From positions 1 to 47,924 of the forward strand of contig DAINRP010000001.1 of the NCBI GenBank assembly GCA_036741755.1: a stretch of 47,924 nucleotides of DNA, written 5' to 3'. The notes under the pieces were generated by a model. That model saw nothing but the letters and a program-made list of their open reading frames with translations. It had not been told where the DNA came from and ran no database searches. Positions 1 to 47,924 of the stretch are shown one piece after another (positions within the stretch are counted from its first letter, which is position 1; the number at the start of each line of letters is the position of its first letter). The stretch is from Gemmatimonadales bacterium (GTDB lineage Bacteria; Gemmatimonadota; Gemmatimonadetes; Gemmatimonadales; GWC2-71-9). The translations under genes and the position numbers were made by a program.

Positions 1-691
1 CCGGATTGGTCAGGAAGCGGACCACGATCTCGGCCCAGTTGAGATCGATGGCCGTCACTGTCGCTCCCGCCAGCCCGACCTCGGCAAGCAACTCTGCTTC
101 AGTCTCGACCTGGGCACGGGCGTACTTCACGCGCAGCGCCTCCGTCGTGCTCAGGGTGACGAGCTGGCCCCGCTCCGCCAGCCCGGCCACACCGAGGCTT
201 TCGTCCACCATCGCTTCCGCGATACGGGGGTCGAGCCCACGGGCCTCGGCGAGGGCCCGGAACTCTCCGCGCATCGCCGAAACGTACTTCTCCGGCATCT
301 TGGTCCCCTGCCCGTCCACCGGCGTCGCGGCCCCCAGCACAGCGCCGGTCCGCATGAAGATGCCGGACGTGGACAGCGCGATCAGTGCCCCGGCGCTGTA
401 CGCGCGCGGATTCACGAAGGCGTATACCGGGACCTTCGAGGCTCGCACCGCATCGGCGATACGCTCGGCGGCATCCACCCTCCCGCCTGGCGTGTCGAGG
501 TCTAGGACCACCGCCGAGGCATTTGCGGCGTTCGCCTCCCGGAGCCCGCGGATGACATAGGGCGCGAGCCCGTTCTCGATGGTGCCGTGAATATCGAGGC
601 GATAGACCGCGCCGGAAGGTGCCTGTGCGGCAGCCGAGGGAGCGCCCGCCAGAAGGAGGGGGAGACTGAGCAGGACAGCGATGACGCGCAT
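1..691 (-). CDS. NfeD-like membrane-bound ClpP-class serine protease, N-terminal part (gene runs off the left window edge)
   Basis: Absent from the ORF track because it is open at the edge. My reverse translation from ATG (691..689) gives MRVIAVLLSLPLLLAGAPSAAAQAPSGAVYRLDIHGTIENGLAPYVIRGLREANAANASAVVLDLDTPGGRVDAAERIADAVRASKVPVYAFVNPRAYSAGALIALS... This shows a signal peptide followed by the LDTPGG and SAG motifs typical of the NfeD/SppA ClpP-like fold. Confidence 0.7.
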   Translation of the reverse strand, partial: MRVIAVLLSLPLLLAGAPSAAAQAPSGAVYRLDIHGTIENGLAPYVIRGLREANAANASAVVLDLDTPGGRVDAAERIADAVRASKVPVYAFVNPRAYSAGALIALSTSGIFMRTGAVLGAATPVDGQGTKMPEKYVSAMRGEFRALAEARGLDPRIAEAMVDESLGVAGLAERGQLVTLSTTEALRVKYARAQVETEAELLAEVGLAGATVTAIDLNWAEIVVRFLTNP

Positions 692-820
692 TTCTGACTC
701 CAGGGAACTTGGAGTAATGGTAGCGCCCGCTGTCCGAAAATGCAGGGGGTGGAGATCGGGTAGCGGTCTGACCCCGCTCCCGACCCCCGCCGCTTCGAGA
801 CGGCACCCGCACCGCCACGC

Positions 821-1336
821 CTAGGGCCGGAGTCGTCGCCGGCGCAGGGGAGTGGGCGTGCTGTCGGACGCGCGCAAATCCTGGGCTTCCTTGATTCGGT
901 CGAGCAGCCGTTCACGCAGAATGAGATACTGCGCTCGCTGCACCGGATTCAGGAACGCCGACTGGTCTCGAAGCTCATCCTTGTAGGACTGCACGTAGCG
1001 GAGCTTGAGGTCGAGCAGCTGGTCCGTCAGCCGGGCCACGTGCTCGCTGTTGGCGGCGACCCCCGGGCGCAGTTCTGCGGCAAGGCCCTGCCGGAGCTGG
1101 CGCTCCTCCGCCTGCATCGCACGGCGCTTGCCGAAGTACTGCCAGACGACCTCACGCAGCCGGGATGACTGCTGATCGGTGAGGCCGAGCTCCTCCTGAA
1201 CCCGGGCAGTGAACCGCTCCTCGATGAGCCGCCGGAGCTCCCCCGCCCGGCCCTGATCCGCGGTGCCGGTCTCCTGGGCGGTGAGCGGCGCCGCGAACAG
1301 CAGGCCAAGGATGAACAGCCATCGTGTGGTACGCAT
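821..1336 (-). CDS. Periplasmic Spy/CpxP-family (LTXXQ-motif) protein
   Basis: Track ORF 821..1609 trimmed to the internal ATG at 1336 (MRTTRWLFILGLLFAAPLTAQ signal peptide). Helical, Arg/Gln/Glu-rich, with LTDQQ and LNPVQ motifs. Its start overlaps the anti-sigma stop by 1 nt (TGATG). Confidence 0.7.
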   Translation of the reverse strand: MRTTRWLFILGLLFAAPLTAQETGTADQGRAGELRRLIEERFTARVQEELGLTDQQSSRLREVVWQYFGKRRAMQAEERQLRQGLAAELRPGVAANSEHVARLTDQLLDLKLRYVQSYKDELRDQSAFLNPVQRAQYLILRERLLDRIKEAQDLRASDSTPTPLRRRRLRP

Positions 1337-1854
1337 CAGCCCTCCAGCGAGCGCAGCACGCGCTCCAGTTGATGATCGTCCAGGTCGCCGAGGCGCGGTG
1401 CATCCGGTGCGCCGCCGGCGCCGAGAGGTTCGTCCAATCCGTCCAGCACCGATTCCAGCTCCTCGGTATTCAGCGCCTCGAGTTCCGCGAGCGGCACATG
1501 CAGGACCACCGTGGCGGTCCGGGTCGTGTCGGGGCCTGCAGTCGCCTGCCGCGAACCGACCCTCACCATGAGCACGAGAACCGCGGCGGCAGCCAGGCCG
1601 GCCAGCCACCCACCCCGTCTCCAGCGCGCGGCACGGCGCCCGGCGGCAAGTCGGTGCGCGACGGCTCGGTGCACACGCTCGGGATCGATACGCTGAGCCG
1701 CGGCATCACCGAGCCGCCGGGCCGCCGCCACGATCCGCCATTCCGCCCCACATGCGGTACACGAGGCCAGATGCGCCGCATCTGCGGCTTCCCATTCTGC
1801 CAGGCCGTTTGCCACCAGAGGGATCCGGTCCTGGATTGCTTCGCAGTCGGTCAT
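1336..1854 (-). CDS. Anti-sigma factor with zf-HC2 (ZAS-type) zinc finger and one transmembrane helix
   Basis: The N-terminus MTDCEAIQDRIP...AAHLASCTACGAEW contains an H-x3-C-x2-C motif. A central TM segment (GWLAGLAAAAVLVLMV) follows. The gene overlaps the upstream ECF sigma gene by 4 nt. Confidence 0.75.
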   Translation of the reverse strand: MTDCEAIQDRIPLVANGLAEWEAADAAHLASCTACGAEWRIVAAARRLGDAAAQRIDPERVHRAVAHRLAAGRRAARWRRGGWLAGLAAAAVLVLMVRVGSRQATAGPDTTRTATVVLHVPLAELEALNTEELESVLDGLDEPLGAGGAPDAPRLGDLDDHQLERVLRSLEG

Positions 1855-2405
1855 TCGACCAGCTCCTTGAGCTTCTTCACCGCGTGGTGGTAATGCACCC
1901 GGGCGGCCCCCGGCGTCGTTCCCAGTGTCTCGGCAATCGCGCCGTAGTCCATGCCCTGTTGCGCCCGTAACAGGAAGACCTCGCGCTGCAGGCGCGGAAG
2001 GGTCCCGAGTCCCTGCTGCATCCGGATTTCGGCTTCAGACGCATCGAACGTGGCCGCGGGGTCGTCAGATGCCGGGAGATCGCTGTCCTCGAGCGAGACG
2101 TGGACTCGGCCCCGCCGGCGGCGATACTGGTCCTTCAGAAGATTGCTCGCGATGCTGAGCAGCCAGCTGCGGAACGCCGCCTCGCCCCGCCACCCCTCCA
2201 GCCCCCGGAATGCCCGAATGAAGGTCTCCTGAACGAGATCCTCGAGTTCGCCACGATCCGCCCCGGCGCCTCCAAGGAACCGGGCGAGCGCGGCCGCATG
2301 GCGCCCCACAAGCGCCGAGGCGCTTCGCTCGTCCCCGCCGCGGTAGGCCAGGACCAGGGCAGCATCGGTCGGGTCGGTACTGGAGAGGGCGGCCGGCACA
2401 CTCAT
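1851..2405 (-). CDS. ECF-type RNA polymerase sigma-70 family factor
   Basis: 184 aa. Region 2 (DLVQETFIRAFRGLEGWRGEAAFRSWLLSIASNLLKDQYRRR) and region 4 (LPRLQREVFLLRAQQGMDYGAIAETLGTTPGAARVHYHHAVKKL) are both recognisable. Confidence 0.9.
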   Translation of the reverse strand: MSVPAALSSTDPTDAALVLAYRGGDERSASALVGRHAAALARFLGGAGADRGELEDLVQETFIRAFRGLEGWRGEAAFRSWLLSIASNLLKDQYRRRRGRVHVSLEDSDLPASDDPAATFDASEAEIRMQQGLGTLPRLQREVFLLRAQQGMDYGAIAETLGTTPGAARVHYHHAVKKLKELVE

Positions 2406-2532
2406 CGTTGCGGGGTGGACGGCTCCGGTCGGAAGATGTTAAGTCGATCTGGAGGCGGAGGATGGGCTGGCCCTGCGCCCGCCGCAAGCCACCCCCCGCT
2501 AGATTCTTCTGGTCTCAAACCCAGGATCCCCA

Positions 2533-3732
2533 GTGCGTGACGCCGTGATTACTGCTGCAGTGCGGACCCCGGTGGGCCGGGCCGGTGGTGCCCTCGCCGA
2601 CATCCGGGCCGACGACCTCGCGGCCGTCGCGGTCAAGGCGCTCGTCGAGCGGGCGCAGCTCCCCCCGGATCAGATCGAGGATGTGATCCTCGGCTGCAGC
2701 AATCAGGCGGGCGAGGACAACCGCAACGTCGCCCGGATGGCCACGCTGCTCGCAGGCCTCCCCGTGGAGATCCCGGGCCAGACGGTCAACCGCCTCTGCG
2801 GGTCGGGACTGCAGGCCATCGTGACCGCTGCCCAGTCGGTGCGGGCCGGCGAAGGTGAGATATTCGTCGCCGGCGGCGTCGAGAGCATGACCCGAGCACC
2901 ATATGTCATGCTGAAGAGCGGAGCGCCGTGGAATCGTACCCCGCCACCGATGGCGGACACCACGGTCGGATGGCGCTTCATCAACCCGAAAATGCCAAAG
3001 GAATGGACCATCGCCCTCGGGGAAACCGCCGAGCGGGTGGCGCAGCGCTACGGCATCACCCGGGAGGAGCAGGACCGCTTCGCGGCGGAGAGCCAGCGGC
3101 GCGCCCAGGAGGCCCTTGCCAGCGGGGTCTTCGCCGATGAGCTGGTGCCGGTCTCAGTCCCGGACGGCAAGGGAGGAACCACCCTGTTCACCACCGACGA
3201 GCACCCGCGCGCTGGCGTGACGATGGACGCGCTCGGAAAGATGAAGCCCGCGTTCCTCAAGGACGGCACCGTCACCGCGGGCAGCTCGAGCGGCATCAAT
3301 GACGGTGCGGCGGCCGTCAGCGTGCTGAGCTCGGAGGCGGCGCGGGCGCTCGGCAGGAGACCGCTGGCCCGAATCGTGGCGAGCGCCGTCGCGGGACTCG
3401 ATCCCTCCGTCATGGGGCTCGGGCCGATTCCCGCGACTCGGAAGGCGCTGGCGCGGGCCGGCCTCACGGTCGCGCAACTCGATCTGGTCGAGCTGAATGA
3501 GGCCTTCGCCTCCCAGTCCATCGCCTGCATCCGTGAGCTCGGACTCGATCCGGCGAGGGTGAACATCCACGGCGGCGCCATCGCCCTCGGCCACCCTCTC
3601 GGCGCCAGCGGCGCGAAGATCGTCGCCACGCTGGTGCATGCACTTCACCGCACCGGCGGGCGGTACGGCCTGGCCTCGATGTGCATCGGCGTCGGTCAGG
3701 GAATCGCGATGATCGTGGAGCGAATCGACTGA
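2533..3732 (+). CDS. Acetyl-CoA C-acyltransferase (thiolase)
   Basis: 399 aa with a GTG start. Contains [12 protein letters not shown] (active-site Cys), NEAFASQ, and a C-terminal [17 protein letters not shown]...CIGVGQGIA. These are classic thiolase signatures. Confidence 0.93.
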
Positions 3733-4403
3733 TGCCTCAGGTCATCGCGCACCGGGGCGCGTCGGGGCACGCCCACGAGAATTCCCCCACCGCGTTCCGC
3801 CAGGCCTCCGGGCTGGGCGCCGATGGCGTGGAACTCGACATCCACACGACCGCCGATGGCTGCTTCCTGGTGCATCACGATGCCCATGTCCGCGGCGTCG
3901 GAATCATCGGGGAGCTGCCGCGGTCAGCATTCGCGGACTACCTGCTGCCCAATGGCGAGCCCATCCCGACCCTGGACGAAGCGCTACGGATGCTGGAGGG
4001 CCTGGATGTGTGGATCGAGGTCAAGACGCTGCCGGCGAGCGCCGATGCCCGGCTGCTCGAGACCCTCGACGCCGGGCCGACGCCGTCGCGGTATGCGGTG
4101 CATGGATTCGATCACCGGATCGTGGCGCGGCTCGGAGATCTCCGGCCCGAACTGCGCCGAGGGGCGTTGCTGGCCTCCTACCTGCTCGACACACTCCCGG
4201 TCCTGCACGGAACCGGGGCCGATACGCTTTGGATGGAATCGCAACTCATCGACCAAGTCCTGGTGACGGACCTGCACACCGATGGCATGCGGATCATCGC
4301 GTGGACGGCCAATGACGAGCGCGACATCCGGCGCCTGATCGCCCTGGGGGTGGACGGGATCTGCGGCAACTACCCCGAACGGATCCGCGCCGCGCTGGGA
4401 TGA
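3732..4403 (+). CDS. Glycerophosphodiester phosphodiesterase (GdpD/UgpQ family)
   Basis: Track ORF trimmed to [25 protein letters not shown]...GADGVELDIHTTADG, which carries the HRG...EN...E-D-H GDPD motif. The ATG overlaps the thiolase TGA (TGATG). Confidence 0.85.
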   Translation: MPQVIAHRGASGHAHENSPTAFRQASGLGADGVELDIHTTADGCFLVHHDAHVRGVGIIGELPRSAFADYLLPNGEPIPTLDEALRMLEGLDVWIEVKTLPASADARLLETLDAGPTPSRYAVHGFDHRIVARLGDLRPELRRGALLASYLLDTLPVLHGTGADTLWMESQLIDQVLVTDLHTDGMRIIAWTANDERDIRRLIALGVDGICGNYPERIRAALG

Positions 4404-4511
4404 ACCGGCCGGCGGAGTCGCCAACGAAACGGTGAGCCGCTACCTTCTCTCGGCGAACCCGGCGCCCGCCGGGCGACGAAACCGCACTTCCGACTCTATC
4501 GTAGGCCCCGC

Positions 4512-5891
4512 GTGACTCATCGCCAGACAGCGCCGACACCCAGCCGGGTGTGGCCCGTCATTCCCATCGTGGTGCTCCTGCTGACCCTCTCTGGCGCCCT
4601 GCCGCTCCGCGCCCAGGATGCAGGGCGTATCAGCTACGAGCGTTTCTCCCTGTCCAACGGCCTCGAAGTCCTGCTGGCCCCGGATCACACAAGTCAGGTG
4701 GTGGCGGTGAGCGTCTGGTACCGCGCGGGATCGCGGAATGAGCCACCGACCAAGGCCGGGCTGGCGCGGCTGTTCGAGCACCTGATGTTCACCGGGTCGG
4801 CCAATGTCCCCGCCGGGGGCCATGGCGCAATCGTCGAGGATGCCGGGGGGCGGCTCACTGCAGCTGTCGATGAGGAGTTCTCCCGCTACAGCGAGACGCT
4901 CCCCTCCAACCGGCTCAATCTCGGCCTGTGGCTCGAAGCTGAACGGATGCGGTCCCTGGCCATCAATGACACCACGGTCGGCCAGAGCCAGAGCGGCCTC
5001 CTCAGCGACCTCGAGGCGCGGATCGGCGGCGAGGCCTATACGGGCGCAATCTTCGACGCGATCGCGTCCGTCTATGACTCCACCACCTGTCCGGGATACG
5101 CGCACCCCTCGATCGGCCGTGTCAGCACGATCCGGTCCCTCACGACTGCCGACGCACGGAACTTCTTCCAGCAGTACTATCGCCCCAGCAACGCGCGACT
5201 CGTAGTCACGGGCGACTTCGACCCCGCGGCGACCCGGCAGCAGATCGAAGCCTATTTCGGCGACATCCCGCGGGGGGCCGACACGCCAGAGCCTGGCTGC
5301 ACGCCCGCGCCCGTCTCGGGCCCGCGCAGCACGACGCTGCGCGACCGGCTCGCGGGCCGGGTGGCAGTCGGCCGTTTCTATCCCATTCCGGCCCATCGCG
5401 ACGCGAACACTCCGGCGCTCGAGCTGCTGGGCATCATTCTCAGCCAGGGCCCCGGCTCTCGCCTCACTGCCAGGATGGTGCGCGAAACCCGGACGGCCGA
5501 TGCCACCCAGGGCGGGCTACTAACGGACCGGGCGGGTCCCGGCGTCTTCGGGCTCTTCGCCGTGGCGGCCGAGGGGGTGACCGCCGATTCGTTAGGCGCC
5601 GAGCTGGCCGCACAGGCGGCATGGGCGGCTGGCCCGGGCCTGACGGACGCGGACCTCCTCCGTGCGCGGAATATCTACCTCGCGACCGCGGTCAGCGGAC
5701 GCGAACGTCCCGCCGACGTCGCGGAAGCGCTGCATCACGCGACCGCGCTTCACGGGGCCGTCGAGTCGGTCAACACGGAACTGGCGGGCATCCTGGCGGT
5801 CACGCTTGCAGACGTCCGCCAAGCGGCGGCGACGTGGCTGGCCGCGGACCGCGCCCTGACGATGATCGTCGTACCGGAGACCACGCCATGA
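4512..5891 (+). CDS. M16 (pitrilysin/insulinase) family peptidase-like protein, secreted, with zinc motif variant RxxEH
   Basis: Signal peptide (VIPIVVLLLTLSGALPLRAQ). M16 N-terminal signature NGLEVLLAPDH...AVSVWYRAGSRNEP..KAGLARLFEHLMFTGS. The first His of HxxEH is encoded as Arg (cgg) in the DNA. Confidence 0.85.
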   Translation: MTHRQTAPTPSRVWPVIPIVVLLLTLSGALPLRAQDAGRISYERFSLSNGLEVLLAPDHTSQVVAVSVWYRAGSRNEPPTKAGLARLFEHLMFTGSANVPAGGHGAIVEDAGGRLTAAVDEEFSRYSETLPSNRLNLGLWLEAERMRSLAINDTTVGQSQSGLLSDLEARIGGEAYTGAIFDAIASVYDSTTCPGYAHPSIGRVSTIRSLTTADARNFFQQYYRPSNARLVVTGDFDPAATRQQIEAYFGDIPRGADTPEPGCTPAPVSGPRSTTLRDRLAGRVAVGRFYPIPAHRDANTPALELLGIILSQGPGSRLTARMVRETRTADATQGGLLTDRAGPGVFGLFAVAAEGVTADSLGAELAAQAAWAAGPGLTDADLLRARNIYLATAVSGRERPADVAEALHHATALHGAVESVNTELAGILAVTLADVRQAAATWLAADRALTMIVVPETTP

Positions 5892-7957
5892 ATCGCGTCA
5901 TGCCGCTTGGCGTCCTGCTCGCCGCCGTCAGTCCGCTCACTGCCCAGCAGGCGCCCGCCGGGCCGCCCGAACCCGCCCCGATCGTGGCCCCCGCCCTGCC
6001 CCGCGCCCAGCAGGCCGTCCTTGCCAACGGGCTGCGATTGATACTCCTGGAACAGCACCGGCAGCCGGTCCTCTCGCTGGCGCTCTCGGTGCCGGCCGGC
6101 AGCGCGTTCGATCCGCCGGGACGAGAGGGAACCGCCGAGATGCTGGCCGCGCTCGCCACACGAGGCGGCGGCACCCTGACCGCGTCGCAGGTCGCGGCGG
6201 CGATCGAAGGAGTGGGCGGTTCGCTGAGTGCCGCCGCCGATCCGGATTATCTCACAGTCCAGGCCGACGTCGTGTCGGCGCATGCCGCGCTGGCCTTCGA
6301 GCTGATCGCCGACGGGCTGCTCCGGCCGGCATTGACGCCCGATGAACTGGGACTGCTCCGCAATCAGACCGCCGAGGCGCTGCAGGGTGGTCTCGCTGAT
6401 CCGGGCACCCTCGCCGCCCGAATCTTCCTGCTCGGGGCCTACCAGCGCTTCCCTTACGCGCGCCGGGCGACACCCGGATCGGTCACCGCGATCACGCGCG
6501 ACGATCTGCTGGCGTTCCACAAGGCGCGGGTAAGGCCCGCCGGGGCAATTCTCGTCGTGGTCGGTGACATCACATTGCCCGAAGCGCGGCGCCTCACAAT
6601 CAAGGCCTTCGGCGCCTGGAAGGGCATCAAGCCGGCTCCGCTGCCAGTCCCGACAAGGAGCGCTCCGCCCCGCGGCATCGTCCTGGTGCATGCGCCCGGC
6701 GCGCTGGACGCGAGCATCCTGGTCGGCGGCACCACGTTCGCCGGCACCGATACGGCGTACTATGCCGCGGCAGTCCTCAATCGCGTGATCGGTGACGAAC
6801 GCAATGGCCGGCTCATTCGCGCGCTTGGGCGGGAGCATGCGTGGACCTCGGCGGCCGGCGCCTCGTTCCTGCGGACCGCGCGGCTCGGGCTCTTCCAGGC
6901 GACGGCAGCCGTGCCGGCCGAGGTCGCCGATTCGGCGCTGCGCGAGATGTACGCCCAGTTGGAGGTGCTCAGAAACGAACTCGCCCCCGCACGAGAACTC
7001 GCCCGCGCGCGGGAGAACGTCGCGGGCGGATTCGCCCTGCGGCTGCAGACGGCCAGCCAGCTCGCCGGCGGCATCACCGAGACGAGCGTGCTCGGACTCC
7101 CCGCGAGCTATGTCGCCGGATATCGGATGAAGGTCGCGGCGATCACCGCGGCGCAGGTCCGCGCTGTCGCTCGCCGGGCATTCCCGGCGAATGCCCTCGT
7201 CACCGTCGTCGTGGGCGATGGCGCTCGCCTCTTCGGACCACTCAGCAGGATCGCCCCGGTGCAACTCTTCGCCAGCGACGGCCGCCCGCTCACCGCCGCC
7301 GAGGTCGAGCCGCAAACCGGTGCGCTGGTGCTCAATCTGGGCGCGATGTCACCGCGGACGGATACGCTCGCCATTCTCGCTCAGGGTCAGACAATCGGGC
7401 TGCAGGTGACGCGACTGGTGCGTGCCGGAGACAGCCTGATCTACTCCGAGCGGACCCAGCTGGGGCAGGCGCTCAATCAGACGACCACCCTGACCTTTGA
7501 CACCGTCGGCCGCATGCGGCACCTGGATCAGACGGGGGTCGTGCGCGGCCAGGATACGAAGATTCGGCTCGGCTACGGTGGCGGTCGGGTGCGGGGTGAG
7601 GTCCAGGTGGTCGGGAGCAAGGGCCCGGAGCACTTCACGGTGGACACCGCGATCGCATCCACGGTCCTCGACGACAACGCGGTCCAGGCCATCCTTCCGC
7701 TGTTGCCGTGGGCGATGAACACCCGCTGGTCCTTTCAGGTGTTCGTCTCCGGCGAGAATGCGGTACGCGCCATGACCCTCACCGCCGCTGATATTGCGAA
7801 GGTGAATACCCCGGCCGGCAGCTTCGAATGCTACCGAGCTGATCTGGAGGGAGGGCAGCAGCGGGTCTCTTTCTTCGTGACGACCGCTCTCCCTCATCGG
7901 GTCGTCCGGGTCGAACTAGCCAACTCTCCGGTGGTCTTCATCGCGGTAAACCCCTGA
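5888..7957 (+). CDS. M16 family peptidase-like protein without a zinc motif, carrying a C-terminal extension of about 230 aa with unknown function
   Basis: Track ORF 5621..7957 trimmed to the ATG at 5888 (ATGA overlap with the upstream stop), giving MNRVMPLGVLLAAVSPLTAQQ as a signal peptide. M16 fold is supported by ANGLRLILLEQHRQPVLSLALSVPAGSAFDP.GREGTAEMLAALATRG. About 455 aa of M16 are followed by an unassigned C-terminal domain. Confidence 0.8.
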   Translation: MNRVMPLGVLLAAVSPLTAQQAPAGPPEPAPIVAPALPRAQQAVLANGLRLILLEQHRQPVLSLALSVPAGSAFDPPGREGTAEMLAALATRGGGTLTASQVAAAIEGVGGSLSAAADPDYLTVQADVVSAHAALAFELIADGLLRPALTPDELGLLRNQTAEALQGGLADPGTLAARIFLLGAYQRFPYARRATPGSVTAITRDDLLAFHKARVRPAGAILVVVGDITLPEARRLTIKAFGAWKGIKPAPLPVPTRSAPPRGIVLVHAPGALDASILVGGTTFAGTDTAYYAAAVLNRVIGDERNGRLIRALGREHAWTSAAGASFLRTARLGLFQATAAVPAEVADSALREMYAQLEVLRNELAPARELARARENVAGGFALRLQTASQLAGGITETSVLGLPASYVAGYRMKVAAITAAQVRAVARRAFPANALVTVVVGDGARLFGPLSRIAPVQLFASDGRPLTAAEVEPQTGALVLNLGAMSPRTDTLAILAQGQTIGLQVTRLVRAGDSLIYSERTQLGQALNQTTTLTFDTVGRMRHLDQTGVVRGQDTKIRLGYGGGRVRGEVQVVGSKGPEHFTVDTAIASTVLDDNAVQAILPLLPWAMNTRWSFQVFVSGENAVRAMTLTAADIAKVNTPAGSFECYRADLEGGQQRVSFFVTTALPHRVVRVELANSPVVFIAVNP

Positions 7958-7965
7958 TCCCGATC

Positions 7966-9393
7966 GTGGAAAGGAACACCCCGATGCTGCGCTCCTCGAT
8001 CATGGGACTGCTTTCGCTGACGCTCGCAGGCTGTGCCGGCCGCACCCAGCCCGCGACTCCGAGCCCGGCCGCCGGTCCGTCGGCCAAGACGACCACGCTG
8101 AGCTGGGAGCGTAGCCAGTATCCGTCCACCTACAAGCGAAAGCCAAACCCACCGGTGTTTATCCGGAACGCAACGATCATGACGGGCGCCGGCCCGGAGA
8201 TCGCGCGCGGGTCGATTCTCTTCCGTGAGGGGCGGATCGTCGCCGTCGGCACAACCCTCGAGCCCCCGGCCGACGCGACCGTCGTCGATGGCACAGGGAA
8301 GTTCGTCACCCCCGGTCTGATCGATACTCACAGCCACCTCGGCGTGTACTCCGCGCCCGGCACCTTCGCGGAAAGTGACGGGAACGAAGCCACGAATCCG
8401 GTGACGGCCCAGGTCTGGGCGGAACACAGCTTCTGGCCGCAGGATCCGCAGATCCCTCTGGCGATCGCCGGCGGCGTCACGACCATCCAGGCGCTGCCGG
8501 GCTCCGCGAACCTGATCGGGGGACGGTCGGCCACGCTTCGGCTGACGCCGGCGCGCACGGTGCAGGAGATGAAATTCCCCGGCGCACCCTACGGACTCAA
8601 GATGGCGTGCGGGGAGAACCCGAAGCGCGTCTATCAGAGTCGGGGACCATCCACCCGGATGGGCAACATGGCGGGCTATCGTGAGGCGTTCATCCGCGCG
8701 GAACAGTACCGCCACAAATGGGATGAATGGCTGAAGAGCCGGAAGGGCAATCCACCGGATCGCGACCTGCAGCTCGAGACGCTGGCCGATGTGCTGCGCG
8801 GACGGATCCTGGTGCACAACCACTGCTATCGCGCCGACGAGATGGCGCAGATGATCGACCTCTCGCATGAGTTCGGGTTCACCATCCGATCGTTCCACCA
8901 CGTGGTCGAGGGGTACAAGGTGGCCGACCTGCTGGCCCGCGAGGGCATCGCCGCCTCGGTGTGGGCCGACTGGTGCTGCTTCAAGATGGAGTCGTATGAT
9001 GCCGTGCCCCAGAACGCGGCGCTCATTACCCAGGCCGGCGCGCGTGCGATCATACATTCGGACGATCCGATCGGCATCCAGCGCCTGAACCAGGAGGCCG
9101 CGAAGGCGCTCTATGCGGGTCAGCAGGTTGGGATCGTGGTGACCCGCGAACAGGCCATTCGCTGGATCACGGCGAATCCGGCCTGGGCACTCGGCATCGA
9201 TTCGGTGACCGGCACGCTGGAGGCCGGCAAGATGGCGGATGTGGTGCTCTGGTCCGGCGACCCCTTCTCGATCTACAGCACCGCGGATCAGGTCTACAAC
9301 GATGGCTGGCTGGTCTTCGACCGGCACGACCCCAGACATCAGCCCTCCACGGATTTCAATCTGGGTATCGCGGAGCCGGGGGTGGGCCGATGA
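7966..9393 (+). CDS. Amidohydrolase-superfamily metallohydrolase (COG1228-like), lipoprotein
   Basis: Lipobox LTLAGC. Contains GKFVTPGLIDTHSHLG (an HxH metal motif at the end of beta-strand 1) and the C-terminal amidohydrolase signature GTLEAGKMADVVLWSGDP. Confidence 0.85.
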   Translation: MERNTPMLRSSIMGLLSLTLAGCAGRTQPATPSPAAGPSAKTTTLSWERSQYPSTYKRKPNPPVFIRNATIMTGAGPEIARGSILFREGRIVAVGTTLEPPADATVVDGTGKFVTPGLIDTHSHLGVYSAPGTFAESDGNEATNPVTAQVWAEHSFWPQDPQIPLAIAGGVTTIQALPGSANLIGGRSATLRLTPARTVQEMKFPGAPYGLKMACGENPKRVYQSRGPSTRMGNMAGYREAFIRAEQYRHKWDEWLKSRKGNPPDRDLQLETLADVLRGRILVHNHCYRADEMAQMIDLSHEFGFTIRSFHHVVEGYKVADLLAREGIAASVWADWCCFKMESYDAVPQNAALITQAGARAIIHSDDPIGIQRLNQEAAKALYAGQQVGIVVTREQAIRWITANPAWALGIDSVTGTLEAGKMADVVLWSGDPFSIYSTADQVYNDGWLVFDRHDPRHQPSTDFNLGIAEPGVGR

Positions 9394-10643
9394 TGGCCCG
9401 CGTGCGCGTCCTACTCGTCGCCGCGATGATCGCCGCACTCCCGGCGATAACGGCTGCGCAGACCATCGCCATCACCGGCGGAACGGTCTATCCGGTCTCC
9501 GGCCCGAAGCTCGAGCATGCGACCGTCCTGATCCGCGACGGCCGCATCCTCGACGTCGGCACCAGCGTCACCATTCCGGGCGATGCCACCAGGATCGATG
9601 CCACCGGGAAATGGGTCACGCCCGGGCTCATGCATGCGAACACGACGCTTGGGCTGCAGCAGGTCGGCTCGGTGGATGCCACGAACGAAGCGAATCATGC
9701 CGGCGACATCAACGCCGCCTTCAATGTGGCCGAGGGCATCGACCCCGCGACTCCGCTGATTGCCATCGCGCGGCTGGAAGGGGTCACCACCGCAGTTACC
9801 GGCCCGTCATCCGGACTGGTGGCCGGGCAGTCGGTGCTGATCGACCTGCTGGGCGACCGGATCGAATCAATGGTCGCTCGCTCCCCGCTCGCGATGGTCA
9901 TCAACCTGAGTGAATCCAGCAAGAGTGCGGGGGGCGGCAGCAGGGCCGGCGTGCTGGAGGCGCTCCGGCGGCTGTTCACCGATGCGCAGGAATATGACCG
10001 GAGGAAAGCCGACTTCCGGAAGAACCAGATGCAGGCGCTTTCCGCCAGCGCTGCGAACCTGGAAGCTCTGGGGCCAGTGCTGCGGGGAGAACTGCCGGTG
10101 GTAATCGACGCCAATCGGCAAAGCGACATCGCGAGCGCACTTCGGCTGGCCCGCGAGTTCCGGCTCAAGTTGATCATTCGCGGCGGCGTGGAGGCGTGGA
10201 AGCTGGCCGGAGAACTGGCCGCGGCCAACGTGCCGGTGGTCCTCAATCCGATCGACGACATTCCGAGTTTCGACGGACCCGGCGCCCGCTTCGACGCGGC
10301 CACGCTGCTGCAGCGCGCTGGGGTATCGGTCGTCCTCACGGAGAGCCAGAGCGGCGGTCCCAGGAACCTGCGCTGGTCCGCCGGGCACGCCGTCCGCTTC
10401 GGCATGTCGTGGGATGCCGCCCTCGCGGCGATCACCCTGGCGCCAGCCCGCGCCTTCGGAGCGGATGATCGTTACGGATCTTTGGAGCGTGGCAAGGTCG
10501 CGAATGTCGTGGTATGGTCGGCGGACCCGCTCGACTTTGCGTCTCACGCGGATCACGTCTTCATCCGTGGCATCGAGATCCCCTATACCAGCCGGCAGAC
10601 CGAGTTGCTGGAACGCTACCGGAAGCTGCCTCCATCCTACTAG
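9390..10643 (+). CDS. Amidohydrolase-superfamily paralog with a degenerate HxH motif, secreted
   Basis: ATGA overlap with the upstream gene. Signal peptide LLVAAMIAALPAITAAQ. GKWVTPGLMHANTTLG has H-A-N where HxH is expected. C-terminus is GSLERGKVANVVVWSADP. Confidence 0.8.
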   Translation: MMARVRVLLVAAMIAALPAITAAQTIAITGGTVYPVSGPKLEHATVLIRDGRILDVGTSVTIPGDATRIDATGKWVTPGLMHANTTLGLQQVGSVDATNEANHAGDINAAFNVAEGIDPATPLIAIARLEGVTTAVTGPSSGLVAGQSVLIDLLGDRIESMVARSPLAMVINLSESSKSAGGGSRAGVLEALRRLFTDAQEYDRRKADFRKNQMQALSASAANLEALGPVLRGELPVVIDANRQSDIASALRLAREFRLKLIIRGGVEAWKLAGELAAANVPVVLNPIDDIPSFDGPGARFDAATLLQRAGVSVVLTESQSGGPRNLRWSAGHAVRFGMSWDAALAAITLAPARAFGADDRYGSLERGKVANVVVWSADPLDFASHADHVFIRGIEIPYTSRQTELLERYRKLPPSY

Positions 10644-10669
10644 GAGTCGACGTAGCCCCTGACGAGCGA

Positions 10670-10700
10670 AACGCCCCTCGGGCGGATGCCGGGGGGCGTT
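10670..10700. terminator. Stem-loop between convergent genes (possible bidirectional terminator)
   Basis: aacgcccc (10670..10677) pairs perfectly with ggggcgtt (10693..10700). It lies between the amidohydrolase stop (10643) and the stop of the minus-strand coiled-coil gene (10738). There is no strong U-tract. Confidence 0.4.
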
Positions 10701-10737
10701 CTCACATACGGTGATCAGGGGGCTTTCCTGAGGACGT

Positions 10738-11079
10738 TTACTTCACCACCTCTGACTCCCCGGTCTGGGCACTCGCGGGTGGCGGCGAATCGCTCACCGT
10801 CACCGACTCCCCCTTGGTGGCGGCCATCTCTCGCTCGACCCGCGCAATGGAGGCGTCGTGGGCATCCATGCGCTGAAGCCAGGCGTCCAGTTCCGTCTGC
10901 TCGATGGTCCGGCCGCGTTCCCGCTGGTGGAACAGGTAGCCGAGTTTCCTGGCCGCCTCATCCCGCTCCCTCTGCAGCCGAAAGCGTTCCAGCTGGAGCT
11001 TGCCCTCATCGAGCGCCTGTTGGGCCCGCTTCCCGAACGTCTCGAGTTCCCGGTTCAGGGCATCAAAGATTCCGGCCAT
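10738..11079 (-). CDS. Small coiled-coil protein of unknown function
   Basis: MAGIFDALNRELETFGKRAQQALDEGKLQLERFRLQRERDEAARKLGYLFHQRERG... is heptad-like and charged, with high GC3. The ATG at 11079 is preferred over the GTG at 11085 used by the track. I recognise no family. Confidence 0.6.
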   Translation of the reverse strand: MAGIFDALNRELETFGKRAQQALDEGKLQLERFRLQRERDEAARKLGYLFHQRERGRTIEQTELDAWLQRMDAHDASIARVEREMAATKGESVTVSDSPPPASAQTGESEVVK

Positions 11080-11165
11080 ACACACCCCTTGGCATCAGGT
11101 CAGCTGAATCTAACGCAGGCATGGCCGAGCATGTTTCACTGTGGGCGACCAGGAGCAAAAAGAAA

Positions 11166-11198
11166 AGGGCCGGAGAGATCTCCGGCCCCGCACTCCGA
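11166..11198 (-). terminator. Rho-independent terminator of the rplU-rpmA operon
   Basis: gggccggag (11177..11185) pairs perfectly with ctccggccc (11190..11198) across a 4-nt loop. On the minus strand it is followed by a U-rich tract (plus-strand caaaaagaaaa, 11166..11176). It lies 15 nt downstream of the rpmA stop. Confidence 0.8.
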
Positions 11199-11212
11199 TA
11201 TCGCTCCGAACC

Positions 11213-11488
11213 TCAGCTCGCGGTCACAGCGGCCTCAGCCGGATACACGGACACCTTCATCCGCTTCTTGTCCTTGTGCTCGAACTTGACCACCCCATCC
11301 ACGAGCGCGAAGAGGGTGTGGTCGTTGCCGAGACCGACATTCCTGCCGGGATGGAACTTGGTCCCGCGCTGACGCACGATGATGTTGCCCGCGATCACCT
11401 GCTCGCCACCGTAATGCTTGACGCCAAGGTACTGCGGATTCGAATCGCGGCCGTTGCGGCTGGAGCCGACGCCCTTTTTATGAGCCAT
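11213..11488 (-). CDS. rpmA: 50S ribosomal protein L27
   Basis: [48 protein letters not shown] is the canonical L27 N-terminus. Confidence 0.98.
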
Positions 11489-11495
11489 GGTATCC

Positions 11496-11810
11496 TCAGA
11501 CCGTCACTTCGGTGATACGCACCGCGGTGTACTTCTGGCGGTGGCCGGTCTTCCGGCGGTAGTTCTTCCGGCGCTTGAACTTCCAGACGTAGATCTTGAT
11601 CCCCTTGGCCAGCCCGATGACCTCGGCGGTGACCTTGGCGCCCTTCACGAGCGGAGTGCCCGCCTTGACGGTGGTCCCGTCAGAAGACAGCAACACTTCA
11701 CCAAAGGTCAGGGTGCTCCCCGGGACCGCATCGTCCATCAGCGGAATCTGGAGAGTCATCCCCTTCTCGGCTCGGAACTGCTTTCCGCCTGCGCGGATAA
11801 TCGCGTACAT
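11496..11810 (-). CDS. rplU: 50S ribosomal protein L21
   Basis: [17 protein letters not shown]...[19 protein letters not shown] is the canonical L21 sequence. It lies immediately upstream of rpmA. Confidence 0.97.
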
Positions 11811-11892
11811 ATGGGACTCGTGGTCGAAAAGACTGGCCTCAAGAGCCCGTAACTGTAGCCGCGGGCAGGGGTTTCGGCAAGGGGCTGGGGAG

Positions 11893-13536
11893 CTACGCTA
11901 CCGCGTAAAGATCGGTGACGTCCCGACCCCCCGGCCGGCTCATCAGTCGGAACTCGTCCACCCGCATCATCGGGTCGTCCCGGAGCTCCAGCTCCAGTCC
12001 GGTCATCTTGCCGAGGGTGTGGATCAGCTTCGGTTCCTCCTCGAGGAGGTACAGTGCCACCTCGGGATGCACCCGGACCGCCAGCTGCCGTTCCCGCCGC
12101 TCCCGCCCTGCCCGCTTGAGGGTCCGTTCCAGGCGCCTGGCGATGACCTCGGGCGTGAAGACCCGGCCGGTACCGCCGCAGGCGGGGCATTCGGCGGTCA
12201 TCGAGTGCCACAGCGAGGGCCGGACCCGCTGCCGGGTCATCTCGATCAAGCCGAGTTCCGAGACGGCGAACGCCTTGGTGCGCGCCCGGTCACGACCCAG
12301 GTGTTGCCGCAGTTCCTGCAGCACCCGCTCGCGATTCGTCCGGGTCTCCATGTCGATGAAGTCGCAGACGATGATGCCACCGATATCGCGCAGGCGGATC
12401 TGTCGGGCGATCTCGCGCGCGGCCTCCAGATTGGTCTTTAGGATCGTCTTCTCGGGATCGCGCTTGCCGGTGTAGCGGCCGGTATTGACGTCAATCGAAA
12501 CCAGCGCCTCGGTCGGCTGAATGATGATGTAGCCGCCCGTGGGGAGATCGCACCGCGCCTTGAACAGGTCGCGGATCTCGTTTTCGATGTCGAACTTGTC
12601 GAAGACCGGGACGTTCTCGCTGTACAGATTGACCCGGTCGACCAGCTCAGGGTCCACCTGCTTCAGGTAGAGCTCGATCTCATTGTAGAGTTCCTTCGAG
12701 TCAACCTGGAGGGAGTCGACCTTGGCGCTGAAGAGATCGCGAATGATGCCGCGCGTCAGCGAAGTCTCCCGCTGCACGAGCGCGGGGGCACGGACGAAGG
12801 TCTTCTTGCGGTTGATCTTCTTCCAGAGTCCGAGGAGTCCCTCGACTTCCCGCTGGACGTGCTCCTCGGTGACCCCTTCAGCCACGGTGCGGACGATCAT
12901 GCCGCCGGCATCCTTCGGCAGGTAGGTCGCCACCATTTCGCGGAGTTTGCTGCGGAGTTCCTTGCTTTCGATCTTCCGGCTCACGCCTACCTTGGAGGCG
13001 TAGGGCATGTAGACCAGGAAGCGGCCCGGAAGGGAGATCTGCGCCGTGACCCGGCAGCCCTTGGTGGAGATGGGCTCCTTGGTCACCTGCACGAGGAGGG
13101 TCTGCCCCTTCTTGACGATATCCGAGATGTCGGGAAGCGCCCGGCGGGACCGGACCTCCCGCTGGCGTGGTTCGCTCGCGACGGCGGCCTCACCGCCCCG
13201 GCGGCCGCGACCCCGGCCCTTGCCTTCGCCTTCCTCGGCACCCTCGATCTCCGCGGCTTCTTCGAAGGCGTCATCGCCCTCCTCGCCGGTCGGTTCCTCG
13301 TCCTCTTCAGGCTCGAGCAGATCGGACGCGTGGAGAAAGGCGCTCTTCTCCAGCCCGATGTCGACGAAGGCGGCCTGAATCCCCGGAAGGACGGCTTCGA
13401 CCTTGCCCAGGTAGATGTCGCCGACGATGCGGCGGTGATCCTGGCGGTCCACCAGGAGTTCCACGAGGCGGTCGTCCTCGAGAATTGCCACGCGGGTCTC
13501 CCGCTGGCTCCCGTTGATCAGAATTTCGCGCTTCAC
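11893..13536 (-). CDS. rng: Rne/Rng-family ribonuclease (RNase G/E catalytic domain only)
   Basis: GTG start. MKREILINGSQRETRVAILEDDRLVELLVDR....VGDIYLGKVEAVLPGIQAAFVDIG..KSAFLH is an S1 domain, and the RNase E/G core includes CPACGGTGRV (Zn-link). 547 aa, with no C-terminal scaffold region. Confidence 0.92.
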   Translation of the reverse strand: MKREILINGSQRETRVAILEDDRLVELLVDRQDHRRIVGDIYLGKVEAVLPGIQAAFVDIGLEKSAFLHASDLLEPEEDEEPTGEEGDDAFEEAAEIEGAEEGEGKGRGRGRRGGEAAVASEPRQREVRSRRALPDISDIVKKGQTLLVQVTKEPISTKGCRVTAQISLPGRFLVYMPYASKVGVSRKIESKELRSKLREMVATYLPKDAGGMIVRTVAEGVTEEHVQREVEGLLGLWKKINRKKTFVRAPALVQRETSLTRGIIRDLFSAKVDSLQVDSKELYNEIELYLKQVDPELVDRVNLYSENVPVFDKFDIENEIRDLFKARCDLPTGGYIIIQPTEALVSIDVNTGRYTGKRDPEKTILKTNLEAAREIARQIRLRDIGGIIVCDFIDMETRTNRERVLQELRQHLGRDRARTKAFAVSELGLIEMTRQRVRPSLWHSMTAECPACGGTGRVFTPEVIARRLERTLKRAGRERRERQLAVRVHPEVALYLLEEEPKLIHTLGKMTGLELELRDDPMMRVDEFRLMSRPGGRDVTDLYAVA

Positions 13537-14018
13537 GCGTGCGAACCTCGGCCGGAGGCGCCAAGACCCGTCCGGCGCCTATGCGCCGAGGATCCGCGTG
13601 TCCGGTCAAAAAAGTCTGGAGCCCGGCGGTCGGGTTGGCGCGGGTCATAGACCTGCGCCCTGACCACCGGGACTGCCCCGCGACCGACCATTCGGTCGCC
13701 TGGGACGTGGAATTGGGATACGATCCTGCGGAATGCCGTTCGGCCCCGGCGCGAGGAGCGCTTGGGTGCCCGGCACCACCGGTCTTCCTGCGGCGAAGCT
13801 GATCCACTACTGGCGGGACGACCGCTGGAGCGCGCCGTCCCACGATACGCGGCCGGGCACCGAGGAGCCGTCCCCCCAGAAGGAGAACGGCCGCCACGGG
13901 AGCGTACCAATTGCCCAGCCAATTCAGAGGCATGGGCTAAAGATAGGATTGGCTGGGGGTTAGAGCAACAGGCGATCCGGGAAGGAGCGGTTCGGGATCA
14001 CCGCCCCTCACGGTTTCT

Positions 14019-15242
14019 TCAGCTGGCGATCTCGCCCAGGATCTGCCGCGCGATGACGATACGCTGGATTTCGCTCGTCCCTTCTCCGATTTCGCAGACC
14101 TTGGCGTCCCTCATCATCCGCTCGACCGGATACTCCGTGGTATAACCGTATCCGCCGAATATCTGCACTGCCCTGGTGGTGGCCCGCATCGCCAGTTCGG
14201 AGCAGAAGAGCTTGGCCATCGCCGCCTCCTTCTTGAACGGCTTGCCATTCTGCTTGAGCCAGGCGGCGTGGTACAGGAGATGAGTCCCCGCCTCGATTTC
14301 GGTCGCCATGTCCGCGAGCTGGAAACTCACGCCCTGGAAGCTGCCGATCGGCTTGCCGAACTGCTTCCGGATGCCGGCGTACCGCAACGCTTCCTCATAC
14401 GCGCCTTCGGCGATGCCAAGGGAGAGCGCCGCGATGCCGATCCGGCCGCCGTCGAGGGTCTTCAAGAAGTTGATGAACCCCTGTCCCGGGGCCCCGAGGA
14501 TGTTCTCCTTGGGCACCACCGCGTCTTCGAAGATCAGCTCGCGGGTGTCGCTGGCACGCCAGCCCATCTTGTCTTCCTTCTTGCCCGCGCGGAAACCCCT
14601 GATTCGCGGCAGGCTCTCCTCGTGACCGACCCCAACCGCACGACAGGTCTCGAGGTCACAGGTCTCCTTGGTCAGAATGAAGCTCGTAATGCCCTTGTTC
14701 CCCTTGCCGGGCTCAGTGCGCGCGGTCGCCACAAAGATCTCGCCGACGCCGGCGTGGGTGATGAAGATCTTGGCACCGTTGAGGAGATAGTGGTCGCCCT
14801 TGTCGACGGCGGTCGTCGCCGTGCCGCCCGCATCACTCCCCGCCCCGGGCTCGGTCAGCCCGAAGCCCCCCAGTACCTTGCCCGAGGCGAGGAGCGGCAC
14901 GTAGCGCTGCTTCTGCTCGGCGGTTCCGAAGTCCACGATCGGCGAAGTACCGAGGTTGGTGTGCGCGCTGATGGTGAGCGCGTGGCTGGCATCGGTCTTC
15001 GCCAGTTCGTGGATCGTGATATAGTAGGAAAGCTGATCCATGCCTGCGCCGCCGAGCTCCTCCGGCCACGGCACGCCCAGCAGGCCGAGGTCTCCCATCT
15101 TGCGGACGTTTTCCCAGGGGAAGGCGGAGGTGCGGTCGAGTTCGCGGGCCACCGGGGCAACCTCGGTCCGGGCGAATTCGCGCACCATGTCGCGGACCTG
15201 AAGATGCTGCTCGGAGAAGTAGAGCGAGAGATCCATGGTCAA
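14019..15242 (-). CDS. Acyl-CoA dehydrogenase (short/medium-chain type)
   Basis: 407 aa. Contains GLTEPGAGSDAGG, GKKEDKMGWRASDTRELIFED, and the C-terminal QIFGGYGYTTEYPVERMMRDAKVCEIGEGTSEIQRIVIAR. Confidence 0.93.
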   Translation of the reverse strand: MTMDLSLYFSEQHLQVRDMVREFARTEVAPVARELDRTSAFPWENVRKMGDLGLLGVPWPEELGGAGMDQLSYYITIHELAKTDASHALTISAHTNLGTSPIVDFGTAEQKQRYVPLLASGKVLGGFGLTEPGAGSDAGGTATTAVDKGDHYLLNGAKIFITHAGVGEIFVATARTEPGKGNKGITSFILTKETCDLETCRAVGVGHEESLPRIRGFRAGKKEDKMGWRASDTRELIFEDAVVPKENILGAPGQGFINFLKTLDGGRIGIAALSLGIAEGAYEEALRYAGIRKQFGKPIGSFQGVSFQLADMATEIEAGTHLLYHAAWLKQNGKPFKKEAAMAKLFCSELAMRATTRAVQIFGGYGYTTEYPVERMMRDAKVCEIGEGTSEIQRIVIARQILGEIAS

Positions 15243-15277
15243 GACTCGATCGAGGGGTTGGGAAGAGTGGCGGAGAA

Positions 15278-15283
15278 TATAAT
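15278..15283 (+). promoter_or_regulatory. Candidate -10 box (TATAAT) for the sugar dehydrogenase gene
   Basis: A perfect TATAAT sits in the lowest-GC part of the divergent 106-nt intergenic region, about 65 nt upstream of the ATG at 15349. I found no convincing -35 element at 17-nt spacing. Confidence 0.3.
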
Positions 15284-15348
15284 CAGGCGTCTTCGACCGG
15301 CGCCTCGTTTATCTTTATGCACCTCACAGCGCAGCCAGGGCACTCGAC

Positions 15349-16530
15349 ATGACGACCTTCATCGGCGGCTCGACGGTTCGACCACTCGGACTCATAGGCC
15401 TCGCCATCCTCGTTGCCGCATGCGGTGATTCCACCGCACCGCGCAGCCCGATCAGCGCGCTTGCGCTCGTGCCGGTCGATAGCGGCTTCGATTTTTCGGT
15501 GTTTGTCGCGGGTCCCCCGGGCGACGCGTCCCGGCTGATGATCGTGGAGCGCGGCGGCCGGATCCTCCTGCGAAAGAACGGGGTGCGACAGGATTCCGCC
15601 TTCCTCAACCTCACCGGCCTCACCAATCCTTCCACTGGCGAGTATGGCGTCTACAGTATCGCCTTTCACCCCAACTATGCGGCCAATCGGCGGCTCTTCG
15701 TCTACTACGCGGACCTGAACGGGGACAGTCAGCTCGCCGAGTTCCAGGCGGACGCGAGCTTTGACCACGCGATCCCCGCCAGCCGAACCACAATCCTGAG
15801 CCAGACCCAGGATTCGGAGAGCGTGCTGTATGGCGGGCTGATCAGCTTTGGACCGGACGGCAAGCTGTATCTCGGTCTGGGCGACGGGAGCCCGACCGAC
15901 TCGGTGCTCTTCACCGCGCAGGACAGCGCGTCGCTCCTGGGCAAGATCCTGAGGCTCGACGTCGACGGGGTTGCGCCCTACACGATCCCGGCGGACAACC
16001 CGTATGTGGGCCGGCCGGGCTGGCGGGGAGAGATCTGGCAGCTCGGGCTCCGAAATCCATGGCGCTGGAGCTTCGACCGGGCGAACGGTGAGCTCTGGAT
16101 CGCCGACGTGGGGGAAGACCTCTGGGAGGAGATCGACTACCTGCCAACCCCGGTCGTCGGCGGCAACAATTTCGGCTGGCCGTTTGTTGAAGGCACACAC
16201 TGCTTCGTGCCGGCCGTGGGGTGCGTCACCACGGGGCTGGTGCTGCCGGTCATCGAGTACGCCCACAGCCCGTCCTGCGCGGTCACCGGAGGGTACGTGT
16301 ACCGCGGCAGAAAATATCCGGACCTCCGGGGCACCTATTTCTACGGCGACTACTGCACCGGGTTCATCCGCAGCGTCCGCAGCAGCACCGGGACTCCTGT
16401 CCCCGTCTACACCCCACTCTCCCCTCCCCTCACGAACGACAACATCGTGTCATTCGGCGAGGATGCCGATGGAGAGGTCTATGTGGTCATGGCGTCGGGA
16501 CGGGTGTACCGGATCGCGCTGGTAAGTTAG
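15349..16530 (+). CDS. PQQ-dependent sugar (glucose/sorbosone) dehydrogenase family beta-propeller lipoprotein
   Basis: Lipobox ILVAAC. Contains GLISFGPDGKLYLGLGDGS, LGKILRLDVDG, IWQLGLRNPWRWSFD...GELWIADVGEDLWEEI and NFGWP, all typical of the GSDH/HHIP-like family. Confidence 0.85.
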   Translation: MTTFIGGSTVRPLGLIGLAILVAACGDSTAPRSPISALALVPVDSGFDFSVFVAGPPGDASRLMIVERGGRILLRKNGVRQDSAFLNLTGLTNPSTGEYGVYSIAFHPNYAANRRLFVYYADLNGDSQLAEFQADASFDHAIPASRTTILSQTQDSESVLYGGLISFGPDGKLYLGLGDGSPTDSVLFTAQDSASLLGKILRLDVDGVAPYTIPADNPYVGRPGWRGEIWQLGLRNPWRWSFDRANGELWIADVGEDLWEEIDYLPTPVVGGNNFGWPFVEGTHCFVPAVGCVTTGLVLPVIEYAHSPSCAVTGGYVYRGRKYPDLRGTYFYGDYCTGFIRSVRSSTGTPVPVYTPLSPPLTNDNIVSFGEDADGEVYVVMASGRVYRIALVS

Positions 16531-16554
16531 AGCAGCCGGAGCGCCAGCGACCCG

Positions 16555-17946
16555 CTACCGGCGGAATACGGCGACAATGCGCCGCAGCGGAGCCTGCGCC
16601 CCCGAGCAGACGTCGCAGTTGCCACAGGGCCGAGCCTCCTCCCCGAAGTACGCCAGCAACGCCTGTCGCCGGCAGCGGGCCATGGTGGCGTAGCGTTCGA
16701 CCACCTGCAGCCGATCCGCCGCCGCGGAGCGCCGCCGCGTCACTCGACCCCAATCCACCGCGCCCTGCTCAGGGCAGAGTTCGGCCGCGAGCCGGTCGGC
16801 GGACGCCACGACCCCGGCGGGGTGACGCGCGCGTCGGCCCGGATCGGCCCAGAGCTCCTCGAGCACCTTGCGGGGAGGAAAGGTCACATCGAGCTGGCGG
16901 CGGTGAACCTCCGCGTCAGACACATGATGCAGGAGCACACACCGCCCCGGCTGCCCGTCACGCCCGGCCCGCCCGGATTCCTGATAGTAGGCCTCCGGCG
17001 TCGGGGGCATCCCCCAGTGCACCACCAGCCGCACCCGCGGTGCGTCGATCCCCATGCCAAATGCGGATGTCGCGACGACGACATCGAGTTCTTCAGCCGT
17101 GAACCGTGCCAATACCTCGGCACGGCGCTCCCGAGTGAGCCCGGCATGATAGGAGGCGGACCGGTGGCCGGCGAACCAGAGTGCCTGCGCCACCGCATCG
17201 GCGCTGTTCCGCGTCGGGACGTAGACGATGCTGAGGCCTGGCCGCGGCGCCAGCATCGCGCGCAGCCGCGGCAGCCGTTCGGCGCTGCCCCGGATTCGCT
17301 GCACCTCGAACCGCAGATTGGGACGATCGAACGAACCGAGATGCAGATCATGCTTCCCGTAGCCGAGCGAGCGGGTGATATCCATGCGTACCTCCGGCGT
17401 CGCGCTGCCAGTCAGCGCGACGGTGGGGGGGCGGCTCAGCTCCTCGCGGAAGATCGCCAATTGCCGGTAGCCGGGTCGGAAGTCGTGCCCCCACTCACTG
17501 ATGCAGTGCGCCTCGTCGATCGCGAGCAGGGACGGGCGCTTGTTGAGACGGGCGAGATCGAGGGCGAGTCGCGGCGCGCGCTCGGGAGAGACATAGAGCA
17601 GTCGCATTGAGCCGTCGGCCACCCGGGCGAGGGCAGCCTCCTGATCGGCCGGTGCCTTGAGCGAGTTCAGAGTGTCGGCTGCAACGCCGCGGTGCTGCAG
17701 GGCGGCAACCTGATCCTGCATCAGCGCCAGCAGCGGAGAGATGACGACCGTGAGCCCGCCAAGCACCAGGCCAGGGACCTGAAAGCAGATCGACTTGCCG
17801 CCTCCCGTCGGCAGCACCGCGAGAACATCGCGACCGGCGAGCACCGACTGGACGACACGCCGCTGCAGGGGACGGAAGTCCTGGAAGCCGTAGTGGCCAT
17901 GAAGGAGGCGGCGAGCCTCGGCGATGCGATCAGCGAGTGGGGTCAC
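16555..17946 (-). CDS. recQ: RecQ-family ATP-dependent DNA helicase (short form, no HRDC domain)
   Basis: GTG start. Contains FRPLQRRVVQSVLAGRDVLAVLPTGGGKSICFQVP, DEAHCISEWGHDFRPGY, VATSAFGMGIDAPRVRLVVHW, and the zinc module CRRQALLAYFGEE..PCGNCDVC. Confidence 0.92.
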   Translation of the reverse strand: MTPLADRIAEARRLLHGHYGFQDFRPLQRRVVQSVLAGRDVLAVLPTGGGKSICFQVPGLVLGGLTVVISPLLALMQDQVAALQHRGVAADTLNSLKAPADQEAALARVADGSMRLLYVSPERAPRLALDLARLNKRPSLLAIDEAHCISEWGHDFRPGYRQLAIFREELSRPPTVALTGSATPEVRMDITRSLGYGKHDLHLGSFDRPNLRFEVQRIRGSAERLPRLRAMLAPRPGLSIVYVPTRNSADAVAQALWFAGHRSASYHAGLTRERRAEVLARFTAEELDVVVATSAFGMGIDAPRVRLVVHWGMPPTPEAYYQESGRAGRDGQPGRCVLLHHVSDAEVHRRQLDVTFPPRKVLEELWADPGRRARHPAGVVASADRLAAELCPEQGAVDWGRVTRRRSAAADRLQVVERYATMARCRRQALLAYFGEEARPCGNCDVCSGAQAPLRRIVAVFRR

Positions 17947-18045
17947 CCGGCGAAGCTACCGGGCGGGTCAGGGATGCAGCGGTACGAAACGACGAAGAGC
18001 GGGGCGAGAAACTCCGGGTGGGGCGTGTCCGCAGTCGGAGCGCCC

Positions 18046-18195
18046 TCAGTTCTTGCCGCGAAGCCAGAATCGGAGTGCGAGCGCTACCGCGAGCACCGCC
18101 ATAGCGGCCCAGACGAGCGGCTGGCTGTCGAGCCCGATGCCGGCGGCTGCGAGAAGAAAGCCGAGGACGGCAAGAAAGAGCTTGAGGCGTCTCAT
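18046..18195 (-). CDS. 49-aa small membrane protein with two predicted TM helices; below the track length cutoff
   Basis: My translation is MRRLKLFLAVLGFLLAAAGIGLDSQPLVWAAMAVLAVALALRFWLRGKN*. The ATG (18195..18193) overlaps the crotonase TGA (18194..18192) as ATGA. GC3 is high, like neighbouring genes. Confidence 0.55.
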   Translation of the reverse strand: MRRLKLFLAVLGFLLAAAGIGLDSQPLVWAAMAVLAVALALRFWLRGKN

Positions 18196-18944
18196 TTCTT
18201 GAGGAAGGCGGAGATGGCCGTCCGGAATTCGGGGTGGGCGCGGGCCAGGGCGTTGACCCGCGCGCCGAGCGCGATGCCTTCGCTGAAGCTTTGACCATCA
18301 AGTTCGTAGAGCAGCCGCTTGGTCAGCGCGAGCGCCGATGCACTGCTGTACGCGAGGCCGGCGATGACCGCTGCCGCCGCAGACTCGAAGACCGTCTCCG
18401 GAATGACGCGTGAAACCAGTCCGTGCTCCAGGGCCTCTTCCGCAGTGAGCAGCCGTCCGGTCGCGACGAGATCGAAGGCCCGGCGCTCTCCGACAAGGCG
18501 GCGGAGCATTGTCATGACCATCGCCGGCACGAAGCCGCGCTGGATTTCCGGATAGCCGAACTGGGCGGTCTCGCAGGCGAGCACCAGGTCGCATCCGGTG
18601 GCGAGCCCCGCCCCCCCTGCGAGCGCGCGCCCCTGCACGAGGGCAACCACCGGCTTGGGCAGTTCCCGCATCCGAACGAAGAGCCTGCCGAGCCGGAGAG
18701 CTGCCCGTTCGTTGTCCTCCATTGTGCGCAGGGCGGAATCGAGCAGTTCCTCGAGGTCCGCGCCGGCGCAGAAGTCCCTGCCCGCTCCCCGCACCACGAC
18801 CACCCGTACCGCGGCATCGAGATCGGCGCGATCGAGCGCCTGATGCAGCGCCTCAATCAGTGCCGAGTCGAGCGCGTTTCGCTTCTCGGGGCGGTTCAGG
18901 GTGAGCGTGAGCACACCCTCGGTGAGCGCGGTGAGGAGAGTCAT
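18192..18944 (-). CDS. Enoyl-CoA hydratase/isomerase (crotonase) family protein
   Basis: Track ORF trimmed to MTLLTALTEGVLTLTLNRPEKRNALD. Contains VVVVRGAGRDFCAGADLEE and LVQGRALAGGAGLATGCDLVLA...FGYPEIQRGFVPA. Confidence 0.9.
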   Translation of the reverse strand: MTLLTALTEGVLTLTLNRPEKRNALDSALIEALHQALDRADLDAAVRVVVVRGAGRDFCAGADLEELLDSALRTMEDNERAALRLGRLFVRMRELPKPVVALVQGRALAGGAGLATGCDLVLACETAQFGYPEIQRGFVPAMVMTMLRRLVGERRAFDLVATGRLLTAEEALEHGLVSRVIPETVFESAAAAVIAGLAYSSASALALTKRLLYELDGQSFSEGIALGARVNALARAHPEFRTAISAFLKK

Positions 18945-18945
18945 C

Positions 18946-19335
18946 TCAGCTCCTGGGCGCGAGCCGGCGAGCGAGGGCGACCGGTACGGGGATCTCCATG
19001 CGCAGGAGCGCGGTCGAGTAGACCTTCCCCTGCGCGTCGGTCTTGAGCGAGATAGTGCCGCCGCCATCGAGGGCGCCATGCAGGAGGAAATTCAGCGCCT
19101 TCAGATTAGGGAGTTCGAAACGCTCGACCCCTTTGACCATGCCCTTGAAGTGACGCGTGACCCGCGCGAGCGTCACCTCCTTGACCAGCAGCGGATAGTA
19201 CTCCGGCTCCAGCGCCACGAGCCCCACGTTCGCGGTGTCGCCCTTGTCCCCTGACCGGGCGTGAGCAAGGTAGCGGAGTTGCAGGAGGCGGGTCGCCGGA
19301 GCCGCGCCGCCCCGACTCTTCCGTGCATCAGGCAT
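18946..19335 (-). CDS. Small AtuA-associated protein (DUF4387-like)
   Basis: 129 aa. [22 protein letters not shown]...[21 protein letters not shown] matches my memory of the short partner protein usually encoded next to, or fused with, DUF1446/AtuA. It overlaps the AtuA-like gene by 8 nt. Confidence 0.6.
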
Positions 19336-20704
19336 CGAGCACCTCCACCTGCACGAACGGCTCGATCTCGGTCCGATCGATCAGCGCCGGCCAGTACGCC
19401 ACCACCTCCTGCACCTCGGGACGCCCACCGGCGAAGCCGGTCACGCTCGGCGGCCCGGTCAGCACCAGCGGGGCGATCTCGCGGGTGAAGCGCTCCACGG
19501 CGGCCTTGTCCTTCGAGCGGACACCGACGCGGAGCTGCACCTCGGGGGCCTCCGGATCCGCCGGGCCGGCCAGCGGCCCGTGGGTCGAATCCACGCCCAC
19601 GAACTCGGTGAGGATCTGCTCGAACTCGAGGCCGAGGTCCTTGAGGCGGGCACGGAGGATCCGGTCGGCGGCCTTCGCCTTCTCGTAGGCTTCGGGCCAG
19701 CTGTAGACGAGGGTGCCGACCGCCTTGTAGCCGTAGAAATAGGCGATCGAGACCTTGAGCTTGTCGGTCTTCTCGCGCCCGCGGATGCCGCTGACCCTCA
19801 CGCGGTCCTTGCCCGCCTGGGCGAGCTGGATCGAGGTGAAGTCGGCGACCCCGTCGGGCGTGATGTAGGTGTGCGGATCGCCCATCTCGTAGACCAGTTG
19901 TTCGGTCACGCTCGCGACGTTCACGACGCCACCGGTGTTAGGGTGCTTGGTCACGATGAACGTGCCATCGGCGCTCGCCTCGGCGATCGGGAACCCGGGA
20001 TTCTCGAGTCCTTTGACCTTGCGCCAGTTCTTGAGCAGGTTGCCGCCGCTCGACTGGGCGCCGCACTCGATGATGTGCCCCGCCACGGTACCCGCGGCAA
20101 CCTTGTCCCAGTCATTCACGTCCCAGCCGAACTCGTGGAACAGCGGCCCGAGGGTGAGACCGGTATCGGTCACCCGGCCGGTAATGACTACCTGGGCGCC
20201 GCGCCGCAGCGCCTCCACCATCGGGGCCATGCCGAGATAGGCATTCGCCGACAGCACTTTGTCCCGCACATCGGTGAGCAGGCGTCCGGTGTCGAGATCG
20301 CGCAGCTCGTGCCCCTTGGCCAGCAGCTCATCGAGCCTCGGCAGGATGTCATCACCACTCACGAGGCCGATCTTCACCTTGGCCGACAGGCCCAGCTTGC
20401 GGGCGACTTCGCGGACCGCCTCCGCGCAGGCCCGGGGATTCACCCCGCCGGCATTGCTGGTGACCTTGATGCCCTTCGCGGCGATGTCGGGGAGGATGCG
20501 CTCCATGAGGGGCACGAAGTCGCGCGCGTAGCCGTAGCGAGGGTCCCGCGACTTCTGCTTCTGCATGATGGACATGGTCACCTCGGCGAGGTAGTCCATC
20601 ATGAGGTAGTCGATCGGGCCGCCCTTCACCTGACGGACGGGCGCTTCGAGCCAGTCGCCCCAGAATCCCTGGCCGGCGGCGACGCGGACAGTTTTCGCGG
20701 TCAT
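19328..20704 (-). CDS. AtuA-family (DUF1446, acyclic terpene utilisation) protein
   Basis: Track ORF trimmed to [47 protein letters not shown] (ATG at 20704, ATGA overlap with the S8 peptidase stop). This is the typical DUF1446 N-terminus, and the length is 458 aa. Confidence 0.75.
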
Positions 20705-23526
20705 TGAGTACTCGTGGTTGTCGGTGCCGGGAGCGGCACCTCTCGGGTCCAGGTGCGATCCTGCTCCGGCACGACAACGATGCCCAGCGGCACGAAGCCT
20801 TCGCCGATAGGCAGCCCCGGTGGCTCCATCGGAACGTGCAGCGTGGAGGAAGCCCCAGGGGCCACGGTGACGCGGCTCCCCGCGAGCCGCGAGACATGGG
20901 CGGAATCGGCATAGAGCCGGACCGACACGGTCGCCGACCACCGCTGCGCTGCGGAGGGCTCAGCGAGCCCCGGGAAGAGTTCCAGATCGACGTCCCCGCC
21001 CCCGCGTTTGGGCAGGTCCACGTGCAGCCGTCCAAAGGCGTAATTCAGCGGGGACTTGCCCAGCTGGCGGCCGTCGCCGTCGAACAGCGTCACGCCGAAA
21101 TCGGTAAAGATCGGCCATTGCGCGCGATCCATGCTCACGTCCACGGCGGCGTGAACCGCCCAGTCAGGCAGGCTGAACCGCACGTGACGGGCGTCCCCGC
21201 CAGTCCCGGCAACCGTCACGCTCCGCTCGGCGCCGACCAGGACGACGAAGGGATCGCTGGTGACCGGTGCGGCGCTGACATTGCCGAGCGTGACGGCAAC
21301 GTCGTGGGCCTGCCGCGTCGCCGCGATGGTCACCGGGCTGTGCTCGACGATGATCACCGCGGTGGCGCCATCGAGCGGCGGTGCCACTGCGACGGCCTCG
21401 TAGAATCCGGGAACGACATCCCGCCCGTCCACCATGTAGAGTCCCGCCTCGTCACCATACCCTGCCCCGATGCCGTTCTCCTCCCGGTATGGCTGTCCGC
21501 CCGGCTCGTGCAGGTAGGCTACCACCTGCTCACCGGCGGTGAGGGTGGCGAAGGCGACCGCGAAGGGGCGCGCGGCGGAGGCCTGGAAGAACACCCGGCC
21601 CTCGTTGCCAGCAGGCAGGCGACCGAGGTCGGCCACGACGGTCTCGCCGGTGTCGGCGACCGCAATGCTGTTCACCAGCCGGAAGGCCGGCCCGGCGATG
21701 GTATCGGCGGTCCAGCCGGTGACGATGGCCGTGTGCAGGCCCGGAGTCGCGATCGAATCGGCGGCGTAGCTCATCGTGAGCGTGTTGGTGCCGGCGTTCA
21801 GCCGCGCCTCACGAGGGGCATGCAGCCAGGCGGCGGAGGAGCGCAGGGTCACCGCCGTTTCGGGACTGCCGGCTGGCAGTACCAGCCGGAAGGCCTGCAC
21901 CGTGTCCCCTGCTGTGCCGACGAGCCGGTGGCGAAACGCGGCGGTCACGCCGTTGCCGGCCGCGCGCACCGCGATGTCAGGCAGCGGGTGAACTCCGGCG
22001 AGCCACCGCCACGCGGCCCCGACATCCGGCTGTCCGGTGCCGTCATCCAGGTAGGTCCCCGCGGCCGTCGGACGGGCGGTGACCATCAGCGCCTGACGTA
22101 CCTGCCGCGCATCGACAGTCCGCTTCTCCTGCGCGAGCCCGCTGACCAGCAGCGCGGCGAGACCGGCGGCATGCGGCGACGCCATGCTGGTGCCGGCCTT
22201 CCGCTCGTCGCCGACGTTCCAGCGGGGCACCGTCGAGAACGCGAGCCCGGGCGCGACGATGTCCGGCTTGGAGAGCTCCCCGCCCCGCGATGAGAAGTAG
22301 GCGACCGGGTCTCCGCCCTGTCCGCTGGCGCCGATGAAGACCCCGGGAAAGGTCGCCCCGACCGTGAGGGCGCGGGTGGCCGAGCCGGGGTAGCCCATGG
22401 TGGAGAGCCCGGGGCCATCGTTGCCGGCGCTGATAGCCATGATCACATCCGGGTGCGCCGCCAGCACCGAGTCGAGCGTCCGGTCGATCCGGGCCAGCCC
22501 TTCGCCCTCGTTGCCGACGCCGAAGCTCAGGTTGAGGACCAGCGGCAGCCGCCGCTCCTGTGCGAAGCGGATCGCGTAGCCGATGGCCGCGACCATGCTG
22601 CCGGAGGTCGAGATCCCCCCCTGGGCGTTGTTCGCGATCTTGAGACCGAGGAGCGAGGCGCCCGGCGCCACGCCATTGAAGCCGGCGACACCGTAGATAT
22701 CGTGCCCCGAGGCGATCCCGGCCACGTGCGATCCGTGGGCGCTGGTGTCGAAGTAGAGATCGAGGTGCGGCTGGCCCTTCTCGTCCCGCAGATTCACCGC
22801 GAGTGCAACATTCGGCGGCCGGGCGCCGGTGTGCCACCCGAAGGTCTCCTTCGAGGCCAGGTAGTCGTGCACCGGCCGCTCGTTCGCAAGCGAGCCGTCG
22901 CCATCGGTGTCGGCAAACAGGACCCAGCCATCGCTCGCCCGGGCAACGAGGACCGCCAGGGTGTCGGTATCATCCCGGTCGCCGTTCAGGTCCGCGGCAG
23001 GCAGCTCGCCGAGGGGGATCTCGGCGATGCTGCCGCCGTACAGCGTCCCACCCGCCGCCAGCGCCCGCACGCGGGAAATGCCGCGGAGCACCTTTCCCCC
23101 GATCGTGACCTGGTCACCCACCGGCACCACCGATGTGAGCGGGACCACGCCTTCGCCGGAGAAATCCCGCAGGTCGAGAATCTTCCGCTCGCCGGCGGTG
23201 GTGGTGGTCAGGCCCGGAATCGACGGATCAATGCCGCTGTCCAGAATGCCGATGAGCACCCCGCGGCCGTCATAGGTCGGGTGGGCCTTGAGGAAGTCCT
23301 CGACGCCGGTGGCACGGAGCGGCATCCAGCCCCGCGCGAATGCCTCCTGTGGGGAGATCACCGGCTTCGGGTCGGCCGTCGCCTCCTGCGCGCCCGGGGC
23401 GGCGGCGTCTCGGCTCGGGACGGCAGGAGGCACAACGGGGGGCCGCGCGTGGCTGCAGGCGACGAGGAAACCGGCAAGCAAAGCCAGGGCACAGTACGGG
23501 ACCCCGACGAACCTGGGCGACATCAT
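20701..23526 (-). CDS. S8 subtilase, tripeptidyl-peptidase-II-like, lipoprotein (about 941 aa)
   Basis: Start trimmed to [24 protein letters not shown] (lipobox). Catalytic triad: Asp in [12 protein letters not shown], His in [13 protein letters not shown], Ser in [16 protein letters not shown]. About 175 aa separate Asp from His, against about 30 in classical subtilisins. The C-terminal region is about 480 aa. Confidence 0.85.
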
Positions 23527-23539
23527 GCGAGGGGTCCGT

Positions 23540-25171
23540 TCACCCGATCGGCGGAAGGACGAAGGGCCCGATGTGCGGGCCCGCAAAGTTGCTGGTCACC
23601 CGCAGCAGGAATGCCAGCTGGTCCCGGGTTTCCTCAACGGTGACCAGTGCATCGACATGACCGCGGGCCGCGGCATTTTTGGCGTCGAGCTGGTGCTCGT
23701 AGTCCGCGCGCATGGCGGCGGCGGCCGTCTGCACCTCCGGCGTCGGCGGACGCTTCTCCGCTCGGGCGCGAGCCAGCTCGACGCCATGCACAGCCTCCAC
23801 CGCCGACTCTCCCTCCATGACCGCCATCCGACCGGTGGGCCAGCTCAGGATGAAGTCCGGATCGAACCCCTGCCCCGCCATCGCGTAATAGCCCGCGCCG
23901 GACGCGTGATTCAGCGTCAGCACGATCTTCGGTACCACGGCAGTGGACATCGCTTCCACGAAGCGGGCTCCCGCGCGGATGATGCCCGACTGCTCGGCCT
24001 CGGTCCCCACCATGAATCCGCTGACGTCCTGCAGGAAGAGCAGCGGAATCCGTTCCCGGCTGGCGGTCTCGATGAAGTACGCGGCCTTCTCGGCGCTCTC
24101 GGTGTAGATGATGCCGCCAATCCGCGGCATCTGCCCGGCCTTGCCCTTGATGACGGTCCGGGCGTTGGCGAGAATCGCGACCGGCTGCCCTTCGATGCGG
24201 GCATGCCCGCACAGCAGCTCCTTCGCGAAGTCGGGCTGAAACTCGTCGAGCCGGCCGTCATCGAGCAGACACGCCAGCAGGGCGTGCATGTCGTAGGAGA
24301 GCCGGTGATCGGCGGGGAGGATGTCGTACAGATCGGTGACCGGACGGCTGGGCGGGCGCGGGGGCTCCACCCGGTGCTGCACCTGCTGCATCCGCGGCAG
24401 GCGGGCGATGTAGCCGCGCACCATCGTCACGCATTCCCGATCAGTCGCGGCGCGATAATGTGCGACCGCGGACTGGGAGGTGTGCATCGCCGCGCCCCCG
24501 AGGGACTCGGCGTCCACCACCTGCCCCGTCGCGCCCTTCACCAGATTGGGGCCACCGAGCCCCATGAAGCTGGTCCCGTCGACCATGAAGATCACGTCGG
24601 AGAGCGCGGGCAGATACGCCCCTCCCGCGATGCAGCTCCCCATGACGGCGCTGACCTGCGGCACGAAGAGGTAGCGTCGCATGATCGAGTTGTAGTAGAA
24701 GATCCGCGCGGCGCCGTACTGTCCTGGAAAGACGCCGCCCTGATAGGGGAGGTTCACGCCGGCCGAATCGACCAGGTAGATGATCGGGATCCGCTGCCGC
24801 ATCGCGACTTCCTGGGCGCGCAGGATCTTGGTGATCGTCTCCGGCCACCAGGAGCCGGCCTTCACGGTGGCGTCGTTCGCGACGATGACGACTTCGCGGC
24901 CTTCGACAATACCCAGGCCGGTGATCACGCCCGCCCCGGGCGCCTGACCCTCGTACTGGTCGTAGGCCACGAGCAGGCCCAGCTCCAGCCACGGCGCGCC
25001 GGGATCGAGCAGCGCCTGGACCCGCTCCCGCGGGGCAAGCTGCCCCTTCTCGTGCATCTTCGCGACGCGCTTGGCGCCGCCGCCCTCGCGCAGCTTCGCG
25101 GCGAGGGCGAGGTATTCGTCGGTGAGCGTACGCAGGCGCGGCGGGCGCGAGGTCACGGGCTTGGTGGTCAA
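23540..25171 (-). CDS. Acyl-CoA carboxylase/decarboxylase carboxyltransferase subunit (MccB/AtuC/GcdA-like clade)
   Basis: 543 aa. VIVANDATVKAGSWWPETITKILRAQEVAMRQRIPIIYLVDSAGVNLP and VMGSCIAGGAYLPALSD carry the ANDATVK motif of the MccB/AtuC/GcdA type, rather than the DFTVxGGS motif of PccB. Confidence 0.85.
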   Translation of the reverse strand: MTTKPVTSRPPRLRTLTDEYLALAAKLREGGGAKRVAKMHEKGQLAPRERVQALLDPGAPWLELGLLVAYDQYEGQAPGAGVITGLGIVEGREVVIVANDATVKAGSWWPETITKILRAQEVAMRQRIPIIYLVDSAGVNLPYQGGVFPGQYGAARIFYYNSIMRRYLFVPQVSAVMGSCIAGGAYLPALSDVIFMVDGTSFMGLGGPNLVKGATGQVVDAESLGGAAMHTSQSAVAHYRAATDRECVTMVRGYIARLPRMQQVQHRVEPPRPPSRPVTDLYDILPADHRLSYDMHALLACLLDDGRLDEFQPDFAKELLCGHARIEGQPVAILANARTVIKGKAGQMPRIGGIIYTESAEKAAYFIETASRERIPLLFLQDVSGFMVGTEAEQSGIIRAGARFVEAMSTAVVPKIVLTLNHASGAGYYAMAGQGFDPDFILSWPTGRMAVMEGESAVEAVHGVELARARAEKRPPTPEVQTAAAAMRADYEHQLDAKNAAARGHVDALVTVEETRDQLAFLLRVTSNFAGPHIGPFVLPPIG

Positions 25172-25203
25172 GTGAGGATCACGGTGTACACGAGGGATCG
25201 GGA

Positions 25204-25638
25204 TCAGCCCTGGAGATGTTCGCCGGCCCAGACCTCGATGTACTGGATCAGGTCCGACGTCGGCGTGCCCGGGCCGAAGAGCCTGCCCACGCCGAGCTGC
25301 TCGAGCGCTTCCATGTCCTCCTTCGGAATGATGCCCCCGCCAGTGAGCAGGATGTCCGGGCGGCCCGCTTCGGTGAGCAGGGTCCGTACCCGGGGAAAGA
25401 GCGTCATGTGGGCGCCGGAGAGAATCGAGAGGCCGACCACGTCGACGTCCTCCTGGACGGCGGCCGTCGCGATCATCTCCGGGGTCTGGTGCAACCCGGT
25501 GTAGATCACTTCCATGCCGGCGTCGCGCAGCGCGGCGGCCACCACCTTGGCGCCACGGTCATGCCCGTCCAGCCCGGGCTTGGCCACGAGCACGCGGATG
25601 GGACGAGCGAGCGGCTTCCTGTCGAGTGCGGCAACCAT
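25204..25638 (-). CDS. Acyl-CoA mutase small subunit (cobalamin-binding domain)
   Basis: 144 aa. [41 protein letters not shown] has the DxHxxG B12-binding motif, and SILSGAH...GGGIIP is also present. Confidence 0.92.
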
Positions 25639-25664
25639 GGGAGTCCGGCGGTCAGAGGGTTGTT

Positions 25665-26372
25665 TTAGGTGCGTGCCGAGGCGGCCGTCAGGCTGCCCGT
25701 CGGCGCCAGGACCATTTCGACGACGTCGGCGAGGCTCGCGGCGATCGGGACGTCGCGTCCGGCGTGATTGCCCAGCGGATCGAGGAGCACCACGTCCATG
25801 CGGGCGCGCCGCGCCCCCACCACGTCGACTTCGTAGATGTCACCCACATAGATCGCCTCCTCGGGGGCGAGTGCCATGCGGCGCAGCGCCGCCTCGAAGA
25901 TCCGCGGGTCCGGCTTCTCGAAGCCGACCAGTTGCGAGTCGATCACCACTTCGAAATAGCCGCGGAGCCCTGCCGCCTCGAGTCCCTCCTCGGCGCGGCC
26001 GTCGCTGTTGGAGACGACCCCGAGGCGGTATCCGGCCGAACGGAGTCGGTCCAGCGCTTCGATGGTCCCGTCGAGCACACCACCCCAGAGATGCTTCTCG
26101 AGGTGCAGCGCGAGCAGGGTCTCGCGCACCACAGGCATCTGGCTCTCCGGCACACCGGCGAGCCGGAAGAGTGTTTCGAGATACCGCGAGGCCCGCTCCC
26201 GGTCCGTGGTATCCCCGCGTTCGAGCGACAGCGCCGCCGGTCGCGCCTGCAGCGCCAGCGACTCCGCAGTGAGCGGAACACCAGTCGCCTGGGCCACCGC
26301 CGGCGCGAGCCGGGGGTAATCCAGGAACAGGAGCGTGTTGCCGGCGTCGAAGAGAACCGCTTTTCGACTCAC
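25665..26372 (-). CDS. HAD-superfamily hydrolase, subfamily IA
   Basis: Track ORF 25665..26660 trimmed to the GTG at 26372 (GTGA overlap with the upstream stop). Four HAD motifs are present: motif [12 protein letters not shown] (D-x-G variant), motif II VVSNSD, motif [13 protein letters not shown], motif [15 protein letters not shown]. Confidence 0.8.
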
Positions 26373-27520
26373 CGGAACCGGTACAATCCTGCGATCCCGT
26401 TGATCGCGGCCACCGCTTCCGGATCGTAGAGCACCTCCACCTCCACCCGCTGACGCAGCGCCTCTTCGATCGCGTCGTCGATCAGGTCCAGGACGGGATG
26501 CACGTCGCCGTCGTTGCGGAGATCGCGCTCCGCCACCGCCAGCCGGCCGGTCTTGCTTGAGCGGAAGCCGGGGCCCTGTGCGTCGGCGTCCACCAGCAGG
26601 GTGCGCACCTGCCCGCGACCGAGGGCGCGCAGCGTCGCGTCCGGACCGTCGGAGGCCCATCCGGCGCCGAGCGCGTCCTCGAGTCCATGCGCGATGGTCC
26701 GCTCCGACTCCCGCTCATACTCGGCGCGGGTAGCGAGTGTGGCCTCGTATACCACCGCGGCGGTGGTCTCCTTCGGATTCAAACTCACCACGCCCATCAG
26801 CCGCTCCGCCAGGTACGGGTGCAGGAACGCCGCCACGGCGCCGGCGTCGTTGCCGGGTCCCGCGAGGACGACACCATGCACCGGGCGTTTCCGGTGCAGC
26901 GCAAAGAGCCGCTCGGCGATCATGGCGTAGTGGCGCTGCTTCTCCTCGCGGATCCGGTTGTTGTACTGATGCTCCCCCTTGCCCGGTGAGTCGGCCCGGT
27001 CGCTGTGGAAGCGCCCGCCGCGGGTGGTCTCCGAGCGCAGGTCCTCGACCTCCTCGGCGCCGAACGCCGTGACTTCGAAGAACCGGGCGGCAGTGCGGTC
27101 AAGGACCACGGTGAGCAAGGTGCCGATCTCGTCCTCGACCGAGGCGAGCTCCCGCACCAGTGCCGTACGGTCGACGGCGAGGCGCGAGCGGTGCACGCTG
27201 GGGAGACCCACGAGTTCGAAGAGCTTGAGCGGGCCGCAGGCGAAGATGGCAAGTCCCTGGGTCGCGGGCAGACGGGCCGCATCCTTGAGCTGGTCCTGGA
27301 TCCGCTTGAGATCAGCGCTGACCTCCTCCCGCTGGTGCCGCGTGAGGCCGAGCCCCTCCAGGGCCCCTTCGACCTCACGGATGCGGTTCTTGAGCTTGAT
27401 GAGGTACTTGCCCCGGGAGCGGTCCCGGGGTTCGACCTTGAGATAGCAGGTCACGATGCGATGATCGTCGGTGCGCAGCTTGGTCAGCCGCGTGAGAAGC
27501 TTCTGGATGTCGTTTGCCAT
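26369..27520 (-). CDS. Bacterial eRF1/Pelota-fold (baeRF-type) protein with GGQ replaced by GGR
   Basis: 383 aa. LLTVVLDRTAARFFEVTAFG..VEDLRSETTRGGRFHSDRADSPGKGEHQYNNRIREEKQRHYAMIAERL aligns by eye with the eRF1 M-domain (FGFIVMDGNGALFG...[33 protein letters not shown]). The C-terminal [11 protein letters not shown] resembles the eRF1/Pelota C-terminal GIGGILRY. Confidence 0.7.
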   Translation of the reverse strand: MANDIQKLLTRLTKLRTDDHRIVTCYLKVEPRDRSRGKYLIKLKNRIREVEGALEGLGLTRHQREEVSADLKRIQDQLKDAARLPATQGLAIFACGPLKLFELVGLPSVHRSRLAVDRTALVRELASVEDEIGTLLTVVLDRTAARFFEVTAFGAEEVEDLRSETTRGGRFHSDRADSPGKGEHQYNNRIREEKQRHYAMIAERLFALHRKRPVHGVVLAGPGNDAGAVAAFLHPYLAERLMGVVSLNPKETTAAVVYEATLATRAEYERESERTIAHGLEDALGAGWASDGPDATLRALGRGQVRTLLVDADAQGPGFRSSKTGRLAVAERDLRNDGDVHPVLDLIDDAIEEALRQRVEVEVLYDPEAVAAINGIAGLYRFR

Positions 27521-27599
27521 GGGTCTTTCAGCCGCGATCGGACCGTCCTGACCGCCGGCAGGAGCGCCGCGGTTGAGGACCGACTGTTCGCGGATCCGA

Positions 27600-29315
27600 T
27601 TAGAAGAACACCGGCTCCCGATAGGTGCCGTAAACGCTTTCCATCACATGCCGGATCTCGAAGAGCGTACAATAGGCCCGGGCACAGTCGAGCATCGCGG
27701 GGATGACGTTTCGGCCCTCCGCGGCCGCCCGCCGCAATTCGGCCAGCCGCGCATCGACCAACGCCTGGTCGCGCGTGGCGCGGAGCGCCGCCATCCGCTC
27801 GCGCTGTACCCGCTCCGCCTCCTCACCCACCTTGAGGATGGTGACCGGTCCCTCGTCTGCTTCCACGCCTTCGTTCAGGCCGACGATCAGCCGCCGGCGC
27901 TGTTCGACCTCGGACTGGAAGCGGGAGGCCGACTCGGCGATCTGCCGCTGGAACCAGCCTCCCTCGATGGCGCGTACCACCCCGCCCTGGGCTTCGATCT
28001 CGGCGAAGAGCCCCGCCGCTTCGCGCTCCAGGCCGTCCGTCAGGGCCTCGACGTAGTAGGAGCCGCCCAGCGGATCGGCGACGTTCGGGACGCCGGTCTC
28101 GTAGGCGAGGATCTGCTGGGTGCGCAGCGCGATCCGCACCGATGCCTCGGTCGGCAGGGCGAGCGTTTCATCGAGGGCGTTGGTATGCAGCGACTGGGTC
28201 CCGCCGAGCACCGCGGCGAGGGCCTGATAGGCGACGCGCACGATGTTGTTGTACGGCTGCTGCGCGGTGAGCGAGACGCCCGCGGTCTGGCAGTGGAAGC
28301 GCATCTGGCAGCTGCGCGGCTTCGTGGCGCCGAACTTCTCGCGCATGGTGCGCGCCCAGATGCGCCGGGCCGCGCGCATCTTGGCGATCTCCTCGAAGAA
28401 GTCGTTGTGCACGTCCCAGAAGAACGACAGGCGCGGCGCGAAGCTGTCCACGTCGAGCCCGCGCGCGACACCATGCTCCACATAGCAGAAGCCGTTGGCC
28501 AGGGTGAACGCCAGTTCCTGCGCCGCGGTGGCGCCCGCCTCGCGAATGTGGTAGCCGGAGATCGAGATCGTGTTCCAGCTCGGCGTATGCTCCGCCGCCC
28601 ACTCGAAGAGATCGACGATCACCTTGAGCGCCGGTTCCACCGGGAAGATCCAGGCATGCTGGGCCATGTACTCTTTCAGCATGTCGTTCTGGATCGTGCC
28701 CTGCAGCTTGCTGATGTCCGCGCCCTGGCGTTCCGCCGCGGCGACGTAGAAACAGAACAGCATGGCGGCCGGGCCGTTGATGGTCATCGAGGTGGAGACC
28801 CGGTCGAGCGGGATCCCCGCGAAGAGATCCTCCATGTCGCGGAGGCTCGAGATCGCCACGCCGCACTTGCCGACCTCCCCCTCGGACCGCGGGTGGTCGG
28901 CGTCGTAGCCCATCAGCGTGGGAAAATCGAAGGCCACCGACAGGCCGGTCTGGCCGCGGGCGAGCAGAAACTTGTAGCGTTCGTTGGTGTCCTGGGCGGT
29001 CCCGAACCCCGCGAACTGGCGCATCGTCCAGAGGCGCCCGCGGTACATCGTCGGGTGAATGCCGCGAAGATAGGGATATTCCCCCGGCAGTCCCGAGGCT
29101 GTGAACTGATCGCCCCGCACATCAAGAGGGGTGTACACCGGGGCGACACTCCGCCCGGAGATCGTGGTGAAATCCGTATCCTCACGCCGGGGCAGCGCCG
29201 CCGCGCGCTCGCGCCAGGCGGCCACCTCGGCGCGGAGCTGATCCAGCTCTCGGGCCTGCGCAGCGAGGCGCTCTTCGGGCGAGCGAGAGGCGGGATCGGG
29301 CTTCGAGACGGTCAT
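27600..29315 (-). CDS. Cobalamin-dependent acyl-CoA mutase large (catalytic) subunit with an isobutyryl-CoA-mutase-like active-site signature
   Basis: Track ORF trimmed to MTVSKPDP (ATG at 29315, ATGA overlap with the meaB stop). Contains [70 protein letters not shown] and [18 protein letters not shown]. 571 aa, with no B12-binding domain. Confidence 0.9.
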
Positions 29316-30343
29316 AGACGCGTTCCCTGCTTGAGTCCGTCCAGCACTTCGGCGGCCACTTCGTAGGGGCTCATCCGGCCGGCGGCCACATCGTCCATCC
29401 GATCGCGGATCATCTGCTCGACCCCGGTCTCCTGCCACACCCACTGCCGAGCGGTGCGATCAACCACCTCACGGGTGCGGTCGTGCAGCCGGCGCCGGCG
29501 CCGTTCCCCCAGTTGTCCGGCCCGGGACAGCATCTCGAAGTGCGCGTCAATCGCCGTCACCAGTTGGTCCACTCCCTCGCCCTTCGCCGCGACCGTGGCG
29601 AGCACCGGCTGCTTCCAGTTCGGCACCGGCGGCTCCTCCGTCCGGGGGGCAGCCGTCGCCGACGGGCCATGGTGGGCCCGGACATGCCGCATCGCGTTCC
29701 CGCTCCGGATGCCCAGCGTGATCTCGATCTCCTGCCGCAGCCGGTCGGCCCCCGGCCGGTCCGCCTTGTTCACCACGAAGATGTCGCCGATCTCCATGAT
29801 GCCGGACTTGAGTGTCTGGATGCCGTCGCCCGATTCGGGCACCAGGACCAGCACCGTTGTGTCGGTGCTTCTGGCGACGTCGAGCTCCGTCTGCCCCACG
29901 CCCACGGTCTCGACCAGAATCCGGTCGAACCCGCCGGCATCGAGCACATCGCAGACCTCGCGTGTGGTGGTGGCGAGCCCGCCCAGCGATCCGCGGGTCG
30001 CCATGGAGCGAATGAACACGCCGGGATCCAGCGCCACCGACTCCATGCGGATCCGGTCACCGAGAAGCGCCCCGCCGGTGAACGGACTGGTCGGATCCAC
30101 CGCCACCACGGCGACCGTCAGCCCTTGGGCCCGGTAGGCCTGAACCAGCCGCTCCGTCAGGGTGGACTTCCCCGCCCCGGGCGGCCCGGTAATACCGATA
30201 CGCCGGGCGTGACCCAGCGCGGGATGAATGGAGGAGAGGAGTTCCTCGAAACCGGGTCGGGCGTTCTCAACCAGCGAGATCGCGCGAGCGATCGCGGGCA
30301 CCTTCCTGGCCCGAAGGTCGGCCACGAGGGGGGCGAGTTGCAT
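29312..30343 (-). CDS. meaB: MeaB/ArgK-type G-protein chaperone for B12-dependent mutases
   Basis: [18 protein letters not shown] (P-loop), [21 protein letters not shown] and VVNKADR. It lies directly upstream of the mutase gene and overlaps it. Confidence 0.92.
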
Positions 30344-30457
30344 GGCTGTAACTTCGCATGGCGGAAGGGGCTACGCAACTTTTCGTTGCATCCTGCTCCG
30401 CCATCCGATCCGGGAAATCAGGGGCAAGCCGCCGACCCGGAGAGGGCGGGTCGGCAT

Positions 30458-31027
30458 TCAGTCCTGATCGTGGAGTTCCCGGCGCAGCAGACGGGTCACT
30501 CCCCACACGATGACTCCCCCCACGACCACCGCGCCCAGCAGCCACTGTTCCACCCGCTTCACTTCTCCGGTCAACGCGGTGGTGCCATGGCCGACCAGGT
30601 AGCCCAGGAGACTGAATCCCGTCGCGGCGAGTGCGCAGCCCAGACCGTCGATCAGGACGAAGCGCAACGGCGCGAGTCCGGCCTGCCCCCAGTAGAGCAT
30701 GCTGGCATTCCGGGTGCCGTAGATGACGCGGGCGACGAGCAGTTGCCAGGCGCCGAGCCGTCGGGTGAGCCGGACGATGCGGGGGCCGACGGCCCGGTAG
30801 AGCTTTGAGGCCTGGATGCGGGCGGTGTGCCGGCGTCCCATCCAGAACCACACCAGATCGCCGCCGAGGTTGCCGAAGGCGCCGGCGATCATGACGCCCG
30901 CGAGCGGCAGAATCCCGAGGTGGGCCAGTACGCCGCCGACGATCAGGCTCACATCCCCCTCGACCGTGGCCAGCAGAAACAGGGCGATCAGGCCGTACTG
31001 CGACAGGAAACTCTCGATCGAAGTCAT
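30458..31027 (-). CDS. DedA-family inner membrane protein
   Basis: Track ORF trimmed to MTSIESFLSQYGLIALFLLATVEGDVSLIVGGVLAHLG (ATGA overlap with the chrA stop). 189 aa, multi-TM, with a DedA/SNARE-associated pattern. Confidence 0.75.
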   Translation of the reverse strand: MTSIESFLSQYGLIALFLLATVEGDVSLIVGGVLAHLGILPLAGVMIAGAFGNLGGDLVWFWMGRRHTARIQASKLYRAVGPRIVRLTRRLGAWQLLVARVIYGTRNASMLYWGQAGLAPLRFVLIDGLGCALAATGFSLLGYLVGHGTTALTGEVKRVEQWLLGAVVVGGVIVWGVTRLLRRELHDQD

Positions 31028-32136
31028 GACAGCAATCCCCCGAGAACCAGTCCGCCGAGGACGATCCACCCCGGGTTCAGGGCGGTGCGGGCGAGGACGA
31101 GGAACGCCAGCGCGGCGATGCCCCACGTTGGGGGACCGGTCAGCGCCGTCGTCGCCAGATGCAGCGTCACCGACACCATCAACCCGAGCGCCGCCACATT
31201 CACCGCGTCCAGGAACGCGGCGCTCCAGGGCGATCGGCGCAGGCGCCCCACCAGGCGCGACGTCAGTGCCACGAACACAAATGAAGGCAGGAAGATACCG
31301 AGCGTGGCGATGAGGGCGCCGGTCCATCCCAGCACCAGATAGCCTACGAATGTCGCCGTTGAAAGGACCGGCCCGGGGGTGAACTGCCCGGCCGCGATGG
31401 CATCGACCAGTTGCGGACGGGTGAGCCAGTGGAGCCGCTCGACGAGACCACTCTCCAGGAAGGCGAACAGTACATAGCCGCTGCCGTAGAGAATGCTGCC
31501 GACCTTCAGGAAGAAGAGCCCGAGAGCGACAAGCGTCGGTTCGATCCCCCTCAGCACCGCGCCCCGGCCGAATCGCGGAACCCCGGCGATCCAGCAGGCG
31601 CCGAGGACTCCACCTCCTAGAAGCAGGAACAGTTCATTCCCGCCAAGTAATGAGGCGATCAGGACGAGCGAGCCGGCAATGCCGAGAACTCGCGATTTGA
31701 CCGCCGTCTTTCCGAGCCGCCAGATCGCCGAGATGATCACCGCGAGCACCGCGGCGCGCACCCCGGCGAGGGGACCCGCCATCGCCGGCAGGTCACCGAA
31801 GCGAACGTAGCTCCACGCAAGGAGACCGGTGATGAGCACGGCGGGGAGAATGAATGCGAAGCCTGCAACGAGGAGCCCCGCGCCGCCGGCGCGTCGCCAG
31901 CCGATGTGCATTGCGAGTTCGCTGGAGTTCGGGCCCGGGATCAGATTGGCCGCCCCCAGCAGGTCGAGGAATTCGGCGCGAGTGAGCCAGCCGCGGCGGG
32001 TGACAACCGCGTCCTCCATGAGTGCGATGTGCGCGGCCGGCCCGCCGAAGCTGGTTGCCCCCAGCCGAAGAAAGAGCGTGGCGAGCTCGGCGAGCGGGTT
32101 CGCGCGTTCATGAGCGGGGACGGGCCGCTGTACCAT
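31024..32136 (-). CDS. chrA: Chromate transporter (ChrA/CHR family, two-domain form)
   Basis: Trimmed to MVQRPV... Contains LFLRLGATSFGGPAAHIALMEDAVVTRRGWLTRAEFLDLLGAANLIPGPNS, and a second half with FLKVGSILYGSGYVLFAFLE...QFTPGPV. This is the duplicated CHR domain. Confidence 0.88.
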   Translation of the reverse strand: MVQRPVPAHERANPLAELATLFLRLGATSFGGPAAHIALMEDAVVTRRGWLTRAEFLDLLGAANLIPGPNSSELAMHIGWRRAGGAGLLVAGFAFILPAVLITGLLAWSYVRFGDLPAMAGPLAGVRAAVLAVIISAIWRLGKTAVKSRVLGIAGSLVLIASLLGGNELFLLLGGGVLGACWIAGVPRFGRGAVLRGIEPTLVALGLFFLKVGSILYGSGYVLFAFLESGLVERLHWLTRPQLVDAIAAGQFTPGPVLSTATFVGYLVLGWTGALIATLGIFLPSFVFVALTSRLVGRLRRSPWSAAFLDAVNVAALGLMVSVTLHLATTALTGPPTWGIAALAFLVLARTALNPGWIVLGGLVLGGLLS

Positions 32137-32198
32137 GTACGATTGACAGGGGTGGAAGACTCCGGAAGTATACTTCCCCCGTGTCCACTTCCCCGCCG

Positions 32199-33653
32199 AT
32201 GGGTCGGCTCGGCCTGCCACGACGACTGGCGCTAATCACCGCATTGCTCGCGGTCCTGCTGGTGGCAGGCGCCACCGAGGTCGGCCTGTCACTGGCCGAG
32301 CGCTCGCGGCTCGAGGACCTGCGGGCGGAATCCGTCGACCTCGCCAACACCCTCGCCGCCTATCTGACCCGCATCGCCCCGACCGGCGAACCCAGCGCGC
32401 TTAACGTCGGGATCGCCGGGTGGAGCCGGCGCCACATCACCGAGACGACCGCCATCGTGTTCGTGGCGGCCAGAAACACCCTGCGGCCCGCTGCCGCGAG
32501 CGACAGCACGGTGACCCGCGAGCCCGATGACCTGGACGCCGAGGCACTGGTGCGCCGGGTGACGGCCGTCCGATTCCGCGAGGAGCCGGAGCCGGCGTGG
32601 CAGGTCGTGGTACCGTTAGGCGGCCAGCGGGTCTACGGTGTGCTGGACGTGCAAGTCTCGACGGGACGTCTCGCAAGCTGGGCCAGGCTGGAGCGGAAGC
32701 GGGCGTACACCTTTGCGATCGGGGCCGCCCTGCTGCTCTCCGTCGGTGTCGGCCTGCTGACCAGCCGCTGGGTCGGCCTGCCACTCAAGTCGCTTACCCA
32801 GGCCATGGCTGGCGCCCACCAGGGGGCATCGGGGGCGCCCGAGGCGGCTGAGATCGGACCACCGGAATTTCGCGAGCTGGCTCGACGGTACAATGAGATG
32901 CGGACAGCGCTGGCACACCGGGAGCGGGAGAGCGCGTCGCGGGCGGCGCTGCTGTCACTGGAGGACCGCGCCAAGGCCTACGACCGGCTGGCGCAGGCCG
33001 AGGAGATCGCCGGCAGCTTTGCCCATGAGATCGGCACCCCGCTCAACACGATGAACGGGCATCTGCAACTGCTGCAAGAGGACATGCGGCAGGCCCACGA
33101 TGCGGGCGGCGAGGAACGGGTCGCGCTGCTGCTCTCCCAGGTGGAACGAGTCGCCAAGATCGTTCGCGGGGGGCTCACCCGCGGCAGCTGGCCCGCTCCG
33201 CGGCGGGTGCCGACCGACCTCCACGAGCTGGCGGCGCGCATGGTGCGCTTTCTGGAGCCCTCGCTGGACGAGGCTGGCGTCCTGGCGGAGCTGAAGCCCG
33301 GGACCGCCAGCGCGACCGCCGCCACCGACCCCGACCTGGTCGAACAGATCCTGCTCAATCTGCTCAAGAACGCCATCGAGGCGCTGCCCCGTGGTGGGAA
33401 GATCACCCTCTCGGCCGGCCAGGACGGGGCAGGAGCCTACATCGATGTCGCCGACGATGGCCCCGGGCTTCCGACCCAGGCCCGTAGCCAGCTGTTCCAG
33501 CCATTCGTCACTTCCAAGGGATCGTCGGGTACTGGTCTCGGACTTGCCGTTAGCCGGCGCCTCGCCCATGCGCTGGGCGGAGAGCTGGCCTACGTAGATT
33601 CCGAGAAAGGGACCTCATGGCGACTTACCCTGCCACCCGCAGACACGAGATGA
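32199..33653 (+). CDS. Sensor histidine kinase (two TM helices, extracytoplasmic sensor, HAMP, HisKA, HATPase_c)
   Basis: Trimmed to MGRLGLPRRLALITALLAVLLVAG. H-box is SFAHEIGTPLNTMNGHL, N-box is LLNLLKNAIEA, and the G-boxes are DDGPGL and GTGLGLAV. Confidence 0.88.
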   Translation: MGRLGLPRRLALITALLAVLLVAGATEVGLSLAERSRLEDLRAESVDLANTLAAYLTRIAPTGEPSALNVGIAGWSRRHITETTAIVFVAARNTLRPAAASDSTVTREPDDLDAEALVRRVTAVRFREEPEPAWQVVVPLGGQRVYGVLDVQVSTGRLASWARLERKRAYTFAIGAALLLSVGVGLLTSRWVGLPLKSLTQAMAGAHQGASGAPEAAEIGPPEFRELARRYNEMRTALAHRERESASRAALLSLEDRAKAYDRLAQAEEIAGSFAHEIGTPLNTMNGHLQLLQEDMRQAHDAGGEERVALLLSQVERVAKIVRGGLTRGSWPAPRRVPTDLHELAARMVRFLEPSLDEAGVLAELKPGTASATAATDPDLVEQILLNLLKNAIEALPRGGKITLSAGQDGAGAYIDVADDGPGLPTQARSQLFQPFVTSKGSSGTGLGLAVSRRLAHALGGELAYVDSEKGTSWRLTLPPADTR

Positions 33654-35080
33654 GCGCCCAGACCGGCCATGCACGACTGCTGCTCGTCGATGACGACGAG
33701 GCCGCCTGCCGCATGCTCGGCGAGGTGCTCGAGCGCGAGTCCTACACCGTGCATCGCGCCCTCTCGGTGAAGGATGCCCTCGCGATCTATGAGCGTGAGG
33801 GCCCGTTCGATGCGGTGCTCACCGATCTCCGCATGCCGGAGGCGAGCGGCCTCGATCTGCTCGCCGCCGTCCGGCAGCGCGCGCCGGAAGCGCTCGTCCT
33901 GGTCCTTACCGCGTTCGGCGACGCCGGGGCGGCGGCCGAGGCGATCCGGGCCGGCGCCTATGATTTCATCAGCAAACCGTATGACCTGACGGAGCTTCGC
34001 TCGACGCTCTCCCGCGCGCTGGAGCGGCGGGAACTGGCGACCGCACGACAGGAGAGCGCCGCCGCCACGCTCAAGCGCGACGGCCCCGCCCCGGTGGCCG
34101 AGAAGGGCGTGCTGGTCGGCCATAGCCCCGGCATCATCGCCGTCATGAAACAGGTGGCCCGGGTGGCTTCCACCCAGGCCTCGGTGCTCCTGCTCGGTGA
34201 CACCGGCACCGGCAAGGAACTGGTCGCGCGGACGATCCACCGGTTTTCGGATCGCGGCGACAAGCGCATGGTGGCGGTCAATTGTTCGGCGCTCGCCGAG
34301 GGTCTGCTCGAGAGCGAGCTCTTCGGCCACGTGAAGGGGGCGTTCACCGGCGCCGTCGGCAGCCGCCCCGGGCTTTTCCGCGAGGCCGACAAGGGCACCG
34401 CCTTCCTCGACGAGATCGGCGACATATCGCCGGGCCTGCAGGCCCGCCTGCTTCGGGTGCTGCAGGAGCAGGAAATCGTCCCGGTGGGTGCGGAGACCCC
34501 GATCAAGGTGGATGTCCGGATCATCGCGGCCACCCACCGCGACCTCGCGCAGATGGTTCGGGACAAGAAGTTCCGCGAGGACCTGTACTACCGGCTCAAC
34601 GTGGTCACCATCCAGCTGCCGCCGTTACGGGAGCGGCGCCAGGACATTCCGCTGCTGATCGATCACTTCCTGACGACGCTCGCTGCACGCCACGGCCGCG
34701 GCCCCGTGGCGATCGATCCGAAGGCGCAGGCGGCGCTGCTCGCCTGGGACTGGCCCGGAAACGTCCGGGAACTCGAGAACGTGCTCGAGCGGGCAATGGT
34801 GCTCGCCGAACTGGACGTCATTGGTCCGGAGCATCTGCCGGAGGCGATCCGTGCCGCTCTCCAGCCGCTACCGGCACCCGCCTCCGCCGCCCGGCCGGGA
34901 GAACTCCAGACGGACGAGGTGGAACTGGTGACCCTCGATGAACTCGACCGGCGCCACGTCTTTCGGGTGCTGGCCGCGATGAAAGGGAATCGCGAAGACT
35001 CGGCCCGTACACTCGGCATCTCCCGGCGCACCCTCACCCGCATGATTCAGCGCTGGCAGTGGAAGCCCGGCGCCGTCTAG
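33650..35080 (+). CDS. Sigma-54-dependent response regulator (NtrC family: REC, AAA+, HTH)
   Basis: ATGA overlap with the kinase stop. REC domain has LLLVDDD...DAVLTDLRMPE. AAA+ domain has LLLGDTGTGKELVAR, ESELFGHVKGAFTGA (GAFTGA loop) and WPGNVRELENV. The C-terminal HTH is ARTLGISRRTLTRMIQR. Confidence 0.93.
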   Translation: MSAQTGHARLLLVDDDEAACRMLGEVLERESYTVHRALSVKDALAIYEREGPFDAVLTDLRMPEASGLDLLAAVRQRAPEALVLVLTAFGDAGAAAEAIRAGAYDFISKPYDLTELRSTLSRALERRELATARQESAAATLKRDGPAPVAEKGVLVGHSPGIIAVMKQVARVASTQASVLLLGDTGTGKELVARTIHRFSDRGDKRMVAVNCSALAEGLLESELFGHVKGAFTGAVGSRPGLFREADKGTAFLDEIGDISPGLQARLLRVLQEQEIVPVGAETPIKVDVRIIAATHRDLAQMVRDKKFREDLYYRLNVVTIQLPPLRERRQDIPLLIDHFLTTLAARHGRGPVAIDPKAQAALLAWDWPGNVRELENVLERAMVLAELDVIGPEHLPEAIRAALQPLPAPASAARPGELQTDEVELVTLDELDRRHVFRVLAAMKGNREDSARTLGISRRTLTRMIQRWQWKPGAV

Positions 35081-35105
35081 CCTGACGGCAATGCCCGCCG
35101 GTCTC

Positions 35106-35142
35106 GAGGGATCCCCGCCTGGACCAAGGGCGGGGATCCCTC
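35106..35142. promoter_or_regulatory. Perfect 14-bp inverted repeat: either the terminator of the regulator gene or an upstream activator site for the downstream sigma-54 promoter
   Basis: gagggatccccgcc (35106..35119), a 9-nt spacer, then ggcggggatccctc (35129..35142). It lies 26 nt after the NtrC-type gene stop, and its centre is about 160 nt upstream of the -24 element. No U-tract follows. Confidence 0.45.
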
Positions 35143-35282
35143 AAGCGTTTCGGCCCACCACCCACGACAACTCGGCTCGCCACTCTGTCCCGCTCCGAGC
35201 CAGTCTGTCATCCTCCGCGCTAACCAGAGGGTTTCCGGGCCCGATTCCCGGCCGAAGTGCACCGTACCGTCACCAATTCTCC

Positions 35283-35298
35283 CGGCACACCGATTGCC
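35283..35298 (+). promoter_or_regulatory. Sigma-54 (-24/-12) promoter
   Basis: cGGCACaccgaTTGCc matches TGGCAC-N5-TTGC in every position except the first T, with exact GG-N10-GC spacing. It lies 70 nt upstream of the ComEA-like ATG and immediately downstream of a sigma-54 activator gene. Confidence 0.7.
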
Positions 35299-35367
35299 TT
35301 GGTGAGGTGGAGGAAAGTCTGGACCCAAAGCACCACGCAGATGCAGTTCACCGTTGCGGAGGATGTG

Positions 35368-35727
35368 ATGAAGCACCCGCTCTCGTTTGCTACTCTCGCG
35401 CTGCTCGGCCTGTTCACCGCTTCCGCCGTGCAGGCCCAGGCGGCCACGGCAGCGACCCCTGCCGCCAAGCCCAGCACGCAGCAGCCGGCCACCAAGCCGG
35501 CAGCCGCCACCACGGCGAAGCCGGTGATGAAAGCGCAATTGCTCGATCTGAACACGGCCACCCGTGATCAGCTGGTCGCCCTGCCCGGCATCGGGGAGAC
35601 CTACGCCGACGCGATCATCAAGGCCCGTCCGTTCCGGACCAAGGATGAACTCGTCGGCAAGAAGATCGTCCCGGCCTCGACGTACACCAAGATTCGCACG
35701 CTGGTGATCGCAAAGCACGGCAGGTAG
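35368..35727 (+). CDS. Secreted ComEA-like helix-hairpin-helix DNA-binding protein
   Basis: Trimmed to [25 protein letters not shown], with GGAGGA 4 nt upstream of the ATG. An Ala/Pro/Thr/Lys-rich linker is followed by [31 protein letters not shown] (HhH motif). Confidence 0.8.
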
Positions 35728-35794
35728 TCCAGGGTTCGCAGCAGGCCTCCCGCGGGGCGCACACGGCAACCTACCTCCCAAGTCCCGCGTTCAG

Positions 35795-35832
35795 CCGCCT
35801 GTCGGAGATGTCCCGGCAGGCGGTTTCCCCTT
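35795..35832 (+). terminator. Rho-independent terminator after the ComEA-like gene
   Basis: ccgcctgtcgg (35795..35805) pairs with ccggcaggcgg (35813..35823) with one mismatch. It is followed by tttcccctt. Confidence 0.6.
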
Positions 35833-35851
35833 CTGTCCATCCCTTTCCTTC

Positions 35852-35880
35852 TTGACGACGTGTGACTCGGGGCGTAAGCT
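35852..35880 (+). promoter_or_regulatory. Candidate sigma-70-type promoter for the TonB-dependent receptor gene
   Basis: TTGACG (35852..35857), a 17-nt spacer, then TAAGCT (35875..35880). It lies 55 nt upstream of the ATG at 35935, which is preceded by AGGAGGA. Confidence 0.35.
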
Positions 35881-35934
35881 GATCGCAGGCTGTTCCTGCC
35901 TGCCGGCCCGAACTCACGAACTCAGGAGGATTGG

Positions 35935-38727
35935 ATGCCACGATTCGTGGTAAGAACCATCGTATGTGCTGTCCTGGCCGCCGCGCTGCTCGGAGGGCCA
36001 CGTTCCCTCGCGGCGCAGTCGGGGACGGTTCAGGGCAAGGTCACCGACAGCACGGGCGCCGCGATCGGCGGCGCGATCGTCACCGTGGACCATACCGGCC
36101 TCCGGGTCACGACGTCAGGGGTCGGCAAGTACGTCATCCGTGGCATACCCAAGGGCGGGCAGACCCTGCAGGTGCGCGCGATCGGATATACCCCCGCCAC
36201 GGTCGGGGTGACGATCGCGGGATCGGACGTCGTCGAGCAGGACATCATGCTCACCCGCTCAGCGGTGGAGCTGGCCCCGATCGACGTCGTCATCGGTTCC
36301 CGCGGCCGGCACACCACTGCGGAAGAGCTGGCAGTGCCGGTGGACGTCTATACATCCGAGGACATCCAGCGGCAGGGCACCACCGAGACCAGCCAGATCC
36401 TGGCGGCGCTCTCGCCGTCGGTGAACTTCCCGGTCCAGACCGTAACGGACGGGACCGACATCGTGCGTCCGTTCACGATGCGAGGCCTGTCGCCCGACCA
36501 CACGCTGGTGCTGGTAAACGGCTGGCGCCGTCACCAGACCGCCCTGCTCAACACCTTCCCGCTCGGCTCGCCGGCGGGCTCGAGCGGCGTCGACCTGAAT
36601 GCCATTCCGGGTAGCGCCATCGAGCGCATTGAAGTGCTGCGGGACGGTGCCTCTTCCCAGTATGGATCCGACGCCATTGCAGGCGTGGTCAACATCGTCA
36701 TGAAGGAGGGTCAGTTCTCGCCCTTCGTCAACGCGAGCGCCGGCCGGTATTTCACCGGCAAGGGCTATAAGGACGACGGGACCACGACCAATGTGAACGG
36801 CGGCGTGGGCATCAAGCTGGGCCGCGGCTCGCTCGGCCTCTTCGGCGAGTTCCAGAACCGGCAGGCGACCAACCGGGCCTTTCCCGATGGCAGCTTCACC
36901 GACCTCAACGGGCTCACCGACTCGGTCGACGTGAATACTGGCCAGATCATCCTCAAGCGAACCGGCCTCCCCCAGCCCGTCAACCACTTCGGCGATGGCC
37001 TGGAGCGCGACCTGCTGTCCTTTGCGAACCTGCGGATGCCGCTCAACGCCAGCGGATCGAGCGAGTTCTACGCCTTCGGCGGCTACAGCAACCGGGTCGG
37101 CACCGGCAACGGCTACTACCGCAAGCCGTTCAACAATCGCAACTGGCCGCAGATCTACCCGTACGGATTCCTGCCGGAGTTCCGGCCGAATGTCAACGAC
37201 TACTCGGCGGTCGCCGGCTTCCGCACCAGCTTCTCCGGCTGGGCCTTCGATGCCGGCGCCTCCTACGGCCGCAACTCGTTCAAGTACCGGCTCCGCAATA
37301 CGCTGAACCCGTCGCTGGGCCCCTGCCTGGACGTGGCCTGCGCGCCGGGAGCCGATGGCATCCTCGGCACGTCCGACGATCCGGATATCCCGAACCAGAC
37401 CAGCTTCGACGCCGGCAGCTTGCGGCGGGGTGAGGTCCTGGTGGGCCTCAACCTGTCGAAGCCGATCAAGTTGGGACTTCCCAACCCGGTGAGTGTCGCC
37501 ATCGGCGGGGCCTATCGTCGGGAGAAATACGAAATCGTCGCGGGAGAGTTCGCCTCGTACGTCAACGGCAATCATCAGAATCAGGACAGCGTCGCCAATC
37601 CCGGCGCCGCCCCGGCAGGCTCCTCGGTCTTCTCCGGCTTCTCCCCGACGGACGCCAGCAACAACTCGCGCAACAACATCGGCGGGTATCTCGAGCTGGA
37701 GTCGGAACTCAGCAAGCAGCTGCTGGTGAACATCGCCGGCCGCTTCGAGCACTACAGCGACTTCGGCTCGCGGCTGACGGGCAAGGCCGCGGTGCGGGTG
37801 CAACCGAGCAAGCGGATCGTCATTCGTGGTGCCGCGAGCACCGGCTTCCGCGCGCCCGGTCTGGCGCAGAGCTATTTCAGCCACGTCACCACGAATTTCA
37901 TCGCCGGCACGCTGGTCGAAGTGGGCAACTTCCCGGTCGGCAACCGGGCATCACGGATCTTCGGGGCCAAGCCCCTCAAGGAAGAGACATCGGTGAATCT
38001 GAGCGGCGGCATCGTGGTCTCGCCGACGGACAACTTCTCGCTGACGGTCGACGTGTTCCACATCAAGATCGACAACCGCATCATCCTCGGTGCCACGTTT
38101 GACGCGGGCGACTCGGTCGTGGCGCGCATCCTGTCCGATTCGGGCCTCACCACCATCGGCGGCGTGCAGTTCCCGACCAACGGGCTGGACACCAAGACCG
38201 ACGGTATCGACCTCACGGCCAATCTCCGGGTGCCGGCCGGAAGTGGCACGCTGGACCTGAATGCGTCGGCCAACTACACCAAGAACAAGATCACCCACGT
38301 GGACGGTCTGCCACCGATTCTGCAGGGCACGGGAACCTCCTTCACCGGCTCCCTCGACCTGCTCACCACGCTGGCGATCACCAGGGAGCGCCCGGACTGG
38401 CGTGGGACGCTGACGGCGACCTGGTCGACCGGCCGCTTCCATGCACTGGGACGGGGGTTGTACTACGGCTCCGGCCGTTCCGCCGAGTTTGGTGGCGTGG
38501 TCGGCGAGACCTTTGCCGCCAAGACCATCTTCGATGCCGAAATCGGCTATCGCTTCAATCAGGTGAACATCTCGTTCGGCGCGAAGAACCTCTTCGATAC
38601 CTATCCGTCGAAGATGAAGGACATCGACAACAACAACAACTACACCTTCCCGTGGGCCGTGGCCTCGCCGTTCGGCTACAACGGGCGCTACCTCTACACT
38701 CGTGCGGAGATGGTGCTGGGCTGGTAA
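35935..38727 (+). CDS. TonB-dependent outer-membrane receptor with an N-terminal CarboxypepD_reg-like domain
   Basis: 930 aa. A signal peptide is followed by SGTVQGKVTDSTGAAIGGAIVTV...YVIRGIPKGGQTLQVRAIGY. The plug has FTMRGLSPDHTLVLVNGWR and IERIEVLRDGASSQYGSDAIAGVVNI. The beta-barrel ends in an aromatic residue (LGW). Confidence 0.9.
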   Translation: MPRFVVRTIVCAVLAAALLGGPRSLAAQSGTVQGKVTDSTGAAIGGAIVTVDHTGLRVTTSGVGKYVIRGIPKGGQTLQVRAIGYTPATVGVTIAGSDVVEQDIMLTRSAVELAPIDVVIGSRGRHTTAEELAVPVDVYTSEDIQRQGTTETSQILAALSPSVNFPVQTVTDGTDIVRPFTMRGLSPDHTLVLVNGWRRHQTALLNTFPLGSPAGSSGVDLNAIPGSAIERIEVLRDGASSQYGSDAIAGVVNIVMKEGQFSPFVNASAGRYFTGKGYKDDGTTTNVNGGVGIKLGRGSLGLFGEFQNRQATNRAFPDGSFTDLNGLTDSVDVNTGQIILKRTGLPQPVNHFGDGLERDLLSFANLRMPLNASGSSEFYAFGGYSNRVGTGNGYYRKPFNNRNWPQIYPYGFLPEFRPNVNDYSAVAGFRTSFSGWAFDAGASYGRNSFKYRLRNTLNPSLGPCLDVACAPGADGILGTSDDPDIPNQTSFDAGSLRRGEVLVGLNLSKPIKLGLPNPVSVAIGGAYRREKYEIVAGEFASYVNGNHQNQDSVANPGAAPAGSSVFSGFSPTDASNNSRNNIGGYLELESELSKQLLVNIAGRFEHYSDFGSRLTGKAAVRVQPSKRIVIRGAASTGFRAPGLAQSYFSHVTTNFIAGTLVEVGNFPVGNRASRIFGAKPLKEETSVNLSGGIVVSPTDNFSLTVDVFHIKIDNRIILGATFDAGDSVVARILSDSGLTTIGGVQFPTNGLDTKTDGIDLTANLRVPAGSGTLDLNASANYTKNKITHVDGLPPILQGTGTSFTGSLDLLTTLAITRERPDWRGTLTATWSTGRFHALGRGLYYGSGRSAEFGGVVGETFAAKTIFDAEIGYRFNQVNISFGAKNLFDTYPSKMKDIDNNNNYTFPWAVASPFGYNGRYLYTRAEMVLGW

Positions 38728-38741
38728 GACTCGCCACGAAC

Positions 38742-38803
38742 CCCTTCCCCACTTCGGGAAGGGACACAGCACGGAGCGGGGACGGGCAGCGGCCCGTCCC
38801 CGC
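38742..38803. terminator. Two tandem stem-loops between convergent genes (bidirectional terminator region)
   Basis: cccttccc (38742..38749) pairs with gggaaggg (38756..38763). gcggggacgggc (38776..38787) pairs with gcccgtccccgc (38792..38803) as a perfect 12-bp stem with a 4-nt loop. The region lies between the receptor stop (38727) and the mgtE stop (38824). Confidence 0.6.
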
Positions 38804-38823
38804 TCTGCATTCGCGACCTCGGA

Positions 38824-40173
38824 CTAGACGCCGAGGATGATGCTGGTCAGGCCGAAGAGCAGCAGGAAGCCGCAGACGTCGGTGAACGTCGTCACGAAGA
38901 TCGATGAGGCCACTGCGGGGTCGATGTCGAACCTGGCGAGGAGCAGCGGGATGAACGCACCTGCGAAGCCCGCCACGAACAGATTCCCGGTCATCGCGAG
39001 GAATACCACCAGCCCGAGTCGCGCGCCGTGGCCGAGCATGAGCGCCACGAGTGCCGCGGCGGCGCCATTGGCCATGCCGTTGGCGATCCCGACCAGGACC
39101 TCCTTGCCGATGACGCTCATCGCCCGGCCGGCGGGAATGAGACCCAGCGCCACACGCCGGACGGTGACCGCGAGCGCCTGGGTACCGCCGTTGCCCCCCA
39201 TCCCCGCGATGACGGGCATCCAGAAGACGAGGGCGAGCACCTTGCTCACCTCGTTCTGAAAGCGAGACGCTACCCAGCCGGCGAGGAACGCCGTGAGGAG
39301 GTTCAGCAGCAGCCAGGGAAGGCGGCTCCGGACGGCGCCGGTCCAGGTGGCGGCGAGCTCTTCGTCGGCGGAGGTACCGCCGAACTTGAGCAGGTCCTCG
39401 GTCTGTTCCGCCTCGACGACATCGATTACGTCATCGAACGTCACCTGGCCGAGCAGGCGCCCGCCTCCATCGACCACGGGCACCGCCGGCACGTTGTAGC
39501 GGCTCATGACGCGGGCGACTTCCTCCTGGTCCAGCTCCGGCGCCACCCGGATCTCGGTGTCCTCCATGAACTCGGAGACCACGCGACTCGCGGGGCTGGT
39601 GACGAGCCGCTTGATGGGGAGCACCCCCAGCAGGTGGTCGCTCTCGTCGACCACGTACACCTGGGTGAAGTCCTCGATCTCTTCCGCCTGCCGTCGCAGT
39701 GACTCGATCGCCTCTCCCGCGGTGCTTTCGGCCCGCACGGTGACGACCTGCGCGGTCATCAGGCCGCCGGCGGTCTCCGGGTCGTACCGCAGCAGGTCCT
39801 CGATGTCCTGGCGGTCTTCGACTTCGGCGAGCACCCGCTCCTGGTCCTCAGGATCGAGGCCGCCGACGAGGTCGGCCGCCTCGTCATCCGGCAGTCCCTC
39901 GATGATTTCGCCGGCCGCCTCGGGCGCCTCGGTCGCGAGACTTTCCATCGTCTCCTCGACCTGCGCCTCGTCCGGCATCTCCATCAGCGCCGCGCCTGAC
40001 AACCTGCGTGGCAGCGCCTTGACGACTTCGAGGCGCTCCTCATCATTGAGCGAGGAAAGCACGTCGCCGAGGTCGGCGGGCTCCGCCTTTTCCGCGAGGG
40101 CGAGGAAGCCGCGCAGGTTGCCGCGCTCGATCAGGTCGAGCATGGCGCGGACGATCGTAGTCGCGCGACTCAT
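38824..40173 (-). CDS. mgtE: Magnesium transporter MgtE
   Basis: 449 aa. An acidic MgtE N-domain, a CBS pair (LMTAQVVTVRAESTAGEAI...VYVVDESDHLLGVLPIKRLV) and a C-terminal 5-TM domain (GMGGNGGTQALAV). Confidence 0.92.
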   Translation of the reverse strand: MSRATTIVRAMLDLIERGNLRGFLALAEKAEPADLGDVLSSLNDEERLEVVKALPRRLSGAALMEMPDEAQVEETMESLATEAPEAAGEIIEGLPDDEAADLVGGLDPEDQERVLAEVEDRQDIEDLLRYDPETAGGLMTAQVVTVRAESTAGEAIESLRRQAEEIEDFTQVYVVDESDHLLGVLPIKRLVTSPASRVVSEFMEDTEIRVAPELDQEEVARVMSRYNVPAVPVVDGGGRLLGQVTFDDVIDVVEAEQTEDLLKFGGTSADEELAATWTGAVRSRLPWLLLNLLTAFLAGWVASRFQNEVSKVLALVFWMPVIAGMGGNGGTQALAVTVRRVALGLIPAGRAMSVIGKEVLVGIANGMANGAAAALVALMLGHGARLGLVVFLAMTGNLFVAGFAGAFIPLLLARFDIDPAVASSIFVTTFTDVCGFLLLFGLTSIILGV

Positions 40174-41372
40174 GCGTTGCCTCCTCCGGTGACCGGCGGC
40201 GCCAGCACCACGGGCACCGGAGCACCTCGGCGTATCAGCACCCGCTCAATTCTGGTGGGGCCGGCCTGCAGCACGTCGAACTCCAGCCCGCGCACCAGGA
40301 AGCGTTCGCCAGCCAGGGGAATGCGCCCAGCCAGTTCGACCAGCAGGCCACTGGCCGTGCTCGTCTTGGCGGAGGGCAGCGCCACTTCGAAATGCTCCTC
40401 GATGGCGGCAATCGGCGTCGCGCCATCGACCTCGAACAGGCCCGGACCGGCGGCGATGGGCCCCGAGGCATCGGACTCATCGAAGATCTCCCCCACGAGT
40501 TCCTCGAGCAGATCCTCGAGGGTGACGATGCCGAGCGTCCCGCCGAATTCGTCCAGCACCACGGCAAGGTGACGGCGCTCCCGCTGCATGTCGAGCAGCA
40601 GGTCACCGCAGGTCCGGCCGGCGGGAGCGTTCGCCACGGGACGGATGGGCAGCCGGTCGCCGGGCCGCAGCTTGAAGAGATCGAAGGCGTGCAGCATCCC
40701 GACGATCTCGTCCAGGGTGCCGCGGTACACCGGGAGTCGGCTGTACCCGCTCTGTGCGAACACCGCCGCGATGTCCTCGAGCGAGTCGTCTTCGGACACC
40801 GCGACGAGATCCGTGCGCGGCGTCATCACCTCGCGGGCCGGCCGGTCGGTGAAGGTCATCACCCCGCCCACCATGATGAGTTCGTCGTCGGCGGTGAGGC
40901 CGGCGGCGGCGCCCTCCCGCCAGACGGCGCGCAGTTCGCTCGGGCCGGGCAGCGTCCTCGCCGGCAGGACGATGCCGATCACGCGCGCCAGCGGACGCAG
41001 CGCCGGGACGACCAGATTGCGAAGCGCTTCGGCGCGCGGCCGGGCCACCCAACGCGGGATCAGATAACCCGCCAGCAGCACCAGCGGCACTGCGACCAGC
41101 ACCAGCAGCAGCGCCAGTGCCGCGAGAGTGAAGCCCGAGAAGAATGCGGGGATCGCGGCGCCGATGACGATGACGTCGAGCGCCGTGAGCGTCGCCGTGA
41201 CCCCGAGATACTCCTCCATCTCCGCGAGCCATGGCAGCGAGCCGGTCTTGCCCCGGAGCTGGGTCGCCACCGCGCGGGTGAGTTCCATCCGGCTCAGCGA
41301 CACCAGGGCCGTACCGGCCATCGCACCGAAGATGGCCAGGCCGAGACCGACAAGGAGCACAGTCCAGATCAT
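40170..41372 (-). CDS. CNNM/HlyC-CorC family transporter (DUF21, CBS pair, CorC_HlyC)
   Basis: 400 aa. An N-terminal TM DUF21 domain, then VMTPRTDLVAVSEDDSLEDI...GYSRLPVYRGTLDEIVGML...AVVLDEFGGTLGIVTLEDLLEELVGEI, and a C-terminal transporter-associated domain. ATGA overlaps at both ends. Confidence 0.88.
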   Translation of the reverse strand: MIWTVLLVGLGLAIFGAMAGTALVSLSRMELTRAVATQLRGKTGSLPWLAEMEEYLGVTATLTALDVIVIGAAIPAFFSGFTLAALALLLVLVAVPLVLLAGYLIPRWVARPRAEALRNLVVPALRPLARVIGIVLPARTLPGPSELRAVWREGAAAGLTADDELIMVGGVMTFTDRPAREVMTPRTDLVAVSEDDSLEDIAAVFAQSGYSRLPVYRGTLDEIVGMLHAFDLFKLRPGDRLPIRPVANAPAGRTCGDLLLDMQRERRHLAVVLDEFGGTLGIVTLEDLLEELVGEIFDESDASGPIAAGPGLFEVDGATPIAAIEEHFEVALPSAKTSTASGLLVELAGRIPLAGERFLVRGLEFDVLQAGPTRIERVLIRRGAPVPVVLAPPVTGGGNA

Positions 41373-42562
41373 CGGGCCGCCTCCTCCGCCTCGGATTCAG
41401 CACGGAGCGGCCGGCTGACCAGCACCCGGCGCACCCGCCGGCGGGCGACCTGCTCTACCAGCAGATCGATCCCGTCGACCTCGGTGCGCTCGCCGCTCCG
41501 GGGGACGCGGCCGAAGGCATCGAGGACCAGCCCTCCGACGGTCGTGAGGTCCTCGCGGTGGAAGCTGTGGCCCAGCCGCGACTCGAGTTCGGACAGCGGC
41601 ACGCCGCCCTCGACGGAGAGGCGCCCTTCGCCGGCGTCGACGACCTGCGGAGCCTCCTCCGTGTCGTGCTCATCCTGGATCTCGCCCACCACCTGTTCAA
41701 GGATGTCCTCGAGGGTCACGATGCCGGCGGTGCCGCCAAACTCATCCACCACCACCGCCAGATGGCTGGGACCGCGCTGGAAATCGCGCAGCTGCCGGTC
41801 CAGGGTCTTTCCCTCCGGCACGAACGCCGCCGGACGGATCAGGGCGTGCCAGTCCTCGGCGGCCTTCTGGTTTGGCAGCGTCGCGAGCATGTCCTTGGCG
41901 TAGAGCACTCCCACCAGGGCATCCGGGTTGTCGTCGTACACGAGAATGCGCGCATACTCCGAGCGCTGCAGCGTCGCGATGACTTCATCGCGGCCGGCGG
42001 CGGAGTCCACTGCGACGATGTCGATCCGCGGCGTCATGACCTCTTCCACGGTCATGTCCGCGAGGGAGAACAGGCCGAGGAGCATGTCCCGGCGCACCGA
42101 CCCGCGCTCCCGGTTCACGGGAGCGGCGGGGGGACGGAGTTCGCTGTCGGCCCAGGCGATGATGCGGAAGAGCAACGAGAAACCGCCGAGGCTTCTGAGC
42201 GCAGCGGGTCGTATCAGGGGCGGCAGCTCCGGTGCGACTGCCGCAAGAACTCGTGGCAGCACGCTGCCCACCACCCAGACGAGCAGCACTGAGAGCAGGA
42301 GTCGAGGCAGGGCCCCCGCGGGAGCCCACGCCCACCAGCTCTCCGCGATGCCGGCCGAGGCTCCCGCAAGAATGAGGAGGGCCAGGTGGCCGACGTACAG
42401 GGCACGGGCCGGGGGAAGCCGGCGCGCGTCCCCCTGCTGCTGATCGGTGAGAATCCGGGGGACCTCGGCATCGGCTTCGCCGGCGAGCGAGAGCCAGGCC
42501 GCCCAGAGCGCGAACAGCACCGTTGCGGCGGGTGTGATGAGGAGATGCAGGGTTTCGATCAC
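41369..42562 (-). CDS. Second CNNM/HlyC-CorC family transporter paralog
   Basis: Same architecture as the previous gene (VMTPRIDIVAVDSAAGRDEV...YARILVYDDNPDALVGVL...AVVVDEFGGTAGIVTLEDILEQVVGEI). I prefer the GTG at 42562 (GTGA overlap with the ybeY stop) over the track ATG at 42598. Confidence 0.85.
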   Translation of the reverse strand: MIETLHLLITPAATVLFALWAAWLSLAGEADAEVPRILTDQQQGDARRLPPARALYVGHLALLILAGASAGIAESWWAWAPAGALPRLLLSVLLVWVVGSVLPRVLAAVAPELPPLIRPAALRSLGGFSLLFRIIAWADSELRPPAAPVNRERGSVRRDMLLGLFSLADMTVEEVMTPRIDIVAVDSAAGRDEVIATLQRSEYARILVYDDNPDALVGVLYAKDMLATLPNQKAAEDWHALIRPAAFVPEGKTLDRQLRDFQRGPSHLAVVVDEFGGTAGIVTLEDILEQVVGEIQDEHDTEEAPQVVDAGEGRLSVEGGVPLSELESRLGHSFHREDLTTVGGLVLDAFGRVPRSGERTEVDGIDLLVEQVARRRVRRVLVSRPLRAESEAEEAAR

Positions 42563-42978
42563 GCGAGCGCTCTCACGTAGCGTTCCTGCTTCCGCCACAT
42601 CGGGGAACGGGTGCGATCAGCGCCGTCTGGATGATCGTGCCCGAGCACGTGAAGGGTCCCGTGCACCACCAGGCGCACCAGCTCCTCCCGCTCCCGCACC
42701 CCGAGCGTGCGGGCCTGCGCCCGGGCGACGGCCGGACAGATGTAGATGTCGCCGGTGAGAACTCCGTCAGGCGGAAGGAGCGCGAAGGAGAGCACATCGG
42801 TTGGGTAGTCATGTCCCTTCCATTCACGGTTCAGCGCCCGCATCCGCGCCGGACCGAGGAAGGTGACGGTGACGTCGGCGGATCGCCGCTCGCCCGTGAG
42901 CACCGCCCTCACGAGGCGGGTGACCGTGCGCTCCGGCAGTCCCGGGCGCGGACGGCTAGCCGTTCGCGTCCTCCGCAT
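42559..42978 (-). CDS. ybeY: rRNA maturation endoribonuclease YbeY
   Basis: YPTDVLSF and VVHGTLHVLGHDHPDG contain the H-x3-H-x5-H zinc motif. It sits between the phoH-like and corC-like genes, as in many bacteria. Confidence 0.9.
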   Translation of the reverse strand: MRRTRTASRPRPGLPERTVTRLVRAVLTGERRSADVTVTFLGPARMRALNREWKGHDYPTDVLSFALLPPDGVLTGDIYICPAVARAQARTLGVREREELVRLVVHGTLHVLGHDHPDGADRTRSPMWRKQERYVRALA

Positions 42979-43906
42979 AGGCCTTGATGATTTCCCGTAC
43001 CAGCTTGTGCCGGACGACGTCGGTTTCGTCGAGATAGCAGAAGGCGATGCCGTCGACCCCCGGCAGAATCCGCTCTACCTGCACCAGGCCGGAATCCTCA
43101 CGCTTGGGGAGGTCGATCTGGGTCTTGTCGCCGGTGACCACCACCTTGCTGTTCACACCGAGGCGGGTAAGGAACATCTTCATCTGCGCGCCGGTCGCGT
43201 TCTGCGCTTCGTCGAGGATGATGAAGGCATCGGCGAGCGTGCGGCCGCGCATATACGCGAGGGGCGCGATTTCGATCGTCCGGGTCTCGAGCGCCTTCTG
43301 GACCCGGTCGTGCGGCATCATGTCCTCGAGCGCATCGTAGAGCGGGCGCAGGTAAGGATCGACCTTCGCTTGCAGATCGCCCGGCAGGAAGCCGAGTGAT
43401 TCTCCTGCTTCCACCGCGGGACGCGCGAGCACAATGCGCTTCACCCGCTTGCGTGCCAGCGCCTCGACCGCCTTGGCGACCGCGAGATAGGTCTTGCCGG
43501 TGCCCGCCGGCCCGATGCCGATCACGATGTCGTGGGTCGCGACCGCCTGCAGGTACTCCTTCTGGCCCTGGGTCTTCGGCACGATCACCCGGCGGAGTCC
43601 GGGCAGGATGATCTTGTGGTCCGCGTGTCCGAGCGGCTCGGGCGACGGCCCTGCCGCCACCAGGCGCGAGACATCCTCGGGCGTCACCGTTTCGCCCATC
43701 CGGGCGAGTTCGAGCATGCCCTGCACCACCGGAGCCGCGCGCTCCACCTGCTCCAGCGAGCCACCCAGCGTGAGGGTGTCGCCGCGCAGCGTCACCCGCA
43801 CGCCGGTGGCGCGGCTCAGCTCGATGAGGTTGCCCTCGCTGACACCGGCCAGCAGCAGGGGATCCGCACCCTCGGTCGAGAGCCGGTGCAGCAGGTCGTC
43901 GGTCAT
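42956..43906 (-). CDS. phoH: PhoH-like ATPase (PhoH/YbeZ)
   Basis: GIGPAGTGKTYLAVAKAVEAL (Walker A), ILDEAQN and KVVVTGDKTQIDLP. The start could be 43906 (MTDDLLHRL) or the track start at 43957, so the N-terminus is uncertain. Confidence 0.88.
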   Translation of the reverse strand: MTDDLLHRLSTEGADPLLLAGVSEGNLIELSRATGVRVTLRGDTLTLGGSLEQVERAAPVVQGMLELARMGETVTPEDVSRLVAAGPSPEPLGHADHKIILPGLRRVIVPKTQGQKEYLQAVATHDIVIGIGPAGTGKTYLAVAKAVEALARKRVKRIVLARPAVEAGESLGFLPGDLQAKVDPYLRPLYDALEDMMPHDRVQKALETRTIEIAPLAYMRGRTLADAFIILDEAQNATGAQMKMFLTRLGVNSKVVVTGDKTQIDLPKREDSGLVQVERILPGVDGIAFCYLDETDVVRHKLVREIIKAYAEDANG

Positions 43907-43997
43907 GCGGTCGGCTCCCGGGGGCACGAGACAGGGGTGACGGCGCCGGTCACCCACAGGGAATCACGGCGCTGGAGCGCCAGGGACGACCGCCGCG

Positions 43998-45767
43998 TCA
44001 CGGTGTCACGGCGATGTGGAGGGCACGCAGGTCATCCGGATTCACGAGCGTCGGTGCGCCCTCGAAGAGCGCCCGGGCGGCCGTCGTCTTCGGAAAGGCG
44101 ATCACGTCCCGCAGATTGGTCGCGCCGGCGAGCAGCATGGTGATCCGGTCGAAGCCGAGCGCGAAGCCGCCGTGGGGCGGCGCGCCCGCCGCCAGACCGT
44201 CCAGCAGGAATCCAAAGCGGCGGCGAATCTCCTCCGGGCTCACGCCTAACAGCTTGAAGATGGTGCGCTGCACGGCCGGGTTGGTGATCCGGATCGAGCC
44301 GCTGCCCAGTTCGTTGCCGTTGTACACGGCGTCGTAATGCATCGCCTTGCAGTGCCATGGGTCCGATTCGAGCCGCCCGACATCATCCGGGTGGGGCGAG
44401 GTGAACGGATGGTGCACGAAGATCCACTGTCCGGTCGCGGGGTCCTGCTCGAAGAGCGGGAAGTCCACGATCCAGCAGAAGGCGTGTTTTGCCGAGGCGA
44501 CCGTCCCCGGTCGTCTCACCAGTTCCGTCCGCACCGCATGCAGGGCCGGGTTGGTCACCTCGTCCTTGCCCACGACGGCGAGCAGCAGATCACCTTCGGC
44601 TGCCGGGACCGCTGCGAGCCCCTCGGCGCCGAACGCCTTCACGCCCTGCCCCTCCCATCCCGCCGCGGTGCGCCGGGCCCAGATGAGCCCGCCCGCCTTG
44701 GCGCTCTTGGCCGCGGCGGCGAGGGTGTCCAGTTCCTTGCGGCTCGCCGCACCCGCGCCCGTCGCGACGATCCCGCGGAGTCGGCCGCCCTCGGCCAGCG
44801 CCGTCCTGACGAAGTCCGCGGCGTCCGGCTTCACCAGTGCACTCAGGTCGCGGATCTCGAACCCGAAGCGCAGGTCCGGTTTGTCGATGCCGTAGCGCTC
44901 CATGGCATCGCGATACGCCAGCCGGCGGAATGGGGCCTCCACCTGTTCACCCGCCTCATCCCACAGCGCCACCAGCACCGCCTCGATGAAACCCTGCACA
45001 TCCTCCTGCGCGACGAAGGACGATTCGATGTCGATCTGGGTGAACTCCGGTTGCCGGTCGGCGCGGAGATCTTCGTCGCGGAAGCAGCGGGCGATCTGGA
45101 AGTATCGGTCGAATCCGGCCACCATCAGCAGCTGCTTGTAGATCTGCGGCGACTGCGGCAGGGCGTAGAACTCGCCGGCATGGACCCGGCTCGGCACCAG
45201 GTAGTCGCGGGCGCCTTCCGGGGTCGGCTTCGTCAGGATCGGCGTCTCGATCTCGAGGAACCCGAGATCCGAAAGCGTGCGCCGGGCCCGCTGCAGCAGC
45301 CGATGCCGGAGCATGATGTTCTGCTGCAGCTCGGGCCGCCGAAGGTCGAGCACCCGGTGCTTGAGGCGTAGCTCCTCCGCCGGAAGCTCCTCGCCTTCCT
45401 TGCGTGCCACCGGAATCGCCGGGGTCTGTGCCGGGCCCACCACTTCGAGGCGAGTGACGCGCACCTCGATCTCCCGTGAGGCAAGCTGGGAATCGCGGGC
45501 GCCTTCCGGGCGGAGTTCGACGGTGCCTTCCGCCAGGATCACCGACTCCGCCCCGAGGGTGCCGGCCAGGTCGAGGACGTCATGCGGCGTCCAGCGCGGA
45601 TCGAACGAGAGCTGCACCAGGCCATCGCGGTCGCGCAGGTCCAAGAAGAGCAGGCCACCGAGGTCGCGCACCCGGTGCACCCAGCCGCCCAGGCGAACGG
45701 CGAGGCCGACATGCTCACGGCGGAGACTCCCCGCGCGATGACTGCGGAGGGCGGTGGCGGCGGTCAT
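43998..45767 (-). CDS. aspS: Aspartyl-tRNA synthetase, bacterial type
   Basis: 589 aa. Contains GWVHRVRDLGGLLFLDLRDRDGLVQL (OB fold), FRDEDLRADRQPEFTQID (motif 2), the bacterial insertion domain, and GGFALGFDRITMLL (motif 3). Confidence 0.95.
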   Translation of the reverse strand: MTAATALRSHRAGSLRREHVGLAVRLGGWVHRVRDLGGLLFLDLRDRDGLVQLSFDPRWTPHDVLDLAGTLGAESVILAEGTVELRPEGARDSQLASREIEVRVTRLEVVGPAQTPAIPVARKEGEELPAEELRLKHRVLDLRRPELQQNIMLRHRLLQRARRTLSDLGFLEIETPILTKPTPEGARDYLVPSRVHAGEFYALPQSPQIYKQLLMVAGFDRYFQIARCFRDEDLRADRQPEFTQIDIESSFVAQEDVQGFIEAVLVALWDEAGEQVEAPFRRLAYRDAMERYGIDKPDLRFGFEIRDLSALVKPDAADFVRTALAEGGRLRGIVATGAGAASRKELDTLAAAAKSAKAGGLIWARRTAAGWEGQGVKAFGAEGLAAVPAAEGDLLLAVVGKDEVTNPALHAVRTELVRRPGTVASAKHAFCWIVDFPLFEQDPATGQWIFVHHPFTSPHPDDVGRLESDPWHCKAMHYDAVYNGNELGSGSIRITNPAVQRTIFKLLGVSPEEIRRRFGFLLDGLAAGAPPHGGFALGFDRITMLLAGATNLRDVIAFPKTTAARALFEGAPTLVNPDDLRALHIAVTP

Positions 45768-46234
45768 CGTTCCTCGGCTTCGACAAGAATCTGATGAAAG
45801 GCGATCGGGTCCCGGGCCAGCAGGAGGGCCTCCCGGACGCTCTCACGGCGCACCAGCCGCGCGATGCGGGAGAGCGCCTTCACGTGCTGCCCCGCGGCGC
45901 TCTCCGGGCCGATCAGCAGGAAGAACAGGCGGACTGGCTCGCCGTCCAGCGCTTCAAAGGCTACGCCATGGGAGGCGCTTCCCGCCACGAGACTCAGTTC
46001 CGCCACCATCGGGGACTTGGCGTGCGGGATCGCGATCCCGTGCCCGATGCCGGTGGACAGCACCTGCTCCCGCTCCAGCACGGCATCCAGGAGCGGCTCG
46101 AGATCGACCCCGGCCCGCTCGGCGAGGAGCGTGGTCAGTTCGCGGAGGACGCCGGGCTTGTCGGCGGCCTCGACGGGCACCTTGATGCGTTCGGGGGTCA
46201 GGAGTTCGGTGAGCAGCAATCCGGGATCTGGCAC
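45764..46234 (-). CDS. ptsN: PTS EIIA-type protein (EIIA-Ntr/PtsN-like)
   Basis: 156 aa with a GTG start. REQVLSTGIGHGIAIPHAKS contains the phosphorylatable His in the IPH context. Its stop overlaps the aspS ATG (ATGA). Confidence 0.8.
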   Translation of the reverse strand: MPDPGLLLTELLTPERIKVPVEAADKPGVLRELTTLLAERAGVDLEPLLDAVLEREQVLSTGIGHGIAIPHAKSPMVAELSLVAGSASHGVAFEALDGEPVRLFFLLIGPESAAGQHVKALSRIARLVRRESVREALLLARDPIAFHQILVEAEER

Positions 46235-46323
46235 GAGGTTGGGGTAACCTAACCCTCCGGCAGGGGGTGGGCAACCGATTCAGGGGTGAGGAGTTAGGGG
46301 AGCGAGGAAGGGGGAGACAGCGA

Positions 46324-46353
46324 GCCGCCGGGGCCCTTGCGGACCCCGGCGGC
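46324..46353 (-). terminator. GC-rich stem-loop downstream of the PKD lipoprotein gene
   Basis: gccgccgggg (46324..46333) pairs perfectly with ccccggcggc (46344..46353). It lies 25 nt past the stop at 46378 on the minus strand. No clear U-tract follows. Confidence 0.4.
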
Positions 46354-46377
46354 CGGAGAGCTCGTCCCACAAGACGC

Positions 46378-47889
46378 TCAGGGCACGCTGAAGGTCTTGG
46401 TGAGCTTGCCGGTCTTCCCGCCGTTGTCGGTCACGGTCAGGGTCCAGGTCAGCGTGTTCGACCGATCGAAGGTACGGGTGAAGCTCGACAGCGTCGAGAG
46501 TACCATGCCGCCACCATTCGTCCACTTGTAAGAAACGATCTGACCATCCGGGTCGCTCGAGGTCCTACCGTTGAAGGTGCAGACGTGAGCCGGGGCCGGC
46601 TGGCAACTGACTGTCCACCGCGCGACCGGCGGCTGGTTGGTGCCAGTCGTCAGCGTAACCGATTTGGTCAGCGAATTGGTGAGTCCTCCTCCATCTCTCA
46701 CCGTCAGCGTCACCTGGTACGTTCCGGCCGTCGCGTAGGTATGTGCTGGCGTGATGCCAGTGCCGGTCGCGCCATCACCGAAGGTCCAGGCGTAGGAGAC
46801 GATACCCACATCGTCCGTCGAGCCGCTGCCGTTGAAGGTGCAGGCCCGGGTGGTGGTGTTGCAGCTGGAGGTGAAGGCCGCCACCGGAGGCTGGTTCGCG
46901 CCGCTGGTGTAGGCCTTGAGGCAGCCGCCAGTTCCCGCGTTGACCCAGTTCTGCTGGATGAGGAAGTCCTTGCCGCCCAGGTTCATGTTGGCAACGCCGG
47001 TGCCGTTGTTGTACGTCGTGCCCCAGGTCCAGGCGCACTTGTCGGCGTTTTCCATGCCCGTGAGCGTCTCCCACCAGGCATCGAGATGCGGATCGGTCGT
47101 CGCCTCTTCGATCTCGTGCGCCAGGACGTTGATCACTGCATCGGCCGCCGCGTCGCCGTTCGGCGAAGCGGTGCCGTTGCAGCAGCCATTGAGGAACACG
47201 CCGACGTAGGGCTGAGCGGCATAGATCACCAGCTTGCCGTTCCAGGTAAAGTCGCCGTGGTAGGCGCAGTACTGGCTGCCGAAGCCACCGCCCAGGTTGG
47301 TGTCGCCCGCGGTGAACACGGCGTAGATCGTCTCGGGATCGCAGGTCAGGCTGCCGTTGTTGAAGCCCTTCACGATTTCCGCCTGGATGGTCGGGTCGCC
47401 CACGGCGCTGCCGTTGGCCGGCGGCACGCTGGCGTTATCGGCCCAGTACGGGACGTAGCTGACGCGGTTGACGACTCTGTGGCCGCCCGCGACGTTGTCG
47501 GTGTAGGTGGTGTGGATATTGAAGTACGGGGAGCCACCGAAGTTCCGCAGGAAGTGGCCGACGAGTGAGCCGTCCTGGGCCCCCGTCCCCTTCGTCCCAG
47601 GCGCGGGGCCGCCCGCGTAGATCGTGTTGTTCGCCCAGTAGATCGCCGCAACCTTGGTCTGGGGAATGATGAGACCGCCGTGATAGTTGATCCCGGTGGC
47701 CTGCGCGCTGACACCGCCAAAGGCCGACGGAGCGCCCCGCATCGCCATGATCTTGGTCCGACCGCCGAACCCTCCGACGACCATCGCGGGAACCCGGGAC
47801 TCGGCCGGCTGGGTCGGGGCCGTCGAATTGTCCGAACAGGCTGCGACCACAAGACCCAGTGAGGAGAGGATGAGCCACTTCTTCCGCAT
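46378..47889 (-). CDS. Secreted lipoprotein: EXORDIUM/Phi_1-like N-terminal domain plus two C-terminal PKD domains
   Basis: Trimmed to MRKKWLILSSLGLVVAAC (lipobox). INYHGGLIIPQTKVAAIYWANN, YCAYHGDF, NVLAHEIEEATTDP and LGGKDFLIQQNW line up by eye with plant EXORDIUM motifs (YHKGALLSG.ISVNLIWYGKF, CGTHG, ..TNP, GRKFLLPALY). Two repeats of the form PPVA.....C......CTFNG..S.D..G.IVSY.W.....TLTV.D..G are PKD-like. Confidence 0.6.
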   Translation of the reverse strand: MRKKWLILSSLGLVVAACSDNSTAPTQPAESRVPAMVVGGFGGRTKIMAMRGAPSAFGGVSAQATGINYHGGLIIPQTKVAAIYWANNTIYAGGPAPGTKGTGAQDGSLVGHFLRNFGGSPYFNIHTTYTDNVAGGHRVVNRVSYVPYWADNASVPPANGSAVGDPTIQAEIVKGFNNGSLTCDPETIYAVFTAGDTNLGGGFGSQYCAYHGDFTWNGKLVIYAAQPYVGVFLNGCCNGTASPNGDAAADAVINVLAHEIEEATTDPHLDAWWETLTGMENADKCAWTWGTTYNNGTGVANMNLGGKDFLIQQNWVNAGTGGCLKAYTSGANQPPVAAFTSSCNTTTRACTFNGSGSTDDVGIVSYAWTFGDGATGTGITPAHTYATAGTYQVTLTVRDGGGLTNSLTKSVTLTTGTNQPPVARWTVSCQPAPAHVCTFNGRTSSDPDGQIVSYKWTNGGGMVLSTLSSFTRTFDRSNTLTWTLTVTDNGGKTGKLTKTFSVP

Positions 47890-47924
47890 GCATGCCTCCG
47901 GACGGGAAATCAGCAAAGGCAGGT

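Follow-up and report, generated by a model that had tools for sequence, protein, structure and literature searches.

The locus described here has its closest described counterparts in the Liu leucine/isovalerate pathway (LiuABCDE; in M. tuberculosis, the AccD1-AccA1 methylcrotonyl-CoA carboxylase, MCC), the Pseudomonas atuABCDEFGH cluster for acyclic terpene utilisation and the Raoultella planticola Cml citramalate lyase for its enzymes, and in eukaryotic tripeptidyl-peptidase II (TPP II) for its peptidase. The Pseudomonas cluster brings together an AtuA-family protein, an acyl-CoA carboxylase beta subunit and a crotonase, an association which also occurs on Rhodococcus and Roseovarius plasmids. 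To our knowledge, AtuA itself long went without an assigned role in this pathway, and literature searches brought up nothing useful on its function. The Cml citramalate lyase (PDB 9erq/9evf) has two subunits encoded by cmlAB (bioRxiv 10.64898/2026.01.16.699985), and the glutamate-fermentation context of citramalate lyase includes mal, glutamate mutase and FumD (PMC4682846).

We analysed a stretch of 47,924 nt (the window; Gemmatimonadales bacterium GCA_036741755.1, contig DAINRP010000001.1, positions 1-47,924) in which a carboxyltransferase (CT), an AtuA gene with its small partner (AtuA_fd) and a crotonase gene (ECH) share a co-directional run with the gene of a predicted exported S8 peptidase, placed between CT and AtuA. 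This layout is unusual, and all of its parts are known kinds of enzymes.

Organization of the block and its acyl-CoA enzymes

The features of the block and its flanks are listed below.

29312-30343, minus strand: MeaB (Pfam/NCBIfam calls)
27600-29315, minus strand: B12 mutase large subunit (Pfam/NCBIfam calls)
26369-27520, minus strand: eRF1-like baeRF (Pfam/NCBIfam calls)
25665 to about 26375, minus strand: HAD hydrolase (Pfam/NCBIfam calls)
25204-25638, minus strand: mutase B12-binding subunit (Pfam/NCBIfam calls)
23540-25171, minus strand: CT, MCC-beta/AccD1-like, 543 aa (Carboxyl_trans PF01039, E 8.7e-132)
23527-23539, minus strand: 13-nt spacer from the end of CT to the start of S8 (direct sequence reading)
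20701-23526, minus strand: lipoprotein serine peptidase of family S8, TPP II-like, 941 aa (Peptidase_S8 PF00082, E 3.6e-38)
20701-20704, minus strand: ATGA shared by the S8 stop and the AtuA start (direct sequence reading)
19328-20704, minus strand: AtuA/DUF1446 large subunit, 458 aa, CmlA-like candidate lyase (PF07287, E 8.9e-155)
19328-19335, minus strand: 8-nt overlap of AtuA with the AtuA_ferredoxin gene
18946-19335, minus strand: small ferredoxin-like partner of AtuA, encoded separately, 129 aa (AtuA_ferredoxin PF23544, E 2.2e-28)
18945, minus strand: 1-nt gap between the AtuA_ferredoxin gene and the crotonase
18192-18944, minus strand: enoyl-CoA hydratase of the crotonase family, 250 aa, with 3-methylglutaconyl-CoA as candidate substrate (ECH_1 PF00378, E 1.8e-50)
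18192-18195, minus strand: ATGA overlap of the crotonase stop with the 49-aa ORF
18046-18195, minus strand: small membrane-peptide ORF, 49 aa (weak HGxxPAAW match, 25.3 bits, cutoff 33)
16555-17946, minus strand: RecQ helicase, last gene of the co-directional run (called by reading the translation rather than by a domain search)
14019-15242: acyl-CoA dehydrogenase (NCBIfam-level call)

An earlier, sequence-only reading of this DNA had given the same gene order on the minus strand, which agrees with our gene and Pfam calls, and we reproduced each of the junctions it described (13-nt gap, ATGA, 8-nt overlap, 1-nt gap, ATGA). The genes do form a compact, operon-like block: all intergenic gaps in the MeaB-to-RecQ run are of 100 nt or less, orthologue alignments back the start sites of S8 and AtuA, and a candidate S8 start is found from -4 to about +25 nt from the CT stop in most orthologous loci. 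An assembly chimera and a chance arrangement were both rejected, as 88 related loci, drawn from genomes and metagenomes, show the CT-S8-AtuA-AtuA_fd-ECH order as well.

The part from MeaB to the B12-binding subunit (25204-30343) is co-directional with the CT-S8-AtuA genes and collinear in relatives. The translated mutase large subunit carries the motifs RQFAGFG and EYMAQHAW, which we take to be the Phe/Gln pattern of isobutyryl-CoA mutase, and the upstream mutase of the block is predicted to be a B12 mutase of the isobutyryl-CoA type. The slot between its large and B12-binding subunits varies, being occupied by baeRF plus HAD, baeRF alone, HAD alone or nothing, or by a small secreted protein in locus L122 and a methyltransferase in L125. 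At the other end, RecQ keeps the same position in relatives and is functionally unrelated to the acyl-CoA module.

Among solved structures, the best relatives of CT are MCC beta subunits, bacterial and human, with P. aeruginosa MCC beta (3u9r) at E 1.6e-115 and 390 bits; M. tuberculosis AccD1 (4q0g) scored 388 bits and geranyl-CoA carboxylase beta (5ikl) lower (E 1.8e-90, 307 bits). The label AtuC-like given to this protein before is therefore better replaced by MCC-beta-like. The crotonase had been called AtuE-like, which amounts to a generic crotonase assignment: the match is to ECH_1, and none of the NCBIfam equivalog cutoffs was reached. On gene context, 3-methylglutaconyl-CoA is its candidate substrate. 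The sequence-only reading had also remarked that the biotin carboxylase/BCCP partner is not adjacent, and accordingly tblastn with AccC found no match near the module in any of the 126 loci searched (1.2 Mb in total). The genome search that it had suggested for this partner gave AccB-AccC alone, on contig C193 of an assembly that is 81% complete; this AccC, the sole biotin carboxylase found there, is 57% identical to E. coli AccC, and the BCCP motif of AccB reads EAMKI. A DRE-TIM motif scan for an HMGL-type HMG-CoA lyase in the same incomplete assembly returned LeuA only (contig C117).

The DUF1446 assignment of AtuA passed the HMM search, with a match spanning 436 of the 437 profile positions, and the small partner, first described as DUF4387-like, belongs to AtuA_ferredoxin, presumably the current Pfam name of that family. 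By sequence, neither protein had a significant match in the PDB, the small subunit matching no chain at all, and the nearest solved relative of AtuA emerged only from its fold. Foldseek superposed its AF2 model (pLDDT 81) over the whole length on 9evf_A (E 1e-26, TMq 0.73, TMt 0.74), a chain of citramalate lyase with ADP and pyruvate which its depositors named AtuA family protein; at the level of sequence the resemblance to CmlA is slight (16% identity, profile E 0.057). A protein homologue search with AtuA recovered only relatives of at least 84% identity. Nearly all related loci of sufficient length have AtuA_fd directly after AtuA; in Roseovarius the two form a single fused gene, in Rhodococcus they are separate.

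With CT closest to MCC beta and AtuA folded like CmlA, the core looks like a leucine-type lyase module for branched acyl-CoA, made up of an MCC-beta-like CT, a two-gene AtuA/CmlA-like lyase and a crotonase, and not like a terpene cluster of the atu type. The earlier suggestion that AtuA-family proteins work here outside terpene catabolism thus proved largely right, and the candidate role pointed to for the family is the lyase reaction that follows carboxylation and hydration. As in the Liu pathway, the CT is of the MCC beta/AccD1 kind, a crotonase is available for the hydratase step, and an acyl-CoA dehydrogenase lies about 3 kb downstream of the crotonase, beyond RecQ and an opposite-strand gene; unlike in that pathway, no MCC alpha is found near the cluster, the split AtuA pair occupies the expected position of the lyase, for which the HMGL-type motif was not found in the incomplete assembly, and an exported peptidase is embedded. 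The Pseudomonas atu cluster differs in the carboxylase scores given above, in AtuF, AtuB/G and AtuH, for which no homologues were identified here among the genes examined (11.9-30.3 kb), in AtuD, whose role could be filled only by the distant dehydrogenase, and in an AtuA that is here split into two genes, with a B12 mutase attached. AtuA shares the CmlA fold, and two genes are present here as in cmlAB, the smaller one a candidate second subunit, but the neighbours here (CT, crotonase, mutase) belong to CoA-ester metabolism instead of glutamate fermentation, and no mal, glutamate mutase or FumD is among them.

A TPP II-like lipoprotein peptidase

The N-terminus of S8 (24 residues) bears a lipobox. 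Orthologues retain this signal peptide, and the enzyme is therefore predicted to be exported rather than cytosolic. Its best PDB sequence match was Drosophila TPP II (3lxu, E 1.6e-36), the insert between the catalytic Asp and His included, with S8 residues 195-512 aligned to 210-527 of 3lxu. Foldseek gave the same structure (E 1.4e-33, TMq 0.52, 1046 columns) for a model of moderate quality (pLDDT 65.7), and TPP II led the other sequence and fold matches by more than 15 orders of magnitude. Both enzymes have the S8 catalytic residues, the long insert, which places 167 residues between D96 and H264, and beta-rich central domains. They differ in size (941 aa versus 1354 aa) and in location, since TPP II is a cytosolic giant homo-oligomer whereas S8 has a lipoprotein signal. 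They also differ at the double-Glu ruler, the pair that holds the N-terminus of the substrate and that we take to be E312 and E343 of TPP II; the aligned positions in S8 are Ser306 and Val337, both invariant in orthologues, and tripeptidyl exopeptidase activity is therefore not assured. The locus gives this bacterial relative of eukaryotic TPP II a well-defined gene context.

The S8 triad and oxyanion Asn (D96, H264, N369 and S447), together with the lipobox Cys24, are invariant across 16 S8 orthologues, and the catalytic centre appears intact. The gene is under purifying selection (dN/dS 0.12-0.16), and a pseudoprotease was ruled out on the invariant catalytic residues and this ratio of about 0.14.

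Distribution of the peptidase gene and its probable single insertion

The sequence-only reading had considered that the peptidase gene might be missing from this position in close relatives. This was not the case, as 23 of 24 same-genus genomes and 7 of 8 from a second family have it, in each case between CT and AtuA; the insertion is consequently not recent. A recent insertion was also rejected on composition and history, the GC3 of S8 (0.86) being in line with that of its neighbours and the gene having co-diverged with AtuA. Among 117 AtuA loci, 88 contained S8, 6 had CT adjoining AtuA, 10 had another insert, 5 had neither and 8 were too short. On the AtuA tree a single, weakly supported branch (support 50) sets all 88 S8 loci apart, a distribution which needs one change, and the S8 tree gives the same three clades as the AtuA tree, with support 100 each. 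S8 was never lost or relocated in these loci despite divergence to about 41% identity.

AtuA, CT and crotonase also co-occur in lineages without S8. In a sister Gemmatimonadota lineage the core module is intact and the CT stop overlaps the AtuA start, and a -4 (ATGA) overlap was present in 3 of 3 scorable S8-less high-GC loci (L093, L122 and L125; by database name, L122 is Gemmatimonadales and L125 Gemmatimonadaceae). Pyrinomonadaceae also have no S8, and their CT either adjoins AtuA or is parted from it by other genes. The alternative raised earlier, that the operon is a mosaic, was thus largely borne out by the absence of S8 from these two groups and by the tree position of the 88 loci; it and the non-terpene reading are not mutually exclusive.

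Very probably, then, S8 was inserted once and was afterwards co-inherited vertically with its neighbours. The core module would be older than S8, with the CT stop overlapping the AtuA start (ATGA) in the ancestor. In the common ancestor of the two Gemmatimonadales families, the gene of a TPP II-like lipoprotein would have entered exactly at this junction, its stop codon taking over the ATGA overlap with AtuA, and would then have been inherited under purifying selection with its active site intact. The locus offers an example of operon evolution in which a foreign gene for an exported enzyme sits long fixed inside an ATGA-overlapping gene pair while a sister lineage keeps the empty ancestral site, and it is a useful case for studying the entry of passenger genes into operons and the rebuilding of stop/start overlaps.

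Probable co-transcription and possible meaning of the arrangement

The S8/AtuA junction is -4 in 75 of 87 S8-bearing loci, whereas 6 of 10 loci in the second-family clade have 8-103 nt between the two genes. Such strong conservation makes translational coupling plausible, with AtuA translation probably re-initiating at the S8 stop, although the overlap may be incidental, since AtuA starts with ATG-A and any upstream gene in the appropriate frame ends there. As its neighbours leave no space for a separate promoter, S8 probably depends on the operon promoter for its transcription, and the geometry of the genes makes co-transcription with its neighbours likely. Separate transcription units, with promoters for S8, for AtuA-ECH or for both lying within upstream coding sequences and the tight spacing reflecting mere compaction, seem improbable to us: at gaps of 13 nt and -4 nt there is no space between the genes, and the overlap is kept in most loci. 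The internal promoters and terminators contemplated by the sequence-only reading were likewise not seen, as neither promoter nor terminator signals exceeded those of shuffled sequences and no terminator-like site appeared at the junctions, in a weak scan whose promoter part covered sigma-70 consensus sites only. Most genes here have no Shine-Dalgarno motifs, so the expression signals of this organism are unusual and might escape such a scan, which leaves separate units some room.

We propose that S8, after export and lipidation, would trim peptides outside the cytoplasm, that the cytoplasmic enzymes would then break down leucine- and valine-derived acyl-CoAs, and that a single promoter would co-regulate peptide supply and branched-chain breakdown. 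This nutritional rationale seems to us an even bet, and we give the complete account (single insertion, vertical inheritance, co-transcription and co-regulation) a probability of about 0.5. If co-regulation holds, it would bear on soil nitrogen turnover by the abundant, mostly uncultured soil Gemmatimonadales living on proteinaceous matter.

Position by itself implies no shared function, given that the block holds unrelated genes (a Balon-like eRF1 homologue, HAD and RecQ) and that its junctions vary with lineage. S8 could therefore be a neutral passenger, useful in itself and settled in a permissive junction, with its own promoter lost or never present, reliant on the host operon for expression and with no functional tie to acyl-CoA metabolism, an explanation which we consider possible with the odds somewhat against it. 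The changing content of the mutase slot, the alpha/beta hydrolase between AtuA_fd and ECH in the Pyrinomonadaceae locus L113 and the sister lineage that keeps its core module free of S8 all agree with such a history; the persistence of S8 in its slot throughout the 88 loci speaks against it, as does a different exported protein at the same module in another phylum. This protein, an HExxH protein of the Hvo_1808 family, lies directly upstream of the module in the Pyrinomonadaceae loci L112, L113 and L116. A direct partnership, in which AtuA-family proteins and S8 would act on one peptide-derived or extracytoplasmic substrate, has adjacency and overlap in its favour and is hardly credible, for no signal peptide was seen on reading the AtuA and AtuA_fd translations, AtuA folds like a cytoplasmic ADP-binding lyase, and it accompanies CT and crotonase in lineages devoid of S8.

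Returning to co-regulation, the HExxH protein is a second, independent case and hints at a recurrent association of the module with exported hydrolases; a further small exported protein of Pyrinomonadaceae matched nothing in Pfam or NCBIfam. A wider and rather unlikely reading joins these observations: the AtuA pair would stand in for the canonical HMG-CoA lyase of a leucine-type pathway by cleaving HMG-CoA or a closely similar compound, the pathway would borrow the housekeeping AccB-AccC as its biotin carboxylase, and two phyla would each have recruited an exported hydrolase, S8 in Gemmatimonadales and the HExxH surface protein in Pyrinomonadaceae. If true, these would be "protein-to-acetyl-CoA" operons, with extracellular proteolysis and branched-chain breakdown under one promoter. 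The 49-aa ORF overlapping the crotonase stop is of narrower distribution, its tblastn matches being restricted to the closest relatives (L024, L026, L034 and L047).

Gene order and pathway type of the block

The cluster comprises six genes on the minus strand, listed here with the Pfam match of each product.

Genes of the block in the window
23540-25171, minus, carboxyltransferase (Carboxyl_trans, E 8.7e-132)
20701-23526, minus, S8 lipoprotein peptidase (Peptidase_S8, E 3.6e-38)
19328-20704, minus, AtuA (PF07287, E 8.9e-155)
18946-19335, minus, small AtuA partner (AtuA_ferredoxin, PF23544, E 2.2e-28)
18192-18944, minus, crotonase (ECH_1, E 1.8e-50)
18046-18195, minus, 49-codon ORF (HGxxPAAW match only, sub-threshold)

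Gene positions and Pfam matches bore out the order and coordinates proposed in the sequence-only reading, and the window sequence its junctions: 13 nt separate carboxyltransferase and S8, S8 overlaps AtuA in an ATGA, AtuA shares 8 nt with its ferredoxin partner, and a 1-nt gap and then a second ATGA overlap follow. The assignment of AtuA to DUF1446 likewise held in the profile search (PF07287, E 8.9e-155). Upstream of the carboxyltransferase the block continues with a B12-binding mutase subunit, a HAD hydrolase, an eRF1-like gene, the mutase large subunit and MeaB, with no gap above 100 nt between carboxyltransferase and MeaB in the window; downstream it continues with RecQ.

The best solved relatives of the carboxyltransferase are beta subunits of methylcrotonyl-CoA carboxylase (MCC), namely those of P. 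aeruginosa (3u9r, E 1.6e-115), M. tuberculosis (AccD1) and human (MCCB). Because these outscore the beta subunit of geranyl-CoA carboxylase, the label AtuC-like had to give way to MCC-beta-like. The translated mutase large subunit carries the motifs RQFAGFG and EYMAQHAW, which we take to be the Phe/Gln pattern of isobutyryl-CoA mutase and not of methylmalonyl-CoA mutase. A motif scan for HMGL-type lyases, a weak test in an incomplete genome, found none in the assembly of this organism except LeuA on contig C117. AtuA gave a good structure model (pLDDT 81, pTM 0.81), whose sole strong structural match was 9evf_A (E 1e-26, TM 0.73), from the entry entitled 'Citramalate lyase - ADP - pyruvate complex', a chain which its depositors name 'Acyclic terpene utilization AtuA family protein | Citramalate lyase, subunit A (cmlA)'. 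A DUF1446 gene that had no explanation was noted in 2015 in an enterobacterial glutamate-fermentation cluster in which citramalate had no assigned fate (PMC4682846).

Taken together, the likenesses of the carboxyltransferase and AtuA, the lyase motif scan and the mutase motifs point to branched-chain (Leu/Val-type) acyl-CoA metabolism and not to terpene use. By analogy, we infer that AtuA and its partner would provide the lyase step of a leucine-type pathway, acting after carboxylation and hydration in the position of HMG-CoA lyase. Compared with the Liu/Atu pathways, the core would be a variant of the same logic (carboxylase beta, hydratase, lyase), differing in the putative AtuA/CmlA-type enzyme at the lyase position and in the lack of a local alpha subunit.

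The absence of an adjacent biotin carboxylase partner extends to the flanks of 126 related loci, together 1.2 Mb, in which tblastn with AccC found none. In Rhodococcus and Roseovarius there are plasmids on which AtuA has a carboxyltransferase as well as a biotin carboxylase beside it, so the absence of an adjacent alpha subunit is specific to the module version of Gemmatimonadota and Pyrinomonadaceae. A search of the organism's own assembly, which is 81% complete, for biotin carboxylase and BCCP returned a single AccB-AccC pair, on contig C193, plus carbamoyl-phosphate synthetase; a second carboxyltransferase, of the PccB family, lies on contig C55 in a gene cut by the contig end. The simplest reading would be that the module shares AccB-AccC.

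History of the S8 gene in the block

Of 24 genomes of the same genus 23 have the S8 gene, as do 7 of 8 from a second family within the order, so the gene is not missing at this place in close relatives. In a third family, an S8 match was obtained in 1 of 8 genomes only, weak and at another genomic place, while AtuA is present in 27 of 31. Comparison of DUF1446 neighbourhoods recovered the order carboxyltransferase, S8, AtuA, ferredoxin partner and crotonase in every fetched S8-bearing locus and, where flanks reach, MeaB, mutase, baeRF and/or HAD genes and the B12 subunit upstream, with RecQ downstream.

A metagenome scan with the AtuA alignment added 80 loci, giving 117 scorable AtuA loci in all. 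S8 lies upstream of AtuA in 88 of these; the carboxyltransferase is directly upstream in 6 and is followed by a different insert in 10, 5 have neither gene and 8 are too short to be classified. The S8-less loci of high GC are Gemmatimonadales and Gemmatimonadaceae MAGs by NCBI name, and those of low GC belong to Pyrinomonadaceae (Acidobacteriota). On the AtuA tree a single branch, with support of only 50, separates the 88 S8 loci from 21 S8-less ones, so that one change is enough. The S8 tree gives the same three clades as the AtuA tree, each with support of 100, which indicates that S8 has co-diverged with its neighbour.

The stop of S8 and the start of AtuA share a 4-nt overlap in 75 of 87 loci, and 83 of the 87 have them no more than 9 nt apart. 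Since the same overlap joins carboxyltransferase and AtuA in the S8-less high-GC loci (3 of 3 scorable), S8 would have entered an already coupled pair and taken over its overlap, with the caveat that the ATG-A at the start of AtuA gives a stop codon to whichever gene runs into it in the right frame. In most related loci carboxyltransferase and S8 are spaced by -4 to about +25 nt. We thus favour, with a probability of about 0.9, one ancient S8 insertion followed by vertical co-inheritance. What is new here is this history, a single ancient insertion into a coupled junction whose empty site would survive in a sister lineage, and the vertical inheritance of S8 under purifying selection: for S8 the three closest pairs give dN/dS values of 0.12-0.16, with about 0.04 for carboxyltransferase and AtuA and about 0.09-0.11 for the crotonase. 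At 0.86, the GC3 of S8 is in line with that of its neighbours. In the long-read MAG loci L038, L044 and L046 all block genes show many apparent frameshifts, most likely assembly errors and not pseudogenes.

Shine-Dalgarno-like motifs, sought in the 30 nt before each start, precede only 3 of 13 genes (window 13536-30343), at -9 to -13, which suggests low usage in this organism; as most block genes go without, their absence before S8 or AtuA says little. A crude scan of the block found no promoter-like or terminator-like sites above shuffled expectation.

The peptidase and other exported proteins at the module

Both sequence and predicted structure indicate that S8 is a relative of tripeptidyl-peptidase II (TPP II). 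Drosophila TPP II (3lxu) is its top sequence match (E 1.6e-36), in two stretches that take in the long insert between catalytic Asp and His, and its AlphaFold model (pLDDT 65.7) aligns best with the same entry (E 1.4e-33, TMq 0.52), the runner-up standing at 1.5e-09. Across 16 orthologues D96, H264, N369, S447 and the lipobox Cys24 are invariant. So are Ser306 and Val337, which align with the two ruler glutamates of TPP II as numbered in the literature; given these residues, tripeptidyl specificity is not assured and S8 may not be a tripeptidyl exopeptidase.

Pyrinomonadaceae carry other exported proteins at the same module. In three loci an exported HExxH protein of 458-479 aa lies immediately upstream of the genes for carboxyltransferase, AtuA, ferredoxin partner and crotonase, overlapping the carboxyltransferase start in L116; its profile matches to the Hvo_1808 surface-protein family (E about 1e-42) and to the putative metallopeptidase DUF6782 both fall short of the cutoff. 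In ten loci the slot between carboxyltransferase and AtuA, occupied by S8 in Gemmatimonadales, holds a small exported protein (about 180-340 aa); its core 'TDLSGTYTG...TLTITGNQFT' is conserved, its tails are of low complexity, and neither Pfam nor NCBIfam gave a match.

Exported proteins at Pyrinomonadaceae loci (coordinates within each locus)
L116:2776-4149, L113:3670-5106, L112:506-1858, exported HExxH protein, motif HELTH
L113:7199-7849, L112:3799-4806, L084:1460-2341 and seven more loci, small exported slot protein

Co-transcription with nutritional co-regulation would be the most likely mechanism keeping S8 in place, although the chances are about equally divided between it and a neutral mosaic in which S8 is a passenger. 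The block also holds an eRF1-like gene, a HAD hydrolase and RecQ, and what occupies its junctions varies from lineage to lineage, as a neutral mosaic would have it. The slot between mutase and B12 subunit (25638-27600 in the window) contains an eRF1-like (baeRF) gene with HAD or baeRF alone, HAD alone (L043), nothing (L096, L110), a small secreted protein (L122, 5317-5942) or a SAM methyltransferase (L125, 3352-4172), and in L113 an alpha/beta hydrolase (9709-10614; Abhydrolase_1, E 6.9e-33) lies between ferredoxin partner and crotonase. Against a passenger, however, all of the 88 loci have kept S8 in this place, and in Pyrinomonadaceae this module is accompanied by exported proteins of other kinds.

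L114 and L121 have a gap between ferredoxin partner and crotonase similar in size to the hydrolase site of L113.

Follow-up and report, generated by a model that had tools for sequence, protein, structure and literature searches.

The 383-residue protein encoded on the minus strand at positions 26369..27520 of the window (the whole 47,924-nucleotide stretch of Gemmatimonadales DNA analyzed here) represents a divergent lineage, specific to Gemmatimonadota, of the bacterial aeRF1-like proteins (baeRF_family10), the clade that includes the Balon factors. Its gene lies between the two subunit genes of a B12-dependent acyl-CoA mutase, and we consider it probable that the product is a noncatalytic, Balon-type A-site hibernation factor that is coexpressed with the catabolic mutase operon. 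Ribosome binding is here a prediction from fold and family, as it is for every family-10 member. A sequence-only reading of this locus had taken the baeRFs to be without any demonstrated function; that statement is outdated, as Balon (AOC03_06830 of P. urativorans), MSMEG_1130 (M. smegmatis), and Rv2629 (M. tuberculosis) were established as baeRF-type ribosome hibernation factors by cryo-electron microscopy and genetics (Helena-Bueno et al., Nature 2024, PMC10901736).

The open reading frame, which begins with ATG, scores above the gathering threshold of Pfam baeRF_family10 (PF18854; 43.1 bits versus a cutoff of 27.1) and also matches baeRF_family2 (31.8 bits versus 26.9). Family 10 is the best-scoring Pfam family both for this protein and for all tested relatives except P0171, whose best match is baeRF_family12. 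A profile of the family additionally matches eRF1 and aRF1 chains in the Protein Data Bank (PDB) with E values of 7e-6 to 2e-5. The homology to the eRF1 M and C domains that had been read from the sequence by eye is therefore borne out by Pfam, by profile comparison, and by full-length Foldseek matches, and the proposed HMMER comparison gave above-threshold matches to baeRF models. The classical release factor model TIGR03676 assigned the protein only 20.3 bits, compared to a cutoff of 234.7. NCBIfam now has named families for Balon-type hibernation factors, and all three match the protein over its full length (E values of 7e-14 to 2e-9). The curated equivalog cutoffs are not reached, with bit scores of 52, 43.8, and 37.2 against respective cutoffs of 330, 480, and 320 across the AOC03_06830, MSMEG_1130, and Rv2629 families; as these scores fall far below all three cutoffs, the protein is not an ortholog of any characterized Balon.

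Within family 10, a profile built on the clade of the window protein retrieves core members of the family over their full length (E values of 1e-38 to 1e-52), and one such core relative (P0246) aligns end to end with MSMEG_1130 at an E value of 2.7e-9. Core family-10 proteins score 103 to 115 bits, whereas the window clade scores 43 bits; core members carry GGWSQ or GGWxGYEE in the M-domain loop and a CxxC..CxxC zinc ribbon, while the window clade has an insertion of ∼11 residues in the loop, has lost the zinc ribbon, and carries Glu in a position that is Gln in some core members. Purifying selection on the gene is strong, as on the neighboring mutase (dN/dS of 0.04 for the baeRF gene versus its nearest orthologs and of 0.03 for the mutase).

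The predicted structure agrees with this placement. An AlphaFold (AF2) model of the protein is confident (pLDDT of 88.8, pTM of 0.77) and, in the Foldseek comparison that had been suggested, superposes on chains of the aeRF1 superfamily, with Balon as the best match. Full-length matches to aRF1, eRF1, Pelota, and Balon span 370 to 430 columns with E values of 1e-22 to 1e-7; those to Balon, aRF1, and eRF1 together run from 1e-22 to 1e-14, those to aRF1 and eRF1 from 1e-20 to 1e-14, and those to Pelota/Dom34 from 1e-11 to 1e-7. The top match is Msmeg1130 (8v9j_z; E value of 1.5e-22, TM score of 0.71/0.75, and root mean square deviation of 4.7 Å over 391 columns), followed in TM score by Balon of P. 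urativorans (8rd8, 8rdv, and 8rdw; 0.64 to 0.69) and Rv2629 (8v9k; 0.61 to 0.63). TM scores to ribosome-bound Balons (0.61 to 0.75 overall) exceed those to every eRF1 or aRF1 chain (≤0.52) and every Pelota chain (≤0.43). Both Foldseek and profile matches recover an N domain, an RNase H-like M domain, and a Pelota/eRF1_3-type C domain, and the protein is thus a three-domain member of the aeRF1 superfamily, in the baeRF clade.

The N domain (approximately residues 1 to 131; 27128..27520, minus strand) is a degenerate aeRF1 N domain that lacks NIKS, rather than something unrelated. It had been described as 90 helical residues unlike eRF1, a description that does not hold: the first ∼130 residues of the model comprise three β-strands and a helical hairpin (strands at 22 to 28, 89 to 95, and 100 to 106; helices at 31 to 36, 38 to 57, and 61 to 77), and HMMER aligns residues 61 to 318 with residues 64 to 329 of aRF1 (4af1), starting just past the aRF1 NIKS position. 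NIKS was not found at the tip of the N-domain hairpin, where the window protein has EGLGLT and orthologs vary. The domain carries a basic motif that is near-invariant in 131 orthologs, C25-Y-x-K-x-E30-P-R-D-R-x-R-G-K-Y-x-I-K-x-K-N-R46 (nucleotides 27383-27448). In Balon, the decoding center is bound by an extended loop, the HP motif, located across the N domain from the NIKS position (PMC10901736). The 383-residue protein contains no HP dipeptide; at the aligned spot it has E30-P31, in a near-invariant E30-P31-R-D-R loop at the base of the helical hairpin that aligns with D-P of core family-10 proteins and of MSMEG_1130.

The M-domain loop (residues 163 to 186; 26963..27034, minus strand) lies where eRF1 has its GGQ loop. 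Residues 167 to 170 read RGGR (nucleotides 27019-27011 are GGC GGG CGC), with FHSDRADSPGKGEHQ at residues 171 to 185 and NRIREEKQRHYAMIAE at residues 188 to 203. The sequence-only reading equated RGG at residues 167 to 169 with the RGGQ of eRF1. The residues are indeed present, and an alignment made transitively via core family-10 proteins agrees, but this is one of three defensible alignments: HMMER places the GRGGQ of eRF1 on G180-K-G182-E183-H184, and depending on the alignment the equivalent of the GGQ glutamine is R170, K181, or H184. The CGC codon (Arg170) cited as replacing the catalytic glutamine codon is present as described, and the protein does lack a conserved loop glutamine. Column counts over 131 embedded orthologs gave no conserved Gln at any position from residue 163 to 186. 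They also show that GGR is not a conserved element, as position 169 is G in 54 sequences, K in 51, and S in 15, so that the second glycine varies in ∼60% of cases; both glycines of GGQ are essential in true release factors. On the question of whether GGR or a downstream HQ is invariant, R170 is kept (124/131), position 169 varies, and no loop Gln is conserved. The conserved loop elements are T166-R167-G168-x-R170 (T166 in 123, R167 in 129, and G168 in 115 of 131) and G182-E183-H184 (G182 in 129, E183 in 131, and H184 in 118); across the orthologs, the invariant residues are E183, R189, and G182. Orthologs differ in loop length (20 to 38 residues), and the loop is predicted to be flexible (pLDDT of 59 to 70). 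In Balon, the M domain has a lasso loop around A2602 and a bL27 trap; the long conserved stretch at residues 163 to 186 is the part of the window protein that may be compared with these.

This pattern bears on an alternative in which the protein would be catalytic and, without dependence on stop codons, would hydrolyze peptidyl-tRNA or rescue ribosomes: its TRGxRFH…GEH loop would reach the peptidyl-transferase center, where E183 and H184 would replace the GGQ glutamine in positioning water. Conservation of E183, G182, H184, and R167 goes beyond what is expected of an inert plug, E183 lies on a column that holds a conserved Q or E in core family-10 relatives, the GGWSQ of core members aligns with the GGQSQ of aRF1, and core members also match the model of the peptidyl-tRNA hydrolase acVLRF1. 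Noncatalytic baeRFs show poor conservation in the M-domain loop, and family 10, the best Pfam match of the window protein, is among the few baeRF families flagged as potentially active hydrolases (Burroughs and Aravind 2019, PMC6514570). A strongly conserved loop in a family so flagged runs against the hibernation reading. Even so, we regard the hydrolase alternative as distinctly unlikely. The catalytic-loop glutamine reported as well conserved in family 10 (PMC6514570) is absent from the window clade, which has invariant Glu183 where core members have GGWSQ; no loop position has a fixed Gln, and the GG pair is unconserved. Variable loop length is a pattern associated with inactive baeRF families (PMC6514570), the global conformation of the model fits Balon and not accommodated eRF1, and paralogs of the gene adjoin HPF, RtcB, and Hsp20 genes, as the genes of noncatalytic Balons do. 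Balon, Msmeg1130, and Rv2629 lack both NIKS and GGQ (PMC10901736), and so does the 383-residue protein.

In the C domain (approximately residues 286 to 383; 26372..26665, minus strand), which resembles eRF1 domain 3 and Pelota, the zinc-ribbon site that is CxxC..CxxC in core family 10 is reduced to C...C in paralogs and has no Cys pattern in the window clade. The model has a two-strand insert in its place (approximately residues 318 to 327, with strands at 318 to 321 and ∼326 to 327), at a location that may correspond to the β-insertion with which Balons contact EF-Tu (PMC10901736). The C terminus, GIAGLYRFR, is as the sequence-only reading gave it, and LRFR at this position is invariant.

Taken by likeness, then, the protein shares with Balon its three-domain architecture, its best structural match, full-length sequence homology, the absence of NIKS and of the GGQ glutamine, and possibly the location of the C-domain insert. 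It differs in that identity is only ∼16 to 19%, in having E30-P31 and no literal HP motif at the aligned spot, and in a longer and strongly conserved M-domain loop with an invariant Glu and a near-invariant His (E183-H184). Homology to eRF1, aRF1, and Pelota extends over the N, M, and C domains (profile E values of ∼1e-5 to eRF1/aRF1), and includes a conserved Arg-rich helix following the loop (NRIREEKQRHY in the window protein), but NIKS and a conserved GGQ are missing and the global conformation fits less well. Bacterial termination uses RF1 and RF2, and a canonical release role is therefore not expected for this baeRF.

The gene belongs to a minus-strand run that begins with the mutase chaperone MeaB, a G protein (29312..30343; PF03308, 306 bits; TIGR00750, 333 bits, above cutoff). 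The mutase large (catalytic) subunit follows (27600-29315; PF01642, 746 bits), its ATG overlapping the MeaB stop codon as ATGA. Downstream of the baeRF gene are a HAD-IA hydrolase (25665..26372), the small, B12-binding mutase subunit of 144 residues (25204-25638; PF02310, 92 bits; TIGR00640, 173 bits), an acyl-CoA carboxylase carboxyltransferase subunit that is part of the conserved downstream block (23540..25171; PF01039, 440 bits), and an S8 subtilase-type peptidase with a lipoprotein-like N terminus (20701..23586; identified by tblastn synteny, with Peptidase_S8 in orthologous loci), all on the minus strand, and then AtuA (19328-20941) and an AtuA-ferredoxin-like gene (18946-19335). The location of the baeRF-HAD pair between the two mutase subunits on one strand, as first described, is confirmed. 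The PDB entry closest to the large subunit is HcmA (4r3u). In alignments with 1req, 2xij, 6oxc, and 4r3u, the subunit has RQ-F-AGF and MA-Q-HAW, i.e., Phe and Gln, where methylmalonyl-CoA mutase has Tyr89 and Arg207 (P. shermanii numbering), and Ala in the column of HcmA Asp117. We take Phe/Gln at these columns to be the signature of isobutyryl-CoA mutase (ICM), and the predicted active-site signature of the flanking subunit is ICM-like.

The HAD gene encodes 235 residues of the HDHD3/REG-2-like type (Pfam Hydrolase/HAD_2, above threshold) and, as had been reported, its GTG start codon overlaps the baeRF stop codon as GTGA. Its best NCBIfam matches, TIGR02253 and TIGR02252, reach ∼100 bits, below the subfamily cutoffs, and the closest families are not biochemically defined; among solved structures, the best match is HDHD3 (3k1z; E value of 2e-19). 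All four catalytic motifs are present (FD9AG[NG]TL, S121-N-S-D-G, E-K153-P-D-P, and G-D178…D183) and are kept in 78 orthologs as FDAG[NG]TL, SNSDG, EKPDP, and GD..DV.GA; the nucleophile Asp, the Ser/Thr, the Lys, and the acidic motif IV are thus shared with human HDHD3/REG-2-like HAD-IA proteins. The phosphatase DxD, with an acid/base Asp two residues after the nucleophile, was not found, this position being an invariant Gly (78/78 orthologs) that resembles HDHD3/REG-2-like and dehalogenase-type members. The protein is predicted to be a catalytically intact HDHD3-like hydrolase.

Comparison across genomes, as had been proposed, showed that the order MeaB, mutase large subunit, baeRF, (HAD), B12 subunit, carboxyltransferase, and S8 protease is conserved among Gemmatimonadota loci of 41 to 95% identity from two deep clades of the phylum. 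The baeRF gene keeps its place in 121/123 (upstream) and 115/118 (downstream) assessable loci, and the carboxyltransferase is downstream in nearly all. Coupling of the baeRF and HAD genes, tight in the window, is looser elsewhere: the HAD gene is present in 78 of 126 loci and absent from 48, versus the mutase upstream in 121/123. Because it is so frequently lost, we consider the HAD protein an accessory and not an obligatory partner. Orthologous baeRF genes lie 2 to 12 nucleotides from the mutase gene or overlap it, which leaves no room for an intergenic promoter in many lineages. Given this tight packing and fixed place, the baeRF gene is almost certainly cotranscribed with, and partly translationally coupled to, a module for protein and branched-chain acyl-CoA catabolism.

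The location could also mean that the aeRF1 fold has been repurposed off the ribosome, as an assembly or repair scaffold for the B12 mutase, a partner of MeaB, or a protein that handles an acyl- or phospho-substrate jointly with the HAD enzyme. The exact position between the mutase subunits, the overlapping start and stop codons that it shares with the HAD gene (and with the mutase gene in some lineages), and two loci (L124 and L130) in which a divergently oriented IcmF-like gene replaces the upstream mutase while the baeRF gene still directly precedes the B12 subunit all point in this direction. Near-universal retention between the mutase subunits could reflect a direct functional tie, which the hibernation model does not explain. 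Other loci point the other way. One (L142) keeps baeRF, HAD, and S8 genes without MeaB, mutase, B12 subunit, or carboxyltransferase. Paralogs of 43 to 46% identity occur in mutase-free, stress-type contexts, such as Hsp20 | baeRF-USP-RtcB-HPF/S30AE (L081, 46% identity), baeRF-DUF4342-FtsH-PRTase (P0130, a Gemmatimonadales metagenome-assembled genome [MAG]), and a baeRF gene near USP and Cpn60 (L129), and a core family-10 gene lies in ClpB-baeRF-DnaK-DnaJ (P0216); all hallmark motifs (G168, P179-G180-x-G182-E183, the R-rich helix, and LRFR) are common to the paralogs. Two features typical of rRNA binders, the Arg-rich helix and the basic motif of the N domain, are near-invariant. Shared gene order in a single phylum can also be passed on with no direct interaction behind it. 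MeaB is a SIMIBI-class GTPase and not of the translational type bound by aeRF1 C domains. With same-motif paralogs in stress-type operons and the HAD gene often lost, repurposing is disfavored and, in our view, very unlikely; of the three options in the sequence-only reading, a ribosome-directed factor is favored.

Paralogs of the window protein have the Hsp20/RtcB/HPF/DnaK-type neighbors reported for Balon (PMC10901736). The window gene and its orthologs are not in such a stress operon (RaiA/HPF, Hsp20, RtcB, DnaK/J, and the like) but in a B12-mutase/acyl-CoA catabolic operon. This metabolic context of the gene itself is an observation that weighs against the hibernation reading.

The third option, a neutral insertion, corresponds to a frozen accident: a generic Balon-like factor, expressed constitutively or from an internal promoter and inherited vertically, whose operon location has no regulatory meaning. 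The taxon-labeled embedded loci are all Gemmatimonadota or Gemmatimonadales, except for one MAG labeled Bacillota (L043); the PhoH/YbeY/CorC…MeaB…AtuA backbone is syntenic across loci, showing little rearrangement in the region generally; the neighbors of Balon genes differ among phyla (PMC10901736); and in the window, a gap of 79 nucleotides precedes the baeRF gene. Yet the region is not inert, as shown by repeated HAD loss, by other genes intercalated upstream in the window, and by the mutase deletion in L142, and where the mutase is present the baeRF gene always keeps its place ahead of the B12 subunit. The short gaps and overlaps exclude an intergenic promoter in many lineages, and no promoter-like or terminator-like signals above the shuffled expectation were found. 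We therefore consider an accident unlikely. The conserved mutase-operon context is new and still only a correlation.

Balon-type factors occupy the ribosomal A site together with EF-Tu, with no need for mRNA, and inhibit translation. As a Balon-type hibernation factor, the protein would bind the ribosomal A site, by homology, without recognizing stop codons or hydrolyzing peptidyl-tRNA. The predicted contacts are of the basic N-domain motif (…EPRDRxRGKYxIKxKNR) with the decoding center, of the long M-domain loop and Arg-rich helix (NRIRxEKQRH) with 23S rRNA close to the peptidyl-transferase center, and of the C domain with EF-Tu; ribosomes would be left silenced and protected. Production of this ribosome-silencing factor may then be set by the nutrient-scavenging expression state of the operon. 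It is a long shot that the protein is a distinct A-site factor with E183-H184 chemistry at the peptidyl-transferase center, or that the B12-mutase/MeaB system gates it directly; if either were true, short-chain acyl-CoA/B12 metabolism and ribosome silencing would be hard-wired to each other in a major soil phylum.

Balon-type factors were recognized only in 2024. In Gemmatimonadota, which are common in soils, a Balon-like gene is fixed phylum-wide inside a B12-dependent acyl-CoA mutase/carboxylase/protease operon. The clade constitutes a well-conserved subfamily, defined by the TRGxRFH…GEH loop, the EPRDRxRGKY motif, and the lost zinc ribbon, that should be useful for structure-function work on non-GGQ loops at the peptidyl-transferase center. 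If the link to the operon is only historical, the window protein is an ordinary Balon homolog; otherwise, it offers a testable case of ribosome silencing coexpressed with a specific catabolic program as opposed to a generic stress regulon.

The 383-aa ORF at 26369-27520 (minus strand) of this high-GC window (∼68%) encodes a bacterial aeRF1-like protein (baeRF), and every sequence detail that a sequence-only reading had quoted for it was confirmed: RGGR occupies residues 167 to 170, with codons GGC GGG CGC at 27019-27011; the stretches FHSDRADSPGKGEHQ and NRIREEKQRHYAMIAE and the C-terminal GIAGLYRFR are all found in the ORF; and the stop codon overlaps the start of a HAD gene as GTGA. The gene belongs to a minus-strand run that begins with MeaB (29312-30343) and, joined to it by an ATGA overlap, the catalytic (large) subunit of an acyl-CoA mutase (27600-29315). 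After baeRF come a 235-aa HAD-IA hydrolase (25665-26372), the B12-binding mutase subunit (25204-25638), a carboxyltransferase (23540-25171), and a 961-aa S8 peptidase (20701-23586), a subtilase with a lipoprotein-like N-terminus (…LLAGFLVAC…). In almost all loci, the subtilase gene comes straight after that of the carboxyltransferase. AtuA and an AtuA-ferredoxin-like gene, in the window part of the same minus-strand run, come next; it is odd to find a protease sharing an operon with enzymes of acyl-CoA catabolism. In the deep-branching loci L173 and L174, PhoH/YbeY/CorC/CorC/(MgtE) leads directly to MeaB. In the window, four entries are intercalated between MgtE (38824-40173) and MeaB, in the region 30458-44000: a gene for a TonB-dependent receptor (35935-38727), a pair made up of a histidine kinase and a σ54 activator (32022-35080), a chromate transporter at 31024-32220, and, at 30458-31327, a DedA/VTT protein.

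The eRF1/Pelota fold proposed for this protein proved right at the levels of family, profile, and structure. Pfam assigned it to baeRF_family10 (43.1 bits against a cut-off of 27.1), with baeRF_family2 as the second match. NCBIfam returned full-length significant matches to three curated families of ribosome hibernation factors, those of Balon (AOC03_06830), MSMEG_1130, and Rv2629, all far sub-threshold, and just 20 bits for its aRF1/eRF1 model. A single-sequence search of the PDB gave a marginal eRF1 match (E 0.015), so a family profile was needed; a profile from 21 orthologs matched eRF1/aRF1 chains at E about 1e-5. The first AF2 model, based on 21 close homologs, was poor (pLDDT 69.7, pTM 0.44), and its Foldseek TM-scores did not separate Balon from eRF1. 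A second AlphaFold model, for which the alignment was widened to 65 sequences from across the family, replaced it (pLDDT 88.8, pTM 0.77); with this model, Foldseek placed ribosome-bound Balon structures at the top of the PDB matches. Msmeg1130 matched over the full length (E 1.5e-22, TM 0.71/0.75, rmsd 4.7 Å), followed by P. urativorans Balon (TM 0.64-0.69) and Rv2629 (TM 0.61); aRF1/eRF1 reached ≤0.52 and Pelota ≤0.43. Because of this ranking, together with the sequence matches, the Balon hibernation factors, known from a 2024 study, are the closest characterized relatives of the window's protein, which is a divergent branch of the known baeRF family 10/Balon-like proteins. Balon, Msmeg1130, and Rv2629 sit in the A site with EF-Tu, inhibit translation, and lack both NIKS and GGQ (PMC10901736); the earlier statement that function has been demonstrated for no baeRF is thus outdated. 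An anti-phage defence role was discarded, as neither baeRF nor the HAD protein had PADLOC hits.

The N domain, previously described as helical, is modelled with three strands in addition to a helical hairpin. Its HMMER alignment to aRF1 begins just past the NIKS position, and NIKS itself is missing. Residues 25-46 form a near-invariant basic motif (C-Y-x-K-x-E-P-R-D-R-x-R-G-K-Y-x-I-K-x-K-N-R) at the hairpin base, facing away from the NIKS tip; Balon's decoding-centre loop is placed in the corresponding region (PMC10901736). In alignments, the motif's E-P matches the D-P of MSMEG_1130 and of core family-10 proteins, the typical Pfam members (PF18854). In the C domain (26372-26665), a two-strand insert stands where the zinc ribbon would be. 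The ribbon decays stepwise in the family, from CxxC..CxxC in core family-10, through two Cys in stress-operon paralogs and in an embedded clade of ∼60% identity, to no Cys in the window's own clade.

Conservation of the M-domain loop was counted over 131 orthologs embedded between mutase subunits. T166 is kept in 123/131, R167 in 129/131, and G168 in 115/131, and position 170 is R in 124 and K in 6. The "GG" pair is not conserved, as position 169 varies mainly among G (54 orthologs), K (51), and S (15). The strongest features are E183 and R189 (both 131/131), G182 (129), H184 (118), and the helix NRIRxEKQRH. The absence of the catalytic Gln is robust: no loop column holds a conserved Gln across the 131 orthologs, and Q185 of the window's protein is T in most of them. 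The more specific proposal, a GGQ-to-GGR change, follows from one defensible alignment; as the key substitution it was rejected as unproven, since three alignments disagree and Gly169 varies. HMMER sets eRF1 GRGGQ against G180-K-G182-E183-H184. In the family alignment, G168-G169 takes the GG of core family-10 "GGWSQ" (a stretch that aligns with aRF1 "GGQSQ"), an insertion of ∼11 residues comes next, and the Q/E of the core proteins falls on E183. Judged from these comparisons, the residue standing in for the GGQ glutamine differs with the alignment chosen. The loop is predicted to be flexible (pLDDT 59-70), and its length varies between orthologs, from 20 to 38 residues. Its unusual conservation would suit an active hydrolase working through the invariant Glu-His loop, as would the prediction that family 10 is perhaps catalytically active, given its conserved Gln (Burroughs & Aravind, PMC6514570); the window's clade, unlike family 10 in that study, is without this Gln, and we regard such an activity as distinctly unlikely. 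Among more distant relatives, P0169, P0171, P0172, and P0175 (Thermodesulfobacteriota/Dadabacteria-type MAGs) keep G-x-G-E and have loops of 30-45 residues in place of the GGQ loop; in P0171, an NYN-domain RNase gene comes next, stop and start overlapping.

A scan of GTDB species representatives yielded 80 loci at 58-95% identity, all labelled Gemmatimonadales, Gemmatimonadaceae, Gemmatimonadota, or Gemmatimonadetes except one labelled Bacillota (L043). The order MeaB–mutase–baeRF–[HAD]–B12–carboxyltransferase–S8 is found in all of these loci with enough flank, and a metagenome scan that started from more distant relatives carries it down to 41% identity; on two long contigs of a deep clade, the same block lies inside a PhoH/YbeY/CorC backbone. 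When counted over 139 ingroup loci, with assessable loci as the denominator, the synteny is conserved: the mutase is immediately upstream of baeRF in 121/123 and the B12 subunit downstream in 115/118, so that placement between the mutase subunits is kept in related genomes. HAD is present in 78/126; its absence from the other 48 rules out that baeRF and HAD form an obligatory two-gene module. Since the deepest embedded clade includes HAD orthologs, repeated loss is the simplest history. The mutase gene and baeRF overlap, or lie 2-12 nt apart, in many lineages. The baeRF gene is under purifying selection (dN/dS against nearest orthologs 0.04, compared to 0.03 for the mutase and 0.05 for HAD). 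Consensus scans for an internal promoter, a terminator, and a σ54 promoter gave results at or below shuffled expectation, and no Rfam family, cobalamin riboswitch included, was found anywhere in the window. Co-transcription of baeRF with the operon and its selective maintenance are well supported, and it seems unlikely that the placement is a frozen accident devoid of regulatory meaning.

Paralogs with 43-46% identity share G168, P-G-x-G-E, the R-rich helix, and LRFR, and are found in stress-type contexts. One of these (L081, 77-6287, 46% identity) reads Hsp20, then baeRF–tandem USP–RtcB–HPF(S30AE)+CSD fusion–HAD-like, the same context as operon types reported for Balon (PMC10901736). The HPF–CSD fusion (S30AE/HPF plus cold-shock domain) is itself an unusual chimeric hibernation factor. 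Elsewhere, baeRF precedes DUF4342–FtsH-like–PRTase in a Gemmatimonadales MAG (P0130), has USP and Cpn60 as neighbours (L129), or adjoins an NiFe hydrogenase cluster (P0136). Core family-10 genes are flanked by ClpB and DnaK–DnaJ on either side or, elsewhere, neighbour an ArsA/Hsp20-like ATPase or an NYN RNase, types that agree with those reported for Balon (PMC10901736).

Two exceptional arrangements concern the mutase genes. On metagenome contig Ga0315287_10000026 (L142, 7854-12865), baeRF–HAD–S8 directly follows PhoH–7TM-HD–CorC–CorC; this 17-kb locus is without MeaB, both mutase subunits, and the carboxyltransferase, and its baeRF loop is expanded (…GGRFHAAQRAGPLQGGGHAASGSGEY…). In L130 (1-2137, minus strand) and L124 (1-1600, minus strand), the series baeRF–B12 subunit–carboxyltransferase–S8 is directly preceded by an IcmF-like gene on the strand opposite to baeRF, a fusion of B12 domain, MeaB, and mutase that stands in for the MeaB–large-subunit pair usual elsewhere. 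The near-universal position between the subunits might suggest that baeRF was repurposed as a mutase or HAD accessory, but this is contradicted by the stress-context paralogs, by L142 (where baeRF–HAD is kept and the mutase genes are gone), and by the loss of HAD, and we consider it highly unlikely. The paralog contexts and L142 argue that the molecular function of baeRF is most likely ribosomal and not mutase-related.

By its signature, the flanking mutase is not a methylmalonyl-CoA mutase. The large subunit, whose best solved relative is HcmA (2-hydroxyisobutyryl-CoA mutase), has Phe (RQ-F-AGF) and Gln (YMA-Q-HAW) at the columns of the MCM carboxylate-binding Tyr89 and Arg207, which we take to be the isobutyryl-CoA mutase pattern, and Ala at the column of HcmA Asp117. 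A literature search for a Phe80/Gln198 ICM signature found nothing relevant. Given this isobutyryl-CoA-mutase-like signature, CoA esters of the isobutyryl/butyryl type (or the isovaleryl/pivalyl type), not methylmalonyl-CoA, are the probable substrates of the operon. The HAD protein is closest among solved structures to human HDHD3 (E 2e-19), lies near the REG-2/CTE7 subfamilies but below their cut-offs, and has the complete set of four HAD motifs, with nucleophile Asp9 as well as motifs II-IV; its general acid/base position (Asp+2) is Gly in 78/78 orthologs (FDAG[NG]TL).

We favor, with reasonable confidence, baeRF as a noncatalytic Balon-type A-site factor whose expression is coupled via the operon to a catabolic module. 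Such a factor would bind the ribosome and occupy its A site without catalysis, perhaps in dependence on EF-Tu. Operon membership would couple its expression to a module whose members are an ICM-like mutase, an acyl-CoA carboxylase, AtuA, and a protease that is either secreted or a lipoprotein. In the library searched, no paper linked Balon or hibernation factors to methylmalonyl-CoA mutase or described a Balon-like gene fixed in a B12-mutase operon, and Gemmatimonadota go unmentioned in the text and two text supplements of the Balon paper (PMC10901736). The sole new elements are the conserved B12-mutase operon context and the Glu-His loop, both so far correlative. As the function of baeRFs, the main puzzle of the sequence-only reading, has largely been answered since, the case is less striking than first judged. 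It is not trivial, because the embedding in the operon is phylum-wide and easily testable.
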